From contig NW_027590242.1 in NCBI RefSeq assembly GCF_964213995.1, positions 124,001-188,000 of the forward strand: DNA of 64,000 nt. The letters run 5' to 3'. Position 1 is the stretch's first letter. Every line of letters starts with the position of its first letter. Shown in pieces: positions 1 to 64,000 of the stretch. The position numbers were made by a program, and so were the translations under genes. The notes beneath the pieces were generated by a model, which searched no databases, was not told where the DNA came from, and saw nothing but the letters and a program-made list of their open reading frames with translations. Origin of the DNA: Mustelus asterias. Taxonomy: Eukaryota.

Positions 1-112
1 CCTATCTAATCCTCTGATCATCTTGTATGCCTCTATTAAGTCACCTCTTAACCTTCATCTCTCTAACGAAAACAGCCTCAAGTCCCTCAGCCTTTGCTCA
101 TAAGACCTTCCC
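1..112 (-). mobile_element. CR1/HER1 LINE fragment (ORF2 C-terminal region)
   Basis: Minus strand reads GRSYEQRLRDLRLFSLER, matching the C-terminus of CR1 ORF2 seen at 15315-18320 and 34752-35546. Confidence 0.75.
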
Positions 113-654
113 ACCATTCCATGTTCCAGTTGGATTGTATAGTCCCCACCAGTTACACACGACACACACACAGTCCAGAAGAGACACACGTGTGGAAGGT
201 GATGCTGTCGGAGGCAGAGGTGCCTCGAGCTATCCGTGCAGCAACGCAGGTCCAGTGCGCTGAAGGCTGTCCTCCTCGGCAGTAATGACCTGCCACCGGC
301 CTGCGCCTTCACGAGACTCTGGACACAATGGGTAAAGAGAGATAGAGAGTGATAGATGGATTCATATATATACATGATGAGAGAGAGAGAGATTGCCCCA
401 ATACAAACATCACTCCCCAACCTCTCTATCCCCCTCCCCAGCAACTATCTGAAGCTAAATTAATGTCACAACATTACTGCCATCTTTTACCCAAAACTTA
501 GCTTCAGACCGTACCTCTATATTTAACCACCCCATCTCTGACATCTCCTCCAGTCACACAACCCTGTGAGATGTCTGTACTGCTCTAATTGTGGCATCAT
601 GAGCGTTCCACATGCAACATGACTTGCATCTATAAATTCTCATCTCCAACATTT

Positions 655-1035
655 ACATAAGAACATAAGAGCATAAGAAATAGGAGCAGGAGTAGGCCAT
701 CTGGCCTTTCGAGCCTGCCCCGCCATTCAACAAGATCATGGCTGATCTGAAGCGAATCAGTTCCACTTACCCGCCTGCTCCCCATATCCCCTAATTCCCT
801 TATCGATCAGAAAACTATCTACTCGTGATTTAAACATATTCAACGAGGAAGCCTCCACCACTTCAATGGGCAGAGAATTCCAGAGATTCACTACCCTCTG
901 AGAGGAGAAGTTCCCCCTCAACTCTAGTTCTGAACCGGCCCCTCATTATTTTGAGGCTGTGCCCTCTAGTTCTGGTTTCCCTTCTAAGTGGAAAGAATCT
1001 CTCCACCTCTACCCTATCCAGCCCCTTCATTATTA
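655..1035 (-). mobile_element. CR1 LINE 3' end (same family as 15074-18420)
   Basis: IMKGLDRVEVERFFPL...TRGHSLKI, plus a 3'UTR and (TTCTTATG)n-type tail closely matching 18045-18420. Confidence 0.85.
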
Positions 1036-1184
1036 TTTCAATTGAAATTTCAAAGCTCAATGGCTTTGAAGCCGAATGGTCCAGATTCCCATCGCCTTCA
1101 ATGTGAACAAGTTGTTTGTGATGTCACTACAGAGGTTGTCTAGGAAACAATGACTGAACACAGGGGGTGAATGTGAGAAGCTGA

Positions 1185-1374
1185 ATCATAGAAATCATAG
1201 AAACCCTACAGTGCAGAAGGAGGCCATTCGGCCCATCGAGTCTGCACCGACCACAATCCCACCCAGCCCTACCCCCACATATTTTACCCGCTAATCCCTC
1301 TAACCTACACATCCCAGGACTCTAAGGGGCAATTTTTTAACCTGGCCAATCAACCTAACCCGCACATCTTTGGA
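1185..1374 (-). mobile_element. HE1-type shark SINE, 3' portion
   Basis: Near-identical to 27401-27585 of the full-length SINE. Confidence 0.85.
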
Positions 1375-1519
1375 GTTTCCACTTGAAGAGATTCCCAGTG
1401 TCTCTGAGCAGCTGAATTGGGGAAGCCTTTGGGCAGAGACTGTGCTGCTGCTATTGCCCTTCCTGGCCACGAGGCGTCGCTGTAACGCTCCCGGGGGCTG
1501 CTCATTCCCAATGTCACCT

Positions 1520-1800
1520 CTTGCCCACTCCGGCCCGGCCCATGCTCGTTGGCGGGACAACAGGGGGTCTGTCGAGGGGGCGGGGCTGCCACTGTGCGCA
1601 TGTGCGGGACGGGAATGCTCCCAGAGATCAGCGCGCGGGACGCCGCCGCATTGATGCCGTCTCCCCTGGCAACGCAAGATGTCGCCGCCGTCTCCCTTGG
1701 CAACGGGAATATGGCCGCTGGCCGTCTCCCTTGGTAACGCAAAATGGCCGCCGGCGGTGGGTGTCATTGCGGCGTGTGTCTCATAACGTTGGCTTGGGGG
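1520..1800. promoter_or_regulatory. CpG-island promoter-like region: GC box, NRF1-like site, three RFX X-box-like plus YY1-like units
   Basis: GGGGCGGGG ~1577-1585; TGCGCATGTGCG 1595-1606; GTCTCCC(C/T)TGG(C/T)AAC at 1659, 1690 and 1724; CAAAATGGCCGCC 1740-1752; CpG-dense. Confidence 0.5.
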
Positions 1801-1964
1801 GACCAGGATGTTGATGATCTGAACACCTCGAAACCTGACTCTCTCGACCAAATGTGGCTGTCGGGCTTCACATAGACAGCAGGCGGGCGTCCGCCGTGTT
1901 TATCTGACGTCCTTTTGTCCTGAAGGCCCCGTTTGTCTCTTGCTGCCTTCTCAGTCTACCTTCT

Positions 1965-2186
1965 TCCACGGGCGAGGTTGACGCTTTCCGCGCCCGCTGG
2001 GCACCGCAGGGGTTGGGGTGCATTATTGACCCTAATAATCACATTTTAATTTGATGTTTTTAAGTTTCCTTTGCATTTTGATTTCTGTTCGGGCTGTTCC
2101 CCCTCCTTTTTGGGGAGCTGCCCCTTTTACTTTGTCCTGATTTAATCTGAGTTTGTTTACTTGGTTTGGTTTGACCTAAAAAGAGG
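1965..2186 (+). mobile_element. L1-Tx1 clade LINE, short 5'-truncated 3' end with 16-bp TSD
   Basis: Almost identical to 13426-13646; flanked by TCTCAGTCTACCTTCT at 1949-1964 and 2187-2202. Confidence 0.9.
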
Positions 2187-3041
2187 TCTCAGTCTACCTT
2201 CTCAGTTTCTCAGAACATTTGGGGGTAGGCTGTTCATAGGGTTCATTTTATCTGTGTTGCTGCATTCGAGACAGTTTGCACATCCGGAACAGAGTTCACA
2301 AGGTGGTGATTGTGATTTCTCAAACAAAGCAGAGCAACCCTTCCCCATCTCCCTGACCGTTTTCATCTTGTATCAGAATAACATTAAACCTCTCATCATA
2401 TCCGTCTTCTTCACGTGTTTCTCGTTGCTGTGTTGGTTCCTTGTTGTTTCTTGTTTCTGCAAAGCCGATGAATATTTCAAACCTGTTACGGAAACATTCA
2501 GAAATTGAATGGTGACTGGTGTAAATCTGTACCCGGGGCTTGTCTGAATGATCACAGTCACTATGTTGTGAAATTTGTTAATTTTGCATAAACTGTCTCT
2601 GACCCAACAACTCACCCTGAAGAAATAAACTCAGTGAATTGGCCTCGGGTCAAAAGCTCCCCAAATCTGACAGGGGAGATGGAGAAGAGTTGTTCAGTGT
2701 TACAGACAGGCACGGAAACAGCTTCAAAACAGAAAGTAAAATAAACAGATCAAAAATATTTCTAAAACTCAGTGTTACTATAAACCTGAATTAAAATACA
2801 ATGATGAATCCTCACCACTCATTCCTATAGCACAAATACAGAATTGTTCAAAATGTAAATATGTCCACTGGATGACACACTGGCGATTAAAAAATAGACT
2901 CGCTGGGCAGCAAGACCATTATCATCACTAAGGAACATAAGGAACACATGGCGAGCGGTTTAGACTTCGACAGAATGTAACAGAATGCTCTAATTCTGTT
3001 GATGGTTCCAGTCTGGTATAAAGTGTAGCCCAGATCATAAC

Positions 3042-4530
3042 TTGATTTGAATTGAGTTTTTATTGTCAAATGTATTAGTGTATAGTGAAAAGTATTTTTC
3101 TTGTGCGCTATATAGACAAAGCATATTGTACATAGAGAAGGAAAGGGAAAGGTGCAGAATGTAGAGTTGCAGTCATGGCTAGGGTGTAGAGAAAGACCAA
3201 ATTAATACAAGGGAGGTCCAATCAAAAGTCTGATGGCAGCACGAAAGAAGCTATTCTTAAGTCGGTTGGTCCATGTACACAAACTTTTGTATATTTTTCC
3301 CGCCTGAAGAAGGTTAAGAGATTTGATCCCGGGTGCGTGGGGTCCTTGGCTATGCTGGCTGCTTTTCCGAGGCAGCGGGAATTGTAGACAGTGTCAGTGG
3401 ATGGGAGACTGGTTTCAGTGATGGACTGGACTTTGATCTCGACCCTTTGTAGTTTCTTGCGGTCGTGAGCCATACCAAGTTGTGATATAACCAGGAGGAA
3501 TGCTTTCTATGGTGCATCTGTAAACGTTGGTGAGAGTAGTGACAGACATACCAGTTTCCTTAGCCTCCTGTGAAAGTACTGGCGTTGACGATCTTTCTTA
3601 ACTGTCGCGTTGGGATGGAGGGACCAGGAAAGGTTATTTGTGACATGGACACCTGAATCTCTCGACAATTCCCACTTCGTCCCCGTTGATGGAGACACGG
3701 ACATGTCCTCCACTACGCTTCCTGAAGTCAATGACCATCTCCTTCGCTTTGTTGACATTGAGGGAGAGATTATTGTCGTCACACCAACTCACCAGATTCT
3801 CTATCTCTTTCCTGTATTCCGTCTCATGATTGTTTGAGATCTAAGCCACCACGGTGGTGCCATTAACAAACTTGAAAATCGAGTCGGAGGGGAATTTGGC
3901 CACATAGTCATAGGTGTATAAGGGGCTGAGGCCACACCTTCTGGGGCGCCGGTGTTGAGGATGATCGTGGAATAGGTGTTGTTGCCTATCCTTACTGATT
4001 TTGGTCTGTGGGCGAGGAAGATGAGGATTCATTCGCAGAGGGAGGAGCCGAGCCCCAGGCCATGGAGTTTAGAGATGAGTTTCGTGGAAATAAAGGCACA
4101 AAGGGGGAGTCATTGTTCAAGATGCTCTCAAGGTTAACGTGCGGGTTCAGTTAGCAGCTAAGAAGTAAATGCAAAGTTAGCATTCATGTCCGGAGAGGTA
4201 GAATACAAGAGCAGGGATGTACTTCTGAGGCTCTGCAAGGCTCTGGTCAGACCCCATTTGAAATACTGTAAACAGTTTTGGGCCCCATATTTGAGGAAGG
4301 ATGATTCGTGCCATTGCCAAACTTTCGAAACACTTCATAATGATGGATGTCAGAGACACCGGAGATAGTCATTAAAGCCGCTGCCTGGCTTTTCATTGGT
4401 ACCGGGATGATGGTCGTCTTCTTGAAACAGATAGGGACCTCAGATTGGTGTAGAGAGAGGTTGAAGATGTTTGCGAATACCCCCGCCAGCTGGTCCGCAC
4501 AGGATCTGAGTGTTCGTCCGGGTACCCATT
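3042..4530 (-). mobile_element. Rex1/Babar-type LINE, degenerate, with a nested plus-strand CR1 fragment (~4100-4303)
   Basis: RT-region peptides ([28 protein letters not shown]); the 4186 ORF gives CR1 [20 protein letters not shown]. Confidence 0.75.
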
Positions 4531-5187
4531 GAACCCTCTGCTGCGAATGGCGAGGGGGGCAACATTAACTTTGTTTCGGTGCAGACATGCTCGGAAAGTT
4601 GTTCAGGACTTTTTACGTCGGAATTTCATAAGAAGTGAGGAGCCGAGGAAATCCATGGCAGAATATCGACACTTCAGGTAAATATGAATTTTTCAGCAGA
4701 ATCCTGTTAATATTCCCAATCACACAGACACATGAAGAAACACAAATGTATTTGAATGTCCTAATTTTCACAGCTAATTATAATCACACAATTCAGCAAT
4801 GTTGATGATTTCCCCAAAACAAGCACCGCAGTCCCTGACTGATTGTCTATTCAATTGGATACTTTATGCTTTGACCTTCGGAAGGGATTTACAAATCCCC
4901 GCTCACAGCTTTCGTTCACTGCATTCAGTCTCTCCCCTCCTTCCCTGCCCTGTGTAATTGAGAGAGATTTCTGCAGCTGTTTTGGAACCGTAAGCAGGAG
5001 GGAGGCTTTTGTACAGTGACTGCCGTCTTTCCTCTCAGTCTCCTTTAAGTTTCAGCTTTGCAACCATACTCCCACCCCCCCCCCCCCCACCCCACCCCGC
5101 GCCCCGGAACCGAAAGACTTTGGTTTCCTGGAAGCTATCGCACAGTAATGCACAGGTTTCCTTGAAGTGGCAGTTCTACATCACTCG

Positions 5188-5226
5188 GGTTTTTGTACAG
5201 CGGCAGATGTGTTTTAAATCACTGTG
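5188..5226 (-). other. 23-RSS (CACAGTG-23-ACAAAAACC)
   Basis: Consensus heptamer 5220-5226, 23-nt spacer, consensus nonamer 5188-5196. Confidence 0.95.
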
Positions 5227-5678
5227 TCTCTCAGCGCACAGAAATAGACGGCGGTGTCCTGGATTTCTGTTCGAGTGATCGTTAACGGAAACATATTTTC
5301 TGCATTGAGCTGGTCGGCCTCGAATCTTCCCTTGGCAAAATCTGCATCTACTTTATTGCTTAAATCTCGATACAAAATAAAATGCGGAGCCTGGTCCGTG
5401 TATTGTCTGTACCAATAACGATCCGGATCGCTGTAACTTGTTGTGTAGCTGCAGTCCACTTTCACTCTATCTCCTTCAGTGATAGACAGTGCAGGCTGAG
5501 GTTGTGACAGAGAATCTGCTTGAATCAGCCCTGAAATAAAACATAAGGGAAGGTTTAATACAACAACTGAGTGGAAAAGGCATTTAACATCACAGTACGA
5601 CAAATAAATAACAAGATATAACTACATACCGAACACCAGCCACAATATAACCAGATGACGATACGGCATGAGTCTCAT
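5227..5678 (-). CDS. TCR alpha/delta-type V gene segment, intact (leader 5630-5678, V exon 5227-5530)
   Basis: Leader MRLMPYRHLVILWLVF with phase-1 GT donor; V exon GLIQADSLSQ...DCSY...WYRQ...DTAVYFCALRD open, with both Cys and the Trp. Confidence 0.93.
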
Positions 5679-5997
5679 TATAAAATCAGCAATAATCTCT
5701 TCGGAAAGAGATATATTGAACGTTGCAATCTGTTTGAACTCTGTTCTACGGAAAGCTATAACGAAGGGGGAGGAATTACCTTGTGTAATTATTTTGCAAT
5801 AACTAGTAACGGACACGGTAACAGGGTAGCAGAATTTTAACAAGCGTGCCCAATGGTCTGATGTAGATTCTCTGGTTCCTCCCACACCATTTCACGCGTC
5901 ACTGCTCTGGGCGGGGCTTGAGCTTTGCAATTTGCACATGGTGCCAAACACGTCAGGAGCAAGGTGACGTGCAGATGTAGAGACTCACTTGAACAAG

Positions 5998-7325
5998 GCC
6001 TGAGGCTGCCTCCGCTGTTCACCAGATTCCCTGTCTCTTTCCTGCCCTCCGTCTCGTCTCTGTCTGAGATTCGACCCACTATGGTGGTGTCATCAGCAAA
6101 CTTGAAAATCGAGTTGCAGGGGGATTTGGCCACACAATCTTTGGTGTATGAGGAGTAGAGTAAGGGGCTTGGAACACAGTCTTTTGGGTACTGGTGTTGA
6201 GGATGATCGTAGGGGAGGTGTTGTTACCTATCGTCACTGATTTTGGTCTGTGTGTTAGAAAATTCAGGTTCCAGTCGCAGAAGGAGGAGCCGAGCCCCAG
6301 GCCAGTAGTTTGGAGGTGCGCTTCATAGGAATAATGGTGTTGAAGGCTGAGCTGTAGTCAATAAATAGGAGTCTGACATAGGTGTCCTTGTTATCAAGGT
6401 GTTCCAGGGTTGAGTGCAGGGCCAGAGAGATGGCGTCTGCTGTGGACCTGTTGCAGCGGTAGGCAAACTGTAATGGATCCAGGCAGTCAGGGAAGCTGGA
6501 ATTAATTTGTGGCGTGACTGTCCTTTCAAATCACTTCATGATAATGAATGTCAGAGCTACCAGACTATAGTCATTAGGGCCACGCTGTCTGGCTTTTCTT
6601 TGGTACCGGGATGAGGGCTGTCTTCTTAAAGCAGATAGGGACCTCAGATTGGTATCAAGAGAGGTTGCAGATGTTTGCGAACACCCCCGCCAGCTGATCC
6701 GCGCAGGATCTGAGTGCACGTCCGGGTACCCTATCTGGGCCTGTCACTTTCCGTGGGTTGACCATCGTGAAGGCTGATCTGACGTCTGCAATGGTGACCT
6801 CCGATACATGTTCATCCAAGGCTTCCAGGCTGGAGGGCATGTTCTCGCTTTTCATCTCTTGGTCAAAACTGGGATTGAATGCACTGAACTCATTCGGGAG
6901 GGGTGTGTTGGAGCCGACGATTTTACATGCCTTCATCTTGTAGTCTGTTATGTTTTGCACAACATGCCATAGTCGGTGCGGGTCTGTGTGGCTAGCCTGG
7001 GACTCTTGTTTGGTCCAGTAATGTCTTTTGGCATCTTTGATGAATCTCCTTAGATGATATCTGACTTCCTTGCATAAGTCAGGGTCGTCTGACTTGAACG
7101 CCTCAGACCGAGACTTCAGCAAACAGTGGATAGCCCTGTTCATACATAGTTTCCTGTTGGGGAATTGTTTCTTGGGCACATAATCTTCCACACACTTACT
7201 AATGAAGTCAGTTACTGTAGCAGCGTACTGGTTCAGGATGGTCGCAGAGTTTTCAAATGCTGATCAGACCACTGACTCGAAACAGCCCCGAAGGAGATAA
7301 TCCGATTCCTCAGACCAACAGTTCA
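5998..7325 (-). mobile_element. Rex1/Babar-type LINE fragment
   Basis: ORFs 6655..7191 ([21 protein letters not shown]), 6531..6719 and 5837..6133 (IFKFADDTTIVG). Confidence 0.8.
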
Positions 7326-7489
7326 CGGCTTTTTTTGACTGATTTCGTCAAACAATATACGTTTGCTATCAATGCTCATATATATTTTTGCTTCGAAATA
7401 GCTCTTTTATTTATATTTTCTCAATATTGTTACTGGCCACGGTTGTGAGTCTCGAATGCACTCCGACATTGAACCGAACTCGGTATCCC

Positions 7490-7508
7490 ACTGCCATCTG
7501 GTGGCGGC
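7490..7508 (-). promoter_or_regulatory. CTCF-motif site
   Basis: Minus strand CCGCCACCAGATGGCAGT fits the CTCF core CCASYAGRKGGCR. Confidence 0.6.
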
Positions 7509-7689
7509 GGCCTGGACTGCAAAATGCAGCTTTCTGTCACCTGTGAGTCAAGTTTACGTTTAACAGTTTCCGATCATAAATTCCAGTTTTTATTTATGCA
7601 TTATTAGAATTTTAGATGTCACTCGGGGTGAAGAAGCTTATTTGATAAGTCCACCTCCTCCAGACAAAGACAACTATTGCACACATCCG

Positions 7690-7790
7690 AAGCATGGACA
7701 TTCTGTCACTCAGCCGCTGTCCTCAGCTGCAAAGACAGAAAGATAAGCGGTGAATTTAGAATGTATCTATAATGCTAGATTTTACTCTCT
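7690..7790 (+). pseudogene. V-segment relic (N-terminal part)
   Basis: HGHSVTQPLSSAAKTER*AVNLECIY resembles HGDSVTQSLSSDVKREGEIVTLTCDY of the V at 21944-22250; in-frame stop, rest lost. Confidence 0.6.
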
Positions 7791-8027
7791 GAAAAGTGCA
7801 GCATTCTGAAAATATCAATTGAACCGGTTTTGTGCCTTCTTTCTCATAGGCAAAATAAACCAAATTAGTCTGTTCGTTCCTGACTACATGCTGATTCAAA
7901 ACCTCCAAACTTTCTCCAAAATCTTGGCGTTCTCTCGACTTCTTCGTGCCCAGGATTTGAACAGAGAACTCCAGCAATGATTTCAGCAGATTTAGCATCA
8001 TTTTCCGGTATAAATACCAGCGGTATG

Positions 8028-8165
8028 AAGACAAAAGCAAAATTCTGTGGATATTGGAATCAGAAACCGAAACAGAAAATGCTGGAAAATCTCAGCAGGC
8101 CTGACAGCATCTGTGGGGGAGAGAAAAGAGCCAAAGTTTCGAGTCTCGAAGACTCTTCGTCAGAC
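8028..8165 (-). mobile_element. Penelope-like terminal repeat fragment with hammerhead-like motif
   Basis: Similar to 49280-49385; minus strand CTGACGA-A-GAGTC-TTCGA-GACTC-GAAA. Confidence 0.55.
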
Positions 8166-8529
8166 CTTCGTCTCAACAGTATAAAGGTCGCGTTGAAAAA
8201 ACTCCAATTTATATTTCTGGCTGTGTCTTGGTATGTACTGCAGTCAACCATGAATTCACTCAACAGCCAAATTCCAGCGTGCATTAAACTGGATCCGCCA
8301 GCTGAGGACGCCAAAGAGACTCACCCAGCAACACATAGTCGGTTTTCTGGCTGAATTCGGGTTTTGTGTGCTGGTGAACTGCCATCTTGAACCGCTGCAG
8401 TCCCTGAGGTGTAGGTAAACCCACAGGGCTCCATTCACTGCTGTCCAGCTCTGAAATCATGAATTGGGAAACTAATGTACGCTCAGCTGTTTGGAATTAG
8501 TAAGAGACCAAATGATCTGACTGGATACC

Positions 8530-8712
8530 ACCTTTTAATTCTCAGAAATGAATCAAACCGCAGAGGCATAGGACGTAACTCAACATTAACTTAAATCTTT
8601 ACTAAAACCATTTCAGGCTCAGCCCGCTCTGTTCAACTCAACCAATAACTTCATGCAAACATGTTGGTATTTGCTTTGTATTTGCTCCTCACAATTGCAG
8701 CTTTCTTAACTG
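8530..8712 (+). pseudogene. Orphan V promoter + leader exon relic
   Basis: MLVFALYLLLTIAAFLT (8661-8711) parallels leader MSPVTLYLFLIATALLT at 19490, with a homologous 5'UTR; donor GT replaced by AC; no V exon recognised downstream. Confidence 0.65.
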
Positions 8713-8989
8713 ACACTTTTACAAATAACAAAATACTCCTCGTGCAGTCATGTGTTCTGTATTAACAGTATGTTTTCTCGATTTCTAAAGTGGTCTATCA
8801 CATGATGATGTGAAGCATAATTATCGGATGGTAAAAGCACCGGGTTTCATCTGGACAAAACGGGCAATGGCAGTAACAGCGCACTCTGGCTTCATTCAGC
8901 ACCGTCCCGTCAACCCAGACAATGCACTGCATACGAGAAAGGAGGCAAAAGCATCAAATATTTGCCGGTGACCGAATATGTTGCCGAGA

Positions 8990-9392
8990 ATCATAGCAAA
9001 GCATTCCTACAGTTCAGAAGGAGGCTATTCGGCCAAATAACCTGCACCAACAACGATCCCACACAGGCACTATCCCCGTAACCCCGTGTAACCCCTGGTA
9101 ATCTTCCTGATACTAAGGGTCAATTTAGCATGGCCAATCAACCTAACCAGCACATCTTTGAAGTGCGGAAGGAACCCGGCTCACCTGGAGGAAACCCACG
9201 GAGACAGAGGGAGAATGTGCAGACTCCACTCAGGCACCCAAGGCCAGAATTGAACCCGGGTTCCTGGTGCTGTGAGACAGCAGTGGCCCAAGACCATAAT
9301 TGAACCCGGGTTCCCGGTGCTGTGAGACAGCAGCGACCCAAGAATGGAAATGGACCCGGGTTCCTGGTGCTGTGAGGCAGTAGTGCCAACCA
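8990..9392 (-). mobile_element. HE1-type SINE with triplicated tRNA-derived head segment
   Basis: SINE body, then ACCCGGGTTCC(T/C)GGTGCTGTGAG three times in 9247-9392. Confidence 0.8.
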
Positions 9393-9960
9393 TTCTGCAT
9401 CAGAAAGAACAAAGTTATTTTTCTCCTCCCGAATGTCGATAAGTTTTTTTTTTCATTTCTCAGTGAGTTCTGAATAATGTGAATGTTGATTCTGTTTAGG
9501 AACTGAGGTGTGAACCATTTCAGAGAATATCCCTCTGAACGGACTCGGTAATTCATGGACTGGGATAATGTAATAGACCGTAGTTGCACTTAAGTTTTTT
9601 TTTCAAAATAAAATTATTAAATGGACTGAATTCGTGTTTAGAATAATGGCTCATAATTGGCCCCTATCCTGGTGAGCTGCTGACTGGAAAACTTGTGTGC
9701 CCGCCATACGTTGTATCGAGTTCACTTCCATTACACCGAAGGAGAGCACCAGCATGTCCCAATCCCAATGATTGCAGCACAAATCTCACGATGTCACAAC
9801 TAAAATGAGAATTCGTGTTTGTTGTCACGTTTCTGTGTGTTGGATCGTGTGGTAGGTATTATTTTCTGGCCTGTTTCCCTGTCTAGTAACAGTACTACTT
9901 CTGAAACATTACATTGAATATACAACAAGCATTGAGGCATTTTGTGTTTGTGAAAGGTTA

Positions 9961-9979
9961 AACCGCCAGAGGGCGCTGT
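9961..9979 (+). promoter_or_regulatory. CTCF-motif site upstream of a V promoter
   Basis: CCGCCAGAGGGCGCTG, ~225 bp upstream of ATG 10202. Confidence 0.65.
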
Positions 9980-10201
9980 GTTAACGCGTTTCCAACAGTT
10001 GTAAACTACAAACTACAGATACAGCCGCCACAGCCCCGCCCCGACCTGCCTTTGCTCTTCCGGTTATGAGCCATGTAGCCTGGCCTATTTTATTGACATA
10101 TTGTTGAAGCAGCTCCCTCTTCGTCATTGGTGGGATTGGCAGTGCAGTGGGGAAGCAAAATGTATTTTTCATCCGACAGGGTGACGGAATCAGGGAGCAG
10201 C

Positions 10202-10668
10202 ATGCAGAAGTACCCGGCACTGCTCCTCATCATTACATCATTCCTCAGTAAGTATCTCCTTTCTTGCAAAAGATATATTCTCCCCATGTGCTCCAACCAA
10301 GAGTCAAAAGAGTCTCGTTCATTGAGATGATGCGATGCTGACAATACTTATGGTTTTCTGTCAGAATGGAGTCACGAAGCAGCAGTGGAACAATGGTACT
10401 CGGGAATGGCGGTGGAGGAGGGAAGCAATGTCACTCTAACCTGCAACATGAAGAAAAGCGATCGTCGAAGTTATGTGTTCTGGTACCGTCGTCGCTCTGG
10501 ACAGCACCCACAATATGTCATTCGTATCATAGGAGCTAATGTAAAAAGAAACCTCGGTATCACTGCTCGATTCTCTTCAATGTTTGATGCTAGCAGCAAG
10601 ATTACAGAGCTAACCATTAGCAACGCAATGTTCTCTGACTCTGCAGCATATTCCTGTGCTGTGAATCA
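10202..10668 (+). CDS. TCR alpha/delta-type V gene segment, open frame (leader 10202-10247, V exon 10365-10668)
   Basis: Leader MQKYPALLLIITSFL + GTAAGT; V KWSHEAAVEQ...VTLTC...FWYRR...RFSS...DSAAYSCAVN. Confidence 0.9.
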
Positions 10669-10708
10669 CACAGTGCTTCAAAGATAGAGCATGTCCCGTA
10701 CCAAAACA
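10669..10708 (+). other. RSS with 24-nt spacer (CACAGTG-24-ACCAAAACA)
   Basis: Heptamer 10669-10675, spacer 10676-10699, nonamer 10700-10708. Confidence 0.8.
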
Positions 10709-11080
10709 CACGGTGGCTTTCTCCAGTTCGTGGTCAAGGGAAGGTTGACAACAATCAACAGAATAGAAAGCTGGACCTTCCGCCAATCTGATCAACCTGA
10801 AATGTTAAAACATTGAACAATTTGCCCTCTTCACTTTTTGCCTTCACTCCTGAAGGCAGCAAATAAATCTGACAACCTGCAACAATCTGATCTAGAAACA
10901 TTTTGCGAACATCATGAGTGACATCATGGTCAACAATAATAATCAAATGGGGCTTGTGGGGGGTGGTGGATGGCAGGCGGTTGTCTAGGAATCCAGACTC
11001 CGCGTGCGAATCTCATCACGGCAGATTGTGGAATTTGATTGCAAAACGTCTGGAATTAAAAGGATAATTATTGTCTTTAG

Positions 11081-11300
11081 AAACCCTTTTGGTGCACTGA
11101 AGCCCTCAAACGGCAGAGAAGAATGAAACTTACCGCCCTTAATTAGTGGGTAAGAGAGTGGGGAATCGGTTTTCTGCATCTGTAGACAATTTGAAAAGTG
11201 ACAGGAATTTCGCCACCCATGGGCTGCGGCAGTCTGACAGCGCGGTGTCTTACTGCGGAATGAGAGACAATGACAAAAGCCAGAGGAAACCTCGGACACT
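11081..11300 (+). pseudogene. V pseudogene (3' half; same family as 24720-24980)
   Basis: RVGNRFSASVDNLKSDRNFATHGLRQSDSAVSYCGMRD, followed by a decayed RSS with a spacer related to that of the 24720 pseudogene. Confidence 0.75.
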
Positions 11301-11559
11301 GCTGCAGTCTGGCAAATGGAATGGGTGGCAGACGGGGAGAAAGCTGCACCTTCTGAACCTATCAGCAGATTGATGTGGCTTAAAATTAACCCGAATTATG
11401 AACAAGCTCAGTGCAACAGGTGCAGCACTGGGGAAGGTTTCCTCTCTCCCAGACTCTGCCCAATAGACGCTGAACATAATGCTCAGATTTGTTTGGGGAA
11501 TTTAAACCATTTCGGAAATTGTGGAAAAAAGCTGTGAAAGATATTGGTTTACAGCATGG

Positions 11560-11960
11560 AAAAATACGAAATGAAGATAAACAAATGAAAAGACGGTGAG
11601 TGGGTCAGAGTCAGAGACCGTGGTAGATATAGAGGCATAGATTGGAAGAGACAGGTAGAGATGCACTCAGATAAACATGAGGAAAGAGAATGATAGAAAC
11701 GAGGGAGAGACATGGAGATAAATATTGGGACAAACAGGGGAAGAAATGAAGAAGAGAAAGAGGTGGGAAGGGAAACAGATGAGGATACGGCGAAGAGGCC
11801 GTGAGGGAAACAGATGCAGATATATGGAGACAATACAGAAGGAGGAACATAGAGAGACAAATGTGCAGAGATCACTAGAAACAGAGAGATAGACAGTGAG
11901 ACAACCAAAGGGGCGCAGTGAGAAAAACAATGTCCGAAATGGAATCAGGAATTCAACAGG
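11560..11960. repeat. GA-rich low-complexity tract
   Basis: Purine-rich degenerate repeats. Confidence 0.6.
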
Positions 11961-12203
11961 GAGAAATAAAAATAACATAACATAATGCAGCCCATGGATA
12001 GGCCGAATGGCCTCATTCGATGCTCACCGATTCAATGATTGTCGATGCTTCATGTCCCAGCCATAACATTTAATTTTAGACACTTGAACAGTGAGCAGGT
12101 GCAGGATGATCAGAGAAATCTGTAGATTCAAGCGTCGCTATTTCCGCTCCAACAGCATCCAGTGCAGCTGAGAGTCACCGCACATTCCACTCAACATTGA
12201 GCC

Positions 12204-12355
12204 TGTGGTAACCCCGCCCACAGCTTCCGTTTACTGCGCTCACTCTGACCCGATTATGTGATTGGACAGATTGCTGCCACTGCTCCATTCCTCTCATTGG
12301 ATCAGCAGTGCAGTGGGACGGGGATCTTTACTTCTGTTTCTGACAGAGGATTTCT
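12204..12355 (+). promoter_or_regulatory. V promoter/5'UTR (RUNX-GC box-ETS module) separated from its gene by a Tx1 insertion
   Basis: TGTGGT 12204, CCCCGCCC, CTTCCG; homologous to 18781-18960 and contiguous with 13661+ once the insert is removed. Confidence 0.65.
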
Positions 12356-13646
12356 AACTGGGGCGTGCTCCGACCGCCCTGCAGGAGTTGCCCGTCTTTT
12401 ACCAGGACCTCCTCACTGTCTGGAACAAGGTCGCCTCGCGACGCAGCTCTCCCCCGTCAGGAGTAGCGGCTCTCGTGCGAGAGCCGCTGCTCAGGAATCC
12501 GCTCCTCCAGCCGTATAACTTCAGGTGGCTGGCGGAGAGGGGGGCTGTGGACGTCGGGGTGACCAGAATCGGGGACGTGCTCGATGGCGGAGGGGCGGGC
12601 TGGATGAGTCCCCGCGTGCTGGCTGAGCGCGCGGGGACGTCCGTCTGGCGCGCGGCCAAAGCCATCCTAGACCTTAGGACGGTCGTGCTCGGCCCCGAAA
12701 CTGCACGCAAACTGGAGACGGCGCAGGCGTGCGGTGGGATCCCGCCCGAGCGTTCCCCTGTTCGGGCGGAATTCCACATTGGCCCAAAGCCTCAGCCCCC
12801 TCCCCTGGGTGAGGTGCCCCACAGCCTGAGCCGCCTCGCGGAAATGCCCTCCGTGCCTTTTTCTACCGCGCGGAGGCGTTTCCTGTGCGGGCTGCTGCTG
12901 CACACCCTCCACTACTGCCTCCTCGCCTGTCGCCCGGACACACCTTGGCGGGCCTTGTTGCCGCCGGGCGGCGGAGGTCCCCGCTGGAGGTCCCTCTACG
13001 GAGGGATCTCCCCCAATTACGTCGGGGACCTGGGGTGGAGGGTGATGCATGCAGCAGTTCCGCACAACCGTAGGATTCACTGGTTCACGGGCTCCGAAGA
13101 CTGCCCTTTCTGCGGCCTTGTGGAGTCCGTGGACCATGTCTATGTTGTGTGTCTTAGGCTGCACTCCCTTTACGTTTTCCTAAAGAACCTTTTGTTGATG
13201 TTTTGTCTGCACTTCAGTCCCACGTTCCTGAGCTACGGACACCCGGTGCGGAGAGGGGAGGGTCGGGATGGCGACCTCCTCGTGAACCTGCTCCTGGGCC
13301 TGGCGAAACGCGCCATTTACCGGTCCAGGCTGCGGGCGATCGAGGGGGCCGTCCATCCTGACTGTCTTCCCCTCTACCGCGGCTACGTTCGCGGCCAGGT
13401 GTCCCTGGAGAGGGAGCATGCGGTGTCCACGGGCGAGGTTGACGCTTTCCGCGCCCGCTGGGCACCTCAGGGGTTGGGGTGCATTATTGACCCTAATAAT
13501 CACATTTTAATTTGATGTTTTTAAGTTTCCTTTGTACTTTGATTTCTGTTCGGGCTGTTCCCCCTCCTTTTTGGGGAGCTGCCCCTTTTACTTTGTCCTG
13601 ATTTAATCTGAGTTTGTTTACTTGGTTTGGTTTGACCTAAAAAGAG
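12356..13646 (+). mobile_element. L1-Tx1 clade LINE, 5'-truncated (ORF2 C-terminus with zinc knuckle), 14-bp TSD
   Basis: ORF 12388..13515 with CPFCGLVESVDHVYVVC (C-x2-C-x7-H-x4-C); TSD GACAGAGGATTTCT at 12342-12355 and 13647-13660. Confidence 0.9.
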
Positions 13647-13692
13647 GACAGAGGATTTCTCTCACTACAGAGTTACAGACTCAGGAAGGATC

Positions 13693-14197
13693 ATGGGGAT
13701 CCGGCTCTTTCTGATCCTCATCATTATCTCACTTCTCAGTAAGTATTTCCTTCCCAATAAAACTCCATTCTGCTCCTGACTGCTGTAACCCAGATGTTAT
13801 TGTTATTAAAACAACAGTGACGATGTTGATGATAATTGCATCGTTTAATCTGAGGCTGACTCTGATTGTCATTATTGCTGTTACTTCCGTTAGAATGGAG
13901 CCAGCAAGACAAAGTGGAACAACAGGATTCTGAAATATCGGTTAAAGAGGAAAGTAATGTCTCACTGACCTGCGCCTTGGAAACAAGCAATTCCAGCCCT
14001 GATGTATATTGGTACAGTCAGCAGCCTGGGAAAGCTCCAGTGTACATGTTTCAGCTTATTGGGGAGAATGTGCAAAGGAGCACGGATCTCAATGATCGGT
14101 TTTCTTCTACATTTGATAGAAAGAACAAGACTACCGAGCTAACGATCAGCAGCACACTGATCTCTGACAGCGCCGTTTATTTCTGTGCTATGAAGCC
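13693..14197 (+). CDS. TCR alpha/delta-type V gene segment, intact (leader 13693-13738, V exon 13894-14197)
   Basis: Leader MGIRLFLILIIISLL + GTAAGT; V KWSQQDKVEQ...SLTC...YWYSQQPGKAP...DSAVYFCAMKP. Confidence 0.93.
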
Positions 14198-14237
14198 CAC
14201 ACTGCTGCAGAGATATAGCGAATCTCGGACAAAAACC
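14198..14237 (+). other. RSS with 24-nt spacer (CACACTG-24-ACAAAAACC)
   Basis: Heptamer 14198-14204, spacer 14205-14228, consensus nonamer 14229-14237. Confidence 0.85.
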
Positions 14238-14442
14238 CCACACAGGCAGTTCCAGTCAGTGCCCAGTAGGGTGCGCTCACACACGCGGGCAATTCAGTTT
14301 CCACAGAGAGAGTGAAAGGAAGATTGTTCACATTGCAGCAAAACACAACACTCAAAAATAGCAACTGGCGTGGTTCCGTTGCACATTTACATTTGTTAAT
14401 GATCGTAACTTACATTTGCAATTGAAATAAGATTGACATAGT

Positions 14443-14985
14443 TCATAGAACATAGAACAGTACAGCACAGAACAGGCCCTTCGGCCCACGATGTTGTGCC
14501 GAGCTTTATCTGAAACCAAGGTCAAGCTATCCCACTCCCTATCATCCTGGTGTGCTCCATGTGCCTATCCAATAACCGCTTAAATGTTCCTGAAGTGTCT
14601 GACTCCACTATCACTGCAGGCAGTTCATTCCACATCCCAACCACTCTCTGCGTAAAGAACCTACCTCTGATATCCTTCCTATATCTCCCACCATGAACCC
14701 TATAGTTATGCCCCCTTGTAATAGCTCCATCCACCCGAGGAAATAGTGTTTGAACGTTCACTCTATCTATTCCCTTCATCATTTTATAAACCTCTATTAA
14801 GTCTCCCCTCAGCCTCCTCCGCTCCAGAGAGAACAGCCCTAGCTCCCTCAACCTTTCCTCATAAGACCCACCCTCCAAACCAGGGAGCATCCTGGTAAAT
14901 CTCCTCTGCACTCTTTCCAGCGCTTCCACATCCTTCTTATAGTGAGGTGACCAAAACTGCACACAATATTCCAAAAGTGGTCTCA
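14443..14985 (-). mobile_element. CR1 LINE 3' end (same family as 33370-35629)
   Basis: LEYCVQFWSPHYKKDVEALERVQRRFTRMLPG...; (TTCTATG)n tail. Confidence 0.9.
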
Positions 14986-15073
14986 TTTGACAGATCGTTT
15001 GACAGATCGATTTGACAGATCGATCTGAGATACAGTGACACCTTTTTTTTGGTTTTCGATACCTTTCCCAGCC

Positions 15074-18000
15074 TATCAGGATTACTGCCTGTGCCACGGG
15101 AAGGTGAGGGCAGGAATGGAGTGAGGTGGAGGATGAATGTGTGGCTGAGGGACTGGTGCAGGGGGCAGGGATTCAGGTTCCTGGACCATTGGGACCTCTT
15201 TAGGGGCAGGGGTGATCTGTATACAAAAAACGGGTGGAACTTGAATCACACGGGGACCAATATCCTGGCCGGTAGGTTGGCTAAGGCTACTGGGGAGAAT
15301 TTAAACTAGATAGGTTGGGGGGAAGGGAGCCAGAAGAGTTGACTAGGATCAAGGAACTAATTGATGGGTGGGAGGATGCAGGGGTAAGGGGAATTACAAA
15401 ATTAATGGGAGAGGAGAGGGTGCAAGTGAATGAAGGCGGTAATTTAGATAAGGGAGTAGAGGGAGAGGGTGTTCGCGACTCATCAAAGCGGGTCCAGATA
15501 AAAGCTGGAATAAGGACACTTTGCCTGAATGCACGAAGCATTCGGAACAAGGTGAATGAGTTGATGGTGCAAATCAGCACAAGTGGGTACGATCTAGTGG
15601 CCATTACAGAAACGTGGCTGAAAGGTGACCAGGACTGGGAGATGAATATCCAGGGGTATCAGGCGTTTAGGAAGAATAGACAGGAAGGAAAAGGTGGTGG
15701 GGTCGCGCTATTAATAAGAGATAATATCAGGGTAGTACTGAGGGATGACATAGGCTCTGAGGAACAAAACGTGGAATCATTATGGGTAGAGATGAGGAAT
15801 AGTAGAGGGAGAAAGACACTAGTAGGTGTGGTATATAGGCCCCCAAATAATAATGTTGAGGTAGGGAGGGCTATAAACAAGCAGATAAGGGATGCGTGTA
15901 AAAACGGAACGGCAATAATCATGGGGGACTTCAACATGCACATTGACTGGCAGACTCAAGTCGGTAAGGGTGGAATGGAGGAAGAGTTCTTAGAATGCTG
16001 TCGGGATAGTTTCCTTGAACAGCATGTTACGGAACCGACGAGGGAACGAGCTATTTTGGATCTGGTATTGTGTAACGAGGTAGGTAGAATTAAGGATCTT
16101 ATTGTGAAGAACCCTCTTGGGTCTAGTGACCACAATATGGTCGAATTTCTGATTCAGATGGAAGAGGAGAAAGTTTGGTCTCAAACCAGTGTCCTCTGTT
16201 TGAACAGAGGGAAATATGACAGGATGAGGGATGAATTGGCTAAGGTAGACTGGGAGAGCAGGCTGGCAGGTAGGATAGCTGAGGAACAGTGGAGGATTTT
16301 TAAGGAGATCCTTTTCAGTTCTCAGCAAAAATATATTCCAGCAAAAAACAAGGATTGTAAGAAAAGGGAGAACCAGCCGTGGATAACGAAGGAAATAAAG
16401 GAGAGTATTAAAATAAAAACAGCTGCGTACAGAGTGGCCAAAAATAGTGGAGAAACAAGTGATTGGGAAAAATTTAAGAAACAACAAAGAGAGACTAAGA
16501 AAGCGATAAAGAAAGGAAGGATAGACTATGAAGCTAGGCTAGCAATTAATATAAAAAATGATAGTAAAAGTTTTTATAAATATATAAAAAGGAATAGAGT
16601 GGCTCGAGTGAATGTTGGACCCTTGGAGGACGAGAGGGGGGAGTTAATAGTGGGAAATGAGGATATGGCTGAGTCTTTAAATAAGTTTTTTGTGTCGGTC
16701 TTCACGGTGGAGGACACAAATAGTTTGCCAAATATTAACGATAGAGGGTTGGCAGCAGGAGAAATACTTAATACAATTAATGTTACCAGAGAGGCAGTGC
16801 TGGGTAGACTAATGGGACTGAAGGTGGACAAGTCCCCGGGTCCGGATGGAATGCATCCCAGGGTATTGAAAGAAATGTCAGAGGTAATAGTGGATGCGTT
16901 AGTGATTATTTATCAAAACTCGTTGCATTCTGGGGTAGTGCCGGTTGATTGGAAAACGGCTAATGTTACGCCGCTGTTTAAAAAAGGAAGGAGACAAAAG
17001 GCGGGTAACTATAGGCCGGTCAGCTTAACGTCTGTAGTAGGGAAAATGCTGGAATCCATTATTAAAGAGGAGATAGCAGGGCATCTGGATAGAAATGGTT
17101 CGATCAATCAGACGCAGCATGGATTCATGAGGGGAAAGTCGTGCTTGACGAACATGTTGGATTTTTATGAAGATGTGACTAGGGCGGTTGATGGAGGAGA
17201 ACCGGTGGATGCGGTGTTTTTGGATTTCCAAAAGGCGTTTGATAAGGTGCCCCATAAAAGGCTGCTGAAGAAGATTAGGGCGCACGGAGTTGGGGGTAGT
17301 GTGTTAAAGTGGATTGGGGACTGGCTATCCGACAGGAAGCAAAGAGTCGGAATAAATGGGTGTTTTTCCGGTTGGAGGAAGGTAACTAGTGGCGAGCCGC
17401 AGGGATCGGTACTCGGGCCGCAACTGTTTACCATTTATATAGATGATCTGGAGGAGGGGACGGAGTGTAGGGTAACGAAGTTTGCAGACGACACAAAGAT
17501 AAGTGGAAAAGTGAATCGTGTGGAGGACGGAGAAGATCTGCAGAGAGATTTGGACAGGCTGAGTGAGTGGGCGAGGATATGGCAAATGGAGTATAACGTT
17601 GAGAAATGCGAGGTTATACACTTTGGAGGAAATAATAACAAATGGGATTACTATCTCAATGGAAACAAATTAAAACATGCTACCGTGCAAAGGGACCTGG
17701 GGGTCCTTGTGCATGAGACGCAAAAGCCCAGTCTGCAGGTACAACAGGTGATCAAGAAGGCAAATGGGATGTTGGCCTATATTGCGAGGGGGATAGAATA
17801 TAAAAGCAGGGATGTCTTGATGCACCTGTACAGGGCATTGGTGAGGCCGCAGCTGGAATACTGTGTGCAGTATTGGTCCCCTTATATGAGGAAGGATATA
17901 TTGGCATTGGAGGGAGTGCAGAGAAGGTTCACCAGGTTGATACCGGAGATGAGGGGTTTGGATTATGAGGAGAGGCTGAGGAGATTGGGTTTGTACTCGT

Positions 18001-18420
18001 TGGAGTTTAGAAGGATGAGGGGGGATCTTATGGAGACTTATAAGATAATGCGGGGGCTGGATAGGGTGGAGGCGGAGAGATTCTTTCCACTTAGTAAGGA
18101 AGTTAAAACTAGAGGACACAGCCTCAAAATAAAGGGGGGTCGGTTTAAGACAGAGTTGAGGAGGAACTTCTTCTCCCAGAGGGTGGTGAATCTCTGGAAT
18201 TCTCTGCCCACTGAGGTGGTGGAGGCTCCCTCGCTGAATATGTTTAAAGCACGGATGGATGGATTCCTGATCGGTAAGGGAATTAAGGGTTATGGGGATC
18301 AGGCGGGTAAGTGGTACTGATCCACGTCAGATCAGCCATGATCTTATTGAATGGCGGGGCAGGCTCGAGGGGCTAGATGGCCTACTCCTGCTCCTATTTC
18401 TTATGTTCTTATGTTCTTAT
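15074..18420 (+). mobile_element. CR1/HER1 LINE, 5'-truncated within ORF1, intact ORF2
   Basis: ORF1 esterase-like C-terminus (to 15309), ORF2, 3'UTR and TTCTTATG tail to 18420. Confidence 0.95.
15315..18320 (+). CDS. CR1 LINE ORF2: AP endonuclease + reverse transcriptase (1001 codons)
   Basis: APE motifs LNARSI, ITETWL, GDFN, SDHN; RT motifs YRPVSLTS, QHGF, LDFQKAFD, PQGSVLGP, FADD. Confidence 0.95.
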   Translation: MGGREPEELTRIKELIDGWEDAGVRGITKLMGEERVQVNEGGNLDKGVEGEGVRDSSKRVQIKAGIRTLCLNARSIRNKVNELMVQISTSGYDLVAITETWLKGDQDWEMNIQGYQAFRKNRQEGKGGGVALLIRDNIRVVLRDDIGSEEQNVESLWVEMRNSRGRKTLVGVVYRPPNNNVEVGRAINKQIRDACKNGTAIIMGDFNMHIDWQTQVGKGGMEEEFLECCRDSFLEQHVTEPTRERAILDLVLCNEVGRIKDLIVKNPLGSSDHNMVEFLIQMEEEKVWSQTSVLCLNRGKYDRMRDELAKVDWESRLAGRIAEEQWRIFKEILFSSQQKYIPAKNKDCKKRENQPWITKEIKESIKIKTAAYRVAKNSGETSDWEKFKKQQRETKKAIKKGRIDYEARLAINIKNDSKSFYKYIKRNRVARVNVGPLEDERGELIVGNEDMAESLNKFFVSVFTVEDTNSLPNINDRGLAAGEILNTINVTREAVLGRLMGLKVDKSPGPDGMHPRVLKEMSEVIVDALVIIYQNSLHSGVVPVDWKTANVTPLFKKGRRQKAGNYRPVSLTSVVGKMLESIIKEEIAGHLDRNGSINQTQHGFMRGKSCLTNMLDFYEDVTRAVDGGEPVDAVFLDFQKAFDKVPHKRLLKKIRAHGVGGSVLKWIGDWLSDRKQRVGINGCFSGWRKVTSGEPQGSVLGPQLFTIYIDDLEEGTECRVTKFADDTKISGKVNRVEDGEDLQRDLDRLSEWARIWQMEYNVEKCEVIHFGGNNNKWDYYLNGNKLKHATVQRDLGVLVHETQKPSLQVQQVIKKANGMLAYIARGIEYKSRDVLMHLYRALVRPQLEYCVQYWSPYMRKDILALEGVQRRFTRLIPEMRGLDYEERLRRLGLYSLEFRRMRGDLMETYKIMRGLDRVEAERFFPLSKEVKTRGHSLKIKGGRFKTELRRNFFSQRVVNLWNSLPTEVVEAPSLNMFKARMDGFLIGKGIKGYGDQAGKWY

Positions 18421-18780
18421 TTATTCCAAACACATTCTTGTATTTACTGATTTATGGGAGTTGTGCACATTTCACTTTTCTCGTCTTTAACGTAAGAATT
18501 TAAAACTTTTTCTGACACCTTGTACATCCATTCAGAACCTCCCCAAGTCGTCTGCTCAGCTATTCAGTCCCACTTTCCATCCTCCTCACTGATGAAGATT
18601 TCGCTTTGTATTGAATCATTTACTAACCCTGGCACTCCTGGTGCGAGGCTGCTCGTACGCAGTATGGAATGGACATTCAGCTGCCCCTCTTACAGAGAAG
18701 CAAATTTATAGAATTTCTAATGTGACATTGTTATTGAGATGAAATCCTTGCAGATAAATCCTAGCTGTCACCTCACTGCG

Positions 18781-19140
18781 TGTGGTCGCCCCACGCACAG
18801 CTTTCCTGTGCTGTTCTCACTCTGACCCGTCTCACCTCTGCTGTTTTATTAGAGATTTTATTGGGGATATTGATCTTTGCTGCTTTTCCCTGTTTGGCAC
18901 TGATTGGATCAGTCGTTGAATGGAGAGGCAAGATATATCTCCATGTCTGAAAGAGGATTTCACAGACTACAAAGTTATGAAGTGAGGGAACATCAAATGG
19001 AAATATATCAGACCATTCATTATTCCATCACCTCTTATGAAGTAGATGTTTCAAATCAACATTCATCCTCCTCCGCATCATAGCTGCTTCCCCAAACATG
19101 ATTGATAACAAACTGTTTGTTATGTTGCTGTAAGAATGAA
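18781..19140 (+). pseudogene. Decayed V promoter + leader/intron relic (family of the V at 13693)
   Basis: Colinear with 12204-12355 + 13661-13900 (TGTGGT..CACAGCTT..CTCACTCTGACCCG; ATTGGATCAG; AGAGGATTTC); leader disrupted, no V exon. Confidence 0.6.
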
Positions 19141-19489
19141 TATTGTCATTCTCCATGTCAAAACAGAGCCACCAAGACTCAGGGGACCGGTCGTTGCCTG
19201 AAATGACGGCTGAAGAGGAAAGTAATCCCCTGTAGTGGGATGACCAAATTCACTTTGTTGCTTTCGTCCCTCCGCCAAGAGGATGAATTGGAGATGAAGG
19301 AACTGTGAGTTCATTGCTTGAATTGGAAATCAAAGGAGCTTGAAGCCAATTGGATGTTATCTGATGATGTTTTCAGCAGTGAACCAATCAACAGGGGCCC
19401 GGATATGACTCAACCTCTTCCCCCTCTTGAGTAAAACAACTTCAGCTTCAACCCGTTCTGGTCAAATCCACTTCCAGCTCTCTGCAAAC

Positions 19490-20412
19490 ATGTCTCCTGT
19501 TACTCTGTATTTATTCCTCATAGCGACAGCTCTTTTAACCGGTAGGTTCACAAGTTTCTCAATTCTGTGTTGTACATCATTCCCACATAATATATTCTGT
19601 CAGGTGGTTCTCTCAATGCAAGGGGGAGGGGGTGGGTGATCAGGGAATGGATTGATCACAACATCGAAAAATTGTCATGATCCCGCTGGTCTCAACACTG
19701 AGCACTGTTGGGATTGGACACATTTCTCCCATGGAATGAGAGAGAATGAGTTGGGCTCAGATTGAAGCTCCTCTGATACCAGCGAATGATTTTGGCAAAC
19801 ACCACACTTCAAACAGACAGACCGTGAGCGGTTTCCAGTTACAGGGACTGAAGGCGAGGAACTGATCTCTTTAGAAAGAACAGAATGTTTATGGTGGAAG
19901 TTTTATTTAATCGCCACAAGCACCTTCCCTTTCTAGCCGCTGAACTGTGAAATATATGTTTTGTTGTGCTGTGTGATTTCTTTGTGAGATTATTGTTCAA
20001 GATTACGGCAGATTCGAGGGGTGGGGGGGAGGGGGGGGGGGTTCGGGGGGGGGGCGCAGAGTGAAGTCGCATTGTTTAGATTAATATTTCTTTGCTTTCT
20101 TACAGGAGACTGTGGAGGAGATTCTGTTTCACAGACACCGGCTGCAGTCACCGTTACTGAAGGAAATATTGTTCAGTTGCTCTGTAATTATACAGCTACA
20201 AGTACTAGCACTCCTTATTTATTCTGGTACCGTCAGTATTCCAGTGGGTCCATGGAGTTTCTGCTGAGCAGCTCTAGATACAGTGGCAACACAGAGATGT
20301 CCTCAGGGGACCGTTTTTCAGCGGAGTTCAATTATACAATCCGCACCGTCCCGTTGAAAGTGTCGAAAACAGAGCTGGAAGACTCCGGGGTTTATTACTG
20401 CGCACTGAGACC
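19490..20412 (+). CDS. TCR alpha/delta-type V gene segment, intact (leader 19490-19541, V exon 20106-20412)
   Basis: Leader MSPVTLYLFLIATALLT + GTAGGT; V GDCGGDSVSQTP...LLCNY...LFWYRQY...DSGVYYCALRP. Confidence 0.93.
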
Positions 20413-20451
20413 CACAGAAACACAGAGCTGGGCTGAACCTGTACAAAAACT
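20413..20451 (+). other. 23-RSS (CACAGAA-23-ACAAAAACT)
   Basis: Heptamer 20413-20419, 23-nt spacer, nonamer 20443-20451. Confidence 0.9.
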
Positions 20452-21904
20452 CTCAGGGCCTCACGCAACATAACAGAGCGTGAGGCAACCATTGGATCAG
20501 AGTGAGTCTGAAATGGAACCTGAAATCGTGGTGATTTCTCAATCTTTTACTGAGAATATTTTTATGAATAACAAATATATTGCAAAATTAAAACACCGGG
20601 ACACTTAAAAGAATGCGCATGATAATATTTGTAAATTGTAATGTCCCGAACTGTTTTATGTCGTAAACACAGCAGCTAATTTGGACTCAGCATATTATTT
20701 CATTCAGTAATATTGTAGTGCTCTGGCTGTGTCAGTCACTGTGATTGGTGAACAGATATCGAACAGGATGTTTCTCTTGCTCTTTTTGGAAACAGTGACC
20801 ATGTATCACCTCCACCTGAGAGGGAAGACGTACCCCAGATTTAACCGGTCACCGAGAGGCTGGCAGCTCTGACAGTGCAGCATTTCTAAGCACTGCACTG
20901 TTTCCTCGGTAAGTTCCCGGAGTATTGTTCTGGATAGATTGCCGTTGTCCCCTGGAGTGGAAATAATCTCTGAAGGGACTGGAGAGAGTATTCGGGAATG
21001 CTCAGGACGTGGTGACCACTCATTAACCCAATCTGGGAAAAACAAACTGAAATAACGAACATGAAATTAAAAATAAACATTATCGGTCCCCGTGGAAACA
21101 GAAAGACAATGAATGCAACCTCTACAAACAAGTATCCCTCGAAAAAAGAGAACTTACGTTTACTGATGTAACGCCTTTCACAGGCTCCAGAAGTCAAATG
21201 GGACTTGCGAACCTCAGGAATGTCATTTCCAGTGTAGTCGTTGTGGTGATGTTACAAACGGTATCAGCGCAGCAGGCAGTGGGAATATTTAATTCTCAGT
21301 CAGAAATTCTCGTCACTCTGACCCTGGAGTAAAGGGATTGGGGAATCCAAATATGTGCCGGTTACATTGAACTTGTCGCAAATTTGAACCAAATAATGGA
21401 CACCTCTCTCTCTCTCTCTCTCTTCCTCTCTTTCCATCCATCCTCTCTCTTTCTCTTTCTGCGACATTGAGGAGCCATGTTGACGATCCATATTGTCCTA
21501 AACGCCTTCCTCAGACTACCCAATGACATTAGAATACAATGCTTTATAGAGTTCACTCGCAAACAATGGGTATATTCCCATTACCATGCCATTAATTGTA
21601 TCGCAGCTTGATGTATTTCCATTCACTGGCTTCCAGCTCACCACCGATTGGTGGAGCAAGACCACAAAATGGCATGATTGTCTTTTGGAAGAATGAGTCA
21701 ATATGGTTCCGTGCTGGATCTGCCTGACAGATTGGATTCTGCAGTTTGTTTTCTCCACTGCTGCTAGAAACAGTTAAATGGTGGTTTCATCTGAGGTTAA
21801 CTTGATTTCCTCTGTGTGGTGTGTTTGAGAGGCTGACAGCTCAGTTAACATCTGGCCATAAAGCAATCTTCAATCGTCACGGGCTCATTCCTCCAGTGTA
21901 AGCC

Positions 21905-21943
21905 GGTTTTTGCACGAAGCTGGGTCTTCTTTCTATCACTGTG
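21905..21943 (-). other. 23-RSS (CACAGTG-23-GCAAAAACC)
   Basis: Heptamer 21937-21943, spacer 21914-21936, nonamer 21905-21913. Confidence 0.92.
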
Positions 21944-22406
21944 CGTCTGAACGCGCAGTAATAAGTGGCAGCATCAGTCTGGCTCAGGTCGAATATATTT
22001 AAACTGAGGAATTTGTTCGAGGCCTGGAGATCTACATAGAACCGACTTTTAAAAACATCTGCTTTATCTTCATAACCATCAGGATCTTTCCGCAGAATAA
22101 ACACGGGCTGCGTGTCTGGAAGTTGTCGGTACCAGTACAGCCTATAGTCGCTCTCTGTGGTTTGATAGTCACAGGTTAAAGTCACGATCTCGCCTTCTCT
22201 CTTAACATCTGATGAGAGCGACTGGGTGACAGAATCTCCATGACTCAGATCTGAAATTAACAAAACAGAAAATGTCCAGACGGGCAGATCATGAAAGAAT
22301 GGTCTGGAACCAAGCTTGGGAAATGTGAGAAACGGTGCAATGTATTTTGCACATAATTACCTGTCAGGAATGGTCCCCACATTACCCACATACGGAGCAG
22401 CCACAT
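21944..22406 (-). CDS. TCR alpha/delta-type V gene segment, intact (leader 22361-22406, V exon 21944-22250)
   Basis: Leader MWLLRMWVMWGPFLT + GTAATT; V DLSHGDSVTQ...LTCDY...LYWYRQ...DAATYYCAFRR. Confidence 0.93.
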
Positions 22407-23067
22407 TGTCGCTGTCCGCTCTGTAGACGAGGAGCTGGGTGTTTGATTTCATCAAGACTAATCCTTACCCTCAATAATCAGCTTCCTATCTCCAGATGTT
22501 CTCACTTCCGTCCCTTCTGTCCCCAGTGGAGCTCCGTGACACCCAGGTGGTGAGATAACAGACAGTAAACAGACACACAGTGAGCTGGATGGCAATCACT
22601 ATCCTTACAGAGAAAATTTCGAGATTTAACGATTGACGTCGGGAAGAAAATGGACAAATGGGGTGTAGGAACGTGGGAACAGCTGTAGGCCATTCTGCCC
22701 TTCGATTCTGTTTTGTCATTCAGTTAGATCAGGGCTGATAAGCCTGAACGCCACTTTCCCGCGCTATCAGCATAGCTCTTGATGAGATTATGCTCCATAA
22801 AGCTATTGATTCAACATGCTCAATAATTGATATTCCACATAATCCGCTTATTTTCTTACTGTGACCCGGAAGCTAAGGAAGGCTAAATAGTTCTGTCATT
22901 GTTTTTTTTTAATACGTCCATTAGCCTTACTTTCAGGACAGTTTCAATCGTGATTCCAGTGAAAGTTTGTTCTGTGTGTGGGACATGGGTGCCACTGGTT
23001 GGCCAGCATTTATTGTCCATCGCTAGTTTAGGATCAACCACATTACAATGGCTCTGGTGTCACATGT

Positions 23068-24396
23068 AGTAAGAAGTTTAACAACACCAGGTTAAAGTCC
23101 AACAGGTTTATTTGGTAGCAAAAGCCACACAAGCTTTCGGAGCTCTAAGCCCCTTCTTCAGGTGAGTGGGAATTCTGTTCACAAACAGAATTTATAAAGA
23201 CACAGACTCAATTTACATGAATAATGGTTGGAATGCGAATACTTTCAACTAATCCAGTCTTTAAGAAACAAAACAATGGGAGTGGAGAGAGCATCAAGAC
23301 AGGCTAAAAAGATATGTATTGTCTCCAGACAAGACAGCCAGTGAAACTCTGCAGGTCCACGCAACTGTGGGAGTTACAAATATTGTGACATGAACCCAAT
23401 ATCCCGGTTGAGGCCGTCCTTGTGTGTGCGGAACTTGGCTATCAGTTTCTGCTCAGCGACTCTGCGCTGTCGTGTGTCGCGAAGGCCGCCTTGGAGAACG
23501 CTTACCCGAATATCAGAGGCCGAATGCCCATGACCGCTGAAGTGCTCCCCAACAGGAAGAGAACAGTCTTGCCTGGTGATTGTCGAGCGGTGTTCATTCA
23601 TCCGTTGTCGCAGCGTCTGCATAGTTTCCCCAATGTACCATGCCTCGGGACATCCTTTCTTGCAGCGTATCAGGTAGACAACGTTGGCCGAGTTGCAAGA
23701 GTATGTACCGTGTACCTGGTGGATGGTGTTCTCACGTGAGATGATGGCATCTGTGTCGATGATCCGGCACGTCTTGCAGAGGTTGCTGTGGCAGGGTTGT
23801 GTGGTGTCTTGGTCACTGTTCTCCTGAAGGCTGGGTAGTTTGCTGCGGACAATGGTCTGTTTGAGGTTGTGCGGTTGTTTGAAGGCAAGAAGTGGGGGTG
23901 TGGGGATGGCCTTGGATCTTCACCTTCAACAACCAGTTCTTCATCCAGACACACGGAACAGCCATGGGGACCAAATTTGCACCTCAATATGCCAACATCT
24001 TCATGCACAGGTTCGAACAAGACTTCTTCACCGCACGGGACCTTCAACCGATGCTATACACTAGATACATCGATGACATTTTCTTCCTTTGGACTCATGG
24101 TGAACAATCACTGAAACAACTCTATGATGACATCAACAAGTTCCATCCCACCATCAGGCTCACCATAGACTACTCTCCGGAATCGGTTGCATTCTTGGAC
24201 ACGCGCATCTCCATTAAGGACGGTCACCTCAGCACTTCACTGTTTGTGAACAGAATTCCCACTCACCTGAAGAAGGGGCTTAGAGCCTCGAAAGCTTGTG
24301 TGGCTTTTGCTACCAAATAAACCTGTTGGACTTTAACCTGGTGTTGTTAAACCTCTTACTGTGTTTACCCCAGTCCAACGCCGGCATCTCCACATC
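23068..24396. mobile_element. Rearranged Penelope-like element (inverted halves) with TSD
   Basis: Minus-strand GIY-YIG/3' part ~23068-23915 joined to a plus-strand RT piece (GTAMG, RYIDD) and terminal repeat; GTCACATGT(AG) duplicated at 23059 and 24397. Confidence 0.9.
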
Positions 24397-24680
24397 GTCA
24401 CATGTAGGCCAGAGGAATGCAGTTTTCCTTCCCTAAAGTACTTTAGTGAACTAGATTTTTAATTGTAGATTTTTTTTATTGAAATAGGTCTGCAGAACTT
24501 TAGCTGAGCTTCTGCATTAATCGTCTAGGGATAATACCACCAGGCCATCGTCTCCCCTGTTGTGAATATCAGAAAACACTGAAAATGTATGGAGGCACTG
24601 CAGAGTGAATCATGCTGTATTTAAAGAAGTTCAATGTTATTACCATTCTCTGCTCCGTTCACCCTGTGACTTTGCGGCAG

Positions 24681-24980
24681 TGTTTTGGTGCGGGGCTCCC
24701 TCTGGTTTCTGTCTCTGAGTCTCTCAGTCCGCAGTAATACACCGCGTGGCCAGACAGCCGCAGCTCACGGATGGTGAAATTCCCATTGTTTTTCGACCTG
24801 TCAATAGATGCAGAAAATCAGGTCCCCATGTCCTCTGCAAGGGAAATGTCTCCCTAATTCGAGACATAGTTCAAGAAGATGGGAGCTTTCTCTCGGTCCT
24901 TGCGGTACAATTGAATGTAATATGCACCAACTGCTCAGCAGTTGAACTTAATGGTCACCGAGTCTCCTTCAAACGTCAAG
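24681..24980 (-). pseudogene. V pseudogene with three stops and decayed RSS (CTCAGAG-23-ACCAAAACA)
   Basis: EGDSVTIKFNC*AVGAYYIQLYRK...*FSASIDRSKNNGNFTIRELRLSGHAVYYCGLRD; RSS 24681-24719. Confidence 0.85.
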
Positions 24981-25260
24981 CTGAATTGTGGATTGTGGTC
25001 GGTGCATACTCCATGGGCCGAATGGCCTCCTTTTACACTGTATAGTTTCTATGATTCGGTGAAGTTTTGGGAACCGGAGTTCGAATTCTAACACGATAGA
25101 CTAACTCAATTCAAGGGCAATTAGGGATGCCTGTAAATGAGTAAAGAAAATACTATCTATGCAACTTTTCCTCACTTAAACGAATAGGTTTTGAGAAAGT
25201 TTGCACCCGATTTTGAAAGGTCGGGCCAATATGTAAACATTGCTATATCTTGCAGTGTGT

Positions 25261-25333
25261 GGGTCAGTGGCGCAATGAATAACACGTTTAGCTACGGATT
25301 AGAAGTGTCCAGATTCGACTCCTGGCTGACACA
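25261..25333 (+). pseudogene. tRNA-Arg(ACG) pseudogene
   Basis: GGGTCAGTGGCGCAATGAATAACACG...CTACGGA...TTCGACTCCTGGCTG matches vertebrate tRNA-Arg(ACG) with many substitutions. Confidence 0.8.
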
Positions 25334-25784
25334 TGGGCACTTTTCAACAATAGTTCATTAACTCCACGTTAGTTTCAATGAACAAAACGTGTTTTCAGTA
25401 ACTTTAAACAAATGTTGACCAAATACAGTAAGCTTCTATGAAGAAATTTTTCCTGGGTGATTGTTTTTTTAAAGTTGACTATTTTAAGAAAAGTTCCACT
25501 CAAAAACTTTCATCAATTACTTTTAAACTAGTTTCTTTAAATGACGAATTCCCCTTAAATTGTGGTTGGTGCTGACTTGGTAGGCCGAATGGCCTCCTTC
25601 TACACTGCACGGGTTCTCTGGATTCTCTGGATTCATCGCAGTAACCGGCTCGTGGGACCGCGTCTGCAGCAGTGAAATCTGCAGAAATTTAGAAATATCG
25701 AACGTTAAGTTGATATTGTAACTAATAGCGTCAGGGAACGGATCACATTGTAAACCTCGATCAGGTCACCCTTCAACCTACTTT

Positions 25785-26320
25785 ATCTTGTCAAAGGCTT
25801 TACTGAAGTCCATGTATATAACATCTACTGCCTTTCCCTCATCTACCATCTTAGTCAGTTCCTCGAAAATCGCGATGAAGTTAGTGAGGCATGACCGCCC
25901 CTTCACAAAACCACGCTGTCTATCACTAATAAGTCTATTTGTTTCCAAATGTGATAAACCCTGTCCCTCAGAATATTTTCTAATAATTCCCTGGATTATC
26001 CCTGCTGCCCTTCTTACAAGGGTTGCTGCCATTCTGGAACTATCCTTCAGTCCTCTGGAACTTCACCTGTAGCCAGTGAGGATACAAAGATTACTGTCAA
26101 GGCCCCAGCAAATTCCGCCCTTGCCTCCCTCAGTTTTCTGCGATAGATCCCATCAAGCCCTGGGGGCTTACCTACTTTAATGTTTTTTTAAGACGCCCAA
26201 CACCTCCTCCTTTTCGATATCGAGATGACCCTGAATATCTACTCATCCAACCCTTGGCTCCTCATCTATCAAGTCCCTCTCTTTTGATGAATACTGAGGC
26301 AAAGTATTCATTTAGTATTT
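25785..26320 (-). mobile_element. CR1 LINE RT fragment
   Basis: GFVKGRSCLTNF...VDVIYMDFSKAFDK. Confidence 0.8.
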
Positions 26321-26324
26321 GGGA

Positions 26325-26970
26325 GAAAGAGTCGAGAGCTTCAAGTTTTTAGGTGCCCAGATCACCAACAACCTGTCCTGGTCCCCCCACGCCGACACTA
26401 TGGTTAAGAAAGCCCATTAACGCCTCTACTTTCTCAGAAGACGAAGGAAATTTGGCATGTCAGCTACTACTCTCACCAACCTTTACAGTTGGGCCATAGA
26501 AAGCATTCTTTCTCGTTGGATTACAGCTTGGTATGGCTCCTGCTCTGCCCAAAGCCGCAAGGAACTAGAAAAGGTCGTGAATGTAGTCCAATCCATCACG
26601 CAAACCAGCCTCCCATCCATTGAATCTGTCTACTCTTCCTGCTGCCTCGGCAAAGCAATCAGCATAATTAAGGATCCCACACACCGCGGACATTCTCTCT
26701 TCCACCTTCTTCTTTCGGAAGAAAGATACAAAAGTCTGAGTTCACGTACCAACCGACTCAAAAACAGCTTCTTCCCTGCTGCTGTCAGACTTTTGAATGG
26801 ACTTACCTTGCATTAAGTTGATCTTTCTCTACACTCTAGCTATGACTATAATCGTACATTCTGCACTCTCTCGTTTCCTTCTCTATGAATGGTATGTCTT
26901 GTCTGTATTGCGCGCAAGAAACAATACTTTCACTGTATGTTAATACATGTGACAATAATAAATCAAATTA
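26325..26970 (+). mobile_element. Rex1/Babar-type LINE 3' end
   Basis: ORF 26457..26816 (AIESILS..ITAWYG..RTNRLKNSFFPAAVRLLN); 3'UTR shared with 36800-36981. Confidence 0.85.
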
Positions 26971-26996
26971 CAACATCTGACTTGGAGACAACGAAA

Positions 26997-27086
26997 GGGC
27001 TCGTCCACGATTTGAACCCGGGACCCCTTGCATGCTCATCAACTGAAATTCCCTAAGCGCGAATCAGACCCCTGCACCAACGAAAC
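26997..27086 (-). pseudogene. tRNA-Pro(AGG) pseudogene with an 18-nt intron-like insert at position 37/38
   Basis: GTTTCGTTGGTGCAGGGGTCTGATTCGCGCTTAGGG[AATTTCAGTTGATGAGCA]TGCAAGGGGTCCCGGGTTCAAATCGTGGACGAGCCC. Confidence 0.8.
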
Positions 27087-27087
27087 T

Positions 27088-27250
27088 GATATGGAGATGC
27101 CGGCGTTGGACTGGGGTAAGCACAGTAAGAAGTCTCACAACACCAGGTTAAAGTCCAACAGGTTTATTTGGTAGCAAATACCATAAGCTTTCGGAGCACA
27201 GCTCCTTCGTCAGATGGAGTGGATATCTGTTCTCCAACAGTGCACAGAAA
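27088..27250 (-). mobile_element. Penelope terminal-repeat fragment (related subfamily)
   Basis: Reverse complement of the 32300-32397-type end, with a variant hammerhead at 27181-27217. Confidence 0.8.
27181..27217 (-). ncRNA. Minimal hammerhead ribozyme motif (Penelope-associated)
   Basis: CCAT-CTGACGA-A-GGAGC-TGT-GCTCC-GAAA-GCTT-ATGG: core boxes, stem I CCAT/ATGG, stem II GGAGC/GCTCC. Confidence 0.7.
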
Positions 27251-27400
27251 CTGCACATAAGCAAGCATTAAAATATAACTCATTTATCTTTCTCCAAAGC
27301 AGTTCTGACACCTCCAGTGAAAGACGAAATTGTTGAAAAAACTCACCGCATCAGCATTTGTGGACTTAAAGCTCCAGCGAAATATCCGCCCAATATTGTT

Positions 27401-27738
27401 ATAGAAACATAGAAACCCTACAGTGCAGAAGGAGGCCATTCGGCCCATCGAGTCTGCACCGACCACAATCCCACCCAGGCCCTCCCCCCACATATTTTAC
27501 CCGCTAATCCCTCTAACCTACGCATCCCAGGACTCTAAGGGACAATTTTTAACCTGGCCAATCAACCTAACCCGCACATCTTTGGACTGTGGGAGGAAAC
27601 CGGAGCACCCGGAGGAAACCCACGCAGACACGAGGAGAATGTGCAAACTCCACACAGACAGTGACCCGAGCCGGGAATCGAACCCGGGACCCTGGAGCTG
27701 TGAAGCAGCAGTGCTAACCACTGTGCTACCGTGCCGCC
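27401..27738 (-). mobile_element. HE1-type shark SINE, full length
   Basis: tRNA-like head GGCACGGTAGCACAGTGG...GGTTCGATTCCCGG; CR1-like 3' tail ending TTTCTATGTTTCTAT. Confidence 0.9.
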
Positions 27739-28155
27739 CTCGACTGTCTGCAGCTGGGGGCTTTTGTTTATAAAGTACACATGTTACAGTCAATATTTTA
27801 ACCCAGCGACTTCAACATGTGACAACTCTGAGGCAGCCTTTGATATTTGATCACTTTTGAAAGGTGTGGTCTGTCACAGTTAACTGATCTGGAACATTTA
27901 AAATACAGATTGATGGCCTTGTTCTCTTGGGAGATCTGCGGGTTTGTGTCAATGGGGTCGGGAAACGATTGGATTTGATCTGATATTAATATGAGTAAAA
28001 ATATGTCAAATTTCTCAACATTGACAATGATTAACCTCAGTGAGGGAAAGCACTCAGACGGGGCCTAATTGTCACGTTCACTATGAGTAATTATTCTCTG
28101 AAGTTTAACCCCATGTGTTGTCCTGACAATGAATCATTGATTATCGACCTGTGCC

Positions 28156-28194
28156 AGATTTTGAATGAGGCCCGCGGGAGCCTCATTCACTGTG
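28156..28194 (-). other. 23-RSS (CACAGTG-23-TCAAAATCT) with near-palindromic spacer
   Basis: Heptamer 28188-28194, spacer 28165-28187, degenerate nonamer 28156-28164. Confidence 0.8.
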
Positions 28195-28659
28195 GCTCTC
28201 AGTGCACAGTAATAATCGGCGCTGTCTGTCACCTTCAAATCTTGCATGGACAAGTGAAAAGTGCTTTGTTTCAAGTTGAGATTCCCGCTGAAGTGTTCAA
28301 AGCCTGGAGCCGTATCGGTAAATGAGCGGCTCTGAGCAGTTAATGAGGAGTTCGGTGTGTATACTGGCGATACCAGAACAGGTAATATTGTATAGCTGTA
28401 CTCGGTCCCGAGTAACTGCAGGGTATTGCTGAATCTTCACCCTCTGCTGCTTGAACTCCTGGTTCTGACTGGGACACTGAGTCACCGTTACTCATCTCTG
28501 AAAATAGACAACAGACCCGCAGCGGGTTAGAAGGAGTAACAACAACGGAATAATCACCTCGAGATAGAAATGGGGAATGAATATGGTGACTGGCGGATTT
28601 CACGCAGAAGTTCAAAATGACAAACCTGTAATCAGAGTAAGAAAGAGTTTCGCCCCCAT
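28195..28659 (-). pseudogene. V pseudogene (stop/frameshift after FR2); V exon 28195-28497, tentative short leader 28626-28659
   Basis: MSNGDSVSQSEP...PCSY...LFWYRQYTHRTPH*, then in another frame FSGNLNLKQSTFHLSMQDLKVTDSADYYCALRA. Confidence 0.88.
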
Positions 28660-28848
28660 GGTTCGAGTCTGAACACCAGAAACAGAGAGTCATCACTGCC
28701 TGCATCAGATCTGCAATTAGAGAAGTTGAAACAGTCAGTGGGATGTTATGAGGTCGAAGGTGACTCCCTCTCTCCGCCCATTTTTACATCTTCAAACAGG
28801 CGCTTACTTCCATTAGAAGGGGATCGTGATATTTCATAAGTGATCAGA

Positions 28849-28867
28849 GAGCGCCCTCCCGTGGACA
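28849..28867 (-). promoter_or_regulatory. CTCF-like site upstream of a V pseudogene promoter
   Basis: Minus strand TGTCCACGGGAGGGCGCTC, ~190 bp upstream of the tentative leader ATG. Confidence 0.5.
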
Positions 28868-28932
28868 GCACGGCCGCATATTGGAAACAGGTACACACAC
28901 GGCCACCTGCAAAGACTGATACATATCTAGGT

Positions 28933-29160
28933 AATAGAATCATAGAACCCCTACAGTACAGAAGGAGGCCATTCGGCCCACAGAGTCTGTACCGATCACA
29001 AGCCCACCCAGGCCCTATTCCCATAACCTCATACATTTACCCCGCTAATCCCCTGACACTAGGGTCAATTTAGCATGGCCAATCAAACTAACCTGCACAT
29101 CTTTGGACCGTGGGAGGAAACCGAAGCACCCGAGGAAACCCATTCGGACACGGGGAGAGC
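28933..29160 (-). mobile_element. HE1-type SINE, partial
   Basis: Similar to 27401-27640. Confidence 0.8.
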
Positions 29161-30032
29161 AGATACACACACGGCCACATGCAAAGACCAGCATGTATAA
29201 GGATATACAACCATATAGATATATGCTCAGACAGTGACATCAATTCTAACGTCCCTCGTTATAAATCCAGAATTATTCTGCAAATTTCTGACACATTAGT
29301 CTGAGTTGCGAACTATGGAAATACATGAATAACTCCAACTCCGTGTTCACGAGAAGCCTCGTGAACCGCACAGAATCAACAAAAGCATAGACACAGGGAC
29401 AAGTAAACACAGTGATCGATTCTCAAACTGATCGGCTCAAACATAGACACACAGACAATCACTAAGGAAGATAAACAAACAGATTAACGCAGCCACTGAC
29501 ACACTCAAGAGAAGTGCACTCACTGACAATCCCAAAAGCGTCCTAGCTCCAGAGTAACTTTCTGAACTGGAATTCCCGAGGGTCGTGTCGGTGCGGCAAT
29601 ATCGTGTTAGATATTCATTGCGATGGAACTGTCCATTTTAGCAACAGGAACAGCCAGAAATCTGTTTCTCATCAATGGTGGACACTTTTGGAGAATAAGC
29701 AATAATGGATGTATTTATTTTTACACAGTAAGAAGTTTAACAACACCAGGTTAAAGTCCAACAGGTTTATTTGGTAGCAAAAGCCACACAAGCTTTCGGA
29801 GCTCTAAGCCCCTTCTTCAGGTGAGTGGGAATTCTGTTCACAAACAGAGCTTATAAAGACACAAACTCAATTTACATGAATAATGGTTGGAATGCGAATA
29901 CTTACAACGAATCAAGTCTTTAAGAAACAAAACAATGTGAGTGGAGAGAGCATCAAGACAGGCCAAAAAGATGAGTATTGTCTGCAGACAAGACAGCCAG
30001 TGAAACTCTGCAGGTCCAGGCAACTGTGGGGG

Positions 30033-32123
30033 TTACAAATAGTGTGACATGAACCCAATATCCCGTTTGAGGCCGTCCTCGTGTGTGCGGAACTTGGCTA
30101 TCAGTTTCTGCTCAGCGACTCTGCGCTGTCGTGTGTTGCGAAGGCCGCCTTGGAGAACGCTTACCCGAATATCAGAGGCCGAATGCCCGTGACCGCTGAA
30201 GTGCTCCCCAACAGGAAGAGAACAGTCTTGCCTGGTGATTGTCGAGCGGTGTTCATTCATCCGTTGTCGCAGCGTCTGCATAGTTTCCCCAATGTACCAT
30301 GCCTCGGGACATCCTTTCTTGCAGCGTATCAGGTAGACAACGTTAGCCGAATTGCAAGAGTATGTACCGTGTACCTGGTGGATGGTGTTCTCACGTGAGA
30401 TGATGGCATCTGTGTCGATGATCCGGCACGTCTTGCAGAGGTTGCTGTGGCAGGGTTGTGTGGTGTCATGGTCACTGTTCTCCTGAAGGCTGGGTAGTTT
30501 GCTGAGGACAATGGTCTGTTTGAGGTTGTGCGGTTGTTTGAAGGCAAGAAGTGGGGGTGTGGGGATGGCCTTGGCGAGATGTTCGTCTTCATCAATGACA
30601 TGTTGAAGGCTCCGGAGGAGATGCCGTAGCTTCTCCGCTCCGGGGAAGTACTGGACAACAAAGGGTACTCTGTGCACTGTGTCCCGTGTGTTTCTTCTGA
30701 GGAGGTCGGTGCGGTTTTTCGCTGTGGCGCGTCGGAACTGTTCATCAATGAGTCGAGCATCATATCCTGTTCTTATGAGGGCATCTTTCAGCGTCTGGAG
30801 GTGTCTGTTGCGATCCTCCTCATCCGAGCAGATCCTGTGTATACGGAGGGCTTGTCCGTAGGGGATGGCTTCTTTAACGTGTTTAGGGTGGAAGCTGGAG
30901 AAGTGGAACATCGTGAGGTTATCCGTGGGCTTGCGGTACAGTGAGGTGCTGAGGTGACCGTCCTTAATGGAGATGCCTGTGTCCAAGAATGCAACCAATT
31001 CCGGAGAGTAGTCTATGATGAGTCTGACGGTGGGATGGAATTTGTTGATGTCATCATAGAGTTGTTTCAGTGATTGTTCACCATGAGTCCAATGGAAGAA
31101 AATGTCATCGATGTATCTAGTGTATAGCATCGGTTGAAGGTCCCGTCCGGTGAAGAAGTCTTGTTCGAACCTGTGCATGAAGATGTTGGCATATTGAGGT
31201 GCGAATGTGGTCCCCATGGCTGTTCCGTGTGTCTGGATGAAGAACTGGTTGTTGACGGTGAAGATGTTGTGGTCCAGGATGAAGCGGATGAGTCGTAAAA
31301 TTGCATCTGGAAACTGGCAGTTGTTGGCGCTGAGCACTGAGGCCGTTGCAGCAATGCCATCGTCATGGGGGATGCTGGTGTAGAGTCCCGAGACATCCAT
31401 TGTGACGAGGAGCGCTCCTGGTTCAACTGCTCCATGTGTGCCGAGTTTCTGTAGGAAGTCCGTCGTGTCGCGACAAAAGCTGGGGGTTCTTTGTACAATG
31501 GGTTTCAGGATGCCCTCGACATAGCCGGAGAGGATCTCGCACAGGGTTCCGTTTCATGAAACGATGGGACGGCCGGGTGTGTTTGCCTTGTTTATCTTCG
31601 GGAGGCAGTAGAGATCTCCAACGCGGGGAGTATGTAGGATGAGAGCACGGAGGGTGTTCTGTTGGTCCGGATCAAAGGTCTTGATCAGAGTGTTGAGTTG
31701 ACGGGTGTGTTCTTTGGTCGGATCTGCAGGTAACTGTCTGTAGTGTTCCTCGTTGTTTAGTTGTCGGTACACTTCTTTGCAGTAATCCGTTCTGTTCAGT
31801 ATGACGATGGCCCCTCCTTTGTCTGCTGGTTTGATGACAATGTTGCGGTTGGTCTTGAGAGCGTGGATGGCGTTACGTTGTGCTTGGGTGATGTTCGGGG
31901 CTACCTTGTGAGTGCGGCTGATGAATTTGGTGTTGACGCACCTCCTGACGGCTTGGGCATACATGTCAAGTCGAGGGCAGCGGCCTTCCGGAGGAGTCCA
32001 ATTCGACTCTTTCCTCTTCGGATGCACTGCGGATCTCTCTGTCGGCTGTTCCGGTTCATTAGCTATCTCATTGTGTTCGTTGTTGGCCTCTTGGGGTTTG
32101 TGGAAGAACTCCCTCAGCCTCAT
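30033..32123 (-). pseudogene. Penelope RT + GIY-YIG endonuclease ORF, disrupted (31554..32123 and 30033..31400)
   Basis: IKPADKGG, GRPIVS, DVSGLYTSI, GTAMG, RYIDD, VVYLIRC..WYIGET..LRQRMNEH. Confidence 0.9.
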
Positions 32124-32264
32124 TCGCTTGATGAATTCCTCTGTGTCTGCTGCGAGACTGATGGGGTCTATTTTGGTGGTGGGGCAAAAATTAAGCCCTT
32201 GGCTTAATTCATGTAAATTGAGTTTGTGTCTTTATATGCTCTGTTTGTGAACAGAATTCCCACT

Positions 32265-32301
32265 CACCTGAAGAAGGGGCTTAGAGCTCCGAAAGCTTGT
32301 G
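32265..32301 (+). ncRNA. Minimal hammerhead ribozyme motif in Penelope terminal repeat
   Basis: CAC-CTGAAGA-A-GGGGC-TTAGA-GCTCC-GAAA-GCTT-GTG; further copies at ~24264-24300 (+), ~23129-23165 (-), ~29787-29823 (-). Confidence 0.65.
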
Positions 32302-32444
32302 TGGCTTTTGCTACCAAATAAACCTGTTGGACTTTAACCTGGTGTTGTTAAACTTCTTACTGTGTTTACCCCAGTCCAACGCCGGCATCTCCACATCATT
32401 TATTTTTACAGCCAAACACATTCTGGATGTGTCCGTATCATGTT

Positions 32445-32734
32445 TAAAGTTTATTTATTAGAGTCACAAAAGTAGGATTAAGTTAATACTGCAATGAAGT
32501 TACTGTGAAAATCCCCTAGTCGCCACACTCCGCCACCTGTTCGGGGACACTAAGGGAGAAATTTAGCATGGCAATGCACCGAACCAGCACGTATTTCGGA
32601 CTGTGGGAGGAAACTGGAGCAAATCCACACAGACACGGGAAGAACGTGCAAACTCCACACAGAACCAAGCCAGGAATCGAACCCGGGTCCCTGGCGCTGT
32701 GAGGCAGCAGTGTGCCACTGTGCCACCGTGCCAC
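32445..32734 (-). mobile_element. tRNA-derived shark SINE (second 3'-tail type)
   Basis: HE1-like head with a different tail, shared with 50445-50715. Confidence 0.8.
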
Positions 32735-33369
32735 CCCGTGTGAGGTCGGTGTAGGTAAGACAGATTCCCCACCCATTCTCGAGGTTGTCAGATCGGATGT
32801 TCGGGACAACTCAAGGAAACTGCTTCAGGTATAGGTGATTCATTCTCCTCTGTTATATTCCACACTCTGTGGAAAGTTGTGGAGTTAATGTAGTTATATT
32901 AGATATGATTCCGAAATAGTGAGGAGATGCTTCATCCGATTAAAGTCGTTTTGCAAATTTGATATGAAATCAATTGCTTAAATAAATATATGTTTACATT
33001 GAAAGCTATATTGGGAAGCTATATCCAATACTTCATGCCATCGAGTCAGGGAAACGTTGTTACTTAAAGCAAACTGTACAAGGATTCCACAGAAACTCCT
33101 TCTTCAAATGGGGATTGGACAATGACTTGAAAGGGAGAAAAATCAGCTTCATGGAATGAGAGGAGGAAATTGAAATGAGAACAAAGAACAGTGCAGCACA
33201 GGAACAGGCCCTTCGGCCCACCAAGCCCGCACCGACACGTCAGTTTGGTAGCTCGTCATAAAATAATTGGCATAGGCATGGTGGGTCGAAGGGCCTCTTA
33301 TTGTTCTTTGCCATTGCCAACCATTTTCAATCATTACAACAATCTGAGGTCCCTATCTGCTTCAGGAAG

Positions 33370-35629
33370 TGGAGATAGTGACCACAATTCGGTGTCTTTT
33401 GTTATTGCAATGGAGAGGGATAGGGCCGTACGGCAGGGCAAGGTTTACAATTGGGGGAGAGGTAATTATGATGCGATTAGGCAAGAATTAGGGGGCATAA
33501 GTTGGGAACAGAAACTGTCAGGGAAAGGAACTAATGAAAAATGGAACTTTTTCAAGGAACAAATACTGGGTGTCCTTGATAGGTATGTCCCTGTCAGGCA
33601 GGGAGGAAATGGCCGAGTGAGGGAACCATGGTTCACGAAAGAGGTGGAATGTCTTGTGAAAAGGAAGAGGGAAGCTTATGTAGGGATGAGGAAACAAGGT
33701 TCAGATGGCTCGATTGAGGGTTACAAGTTAGCAAGGAATGAGCTGAAAAAGGGGCTTAGGAGAACTAGGAGGGGACACGAGAAGTCCTTGGCGGGTCGGA
33801 TCAAGGAAAACCCCAAGGTTTTTTACTCTTATGTGAGGAATAAAAGAATGACCTTGGTGAGGTTAGGGCCGGTCAAGGACAGTAGTGGGAACTTGTGTAT
33901 GGAGTCAGTAGAGATAGGGGAGGTGATGAATGAATACTTTTCTTCAGTGTTCACCAAGGAGAGGGGCCATGTCTTTGAGGAAGAGAAGGTGTTACAGGCT
34001 AATAGGCTGGAGGAAATAGATATTCGGAGGGAGGATGTCCTGGCAGTTTTGAATAAACTGAAGGTCGATAAGTCCCCTGGGCCTGATGAAATGTATCCTA
34101 GGATTCTTTGGGAGGCAAGGGATGAGATTGCAGAGCCTTTGGCTTTGATCTTTGGGTCCTCGCTGTCCACGGGGATAGTGCCAGAGGACTGGAGAATGGG
34201 GAATGTTGTTCCTCTGTTTAAGAAAGGGAATAGAAATGACCCTGGTAATTATAGACCGGTTAGTCTTACTTCGGTGGTTGGTAAATTGATGGAAAAGGTC
34301 CTTAGGGATGGGATTTACGACCATTTAGAAAGATGCGGATTAATCCGGGATACTCAGCATGGATTCGTGAAGGGCAAGTCGTGCCTCACAAATTTGATTG
34401 AATTTTTTGAGGAGGTAACTAAGTGTGTTGATGAAGGTAGGGCAGTTGATGTCATATACATGGATTTTAGTAAGGCATTTGATAAGGTTCCCCATGGTCG
34501 GCTTATGATGAAAGTGAGGAGGTGTGGGATAGAGGGAAAGTTGGCCGATTGGATAGGTAACTGGCTGTCTGATCGAAGACAGAGGGTGGTGGTGGATGGA
34601 AAATTTTCGGATTGGAGGCAGGTTGCGAGCGGAGTGCCTCAGGGATCAGTGCTTGGTCCTCTGCTCTTTGTAATTTTTTATTAATGACTTAGAGGAGGGG
34701 GCTGAAGGGTGGATCAGTAAATTTGCTGATGACACCAAGATTGGTGGAGTAGTGGATGAGGTGGAGGGCTGTTGTAGGCTGCAAAGAGACATTGATAGGA
34801 TGCAAAGCTGGGCTGAAAAATGGCAAATGGAGTTTAACCCTGATAAATGTGAGGTGATTCATTTTGGTAGGACTAATTTAAATGTGGATTACAGGGTCAA
34901 AGGTAAGGTTCTGAAGACTGTGGAGGAACAGAGAGATCTTGGGGTCCATATCCACAGATCTCTAAAGGTTGCCACTGAAGTGGATAGAGCTGTGAAGAAG
35001 GCCTATAGTGTGTTAGCTTTTATTAACAGGGGGTTGGAGTTTAAGAGCCGTGGGGTTATGCTGCAACTGTACAGGACCTTAGTGAGACCACATTTGGAAT
35101 ATCGTGTGCAGTTCTGGTCACCTCACTATAAGAAGGATGTGGAAGCGCTGGAAAGAGTGCAGAGGAGATTTACCAGGATGCTGCCTGGTTTGGAGGGTAG
35201 GTCCTATGAGGAAAGGTTGAGGGAGCTAGGGCTGTTCTTTCTGGAGCGGAGGAGGCTGAGGGGAGACTTAATAGAGGTTTATAAAATGATGAAGGGGATA
35301 GATAGAGTGACCGTTCAAAGACTATTTCCTCGGGTGGATGGAGCTATTACAAGGGGGCATAACTATAGGGTTCATGGTGGGAGATATAGGAAGGATATCA
35401 GAGGTAGGTTCTTTACGCAGAGAGTGGTTGGGGTGTGGAATGGACTGCCTGCAGTGATAGTGGAGACAGACACTTTAGGAACATTTAAGCGGTTATTGGA
35501 TAGGCACATGGAGCACACCAGGATGATAGGGAGTGGGATAGCTTGATCTTGGTTTCAGATAAAGCTCGGCACAACATCGTGGGCCGAAGGGCCTGTTCTG
35601 TGCTGTACTGTTCTATGTTCTATGTTCTA
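33370..35629 (+). mobile_element. CR1 LINE, 5'-truncated, ORF2 with a single frameshift near 34680
   Basis: ORFs 33191..34684 and 34752..35546; frame changes at TAATTTTTTATTAATGAC; (TTCTATG)n tail. Confidence 0.93.
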
Positions 35630-36981
35630 AGAAGACGACCATCATCCCGGTACCTAAGAAAAATCAAGCAGCGTGCCTTAATAACTACCGGCCGGTGGCT
35701 CTGACATCCATCATGATGAAGTGCTTCGAAAGGTTTGTCATGGCACAAATCAATTCCAGCCTCCCGGACTACCTGGATCCACTACAGTTGCCTACCGCCG
35801 CAACAGGTCCACAGCAAGACGGCATTTCCCTGGCCTTGCACTCAACCCTGGATCACCTAGATAACCTATTTATCGACTACCGCTCAGCCTTCAACACTAT
35901 TATTCCACGAAACTCATCTCCATACTTCGTGGCCTGGGCCTCAGCACCTCCTTTGTGACTGGATCCTGAACTTCCTAACTCACAGACCACAATCTGTAAG
36001 GATAGGCAACAACACCTCCTCCCCGATCATCCTCAACACCGTGCCCCACAAGGCTGTGTTCTCAGCCCCCTACTACACTCCTAATATACCTATGACTGTG
36101 AGGCCAAATTCCCCTCCTATTCGATTTTCAAGTTTGCTGACGAGACCACTATAGTGGGTCGGATCTCAAACAATGATGAGACAGAGTACAGGAATGAGGT
36201 AGAGAATCTGGTGAACTGGTGCAGCAACAATAATCTCTCCCGCAATGTCAACAAAACGAAGGAGATTGTCATCGATTTCAGGAAGCGTAAAGGAGAACAT
36301 GCCCCTGTCTACATCAATGGGACGAAGTAGAAACGGTCGAGAGCTTCACGTTTTTAGGTGTCCAGATCACCAACTATCTGTCCTGGTCCCCTCATGCCGA
36401 CACTATAGTTAAGAAAGCCCACCAACACCTCTACTTCCTCAGATGACTAAGGAAATTTGGCATGTCAGCTACGACTCTTACCAACTTTTACAGATGCACC
36501 ATATAAAGCATTCTTTCTGGTTGTATCATAGCTTGGTATGTCCTGTTCTACCCAAAACTGCAAGGAACTACAAAAGGTCGTGAATGTGCCCAATCTATCA
36601 CACAAACCAGCCTCCCATCCATTGACTCTGTCCACACTTCCCGCTGCCTCGGCAAAGCAGCCTGCATAATTAAGGACCCCATGCACCCCGGACATTCTCT
36701 CCTTCACCTTCTTCCTTCTGGAAAAAGATACAAAAGTCTGAGGTCACGTACCAACCAACTCAAGAACACCTTCTTCCCTGCTGCCGTCAGACTTTTGAAT
36801 ATATTTACCTTGCATTAAGTTGATTTTTCTCTTCACCCTAGCTCTGACTGTAAGACTGCATTCTGCACACTCTCATTTCCTTCTCTATGAGCGGTATGTT
36901 TCGTCTATGTAGCGCGCAAGAAACAATACTTTTCACTGTATGTTAATACATGTGACAATAATAAATCAAATCAAATCAAAA
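35630..36981 (+). mobile_element. Rex1/Babar-type LINE, degenerate RT to 3' end
   Basis: [32 protein letters not shown]; (AATCA)n tail. Confidence 0.85.
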
Positions 36982-37068
36982 TCATACTTGGATCAGTATG
37001 TCTACAGCAGTCCCAATGAGTGTTGCAACATTTCAAGAGAGTCCCATTGGGTCCTATGGACGCCAGCA

Positions 37069-37141
37069 GTTTCTGTAGTGTAATGGTGGTTGCATTCGCC
37101 TCACACACAAAAGGCCCCTCGTTCAAAGCCATGCCGAAATA
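37069..37141 (+). pseudogene. tRNA-Val(CAC) pseudogene
   Basis: GTTTCTGTAGTGTAATGG...TTCGCCTCACAC...GTTCAAAGCC matches tRNA-Val(CAC) with decayed stems. Confidence 0.75.
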
Positions 37142-38049
37142 TTATTAACATTTGTTCATTCAGGGTGAGGGAAGTTTACATGATTTTAAATTTGTTGTTA
37201 AACATTATCCGAAACTCGATATTAAAGACATGTTATCTATCATTGCTCTGACCTCGGCTTCAAAATCTTTCAGCAAAATCAGAGATCTTGTATTTTTATG
37301 ACGCAATGAGAGGAAATAGATGTTCCTGTTTTGACACCGTGGACATATCAGCAACTTATTCAGTCCACAACAGAATTTAATGGCTTTGTTGATGCAGACT
37401 AACAAAGTTAATCATCATCTGAACCATGTCTAATAGCATTGTGTGCTCAAAAAGGCAGACACAAGTGAAACTGTAACTGAACTCGAGGAAATGACGCACA
37501 TTGCGCGGAACCATTATTTTAACATCGTTCTTCAGAGGAAACAAATAGGGAAAACCACTCTGACAGTTGAGGAAATCGAGAATTCGTGCGGATCTACTGG
37601 ACTTTCCTGCAGCTGAATGGGATTTAGACGTCTGAGTGTTTCATACGCAGAATAAAGAGAGATCAAGTATAACTAACAAATCATTCTTAAATGATCTTTA
37701 AGTTATCTTTAAAGATATTTGATTTTGTTTAAAAGCTGATTGTGGTCAATCTCAATGAAGCACCGTGACATGTGTATTACCCAGTGATTCGATTCCTTTT
37801 GTTGGTCAGTCATGTTTGCAATTCAATGTTTCCGATTTCGGAGATATTTCATTCAGAATGAGAAGATATGTGATTAATAAAAATATATTAATATTAAACA
37901 TTGAACAACGAACAAATATTGGATAGAACTGGTTGAAATTATTCGAAGGAAGATGAGAATGATGCATTGATGATTGAGCAGAAATCATTGCTTGCTTCAA
38001 TATTTGCCGGACGACCGCTGTTAAAGGTTGAACTTCAAGATAAGTTGAG

Positions 38050-39370
38050 AAATCAGGTGCCAGGTGTGCGAGCATCTTACGTAATTGTCGCACTGTGCTC
38101 CTGGAGAGCCGCAGCCGGCGGCGGCACGTCGCCTCCGAGACAGCCTCAAATAAATTTCTGGGCCTGTACCACCTTGCCCTCTCAACCTTTTTGAGAGACT
38201 GCTCACCCACCTCCTGGACCTCAGTGACAGCTCCCTGCTGTCCTTCCTGAGGGACTGGTATTGACTGCTCCTGCGGTGGTCTCCCCACACCCGCCGCCTC
38301 CTGAGCCACCTCCTCTTCCTCCTCATCCACCACCATAATGGCCAGCTCCAAATCTATTAATCTAAAATCCATCTGCACAATGGGGTTTGGAAAGACAAAG
38401 AATTACTGATTCGTGTCATTGGAAGCATAGACCCAGCACCACCCTAATTCCTCACTTGGGCCAATACTCCCAGTTGTGGGTACTGTCAACACCACACAAT
38501 CCATGGTGCCGGACGCGACCTGATTCGGTTGTGTGAAATTCCCATCATGACAAATGCTGGCACAGATTATGCAGGTGAGTGTGCAGCTGTGGCACTGCGC
38601 ACCCTTGAACAATTGCCATATGTGCAACTGCAGTATCCGTTACAGGCATGGTCAGTGTCACGGGGCAGAGGCAGAGTTAAATCATCACCGGATAGGTGCC
38701 CAGTGACAGCAGATTCCATGCAGTCGAAGTGCGAACCACCGCACCCCGGCCTGGAGCAGCAGCTGCTTGATGTGGTTAAGCCTCAGTCAGCACATGGTGC
38801 ACTGGCCCCTCTCCCTCCCCCGGAAACACAGTACTCAGTGCAGTTCCTAACCACACCCCAGGTCCAGATAATACCACTGCACAGTGCCCTCAAGGGGAAG
38901 GCTGAGCAGCACTCCTTCAGGGCCCCTTTTCCACAAAGTTATAGCAGTGCCCTCTGGGGGAAAGCTGAGCAGAACTCATTCAGGGCCCGCCCACCTAGAG
39001 CTCTGAGAAAAAAGAAGCCCCCCCCCCCCACCCCAACACCAAATCCGCCTCCCCACCCCGCCACCCCAGGTATCACTGGTCCACCAGCCAGCACCGGAAG
39101 ACAGCCAGGAGGAACCCCACCAAGCACCTCCAGTGCCTGCCAGCAACATCCCCCACATTCCTTTCGCTTCAGGTCCACAGCAGTCACGAAGCTTTGCAAA
39201 ACACTGCTTCAGCCTTATTGGAATCATGGAGGTGACTCTCCCAGAAAAATCCAAGTGTGGCATTCGCGGGAAAGCTGGAATAATTCACGCTGGTTTAATC
39301 AGCGGGAGTTCAGATTAGAGTCTCCCACACTTTGTACAATGCAGAGCTCACCGGCGCGAATATCATTAAA
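38050..39370 (-). mobile_element. PIF/Harbinger DNA transposon fragment (transposase N-terminus plus upstream sequence; extent approximate)
   Basis: YRPRNLFEAVSEATCRRRLRLSRSTVRQLRKMLAHL resembles the HARBI1-type transposase N-terminus. Confidence 0.6.
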
Positions 39371-40237
39371 TCTCAGGGGGCGGGGCCTATTCGCAATGGG
39401 GGGTGGGCTGAATTCAGCGGGCCTCTGCGCATGCGCAGTGACCCCGCTCGCTCGCTGGTCAGCCCGGGACCCCCGCAGTGTTCCTCCCCAAAACCTCCCA
39501 CGATCGTGGCCGCCCTGTCCATTTGCGGGCCAACCCCGAACCCCCACGTCCCAGACCGATCTCCAATCTGGCTCCTTCCCACAGTGGGAATAATCTCTCT
39601 CTCTAACGACTCGGCCCAGATGTCTCAGAGTTTTAAAACCTCTCTTGAATCCTCTTTCTACGTTCTACGCTCGAAGAAACAGACCCAGCTGCTTCCATCT
39701 ATCCACAAAACGGTACTTCCTTATTTCTGGTGTCATTCTCTTGAATCTTTTCCACCCACGCAGCAATACTTTAACATCCTCCCTGCAGTACAGAGTGCCG
39801 AACTAGAACAATGCTCTACTTGAGGCAGAATCAGTTTTTACAGCCGTGTAAATCACATTTTAACACATTTGTGCACATACATTAAGATAAACTCTTTATA
39901 CTTTCCTCATTAGCAAGCACAGACGGTTAACATACGAAACAATCATATTGGAAAGCAAGTCTCATACCGATATAAATCTAAGCCTCTGATCAACCTAGAC
40001 AGTTCAGAGCAAACAAATAAGGTTTTTATTTAGAGTGCAGTCAGTGTTGCAATGTTAGACATGGGGCAACCATGTTATGCAAAGCGATATCGCAAAAACA
40101 GCAATGTGAGACAAGGAGACCAATGTTTTTATCTTTCAAAGCTGTCGTCTGAGAAACAGCGATTGTCCCCAGGAAACAAAGACAATGTCACACACTTCCT
40201 CATAGCCCTGTTCACAGTACTGGCCCTGTGATCTTTA

Positions 40238-40790
40238 CTGAGTTACAGACTGGATTCGAATTGATGGGTTCAGGATGGTCTATACATAGAATAACAAATA
40301 ACTGGGAGTGAGTTACAGACCGGAATCCAAGCAATGAATCTAAGCAGAGGGTTTATATATAGGATAAGATACCCGGGAGTGTGTTACAGACTAGAATCTA
40401 ATCAAGGGTTTGGTGTGGTTTATATATGGAATAACAGATACCTGGAAATGAGTTCCAAACTGCAATCCAATCTCGGGGTTTGGGGTGGTTTATCTATAGA
40501 ATAACAGATACCCATAAGTGAGTTAAAGACTGGGGTCCAATCGAGGATTTTGGAGTGGTTCACATAAAATGACAGATACCTGGGAGTGAGTTACAGAGTA
40601 GAATCTAATTGAAAGGTTCATGGTGGTTTATGTACAGAATAACAGATACCTGGGAGCGTCATAAACTGGAATCTAATCGAGGGTTTCTGGTGGTTTATAG
40701 AACAACAGATACCCGGGAGTGAGTTACAAACTGGAATATAATCAAAGGTTTTCGAGTGGCTTAAATGTAGAATACGCTGGGAGTGAATTT
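40238..40790. repeat. ~68-bp tandem minisatellite (~8 copies) in the predicted 3'UTR of the receptor gene
   Basis: Unit approximately ATAACAGATACCCGGGAGTGAGTTACAGACTGGAATCTAATCGAGGGTTTGGGGTGGTTTATATAGA. Confidence 0.9.
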
Positions 40791-40825
40791 GTACCTGTCT
40801 CACTTCCCAAATCTATCTTGTTGCC

Positions 40826-41316
40826 TTACAATGTTGTCTTAAGTGTCACCTCCTCTGCTTCTGCTGAATATGTTACTGCACTTTGACCATCAGGTCCCTG
40901 TCCTCTGAGGAGTTGGTAGTCAGCATCTTTTGGTCGTTTCTTCAGGCTTGTGTATGTTGAATCTTGTACTGGAACCATCTGGGGAGTGTTAGGCTTAGTC
41001 TCATCCTGCCTTTGGAGGCTTGCAGCAGGCCCAGCCTCGGCCTGCTCTCTTATTGAGCCTGAGCTCGGCCCAGACTCGGCCTGAATTCTGAGGCTTGCAG
41101 CAGGCCCAGCCTCGGCCTGCTCGCTTAGTGAGCCTGCGCTAGGCCCAACCTTATCCAGCCTTCTGAGGCCTGCAGCAGGCCCAGCCTCGACCTCCACTGT
41201 CAGTTGCGAAGACCGCTTTGGCCTGCCCTGCACCCGTTGGCCAGTGGCCTGGGCTTGCTCCTTGGTGTCAGGTTGAGTTCCAGGACTTAGCAAATCAGAG
41301 TAAATTCCTTCTTCTC
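40826..41316 (-). CDS. IgSF receptor last coding exon: cytoplasmic tail with ITAM
   Basis: Acceptor TTTCCTCTTTGCAG, phase 1; GEEGIYSDLL...DSTYTSLKKRPKDADYQLL...KTTL*. Confidence 0.8.
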
Positions 41317-42094
41317 CTGCAAAGAGGAAAGATCAATTTCAGTGGAAAAAGAAACCTAAGAACAAGGAGCAGTTGGATGCAGTGAGCTTGGTTCTCGTCC
41401 TGTGGCACGATTATGCTGATCCTATCAACTCTATTCTCCACTCCACTCCCCGTTCTCTTTTAGAAAATGCCCGAAAATCTCTCAAACTCTGTCTTGAATC
41501 TACTCAATGAATGATCATCTACCGCTCTCTGGGTTAGAGAATTTCAAAGACTTACCACTCTGACTGAAAAGCCTGAAATTTGATCCCATACCCTGAAACC
41601 GTGACCCCCATATTCCAGACTCCGCAACCGGGGGAGACATCCGGTAAGCATGTTGCACTTGAAACTGTGAGAGATCTGTATACGTTTCAAACAGATCACC
41701 TCTTACACTATTTGCTTCCAGAATACTAATCTCATATCAGCCAATATCCCTCAGCCCAGGAGTCAGTAGCAAAATGATTTTCTCTGTATCGCTCGAATGT
41801 GAGTTAATTCGGTAAGGAGACCAAAACTGTTCGCAGTATTCCAGCTGTGACAGTACCAACGTAGCTCTAACAAGAATACCTCACTCTAATACACCAAATG
41901 CTTGTGTAAAAGAGGCAAACATGGGTTTCGAGCTGATTCCTGTGCCCGCCTGTTTGACAAATCTCCAGGCAAGGGAGATCGGGAGGCAGATTGACACAGA
42001 GACAGTCTGAGCATCTCCAAAATGATAAAATTACACTCAGTAATGTTTACAAATAAAAAATTCCCTCTTACACTGCCCCACAACCAAACATTCC

Positions 42095-42712
42095 GAACAG
42101 GTACAGCACGAGGTTAGGGACAGAATACATCTCCGTGTACATAGTTCCCATCAAACACTCCCAGGACAGGTACCGCACAAGGTTAGATACAAAGTAAAAC
42201 TCCCTCCACACTGTCCTCATCAAACGTTCCCAGAACAGGTAGAGCACAGAGTAAGATACAGAGTAAAACTTGCTCTACACTGTCTCCATCAAACACTCCC
42301 AGGCCAGGTATAGCACAGGGTTAGATACAGTGTGAAGCTCCCTCGAGACTGTCCCCATCAAAAACTCCCAGGACAGGTACCGGACGGGGTTACATACAGA
42401 GTAAAACTTCCTCTACACTATCCCCATCAAACACTCATCGGACAGGTAAAGCACAGGGCTCGATACAAAGTAAACCTTCATCGATACTGTCCCCCATCAA
42501 ACACTTCCAGGACAGGTACAGCTCAGGATTAGATACAGAGTACAACTTCCTCCACACTATCCCCCATCAAACATTCCCAGGACAGGTACAGCACGGTGTC
42601 AGATACAGAGTAAAACTCCCTCTACACTGTCCCCCATCAAACACTCCCAGGACAGGTACAGCACGGTGTTAGATACAGAGTAAAACTCCCTCTACACTGT
42701 CCCCATCAAACA
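42095..42712. repeat. ~69-bp tandem satellite (~9 copies), intronic
   Basis: Unit ACAGGTACAGCACGGTGTTAGATACAGAGTAAAACTCCCTCTACACTGTCCCCATCAAACACTCCCAGG. Confidence 0.92.
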
Positions 42713-42825
42713 ATCACCGTTGTACCGGCGGAAAACTGCTGACCTCGTCGTACCCACAGTAATGGACAGCAGTTTGTTAGGCAGAGTCAGACAGTTTTGG
42801 CGTACACGCTGGATTGAACCCCTAC

Positions 42826-42858
42826 CTTGGTTTTGTCTCCTTTTCTTTTCATTTTTAC
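42826..42858 (-). CDS. IgSF receptor 33-nt juxtamembrane basic micro-exon (SKNEKKRRQNQ)
   Basis: TTTTGCCTCTTATGTCTAG acceptor and G|GTAGGG donor, phase 1-1, keeps frame. Confidence 0.7.
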
Positions 42859-42984
42859 CTAGACATAAGAGGCAAAATAAGAGAAAGTCAGTATCAGATG
42901 ATATTGAGTCTCTGTTATCACTCCCTCCCTCTCCCCACTCTCTCCCTCTGCTGCCACCCTCCATCCCTCTCCGACTAAAACCCC

Positions 42985-43230
42985 AGTTCCAGTGCGAGAT
43001 TCCCTCTTTGCCGCACAGCACCAGTGCGAGATCTCCTGTCTCTCACAGCCCAGTGTGACATCCCCTGTCCCTCACACCCCCAGTGCGAAATCTCCTGTCT
43101 CTCACACCCCCAGTGTGAGATCCCCTGTCTCTCGCACTCCCAGTGTGAGATCCCCTGTCTCTCATACCCTCGTGCGAGGTCCCCTGTCACTCATACCCCC
43201 AGTGCGAGATCCACGACCTCTCACACTCAA
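42985..43230. repeat. ~30-bp tandem repeat (~8 copies)
   Basis: Unit CAGTGCGAGATCCCCTGTCTCTCACACCCC. Confidence 0.9.
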
Positions 43231-43298
43231 TGTTCGGGAAGCATTCTGGGATTAAGAGGAGATTGTTTGCTGCTATGAGAACAGACCCAACACTTAAC

Positions 43299-43409
43299 TG
43301 CTCTGCTGATGGCACAGATAGAAGGTGATCAGCAAAGCCGCCGTATAAACTGCCAAGAAAATTGCAGTAAGAATAATCTTCACTTTCTGGTACTGAACTG
43401 AGGAAACAT
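43299..43409 (-). CDS. IgSF receptor transmembrane exon
   Basis: TTCTATTTACAG acceptor; DVSSVQYQKVKIILTAIFLAVYTAALLITFYLCHQQS; 111 nt, phase 1-1; donor GTTAAG. Confidence 0.8.
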
Positions 43410-44291
43410 CTGTAAATAGAACAATATGGAGAAAGAGAGTCGTTCAATAGCAAATGACAACAGCAGGACATTCTCTCACATGCAGTGTGTGTGCGCTTGT
43501 GTGTCTCCGTACATTTGTGTGTGTGCATATGTGTCGCGTGTGTGCAGCCTTCTTGAAACGCTGCAGTCCTCGTGCTGTGTGATCCACAATGCCATCGTGA
43601 TTGTTAAAATTGAGTGTCTCGCTGGGCTATTTCTGACAGCAGTTGAGAGTCAACCACATTGCTGTTTTTCGATTCACAGGTGGACCAGTCAGGGTAAGGA
43701 CTGCAGTTTTTCTTCCCTAAAGGACAGTAGTGAACCCAACCATTTCCAAAAATGGTTTCATGCCACCAGCAGATTCTTAAATCCAGATTTTTGTTATTGA
43801 ATACAAATACCACTGTCTGTGAGTGCGTGTGTGCGTGAGTGTATGTATGTGTGTGCACATAAGNNNNNNNNNNNNNNNNNNNNNNNNNNNNNNNNNNNNN
43901 NNNNNNNNNNNNNNNNNNNNNNNNNNNNNNNNNNNNNNNNNNNNNNNNNNNNNNNNNNNNNNNNNNNNNNNNNNNNNNNNNNNNNNNNNNNNNNTGTTTG
44001 TGTGCATGAGTATGTGTGTATGAATGAAAAAAAAATTCACACTCCGGATGTTGTGCCTCCCAGATGGTGGACAGATTGTGGGGAGTTAGGAAGCGAGTTA
44101 ATTGACACAAGACTGCTTCATAGTGTCTGAGCAGTATCCTTCCTTATATCATGACGCAGAATATATTACAGTGACAGTGGTAGAATTGATCATCAACCCG
44201 CAGGTTAGGGGGGGATTCAGTGTTGGTAACGTCACTGAATGGCAAGGATTTGTTCATGCATTTGAGATGAAGTAAAACGATAGGTTGTTAC

Positions 44292-44591
44292 CTGGTTGAA
44301 TTCTGATATTGTTGCTGTAGCCACAAGTTTCTCCCAAATCAACAGTCTGCTCGACTCCTGCTGCAGCTTCCTTGCATTTATAAACCGTTTCTCCAAGCTG
44401 GGAATCGAGTGTGACATCCAAAATCATCCCACCAAACTTCAGCTCATGCCTCTGATCACTGATAACCTTCTTGTTCCCTCTGAACCACTCAACAGCCGAG
44501 TCACGCAAGCTGGAACACATCAGTTCCACTTTGCATGTCCCACTGCTGGGCTGCTTTCTCTCGAGGCAAATCTGCAGCTCTCCAGCAGTAC
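44292..44591 (-). CDS. IgSF receptor C2-type Ig-domain exon (CD2/SLAM-like)
   Basis: 300-nt phase 1-1 exon (TAG|GT...CCAG|GTAACA); GTCKVELMC...VEWFRG...ETVYKC...DLGETC. Confidence 0.85.
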
Positions 44592-44649
44592 CTAGTGTGA
44601 AAAAGAGATTCGTAACTCGAGCAGCTGGCTGCAAGCAAAGATCTATTTT

Positions 44650-46010
44650 TATTCTCTCACAAGATGTGGGTGTCGCAGGCTGGAACAGCATTTATTGACC
44701 ATCTCTAATTGGTCTTGAGAAGGTGGTGGTGAGCTGCCTTCTTGAACCGCGTCAGTCCCCGTGATGTAGGTATGCCCACAGTGCTGCTCGAGAGGGTGTT
44801 TCAGGATTTTGACACAGCGACAGTGAAGGAACAGTGATATATTTCCAAGTCAGGATGCTGAGTGACTTGGAGGGGAACCTCCAGGTGGTGGTCTTTCTGT
44901 TACTCTTCTAGATGGTAGAGGTCGTGCAATTGAAGGGTGCTGTCGAAGGAATCTCAGTGAGTTCCTGCAGTGCATCGCGTAGAGGCTACTCATGGCTGCC
45001 ACTGTGCGTCAGTGGTGGAAGGAGTGAATGTTATTGGAAGGGCTGCTTTATCTTTGGCCGTGTAGAGCTTCATGGGTGTTGATGGAGCTGCACTTACCAA
45101 GGCAAGAGCAGACTATTCCATCATACTCCTGACTTGTGCCTGATGGTGGGTCTGTCTTCACAAAGGAAGACATGAATAATGTACCAAAAGCTCTGAGAGA
45201 AACAAGTTTTAATGAAGTGCTGAAGGAAATCAGTATTTATAGCGAAATGGTTTGGGGGAAAATAATGGGATTGAACAAAGAACAAAGAAAATTACAACAC
45301 AGGAATAGGCCCTTCGGCCGTCCAAGCCTGCACCGACCATGCTGCCCGACTGAACTAAAGCCCCCTATCCTTCTGGGAACCTTATCGCTGTATTCCCATC
45401 TTATTCATGTATTTGGCAAGATGCCCCTTAAAAGTCACTATCGTATCTGCTTCCACTGCCTTCCCCAGCAGCGAGTTCCAGGCACCCACCACCCTCTGTG
45501 CAAAGCACGTGCCTCATACATCGCCTTTAAACCTTGCCCCTCGCAACTTAAACCTATGCCCCCGAGTAATTGACTCTTCTACTGTGGGAAAATAGCGTCT
45601 GACTATCCATTCTGCCCCCTTCATAATCTTGTAGAGGTTGATCAGTTCGCCCGCTCAACGTTTGTCGTTCCAGCGAGAACAAACTAAGATTCTCCAACCT
45701 CTGCTCACAGCTAATGTCCTGCATACCTGGCAACATCCTGATAAAAGGGTGGCAGGTAAGAAGATTGGATAGGATAGGATAGGATAGGATAGGATAAAGA
45801 CAGCAAAGAATGACAAAAAGATTAATAAAGAGGGAGAAGGAGAGAAAGTTATCGAGGAATATGAGAAATTGAAATATAGTATATAATGTAACAATTTCCA
45901 CAGATACTTAAAAAAGAAAAGTCAACAAAGTGAGCATTGGTCCTATAGAAAGTATGTCTGGGGAGTTGAAAACAAAACAATAAGGAGATAGTAGATGAAC
46001 TGAACCAGTA
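44650..46010. mobile_element. Mixed old LINE (CR1/L2-like) fragments and (GGATA)n microsatellite at ~45766-45796
   Basis: CR1 3' tail at ~45270-45750 (-); SVFTKED-type fragment at ~45150 (+). Confidence 0.6.
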
Positions 46011-46024
46011 TTATAAAAAAAGGT

Positions 46025-46340
46025 TGGTGGCACGGTGGTTAGCATTGCTGCCTCATAGCGCCAGGGACTCGGGTTCAATTTTGGCCTCGGGTAACTGTCT
46101 GTTTGGAGTTTGCACGTTCTCCCCATGTCTGCATGGGTTTTCTCCGGATGTTCCGTTTCCTCCCACAGTCCAAAGATGTGAGGGTTATGTTGATTGGCAA
46201 TGGTAAATTGACACTCTGGTCAGGGGAATTAGCAAGGTTAATATGAAGGATGAGGGGAATAGGGTCTGGGTGGGATTGTGGTCGGTGGCAGACTTGATGC
46301 TCTCAATGGCTTCCTTCTGCACTGCAGGCATTCTATTCTA
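46025..46340 (+). mobile_element. HE1-type SINE
   Basis: TGGTGGCACGGTGGTTAGCATTGCTGCCTCA head; TTCTA tail. Confidence 0.8.
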
Positions 46341-49300
46341 TGAAATTTCTTCTGCACCCTCTCCAAAACCTCCACATCCTTCTGGTAGCGTGAAGACCAG
46401 AATTGAACACGATATTCCAAGTGCTGCCTAACTAAGGTTCTATAAAGATGCAACATGACTTGACAATTTTTAAACTCAATGCCCCGGCCGATGAAGGCAA
46501 GCATGCTGTATGCATTCTTGACTACCTTATATAAAACTACAGCACAAAATAGGCCGTTCGGCCCCACAGGTTGTGCCGAACATATCCCTACCTTCTAGGC
46601 CTACCTATAACCCTCCATCCCATTAAGTCCCATGTACTCATCCAGGAGTCTCTTAAAAGACCCTATTGAGTTTGCCTCCGCCACCACTGACGGCAGCCGA
46701 TTTCACTCGTCCACCACCCTCTGTGTGAAAAAGTTCCCCCTAACATTTCCCCTGTACCTACCCCCCCCAGCACCTTAAACCTGTGTCCTCTCGTAGCAGA
46801 GATTTCCACCCTGAGAAAAAGCCTCTGAGAGTCCACTCGATCTATGCCTCTCAACATCTTATACACCTCTATAAGGTCTCCTCTCATCCTACGTCTCTCC
46901 AAGGAGAAAAGACCGAGCTCCCTCAGCCTATCCTCATAAGGCATGCCAGTCAATCCAGGCAACATCCTTCTAAATCTCCTCTGCACACTTTCAATCTTTT
47001 CCACATCCTTCCTATAATGAGGCGACCAGAACTGAGCACAGTACTCCAAGTGTGGACTGACGAGGGTCTTATATAGCTGCATCATTATCCCCGGACTCCT
47101 AAACTCAATCCTTCGATTGATAAAGCCAGCACACCATACTCCTTCTTAACCACCTCCTCCACCTCTGGGGCCGATTTTAGAGTCCTATGGACCCGGACCC
47201 CAGGCTTCTGATCCACTACAGTACGAAGAGTTTTTCCCTTTATATTGTACTCCTTCATCCCATTTGACCTGCCAAAATGGACCACTACGCATTTATCTGG
47301 GTAGAAGTCCATCTGCCACTTCTCCACCCAGTCTTGCATCCTATCTATGTCCCTCTGTAACTTCTGACATCCCTCCAGACTATCCACAACCCCACCAAAC
47401 TTTGGGTCGTCGGCAAACTTACCAACCCATCCCTCCACGTCCTCATCCAGGTCATTTATGAAAATGACAAACAGCAAGGGTCCCAGAACAGATCCCTGGG
47501 GCACACCACTGGTGACCGACCTCTATTTAGAAAAAGACCCATCTGTACCCACTCTCTGCCTCCTCTGGGCAAGCCAGTTCTGGATCCACAGGGCAGCAGC
47601 CCCTTGGATCCCATGCCCTCTCACTTTTTCTAGAACCCTTGCATGGGGAACCTTATCGAACGCCTTGCTAAGATCCATATAAACCACATCTACCGCTTTC
47701 CCTTCGTCAATGTGTTTAGTCACATTTTCGAAGAACTCCACCAGGCTCGTAAGGCACGATCTGCCTTTGACAAAGCCATGCTGAGTATTCTTGAGCATAC
47801 TAAACCTCTCTAAATGCTCATAAATCTTGTCCCACAGGATCTTCTCCATCAGCTTACCAACCACTGAGGTTAGACTCACCAGTCGGTTATTTCCTGGGCT
47901 ATCCTTATTCCCCTTCTTGAAAATAGGAACCACATCCGCAATCCTCCAATCCTCCTACACCTCTCCCGTCTCCATCGACCTTCTCCACCTGCGTTGCCAC
48001 TTTCAGTGACTTGGATATCTGCACACCCAGATCCCTCTGCCTGTCAATATTCTTAAGGGTTCTGCATTTACTGTATTTTTCCCATCTATATTAGACTTCC
48101 AAAATGCATTACCTCACATTTGTCCATTAAACTCCATCTGCCATCTCACCGCCCAAGTCTCGAACCATTCTATATCCTGCTGTATCCTCTGACAGTCGTC
48201 ACTGCGATCCACAATTCCTCCAATCTTTGCATCGTCTGCAGACTTACTAATCAAACCAGTTACATTTCCCTCCAAATCATTTATATATATTTCAAGCATC
48301 AAAAGTCCCAGCATTGATCCCTGAAGAACGCCACTTGTCACAGCCCTCCATTGAGAAACGCACCCTTCCACTACTACCCTCTGTCTTCTATGACCGAGGC
48401 AGTTCTGCATCCATCTTGCCAGCTGATCTCTGATCCCGTGCGACTTAACCTTCTGTACCAGTCTGCCATGAGGGACCTTGTCAAAGGCCTTACTGAAGTC
48501 CATGTAGACAACATGCACTGCCCTACCCTCATCAATCACCTTCGCCACTTCCTCGAAAAACTCGATTAACTAAGTGAGACACGACCTCCCCATCACAAAA
48601 CCATGTTGTGACTCACTAATACGTCCACTTATTTTCAAGTGGGAGTAAATCCTGTCTCGAAGAATGCTCTCCAATAATTTCCCCACCATTGGCTGAAGGC
48701 TCACCGGCCTTTAATTACCTGGTTTATCCTTACTACCCTTCATAAACAAAGGAACAACGTTATCCAATCTTCTGGGACCTCCACTGTACTAGCGAGGATA
48801 CAAAGATTTCTCTCAAGTCCTGAGCAGTTTCCTGCCTTGCATCTCTCAGTATTCTGGAGTGTTTCCCATCAGGCCCCGTGGACTCGACTAATTTAGTGCT
48901 TCTCAAGAACCCAATATTGCCTCCTTTTTGGTCTCATCATGACCCAAACTATCTACACACACTTCCCCAGACTCATCATTAAGCAAGTCCTCCTCTTTTG
49001 TGAAAACTGACGCAAAGTATTCATTTAATACCGCGCTCATTTCCTCTTTTCCTCCAGCTCCATGCATAGATCCCCTCCCCTGTCCTCCTCCAGGTTTCTT
49101 GCTTTCTCTTCATATATGCATAAAAAGGATTTTCCTTAATCCTGCTGGCCAATTACTTTTTGTTACCCCTTTTAGCCCTCCTTACTCCTTGCTTGAGCTT
49201 CTTGCTACTTTTCTTGTATTCCACTTCTCCTTCGTGTGTTCCCAATCTCCTAGCCTTGACAAATGCTTCCTTTTTCTCCAGCCAAAAGAGAACATGCTGG

Positions 49301-51080
49301 AAAATCTCAGCAGGTCTGGCCGCATCTGTAAGGAGAGAAAAGAGCTGACGTTTCGACTCTAGATGACCCTTTGTCAAAGCTAAAAGACATAGAAAGTCAG
49401 AGATATTTATAGTGCAGGGTGAGGAAATGAAACATGAGTCATCGCCACAGGAACCATGAGCTTCCTTTTTTCTCTTTGACTAGGCTCACAATATCTCTCA
49501 CTATCCAAGTTTGCTGAAACTTGCCATAGTTACCCTTCAGCCTTATAGGAATGTGCCAGTCCTGAATTCCTACCAATTTGCAGTTGAAAACCTCCACATG
49601 TCAGAAATTTATTTGCCCTCAAATATCTGCCCCAATCTATATTCTTCAATTCCTGCCTAATAATGTTGTAATTCGCCTTCCCCTAATTTAGCACCTTCAC
49701 TTGAGGACTACACTTATCTTTATCCATCAGTACCTTAAATCTTACTGAATTGTGGTCACTGTTCCCAAACTGCTCTCCTCCTGAAACGTCGTCACCCGGC
49801 CAGGCTCATTCCCCAATACCAGGTCCAGTATGGCTCCTTCCCGAGTTGGACTATCGACATAATAGTTCAAGACATCCTCCTGGATGTGCCTTACAAACTC
49901 TGCCCCATCCACGTCGCGAGCACTAAGTAGTCCCAGTCATTTTGGGGAAGTTAATATCTCCCTCCACAGCAACCCTGTTACTTTTGCACCTTGCCAAAAT
50001 CCGCCTATATATCTGTTCCTCTGTCGCTGGCTTTTAGGGGGACTACAGTAAACCCCCAACGTTGTGACTACACCCTTCCTATTCCTGAGCTCTACCCATG
50101 TTGCCTCGCTGTATGAGCTCTCTGAGGTGTCCTCCCACAATACATTTGTGATATTCTCCAGTAGTGTAACTCCCCCACCCCTTTTAGATCCCCCTCTATC
50201 CCACTGAAAACATCTGCATCCTGGAACGTAAAGCTGCCAATCCTGTCCTTCCCTTAGCCAAGTCTCTAATGGCAACAACATCATAATTCCAAGTATTAAT
50301 CCAAGCCCTCAGTTCTTACCTGTTACACTTCCCGCATTGAAACAAATGTACATCAGTCCACCAGAACCTCTTTGATGAGCAACCACACTCTGCCTGCTCT
50401 TTCTCTGAATTTTACTGGACCTACTCTCCAGTCCTCCTTAAGTGGGCGGCATGGTGGCACAGTGGTTAGCACCACTGCTTCCCAGCGTGATGGACCAGGG
50501 TTCGATTGCCTTCTTGGGTTACTGTCTGTGTGGAGTTTGCACGTCCTCCCCATGTCTGCGTGGGTTCTTTCAGGGTGTTCCGGTTTCCTCCCACAGTCTG
50601 AAAGACGTGCTGGTTAGGTGCATTGATCCGAACAAGTGCCAAGTGCGGTGACTAGGGGAATTTCACCGTCACTTAATTGCAGTGTAAATGTAAGCCTTAT
50701 TTATGACTAATAAATGAACTTTTACTTTAAGTTAATTCACCTTTGCTTTGGTTCCTATCCCCTGCCAAAGTACTTTAAATCCTCCCGTGTGATACTAGCA
50801 AACCTCCCGGTCAGAATATTAATGCCCCTCCAGTTTAGATACAAGCCGTCCTTGGACAGATCCCACCTGTCCCGTAAGAGATCCCAGTGGTCCAGATATC
50901 TAAACCCTTCCCCGTACACCAGTTGTTGAGCCACATGTTGAGCTGTACTACCTTCCAATTTCTAGCCTCACTGGTACATAGCGCAGGTAATAATCCTGAG
51001 ATTACAATCCTAGAGGTCCTGCTTTTTAACATTCTATCTAACTCCCTAAACTGCTGCAGGATCTCATCACTCTTTCTAAA
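46340..51080 (-). mobile_element. Long decayed CR1 LINE (ORF1 esterase to ORF2) with nested younger CR1 (~46535-47980), Penelope fragment (~49280-49460) and SINE (~50445-50715)
   Basis: Colinear CR1 peptides in ORFs 50835, 49937, 48114, 46238; second set in 47523, 47085, 46663. Confidence 0.8.
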
Positions 51081-51139
51081 ATGGTCTCTGGGGCCTTATA
51101 ATCTTCATCTCAGAGTACATAACGGAACAGCCCTAGAGG

Positions 51140-51785
51140 GGGGTGGCACGGTGGCACAGTGGTCAGCACTGTTGCCTCAAAGCTCGAGCTTTAATTCCAG
51201 CCACGATCACTGTCTGTTTAGAGTTTACACGTTCTCCCCTTGTCTGCGTGGGTTTCCTCCGGGTGCCCCGGTTTCCTCCCACAGTCAAAAGTTACAGAGT
51301 TAAAGGTTCCAACAGTGCAGAAGGAGGCCATTCAGCCCATCAAGTCTGCAAGGAACGCAATCCCACCCAGGCTCTATCCCCGTAACCCCATGTATTTAAC
51401 CAAGCTAGTCCCTCTGACACTATGGGGCAATTTAGCATGGCCAATCCACCTAACCCACACATGCTTGGAATGTGGGACGAAACCGGAGCACCTGGAGGAA
51501 ATCCACGCAGACACGGGGAGAACGTGCAGACTCCGCACAGACAGTGACCCAAGCCAGGAATCGAACCCAGATCCCTGGCGATGTGAGGCAGCTGTGCTAA
51601 CCACTGTGCCACCGTGCCGCGTGCAGATTAGGTTGATTGGCCATACCAAATTGACCCGAGTGTCAGTGGATTGGCAGGGTAAATATGTGGGGTCATGGGA
51701 ATAGGGTCTGGGTGGCATTGTGGTCGGTGCAAACTCGATAGGCCAAACGGCTTCCTTCAGAACTGTATGAATTCTGTGATTCTAT
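51140..51785 (+). mobile_element. HE1-type SINE interrupted by a second, inverted SINE (~51290-51619)
   Basis: Plus-strand head stops at CCCACAGTCAAAA and resumes at GTGCAGATTAGGTTGATTGGCC. Confidence 0.8.
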
Positions 51786-51789
51786 GAAA

Positions 51790-53080
51790 TAGGGACACCT
51801 TTGGTGTCATTTTCCAGTTCTTTGGACTCTGGACTGGTTCCTGCAGATTGGAGGGTAGATAATGTAAGCCCGCGATTCAGAAAATGGGGTAGTGAGAACA
51901 GGGTACTATGGACCAATGAGCCTGACATCAGTATTGGCGAAGGAGCTGGAGTCCGTTTATCAAGTATTTCAAAACTCAGCAGTTGGAAAACAGTGGTATA
52001 ATCAGACAATGCCAGCATCTATTTACAAAGGAGAAATCATGCTTGATGAATCTATTGGAATTATTTGAGAATGTAACTAGTAGAGGAGAACTAGAGAAGG
52101 TGGTTTATTTGGACTTTCAGAAGGCTTTTAACAAGTTAGTGTCTTGAGATAGATAGAAAGCTGGTTAGCAGGCCGGAAACAGAGTTCGCATAAATGGGTC
52201 TTTTTTCGATTGGCAAGCAGTGACTCGTGGACGACTGCAGGGATCGGTGTTGGGATCCCAACTGTTCACATAAAAGATTGATGATTCGGAAGAGGGAACG
52301 AAATGTATTAGCTCCAAGTTTGCAGATGACAAATTATGGTGGGAGGGTGAGCTGTGAGGAGAATGCAGGGATTCTTTAACCTTATTTGGACAGGCTGAAT
52401 GAGAATGAGTGCGCATACGAATGGCAGATGCAGTATAACGTGGACAAATGTGAGATTATCCACTTTGGTGGCATTAATAGGAAGACAGATTATTGTTTGA
52501 ATGGTTGTAAACTGAGAGAGGTGGATTCTCACCGAGACCTTGGTGCCCTCGTGCATCAGTTGCCGAAAGTAAACACTGAGGCACTTAGCAGGCAGTAAAG
52601 AAGGCAAATAGTATGTTGGACTTCATAGCGAGAGATAAGAGTGTCGGAATAGGGATGTTTTATTGCAATTGTGTCGGGTGTTGGTGCGGCCACACTTGGA
52701 GTATTGTGTGCAGTTTTGGTGTCCGTATCTGAGGAAGGGTGTCCTTGCTACAGGGGGCAAGCAGCAAAGGGTTACCAGGCTCATTCCTGGAGTGGCAGGT
52801 CCGTCATGTGAGGAGAGACTAAATCAGTTAGGCTATATTCACTGGGGTTTAGAAGAGTGAGAGGGGAACTCATAGGAATTATTAAATGGCGGGAGAGTCC
52901 AGAATTAGGTGTCGAACTTTGAGGATAAGGGATGAACTGATTGAGATTGAGGTGATTAAAAATGTCTTCACCCAGAGAATGGTGAATCTGTGGAATTCAA
53001 TGTGACAGCAAGGAGTTAAGGCCAAAACGTTGTGTGATTTCAAGATATTAGATATAGCTCAAGGGATCAAGGGATATGCG
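51790..53080 (+). mobile_element. Degenerate CR1 LINE RT/3' region
   Basis: SGLVPADWRVDNV; EWQMQYNVDKCEIIHFG; LVRPHLEYCVQFW. Confidence 0.8.
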
Positions 53081-53379
53081 GGGGGTGGGGGGGGGGAGAG
53101 GTGGTGGGGGGATGGTTGAGGGAGGGGGTGATCAGTTTCTGAGTATCTGACTGAGAAGATGAGGGTTATGTTGGAACAATGAGAGGCAAACATAAGAAAT
53201 ATTTCTAAAATCAACAAATGAGACGCCATCAAATCTGAATTTCAAATTGAGACTGAGGGTTTTTAAAATCTTAATCAAAGGGACTTCAGGAAAAGGTGAG
53301 TAGATGGTGTTGATCCCAAAGAAGACAAGATCATGTTGAAAAGCTCAACAGCTTTATACTGCCTGTCCTCAACTGCCTC

Positions 53380-55430
53380 ACACTCAGACCCTTCCTCACA
53401 CTCACACACACCCCTCTCACCCTCCTTCACACACCCTCTACCATATAAGCACCCTCCATCGCAAGCTCACCACCTCTCCCTCACATTATCTCCCTCACAC
53501 ACCCTTTCCCTCACCCCTTCTCCCTCACAGACAGTTCCTTACGCACCCTCACTTATACCCTCACCCGCCCTCACAATCACACCCACCCTCGCACCCTGTC
53601 CTGCTTATACCTTCTCCTTCCCTCACATCCTTTCCTTCACACCCGCTTCCTCATGTGTATTCTCCTTCATACTCACCCCCTCTGCCACACTCTCCCCTTC
53701 CCTCTCCCTCACACACTCTCCCTCACACTCACACGATCCTTCAGGCTCACCGTTCCTCTCCCTCAGTCACATTCAATCACGCTGGTGCTCACTCACAACT
53801 CACACCCTTTCCCTCTCATACCTTCTCCCATGCTCTCATCCTTTCCTGCACACTCGCCCTCCTCCGCACTTACGCCGCCCCACGCCCTCATCCCCTCTCC
53901 CCCACACTCACCCTCTTCCCGCACTCTCGCCCCCTGCCCTCACACGCCCTCACCCCCTCCCCCACCCTTCCCTGCACTCACCCCCTCCCTCATCCTACCA
54001 CTCCCATTCCCCCACCCCGTTCCCCGCACTCTCGTGTCATAGAGTTTTACAGCATGGAAACAGGCCCTTCTGCCCAACTAGTCCCTGCCGCCCTTTTTTT
54101 TAACCACTAAGCTAGTCCCAATTACCTGCATTTGGCCCATATCCCTGTCGACCCATCTTACCCATGTAGCTGTCTGAACGCTTTTTAAAAGACAAAATTG
54201 TACCCGTCTCTATACTATCTTTGGCAGCTTGTTCCAGACACTCACCACCCTCTGTGAAAAACGTGCCCCTCTAGACAATTTTGTGTCTCTCCCCTCTCAC
54301 CTTAAACCTATGCCCTCTAGTTTTCCCCTACCTCTGGGAAAATAGGTTGATTAGCTCACTGATCTATGGCCCTCATTGCCTTTTAGACCTCTATTCTCAC
54401 CCCTAAGTCCTCCTAATTCTCCTGCTCTTCAAGGAAAAATGTCCCAGTCTATCCAGCCTCTCCTTATAACTCAAACCATTAAATCCTGGTAACATCCTAA
54501 TAAATCATTTCTACATTCTTTCTAGTTTAATAATCTCCTTTATGAAATAGGATGACCAGAACTCTACACAGTATTCCAAGTATGGCCTTGCCAATGTTTT
54601 GTACAAATTCAACAAGACGTCCCAACTACTGTATTCATTGATCTAACCGAGGGAACCAAGCATGCCGAATGCCTTGTTAACCACTCTGTCCTCCCCCTCC
54701 TCTCCACTCACCCCCTCCCCCGCACTCTCACCGTCCATCACAGGCACCCTCCATCACAGGCACCCTCCATCATAGACACTCTCCATCATAATCACTCTCC
54801 ATCATAGTCACTCTCCATCACAGTAACCGTCTCTCACACACCCCTTCCTCATGCATCCTCTGCCACTCCCTCTCTCTCAGGCCCTAATTCAATTGATGTG
54901 GTTCACTCCATCTTTTCACTTTCTCACCTCACATCCTCCCCTCACTCTCTCACTTTTGCTGAATCTTTCTGTGACTCCCTCCCTCTCAATGCCTCTTTCT
55001 CACTCATCCTCTCTCACTCCCTTCCTCCTACTCCCTCTCCTCACTCACACCCCTTCCCAATTTCTTCCTTTCCTCCCTCACCACTGTCTCCCTCATTCAA
55101 CCCTCCATCACTCAAAACTCCCTTCCTTACTACTCAATCTATAACTCACTCACCACTTCTTCCCTGTCCTCCCTCACTCTACCCCTCACCCCTTCACCAC
55201 TCCCTCCCTCCATCACTCTTTCCCTCCCTCACTCACAACTCCCTTCTTCACTCACAATTCCCTCCCTCAGTCACTCACCACTCCCTCCCTCACTCACTCA
55301 CGAGTCCCTCCGTCAATCTTTCCCTCACTCACTCCATTCCCTCTATGTATAACTCACTCACCAATCCCTCCGTCACTCTTTCCCTCCCTCACTCACCACT
55401 CCCTCCCTCACTCACCACTCCACAGTGACA
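53380..55430. repeat. C/T(A)-rich low-complexity tract, interrupted by a CR1 3' end (~54035-54690, -)
   Basis: CCCTCA/CTCAC degenerate repeats. Confidence 0.85.
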
Positions 55431-57067
55431 GCAGGATCATGGTTCCCCACAGCTTTCCATACACTGGATCCATTGGTTGATTCCTGCGGATTGGAAGGTG
55501 CAGAGAGATGATGGACGAACGAGGCTGAGAGAATCTTCAGAAACTGCTGACGAATTGAATCCGTTCAGTGTAAGAATTGAAGGGTTTGGTCCAGAAACTT
55601 GCGATAGCATCTGAGACTTGGTCACTTCCTGAGAAAAGGTGTCAGCTGATAACATCCACAAAACCAAAATAGACGCCAGAGCACAAAATTCTTCTCGGAA
55701 CTGACCACGACAAAGAGAGAGAGAGAAACAGAGTTAAAGCAACAGCAGAAGGGGAAAGGGAGAAGGAGTAACAGAAAGAGGAACACAAAGGGAAACAGAC
55801 AGGAGAGATGAAAAAGCAGCAGCAAAGATTGAGAAACAGAAATAGAGATAGAAAGAAACAAAATGGCAGAGAAACTCGTCGAGAGAAACAAGTTAATACA
55901 GAAAGGCAAGCAGAGAGACGTGGGCAGACAGAAGCAGAGGCCAAAAGAGAGAGACAGCAACAGAGAGAGAGAGAGAGAGACAAACATAGAAGCAGGCAGA
56001 AAGAGGGCGCGGCACGGAGGGAGAGGGCGATAGGCAGGGAGAGAGAGGAAGAAAGGCAGAGAAAGTCGGAGAGAGGGAGGCAGGGAGAGAGGGAGGGAGA
56101 GAGAGAGAGAGAGACAGGCAGAGAGAGAGAGAGGGGCAGGGAGAGAAAGGGAGACAGGGGCAGGGACAGAGAGGGGGCAGCGAGAGAGAGGGACAGAGAG
56201 AGAGAGGGGGAGCAGGGAGGGAGAGAGAGAGAGATGGAAAGAGGCAGGATGAGAGAAAGGCAGGGATAGAGAGAGAGGCAGGGAGTGAGAGAGAGAGAGA
56301 GATAGAGAGAGAGAGAGATAGAGAGAGAGAGACAGAGGGAGGGAGATAGAGAGAGACAGGGAGAGGGGGAGAGAGGCAGGGAGAGAGTTAGAGAGAAGCA
56401 GGGAAAGAGAGGGAGAGGCAGGTAGAGAGAGAGTGAGAATGAGAGGCAGGGAGAGGGAGAGAGAGGCAGGGAGAGAAAGAGAGAGGCAGGGAGAGAGAGA
56501 GAGGCAAGGAGAGAGAGAGGGGGGAGGGTCAGGGAGAGCGAGAGAGAGGCAGGGAGAGAGAGAGAGGGGGGGAGACAGGGAAAGGCATGGAGAGAGAGAG
56601 GCAGGGAGAGAGAGAGAAAGAGACAGGGAGAGCGTGAGAGAGAGGCAGGTGGATAGAGAAAGAGAGGAAGGGGAGAGGGAGAGAGAGAGGAAAGAGAGAG
56701 GCAGGGAAAGAGAGGAGAGAGGGAGAGAGAAGCAGAGTGAGAGAAAAGGTGAGATGCGAAGAGAGAGAGAGGCAGGGAGAGAGCGAAAGCGAGGCACGGA
56801 GTGAGAGAGAGAGGCAGGGACAGAAAGTGAGAGACGGGGGGGGGGGGGGAGAGGCAGGGAGAGAGAGGCCGAGAGAAAGGGACAGAGAGAGGCAGGAGGA
56901 CAGAGAGCGAGAGGCAGGGACAGAGAGGAAGAGAGGCAAGGAGACAGGGAGAAAGAGAGGCAGGGAGAGAGAGAGTGAGGCAGGGAGAGAGAGAGAGTGA
57001 GGCAGGGAGAGAGCGAGTGAGAGCGAGAGAGAGGCAGGTACAGAGAGAGAGAGGCGGGGGGGGGGGG

Positions 57068-57101
<34 letters not shown>

Positions 57102-59315
57102 GGCAGGGAGAGACAGAGAGAGGGGAAGGGTGAGAGAGGGAGGGAGTCAGAGGGAGCGAGTGAGAAAGAGAGAGAGANNNNNNNNNNNNNNNNNNNNNNN
57201 NNNNNNNNNNNNNNNNNNNNNNNNNNNNNNNNNNNNNNNNNNNNNNNNNNNNNNNNNNNNNNNNNNNNNNNNNNNNNNNNNNNNNNNNNNNNNNNNNNNN
57301 NNNNNNNNNNNNNNNNNGTGGACAGAGAAAGAGAGGCAGGGAGAGAGAGAGAGAGCGAGAGGCAGGAGGGGAAAGAGAGGGAGAGAGACAGGGAGAGAGT
57401 GAGTGAGAGGCAGGTGGACAGAGAAAGAGAGGCAGGGAGAGAGGGAGAGAGAGAGAGAGGAAAAAAAGAGACAGGGAAAGAGAGAAGGGGAGAGGGAGTG
57501 AGACGCAGAGTGAGAGAGAGGCAGGTGGATAGAGAAAGAGAGACGGAGAGAGGGAGAGAGAGAGGAAAGAGAGAGGCAGGGAAAGAGCGACAGAGAGAGG
57601 GAAAGAGAAGGAGAATGTGTGAGAGAGTGAGATGCAGGGAGAGAGAGAGGCAGGGGGAGAGAGAAAGCGAGGCAGGGAGAGAGAGAGAGGCAGGGTCAGT
57701 GAGTGAGTGAGAGAGAGAGAGAGGCAGGGAGAGAGAGGCAGAGAGAGAGGGAGAGAGAGGGGCAGGGGGAGAGAGAGCGAGACGCAGGGACAGAGAGGAA
57801 GGGAGGCAAAGAAAGAGGGGGAGAGAGAGAGGCAGGGAGAGAGGCAGGGAGAGAGTGAGAGAGCGGGAGAGAGGTAGGCAGAGAAAGACAGAGAGAGAGA
57901 GGCGGGGTTGGGGGGGGGGGAGAGAGAGAGAGAGAGAGGCAGGGTGAGAGAGAGAGTGAGAGGCAGGGACAGAGAGGAAGAGAGGCAGGGAGAGAGAAAG
58001 AGAGGCAGGAAGAGAGAGAGGGAGGGAGGGGATAGAGGCTGGAAGAGGGAGGCAGGGAGAATGGCAGAGGGAGAGAGAGGCAGGGGGAGAGAGAGAGAGG
58101 GGGGGAGGCAGGGTGTGACATAGAAGCAGGCAGAAAGAGAGTGAGGCAGGGAGGGAGAGAGCGAGAGGCAGGGAGAGAGAGGAAGAGAGGCAGGGAGAGA
58201 GTGAGAGAGAGAGAGGGGCAGGGAGAGAGAGAAGAGGGTGAGAGAGAGAAGCAGTCAGAGAGAGAGTGAGAGGTAGGGACAGAGAGGAAGAGAGGTAGTG
58301 AGAGAGGGAGAGAGAGAGAGGCAGGGATAGGGAGGCAGGGAGAGAGGCAGGTGGAGAGAAAGGCAGGGAGAGAGCGAGGGAGAGGTAGGGTGTGGCATAG
58401 AAGCAGGCAGAAAGAGACCAAGGCAGGGAGGGAGAGAGCGGGAGGCAGGGAGACAGAGGAAGAGAGGAAGGGGGAGAGTGAGAGAGAGAGAGAGAGAGGC
58501 AGGCAGAGAGAGAGACAGAGAGGGGCAGGGAGAGAGAGAGGGTGAGGGAGAGAAGCAGTCAGAGAGAGAGCGATGGAGAGAGAGAGAGTGAGAAGCAGGG
58601 ACAGAGAGGAACAGAGGTAGTGAGAGAGGGAGAGGGAGAAGGAGAGTGAGGCAGGGAGAGAGAGAGTGTGTGAGAGAGAGGGAGGGTGAGGGGCAGGGAG
58701 AGAGTTAGAGAGAGAGGCACGGAGAGAGAGGGAGAGGCGGGGAGAGAGACAGAGAGAGTATGATAGGCAGGGGGAGGAAGAGAAGGGAAGGGAGAGAGAG
58801 AGGGGGAGGGTGAGAGAGGGAGAGGGGGTCAGGGAGAGAGAGAGAGAGAGAGAGAGCTGGAGAGAGAGAAGCAGGAAGAGAGAGAGGCAGGGAGGGAGGG
58901 AGAGAGAGAGAGAGGTAGGGTGAGAGAGAGAAGCAGTCAGAGAGAGGGCGAGACAGGGAGAGAGATAGTGAGAGGCAATGACAGACAGGAAGAGAGGCAG
59001 GGAGAGAGGAGAGAGAGAGGCAGAGAGAGAGAGAGGCAGGGAGAGAGTGAGGCAGGGGGAGAGAGAGAGGGAGGGGCAGAGAGAGAGGCAGCGAGAGGGA
59101 GGCAGGGAGAGAGGCGGGGGAGAGAGAGGCAGGGAGAGAGAGACAGGGAGAGAGAGAGACAGAGAGAAAGAGGGAGAGACAGGGTGAGACAGAGAAGCAG
59201 GCAGAAAGAGTGAAGCAGAGAGGGAGAGAGCGAGAGGCAGGGAGAGAGAGGAAGAAAGGCAGGGAAAGAGGGAGAGAGAGATGCAGGGAGAGAGTGAGAG
59301 AGAGGGAGAGGCAGG

Positions 59316-59692
59316 CACCGAATAGAGGTGTATAAAATTATGAAAGGCATAGATAGGGTGAACGGTGGGAAGCTTTTTCCCAGATCGAAGGTGACGTTCA
59401 CGAGCGGTCATAGGTTCAAGGTGAGGCGGGGTGGCGGGGGGGGGGGGGAGGTTTAACACGGATATCAGAAGGACGTATTTTACACAGAGGGTGGTGGGGG
59501 CCTGGAATGCGCTACCGGGCAAGGTGGTGGAGGCGGACACACTGGGAACGTTTAAGACTTATCTAGATAGCCATATGAACGGAGTGGGAATGGAGGGATG
59601 CAAAAGAATGGTCTAGTTTGGACCAGGGAGCGGCGCGGGCTTGGAGGGCCGAAGGGCCTGTTCCTGTGCTGTATTGTTCTTTGTTCTTTTGT
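59316..59692 (+). mobile_element. CR1 LINE 3' end
   Basis: IEVYKIMKGIDRV...FTQRVVGAWNALP; TTCTTTG tail. Confidence 0.85.
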
Positions 59693-61765
59693 TCAGCGTG
59701 AGAGAGAGAGGCGGCGGGGGCGCGGGGAGAGACAGGGTGAGAGAGAGAAACAGTCACAGAGAGAGCGAGGCAGACAGAGGGAGAGCAAGAGCAATGGAGA
59801 GAGAGAGCCAGGTAGAGAGTAAGACAGAGGNNNNNNNNNNNNNNNNNNNNNNNNNNNNNNNNNNNNNNNNNNNNNNNNNNNNNNNNNNNNNNNNNNNNNN
59901 NNNNNNNNNNNNNNNNNNNNNNNNNNNNNNNNNNNNNNNNNNNNNNNNNNNNNNNNNNGAGGATGGGAGAGAGGGGGGGTGCTGGGAGCGAGAGACAGGG
60001 GCAGGGAGAGCGAGATGGGGCAGGGAGAGAGAGTGAGGGAAGGAGGGAGAGAGGGGGGAGGAGGGATTCAGAGAGACAAGGGGAGAGAGAGAGAGAGTGA
60101 GAGAGAAATGGAGAGAGGCGGGGGAAAGAAAGGCCGGGATAGAAAGGGAGGCAGGGAGAGGGATAGAAAGGGAGGCAGGGAGAGAGAGAGAGAGAGAGAG
60201 GCAGGGAGAGAGGCAGAGGGAGAGAGATAGAGAGAGAGGCAGGCAGAGAGAGTGAGAAAGAGAGAGGCAGGTAGAGAGAGAGGCAGGGAGAGAGAGAGAG
60301 AGAGAGAGACAGGGTGAGAGAGAGAAGTCAGAGAGAGAGCGAGGCAGGGGGAGAGTGAGAGTGAGAGGCAGGGACAGGGAGAAAGAGAGACAGGGAGAGA
60401 GAGAGACAGAGAGGGAGAGGCCGAGTGTGACATAGAAGCAGGCAGAAAGAGAGTGAGGCAGGGAGGGAGAGAGCGAGAGGCAGGGAGAGAGAGGAAGAGA
60501 GGTAGGGAGAGAGTGAGAGACAGAGAGAGGCAGGGGGAGAGAGAGACAGAGAGGGGCAGGGAGAGAGAGAAGAAGGTGAGAGAGAGAAGCAGTTGGAGAG
60601 AGAGAGCGATGCAGGGAGAGAGAGAGTGAGAGGTAGGGACAGNNNNNNNNNNNNNNNNNNNNNNNNNNNNNNNNNNNNNNNNNNNNNNNNNNNNNNNNNN
60701 NNNNNNNNNNNNNNNNNNNNNNNNNNNNNNNNNNNNNNNNNNNNNNNNNNNNNNNNNNNNNNNNNNNNNNNNNNNNNNNNNNNNNNGAGGCAGGGAGAGT
60801 GAGATAGAGCGAGAGGCAGAGAAAGAGAGGAAGAGAGGGAGGGAGAGAGGGAGAGAGAGAGGCAGGGACAGAGAGAGAGAGAGAGAAACAGGGAGAGAAA
60901 GAGAGAGGCAGGGAGAGAGANNNNNNNNNNNNNNNNNNNNNNNNNNNNNNNNNNNNNNNNNNNNNNNNNNNNNNNNNNNNNNNNNNNNNNNNNNNNNNNN
61001 NNNNNNNNNNNNNNNNNNNNNNNNNNNNNNNNNNNNNNNNNNNNNNNNNNNNNNNNNNNNNNNNNNNNNNNNNNNNNNNNNNNNNNNNNNNNNNNNNNNN
61101 NAGCAGGCAGAGAGAGAGCGAGGCAGGGAGGGAGAGACTGAGTGGCAGGGAGAGAGAGGAAGAGAGGCAGGGAGTGAGGGAGAGTGAGATGCAAGGAGAG
61201 AGAGGCAGGGAGAGAGAGGCAGAGAGAGAGGCAGGGGGAGGGAGAGGCAGTTGGGGAGACAGAGAGAAAAAGAGGCAGGGAGANNNNNNNNNNNNNNNNN
61301 NNNNNNNNNNNNNNNNNNNNNNNNNNNNNNNNNNNNNNNNNNNNNNNNNNNNNNNNNNNNNNNNNNNNNNNNNNNNNNNNNNNNNNNNNNNNNNNNNNNN
61401 NNNNNNNNNNNNNNNNNNNNNNNNNNNNNNNNNNNNNNNNNNNNNNNNNNNNNNNNNNNNNNNNGAGGCAGGGAGAGTGAGATAGAGCGAGAGGCAGAGA
61501 AAGAGAGGAAGAGAGGCAGGGAGAGAGGGAGAGAGAGAGGCAGGGACAGAGAGAGAGAGAGAAACAGGGAGAGAAAGAGATAGGCAGGGAGAGAGAGAAA
61601 GAGGCAGGGGGAGAGAGAGAACAAGGCAGAGAGAGAGAGAGAGAGGTCCAGGGAGAGAGAGGGAGGTGCAGGGAGAGAGAGAGGGAGAGGGAGAGGGAGA
61701 GAGATATAGATAGAGATAGAGGCAGGGAGCGAGACAGCTAGGGGCAGGGATCCAGGGGGTGGGGC

Positions 61766-61821
<56 letters not shown>

Positions 61822-62035
61822 CGACAGACAGAGTGAGGCAGGGGGAAAGAAAGGCAGGGATAGACAGAAAGGCAGTGTGAGATAGAGAGGCAGGGAGAGA
61901 GGGAGAGAGAGTTAGTGGGAGAGAGAGTGAGGCAGGGAGAGGGAGAGAGAGGGTAGGGAGAGACCGAGTGAGGCAAGGACTGAGAGAGGAGGGGGAAGAG
62001 AGAGAGTGAAGCAGGGAGAGAGAGAGAAACAGGGA

Positions 62036-62073
<38 letters not shown>

Positions 62074-62336
62074 CAGGGAGAGAGAGAGAGCAGGGAGAGA
62101 GAGAGAAGCAGGCAGAGAGAGAGCGAGGCAGGGAGAGGGAGACTGAGAGGCAGGGAGAGAGAGGAAGAGAGGCAGGGAGTGAGGGAGAGAGAGATGCAGG
62201 GAGAGAGAGGCAGGGAGAGAGAGTGGCTGGGAGAGAGAGAGAGAGGCAGGGAGAGAGAGGCAGAGAGAGAGGCAGGGGGAGGGAGAGGCAGTTGGGGAGA
62301 CAGAGAGAAAAAGAGGCAGGGAGAGCCAGAGAGGCA

Positions 62337-62373
<37 letters not shown>

Positions 62374-63009
62374 TGGTCCAGGAAGAGAGAGAGAGAGCGC
62401 CAGGGGGAGAGAGGGAGAGAGAGAGAGACAGGGAGCGGGAGAGAGAGAGAGAGGCGGGGGAAGGGGGAGAAAGGGAGAGGGAGAGAGAGGCTGGAAGAGA
62501 GAGAGAGAGAAGGAGCGAGAGAGGGGTAGGGAGAGAGAGAGAGAGAGAGAGGCGGAGAGAGGCAGGGAGAAAGAAAGGCAGGGATAGAGAAAGAGGCAGG
62601 GAGAGAGACAGAGGAAGAGAGATAGAGAGAGAGGCAGGGAGAGAGAGAGAGAGACATGGAGAGAGAGAGAGAGAGGCAGGGGGATAGAGAAAAAGAGGCA
62701 GGAAGAGAGGGAGAGAGAGAGAGAGCGAGGCAGGAACAGAGATAAGCAGAGAGGGAGAGAGACGCAGGGAGAGAGAGAGAGGCTGGAGCAGGTAAAGAGA
62801 CAAATAGAGGGGCAGGGATGGAGGGAGAGTCAGGGAGGGAGAGAGGGAGAGAGGGAGAGAGAGGGAGAGAGAGACAGGGAGTGAGTGAGATAGAGGGGCA
62901 GGGAGAGACAGTGTCTCTTCGCTGAGATTGTGTGCTTTTGCTCACATGGACACTGCATTTCCTTTATCCTAATGATTTGAGAGTATATAGAACTCCCCCC
63001 AAAACTTTA

Positions 63010-63545
63010 GCAGTGTGACAATTCTAATTATCTTCAAGGATCACACCGTGATGCCTCTTGCCCAGAGCAGGGAAAATCCTGACATACATTCCCCTGAATC
63101 GCCTACTTCCTGTGGCTGAGAATATCCTCCCAGGGTCACAGCGCGGAGATTTCCTGTCCCACTCACGGCAATATTCGCCACTGGTGGGACCAGAAAATCC
63201 CTCTGACAGTGCAGCTTTAGGACTTCCAGAGGAACCTCATGGTCTTCGTTGCCAGACAAATCCAAGAAGATTCGAGAACCACATCAGGAACTTTTTGTTG
63301 CATTCATTGACCTGCCCAAAACATTTGACTCAGCAAATTGTGAGGCTTTGAGGAATGTGCTTCCAAGAGAATTTATCTGCAGTTGCTTTACGATGATCTG
63401 GCTGCAGCCATCCTGCATGGGAAATCTGAGTAAGAAGTTTAACAACACCAGACTTGTTTGATATCCTGACTGGCATCAAACAAAGCTGTGTAAAAACCTT
63501 CACACTATTTACAATCTTCCCAATAGCCAATGTTCACTGCATCAA
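63010..63545 (+). mobile_element. RTE-clade LINE RT fragment, degenerate
   Basis: KILTYIPLNRLLPVAENILPGSQ; ELFVAFIDLPKTFDS; FDILTGIKQSC. Confidence 0.7.
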
Positions 63546-63569
63546 ATATGATCCAAGTGTCAATATTTT

Positions 63570-63722
63570 TATAGAATCTACAGTGCAGAAGGAGGCCATT
63601 TGGCCCATCGAGCCTACACCGACAACAATCCCACCTAGTCCCTATCCCCATAACCCCACATGTTTAACTTCCATTCCCCCTGACACTAAGGGGTAATTTA
63701 TCATGACCAATCAATCTATCCC
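63570..63722 (-). mobile_element. HE1-type SINE 3' part
   Basis: Similar to 27415-27570. Confidence 0.75.
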
Positions 63723-64000
63723 ATTGGGAGAGACAGAGAGAGGGGCACGGAGGGAGAGAGAGAGAGGCAGGGAGAGATAGAGCGAGTAGGGCAAGGAGAG
63801 GAAGAGAGAGAGATTCAGGGAGAGAGAGGAAGAGAGGCAAAGAGAGAGAGGCAGGGAGAGAGAGAAAGAGAGAGAGAGAGAGACAAAGAAAGAGAGATGC
63901 AGGGAGAGAGGGAGATAGAGGGGCAGGGAGAGAGAGACGTAAGGAGAGAGAGAGAGAGGCAGGAAGGGGGAGAGAGAGAGAGGCAGGGAGGGAGAGGGAG

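What the first reader, a model, noticed from the sequence alone, without database searches (positions are those of the whole stretch)
40826..44591. Unannotated ITAM-bearing CD2/SLAM-like receptor gene next to a shark TCR V cluster
Seen: four minus-strand exons (44292-44591, 43299-43409, 42826-42858, 40826-41316) have AG acceptors, GT donors and phase-1 junctions. They splice into one open frame: Ig domain, uncharged TM helix (IILTAIFLAVYTAALLITFYL), basic stop-transfer segment, and a ~160-aa tail containing D-x-x-YTSL-x8-YQLL. Knowledge: a C-x5-C...W...YxC...C pattern is typical of the membrane-proximal C2 domain of CD2/SLAM proteins, whose tails normally carry ITSMs (TxYxxI/V) or Pro-rich motifs rather than ITAMs. 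CD3, CD79, FcR-gamma and DAP12 ITAM chains have polar or charged TM residues that I do not see here. Inference: a self-signalling activating receptor linked to the TCR alpha/delta V array, relevant to ideas of ancestral antigen-receptor/SLAM linkage. The ORF track only shows it in pieces.
Basis: partly seen in the sequence, partly recalled or inferred. Interest (0 to 1): 0.85.

Follow-up and report, generated by a model that had tools for sequence, protein, structure and literature searches.

The report
Shark single-Ig receptor with own ITAM
This is a real, expressed shark gene for a small cell-surface protein with one antibody-like domain and a built-in activation signal, one of a little-studied gene family found only in sharks and rays, and it sits beside T-cell-receptor gene segments.

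Summary
The four minus-strand exons are real, with the stated coordinates, splice sites and phases. A fifth exon, the leader (55473-55416), lies 10.8 kb upstream.

All five exon peptides occur in order in RefSeq 'uncharacterized protein LOC144486041 [Mustelus asterias]' (330 aa). So the gene is annotated, but unnamed and unstudied.

An RNA-like contig joins all three junctions between the four exons. It splices out the intron that holds the N gap.

The protein is leader, one Ig domain, TM, then tail. It has no V domain, so it does not have CD2/SLAM architecture. The Ig domain is nevertheless closest to the C2 domain of shark SLAM-like proteins, with all four cysteines in register.

YxxL-x7/8-YxxL is present in 13 of 19 family proteins, in 7 of 8 species with a tail on record. 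Pfam's ITAM model passes its cut-off in the Mobula ortholog.

M. asterias has nine named loci.

The scan's first readers noted look-alike genes next to TCR V segments on four other pieces of this genome. I did not check those notes.

Verdict: a new, elasmobranch-restricted member of the known class of Ig receptors that carry their own ITAM. Signalling is inferred, not shown.

The parts
55416..55473 (-). Leader exon, coding part. ATG at 55473-55471, 19 codons plus 1 base (phase 1), donor GTGAGT at 55415-55410.
   Evidence: tblastn of the M. asterias paralog leaders onto the window. Sequence read. The peptide is residues 1-19 of P0031.
44592..55415 (-). Intron 1, 10,824 nt, holding reverse-transcriptase fragments of non-LTR retrotransposons (46238-48548).
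   Evidence: ORF lists. Pfam RVT_1 on 47523-47930. No V-like ORF of 45 aa or more on either strand in 44600-53400.
44292..44591 (-). Ig exon, phase 1/1, 99 full codons. A SLAM/CD2-type C2 (I-set-like) domain with Cys at exon residues 8, 19, 25, 72 and 89.
   Evidence: AlphaFold model with mean pLDDT 79.9 and seven strands. VIA Z of 9-10 to NCAM2, CEACAM1 d4 and SLAMF6 d2. HMM comparison. Covered by the X1 contig from 44292 to 44549.
43410..44291 (-). Intron 2, 882 nt as assembled, containing the assembly gap 43864-43994 flanked by CA-rich simple sequence.
   Evidence: The X1 contig joins 43409 to 44292 with no letters between.
43299..43409 (-). Stalk and TM exon. A conserved Lys is followed by a 22-residue uncharged core, IILTAIFLAVYTAALLITFYLC, with an invariant Cys at the cytosolic end.
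   Evidence: Covered by the X1 contig.
42826..42858 (-). 33-nt basic stop-transfer exon (KNEKKRRQNQ). It is skipped in a RefSeq isoform of a paralog (P0032).
   Evidence: The X1 contig aligns to 42825-42851.
40826..41316 (-). Cytoplasmic tail exon, 162 codons plus stop TAA at 40828-40826.
   Evidence: X1 contigs cover 40746-41277 in pieces. Homologs found.
41291..41314 (-). Membrane-proximal acidic YxxL motif, E-E-G-I-Y-S-D-L, which is hemITAM-like.
   Evidence: Y173, I172 and E170 are nearly invariant and S174 is invariant in 10 aligned proteins. It is present in 17 of 19 proteins scanned.
41015..41193 (-). Coding tandem repeat, 75 nt (25 aa) x 2.4 copies. Copy number varies between paralogs.
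   Evidence: Tandem Repeats Finder. Gaps in the alignment.
40907..40963 (-). ITAM-like motif, D-S-T-YTSL-x8-YQLL.
   Evidence: Regex scan. L292 and L304 are invariant and Y289 and Y301 are in 9 of 10 sequences. Chance control.
40841..40873 (-). Conserved C-terminal block T-Y-S-A-E-A-E-E-V-T-L.
   Evidence: V315, T316, A319 and V324 are nearly invariant and S318 is invariant. The Tyr is Phe in Mobula.

Best explanation
The locus (40826-55473, minus strand) is a five-exon gene. It is identical in protein to RefSeq LOC144486041 of the starry smooth-hound, Mustelus asterias.

It encodes a 330-aa type I membrane protein:
- a signal peptide;
- one Ig domain of the SLAM/CD2 C2 type;
- a short stalk;
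- a TM helix with an uncharged core, a conserved Lys at its outer edge and an invariant Cys at its inner edge;
- a basic stop-transfer stretch;
- a roughly 170-aa, mostly repetitive tail.

The tail carries a membrane-proximal acidic YxxL (EEGIYSDL) and, near the C-terminus, an ITAM (YTSL-x8-YQLL).

The gene belongs to an uncharacterised family found so far only in sharks and rays, with nine named loci in M. asterias. The family most likely arose from a SLAM/CD2-like V-C2 gene that lost its V exon.

Inferred mechanism, not shown: clustering of the ectodomain leads Src-family kinases to phosphorylate the ITAM tyrosines. A Syk/ZAP-70-type kinase docks through its tandem SH2 domains, so the chain signals activation by itself, without a separate adaptor. 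The sharks' extra Cys in strand A may give a disulfide-linked dimer.

The gene, its splicing, its relatives and the conservation of the motifs are shown. The cell type, the ligand, dimerisation and signalling are inferred.
For: - Exons, splice sites and open frames.
- Exact match of all five exon peptides to P0031 only, out of 10 M. asterias proteins compared.
- Spliced contig over 3 of 3 junctions between the four exons in run X1, with zero depth in the unique intron bins, while X2-X4 cover 29-30 of 30 bins.
- Family members in 9 elasmobranch species, all with a leader directly followed by one Ig domain.
- A phmmer search of 1.84 billion representatives found single-Ig relatives only in elasmobranchs (6 of the 22 hits).
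- The Ig domain is nearest to shark SLAM-like C2 domains, at 24.5-37.6 bits against 19.6 or less, with four Cys in register.
- ITAM regex in 13 of 19 proteins.
- The +3 Leu residues are invariant and each Tyr is present in 9 of 10 sequences.
- Pfam ITAM scores 25.4 bits against a cut-off of 22.2 in the Mobula ortholog.
- Chance of the pattern is 351 in 200,000 shuffles.
- No acidic residue in the TM core.
Against: - Pfam's ITAM model gives no hit on the window's own tail even at E up to 10. The x8 spacing is at the upper end of the consensus.
- Heterodontus has lost the second Tyr, and three M. asterias paralog models end before the motif.
- The first half, S-x-Y-x-x-L, also fits an ITIM consensus in Mustelus and Scyliorhinus.
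- The leader-to-Ig junction was not seen in reads, because the X1 contig ends at 44549. It rests on the RefSeq model and on conservation.
- X1 is only guessed to be RNA, comes from another organism label, and differs by about 2-7% from the window.
- The Ig domains of the paralogs are nearly identical (1-6 differences over 330 aa). That is not what a diversified ligand-binding family usually shows.
- The conserved boundary Lys and the highly conserved TM hint at partner chains.
- There are no data on tissue, ligand or phosphorylation.
Confidence: 0.6

Rival explanations
1. It is a signalling or accessory subunit of a multi-chain receptor, in the manner of CD79 or CD3, rather than a ligand-binding receptor. 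The small invariant Ig domain and the conserved TM would dock it to a partner chain, possibly an antigen-receptor-type chain encoded nearby. The ITAM would then transmit for the complex.
For: - The TM and juxtamembrane region is among the best conserved parts. QYQKVKIILTAIFLA is identical between Mustelus and Scyliorhinus. L138, L145, T148 and C152 are invariant, and a Lys precedes the core in all 10 sequences.
- The Ig domains of the 330-aa paralogs are nearly identical.
- The single-Ig-plus-ITAM layout matches CD79 and CD3 (recalled).
- An odd number of Cys in sharks allows an interchain bond.
- The gene lies beside TCR V segments.
Against: - There is no acidic TM residue, which CD3, CD79, FcR-gamma and DAP12 use for assembly (the rule itself is recalled).
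- The Pfam CD3-delta Ig_4 hit is below its cut-off (17 against 30.1 bits). Titin-like proteins score higher on the same model.
- No partner is known.
- The tail is long (about 170 aa), unlike the short tails of CD3 and CD79.
Confidence: 0.2
2. It is an inhibitory or dual-function receptor. The tyrosines would recruit SHP-1, SHP-2 or SHIP (ITIM-like S-x-Y-x-x-L, or 'inhibitory ITAM' behaviour) rather than Syk-family kinases.
For: - STYTSL fits [SILV]xYxx[ILV] in Mustelus and Scyliorhinus, and SDYEHL / SDYQHL fit it in Scyliorhinus.
- The nearest relatives, the SLAM family, are switch-type receptors (recalled).
Against: - The -2 residue is Pro in Stegostoma, Heterodontus and M. birostris, so the ITIM consensus is not conserved, while the paired YxxL spacing is.
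- There is no TxYxx[IV] in any tail.
- Pfam ITAM passes its cut-off in Mobula.
Confidence: 0.12
3. This copy is a non-functional or redundant duplicate in a recently amplified, repeat-rich block. The motifs would be inherited and carry no function at this locus.
For: - There are nine near-identical loci, several on small unplaced contigs.
- Three paralog models are truncated.
- DNA runs show a second form about 8% different.
- The X1 transcripts share variants with that other form, so expression of this exact copy is not proven.
Against: - All five exons are open with intact splice sites.
- The protein is full length and differs by only one residue from the copy on the 20.4-Mb contig.
- The family has been conserved since the shark-ray split.
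Confidence: 0.08

Closest known systems
SLAM/CD2 family (SLAMF6/NTB-A, Ly-9, CD84, CD2, CD48), including the shark 'Ly-9-like' and 'SLAMF5-like' and the ray 'HEPACAM2-like' proteins
   Same: - The Ig domain has the membrane-proximal C2 pattern C-x5-C..W..YxC..C, with all four Cys in register.
- It has the best per-domain HMM scores outside the family.
- SLAMF6 domain 2 is among the tied top structural matches: Z 9.1, rmsd 2.1 over 77 residues.
- It is a type I membrane protein with Tyr motifs in the tail.
   Different: - It has no N-terminal V domain, so it lacks the ligand-binding half.
- It has no ITSM and carries an ITAM instead.
- The tail is one large exon.
- The extra disulfide pair is more conserved than the canonical one: C19 and C89 are invariant, while C25 and C72 are lost in Stegostoma and Rhincodon.
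Ig receptors that carry their own ITAM: Fc-gamma-RIIA, CEACAM3/CEACAM19/20, teleost NILTs
   Same: They have an uncharged TM core and an ITAM on the receptor's own tail, so they are self-contained activating receptors. For NILTs I saw only the abstract lines of PMC3022915 in the listing. For CEACAMs I read passages of PMC4079198. Fc-gamma-RIIA is recalled.
   Different: - Their ectodomains are V-type (NILT, CEACAM3) or two FcR-type C2 domains.
- No sequence relationship was detected here.
- The shark tail also has an acidic proximal YxxL and 25-aa repeats.
CD79a/CD79b and CD3 gamma/delta/epsilon
   Same: Leader, one Ig domain, TM and an ITAM tail. The exons are phase 1. A Cys near the stalk could form an interchain bond. 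There is a weak Pfam Ig_4 (CD3 delta) hit at E 0.009.
   Different: - There is no acidic TM residue.
- There is no CxxC stalk motif.
- The tail is about three times longer.
- The Pfam hit is below its cut-off and non-specific.
- CD79b is only a mid-table structural match (Z 8.3).
hemITAM receptors (Dectin-1, CLEC-2, CLEC9A)
   Same: The membrane-proximal [DE][DE]-x-I-Y-S-[DH]-[LV] is a single YxxL preceded by acidic residues, as in the hemITAM consensus (recalled).
   Different: Those are type II C-type lectins with the motif at the N-terminus. Here the motif sits on a type I Ig protein together with a full ITAM. The resemblance was not tested.

Membership tests
CD2/SLAM family | N-terminal V-set domain (without the canonical disulfide) preceding the C2 domain | tested here: not met
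   The leader exon splices in phase to the single Ig exon. P0031 has the exon peptides at residues 1-19 and 21-119. All 9 species' models show the leader followed by one Ig domain. There is no V-like ORF of 45 aa or more in 44600-53400. The junction itself was not seen in reads.
CD2/SLAM family | Membrane-proximal C2 domain with two disulfides (C-x5-C ... YxC ... C) | tested here: met
   The family HMM aligns to shark Ly-9-like, SLAMF5-like and HEPACAM2-like C2 domains at 24.5-37.6 bits, with all four Cys and the Trp in register. P0014 hits SLAMF6 at 1.3e-11 and CD2 at 5.8e-7 in the PDB.
CD2/SLAM family | ITSM (TxYxx[IV]) in the tail (SLAM subfamily) | tested here: not met
   The regex scan found no ITSM in any cytoplasmic tail of 19 proteins. 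The single match, in P0034, lies inside the TM.
ITAM-bearing immunoreceptor chains | Yxx[LI]-x6-8-Yxx[LI] in the cytoplasmic tail | tested here: met
   The window has YTSL-x8-YQLL. The pattern is in 13 of 19 family proteins. The Leu residues are invariant and each Tyr is in 9 of 10 sequences. It arises in 351 of 200,000 shuffles.
ITAM-bearing immunoreceptor chains | Match to the curated Pfam ITAM model PF02189 | tested here: inconclusive
   There is no hit on the window's tail at E up to 10, nor on P0028 or P0026. The Mobula ortholog P0011, with x7 spacing, scores 25.4 bits against a cut-off of 22.2.
ITAM-bearing immunoreceptor chains | Phosphorylation-dependent recruitment of Syk/ZAP-70 | not testable with these tools
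   This needs biochemistry.
CD3 / CD79 / FcR-gamma / DAP12 signalling subunits | Acidic residue inside the TM helix for assembly with a basic partner | tested here: not met
   The TM cores listed contain no D or E in any of the 17 proteins with a TM. A Lys precedes the core.
Rearranging antigen-receptor genes (TCR/Ig) | V-set domain with a flanking RSS | tested here: not met
   The gene's Ig exon is C2/I-set-like and is flanked by splice sites. The neighbouring V segments do have an RSS, but they are separate genes.

The most novel reading that the evidence does not exclude
The family is a SLAM-derived, V-less ITAM chain that has been embedded in, and co-amplified with, the TCR alpha/delta V array of elasmobranchs. 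It would work in T cells as a lineage-specific signalling partner or co-receptor of antigen receptors, docking through its conserved TM and boundary Lys. That would be a functional link, and not merely a physical one, between an antigen-receptor locus and a SLAM-type gene.
Probability: 0.1. Interest if true: 0.75.

Novelty: new member of a known kind. Interest (0 to 1): 0.45.

Why it matters
Cartilaginous fish are the oldest living vertebrates with TCR- and Ig-based immunity, and few of their non-rearranging immune receptors have been described.

This family has four notable properties:
- It has been conserved since the shark-ray split.
- It is amplified in one species.
- It is built from a SLAM-type C2 domain without the V domain.
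- It carries its own ITAM.

The family gives a compact, testable activating receptor. It is also an example of domain loss turning an adhesion or co-stimulation type molecule into a self-signalling chain.

Its repeated position next to TCR V segments is shown for this window only. If it holds, it would be useful for annotating shark TCR loci, where such genes can be mistaken for relics, and for questions about what travels with V arrays during block duplication.

The finding does not change how ITAM receptors are understood to work.

Tried and rejected
- **Upstream V exon.** The ORF lists of 44600-53400 (45 aa or more) and of the whole window (90 aa or more) show only retrotransposon and low-complexity frames. 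tblastn with the family proteins then placed the leader at 55473-55416. The two-domain model is rejected.
- **Pfam.** On the exon peptides, only a sub-threshold Ig_4 hit appears on the Ig exon, with nothing on the TM or tail exons.
- **PDB by sequence.** With the Ig exon and with a family profile, only weak generic I-set hits appear (NCAM2, myomesin, VEGFR2). No SLAM or CD2 hit appears directly.
- **Fold search.** Foldseek found no match at E of 0.001 or better; the best were titin/obscurin at about 1e-3. VIA-align gave many ties at Z 8-10, including NCAM2, MDGA1, CEACAM1 d4, SLAMF6 d2 and LAG-3 d2. So the fold says 'Ig, I-set/C2' and cannot pick a family.
- **CD3/CD79 identity.** Rejected: there is no acidic TM residue and the Pfam hit is non-specific.
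- **Relatives that share the tail on another ectodomain.** A region search with the S. canicula protein (residues 121-290) returned only the family (10 hits). The profile search also returned only the family (11 hits). That search missed several of its own input proteins, so the tool is patchy.
- **Synteny in other species.** Not tested.
- **Literature.** Six full-text searches found no paper on this family or its LOC or XP identifiers. From PMC4079198 I read passages only. For all other papers I saw only the search listing. They might hold gene lists that include these LOCs.
- **Joined model.** All searches from the window were done exon by exon.
- **Expression.** Run X1 is labelled RNA only by a guess. 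Tissue and species are coded. No more reads could be laid, so the leader-Ig junction could not be looked at again.


Full report
**What is in the sequence**

- Ig exon 44591-44292.
- TM exon 43409-43299.
- A 33-nt basic exon, 42858-42826.
- Tail exon 41316-40826, ending in TAA.

Each exon has an AG acceptor and a GT donor, and every junction is phase 1. The in-frame translations are open. They give a 99-residue Ig domain, a stalk with the TM string IILTAIFLAVYTAALLITFYLC, the stretch KNEKKRRQNQ, and a 162-residue tail with D-S-T-YTSL-x8-YQLL.

**The gap**

The N run at 43864-43994 lies inside the intron between the Ig and TM exons. It is flanked by CA-rich simple sequence. A contig of run X1 joins 43409 directly to 44292 with no letters between. 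The matching RefSeq protein also runs straight from one exon to the next. So the reading frame does not depend on the gap, and only the intron's true length is unknown.

**Transcripts**

The look-up of sequencing runs gave one run guessed to be RNA (X1, organism A) and four DNA-like runs of organism B. I laid X1 and three of the DNA-like runs on 40700-44700.
- X1 has depth over the tail, TM and Ig exons.
- X1 has zero depth in the unique intron bins 41370-41771, 41906-42039, 42978-43245 and 43916-44183.
- X2 and X3 cover 30 of 30 bins, and X4 covers 29 of 30.
- One 472-nt X1 contig carries all three junctions:
  - 41315/6 to 42825/6, with ends CT..AC (GT..AG on the minus strand).
  - 42851 to 43298, where 7 letters are left unaligned; this fits 42858|43299.
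  - 43409 to 44292.

There are limits to this evidence:
- The contig stops at 44549, so the exon upstream of the Ig exon is not seen.
- X1 differs from the window by about 2-7%. It shares several variants with a second form that the DNA runs show at about half depth.
- The transcripts may therefore come from a paralog, an allele or a close species.

They still prove the exon structure.

**The fifth exon and the identity of the gene**

A search with the tail exon found annotated shark proteins of 258-280 aa that begin with a signal peptide directly followed by this Ig domain.

tblastn of those proteins onto the window placed the leader at 55473-55405. The sequence there reads ATG at 55473, 19 codons plus one base, then GTGAGT. 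The split codon G|GT gives Gly.

A profile search then returned P0031, 'uncharacterized protein LOC144486041 [Mustelus asterias]', 330 aa. All five exon peptides are exact substrings of it, at residues 1-19, 21-119, 121-156, 158-167 and 169-330. Of the ten M. asterias proteins compared, only P0031 contains all five.

So the window is, or is identical to, that RefSeq locus. The gene is annotated, but unnamed.

Intron 1 is 10.8 kb long and holds reverse-transcriptase fragments.

**The family**

Members, all called 'uncharacterized', come from these species:
- M. asterias: nine named loci on six contigs, four of them on one 20.4-Mb contig.
- Scyliorhinus canicula and S. torazame.
- Stegostoma tigrinum.
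- Rhincodon typus (a fragment).
- Heterodontus francisci.
- Mobula birostris and M. hypostoma.
- Narcine bancroftii.

A phmmer search of the Ig exon against 1.84 billion cluster representatives gave 22 hits at E of 0.001 or better. Six of them are single-Ig relatives, and all six are elasmobranch. The rest are multi-Ig proteins. Neither the tail-region search nor the profile search found the tail on any other ectodomain.

**What kind of Ig domain**

Pfam gives only a sub-threshold CD3-delta Ig_4 hit. Titin-like proteins score higher on that same model. PDB sequence searches give weak I-set hits.

The AlphaFold model has mean pLDDT 79.9 and seven strands. It matches many I-set and C2 domains at Z 8-10, including CEACAM1 domain 4 and SLAMF6 domain 2. 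The fold therefore cannot discriminate between families. Sequence can:
- The best small non-family hits are P0010 (ray 'HEPACAM family member 2-like') and P0014 (Heptranchias 'Ly-9-like', in one cluster with 'SLAM family member 5-like').
- P0014 hits SLAMF6 (1.3e-11), CD2, CD48 and CEACAM in the PDB, and passes Pfam Receptor_2B4.
- An HMM of the family's Ig domain scores the C2 domains of these proteins at 24.5-37.6 bits each (11 domain rows). Titin- and obscurin-like domains score 19.6 bits or less.
- The alignments put C-x5-C, the Trp, YxC and the last Cys in register.

Within the family, the invariant cysteines are the 'extra' pair, exon residues 19 and 89. The canonical pair, 25 and 72, is lost together in Stegostoma and Rhincodon. 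Cys8 is absent in rays.

But the protein has no V domain, so it is not a CD2/SLAM-type receptor by architecture.

**The tail**

A regex scan of 19 family proteins finds Yxx[LI]-x6-8-Yxx[LI] in 13:
- Four of the seven M. asterias proteins scanned.
- Both S. canicula isoforms.
- S. torazame.
- Both Stegostoma isoforms.
- Both Mobula species, which each have two such motifs.
- Both Narcine isoforms.

It is absent from these six:
- Three M. asterias models that end earlier.
- Both Heterodontus proteins, where the second Tyr is replaced.
- The tail-less Rhincodon fragment.

Other findings on the tail:
- In a 10-sequence alignment, the two +3 Leu residues are invariant and each Tyr is present in 9 of 10.
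- The Mobula motif with x7 spacing passes Pfam's ITAM cut-off, at 25.4 against 22.2 bits.
- The window's x8 version gives no Pfam hit.
- The pattern arises in 351 of 200,000 shuffles of the tail. Three of four Tyr in a YxxL/I context arises in 56 of 20,000 shuffles.
- No ITSM occurs in any tail.
- An ITIM-like S-x-Y-x-x-L overlaps the first half of the motif in Mustelus and Scyliorhinus only.
- A second conserved motif, [DE][DE]-x-I-Y-S-[DH]-[LV], lies about 20 residues after the TM. It resembles a hemITAM (consensus recalled).
- Between the two motifs lies a 25-aa repeat whose copy number varies between paralogs.

That an x8 spacing can work in a bona fide ITAM is recalled knowledge (the second ITAM of CD3 zeta). 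I did not test it here.

**The TM**

However, a Lys directly precedes it in all ten aligned proteins. L138, L145, T148 and a Cys at the cytosolic end are invariant. This keeps open an association with partner chains.

**Surroundings**

Six V-set ORFs lie at 5.2-28.7 kb, in both orientations. Two of them were searched against the PDB, and their hits include TCR alpha and delta V domains among antibody V domains. Three were read at their 3' ends and have a heptamer, a spacer of about 23 nt and an ACAAAAAC-type nonamer. So the gene does sit 12-36 kb from germline V segments of TCR alpha/delta type.

First-stage notes of this scan describe look-alike ITAM genes next to TCR V segments on four other pieces of the same genome. 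That fits the nine RefSeq loci, but I could not check those pieces.

**How it most likely works**

- Shown: a conserved, spliced, five-exon gene for a single-Ig type I membrane protein with a conserved paired YxxL motif.
- Inferred: it is an activating receptor that signals through its own ITAM by way of Src-family and Syk-family kinases, possibly as a disulfide-linked dimer.

The rivals, with my confidence in each:
- A CD79/CD3-like subunit of a larger complex (0.2).
- An inhibitory or dual-function receptor (0.12).
- A redundant copy at this particular locus (0.08).

**Novelty**

Six literature searches found nothing on this family. The databases hold only automatic 'uncharacterized' models.

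The kind of molecule is well known: an Ig receptor with its own ITAM, as in Fc-gamma-RIIA, CEACAM3 and the teleost NILTs. New here are the lineage-restricted family, its V-less SLAM-type domain and its place beside TCR V segments. I rate it a new member of a known kind, of moderate interest.

Noticed in passing
window 5214-5603(-), 10385-10687(+), 13866-14243(+), 20021-20431(+), 21877-22263(-), 28340-28705(-): Six V-set gene segments lie in mixed orientation. Three were read at their 3' ends and carry a heptamer, a spacer of about 23 nt and an ACAAAAAC(C/T) nonamer. PDB hits include TCR alpha and delta V domains. The last segment gives only a short V-set match and may be a relic.
   Followed up: partly
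window 15315-18320(+): An open 1001-aa ORF with endonuclease and reverse-transcriptase domains (Pfam Exo_endo_phos, RVT_1). It looks like an intact non-LTR retrotransposon ORF2. Further RT pieces lie at 30033-31400(-), 33191-34684(+) and, inside the gene's first intron, 46238-48548(-).
   Followed up: partly
window 53300-63000: About 10 kb of CT/GA-rich low-complexity DNA just upstream of the leader exon. It gives long Ser/Leu/Pro or Arg/Glu frames on both strands and is broken by several N gaps. The promoter region of the gene abuts it.
   Followed up: no
window 42057-42712 and 42989-43226: Two intronic tandem arrays. The first is a 69-nt unit x 9.4, whose words have enormous depth in all four runs, so it is a genome-wide repeat. 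The second is a 30-nt unit x 7.9.
   Followed up: no
P0001, P0002, P0004 (M. asterias paralogs): Three RefSeq paralog models end inside the repeat region, before the ITAM. They keep only the proximal EEGIYSDL motif. Two end in the same ...ESGLVQAQ. These could be natural short-tailed forms or model artefacts.
   Followed up: partly
P0026/P0007 (Stegostoma), P0006 (Rhincodon): The orectolobiform orthologs lack both canonical Ig cysteines (B and F strands) but keep the three others. So in this family the non-canonical pair is the conserved one.
   Followed up: partly
P0012 (Narcine isoform X2), P0032 (M. asterias LOC144486687 isoform X2): Two RefSeq isoforms stand out. One has no TM segment and may be soluble. 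The other skips the 33-nt basic exon.
   Followed up: no
window 40700-44700, runs X2-X4: The DNA-like runs of organism B carry two forms over exons and introns: one identical to the window and one about 8% different, at about half depth each. At a few sites (for example 40989 and 40999) all runs differ from the window.
   Followed up: partly
window 38529-39593(+): A 354-aa Pro-rich ORF with no Pfam match lies between the V cluster and the gene. It is probably repeat-derived.
   Followed up: partly
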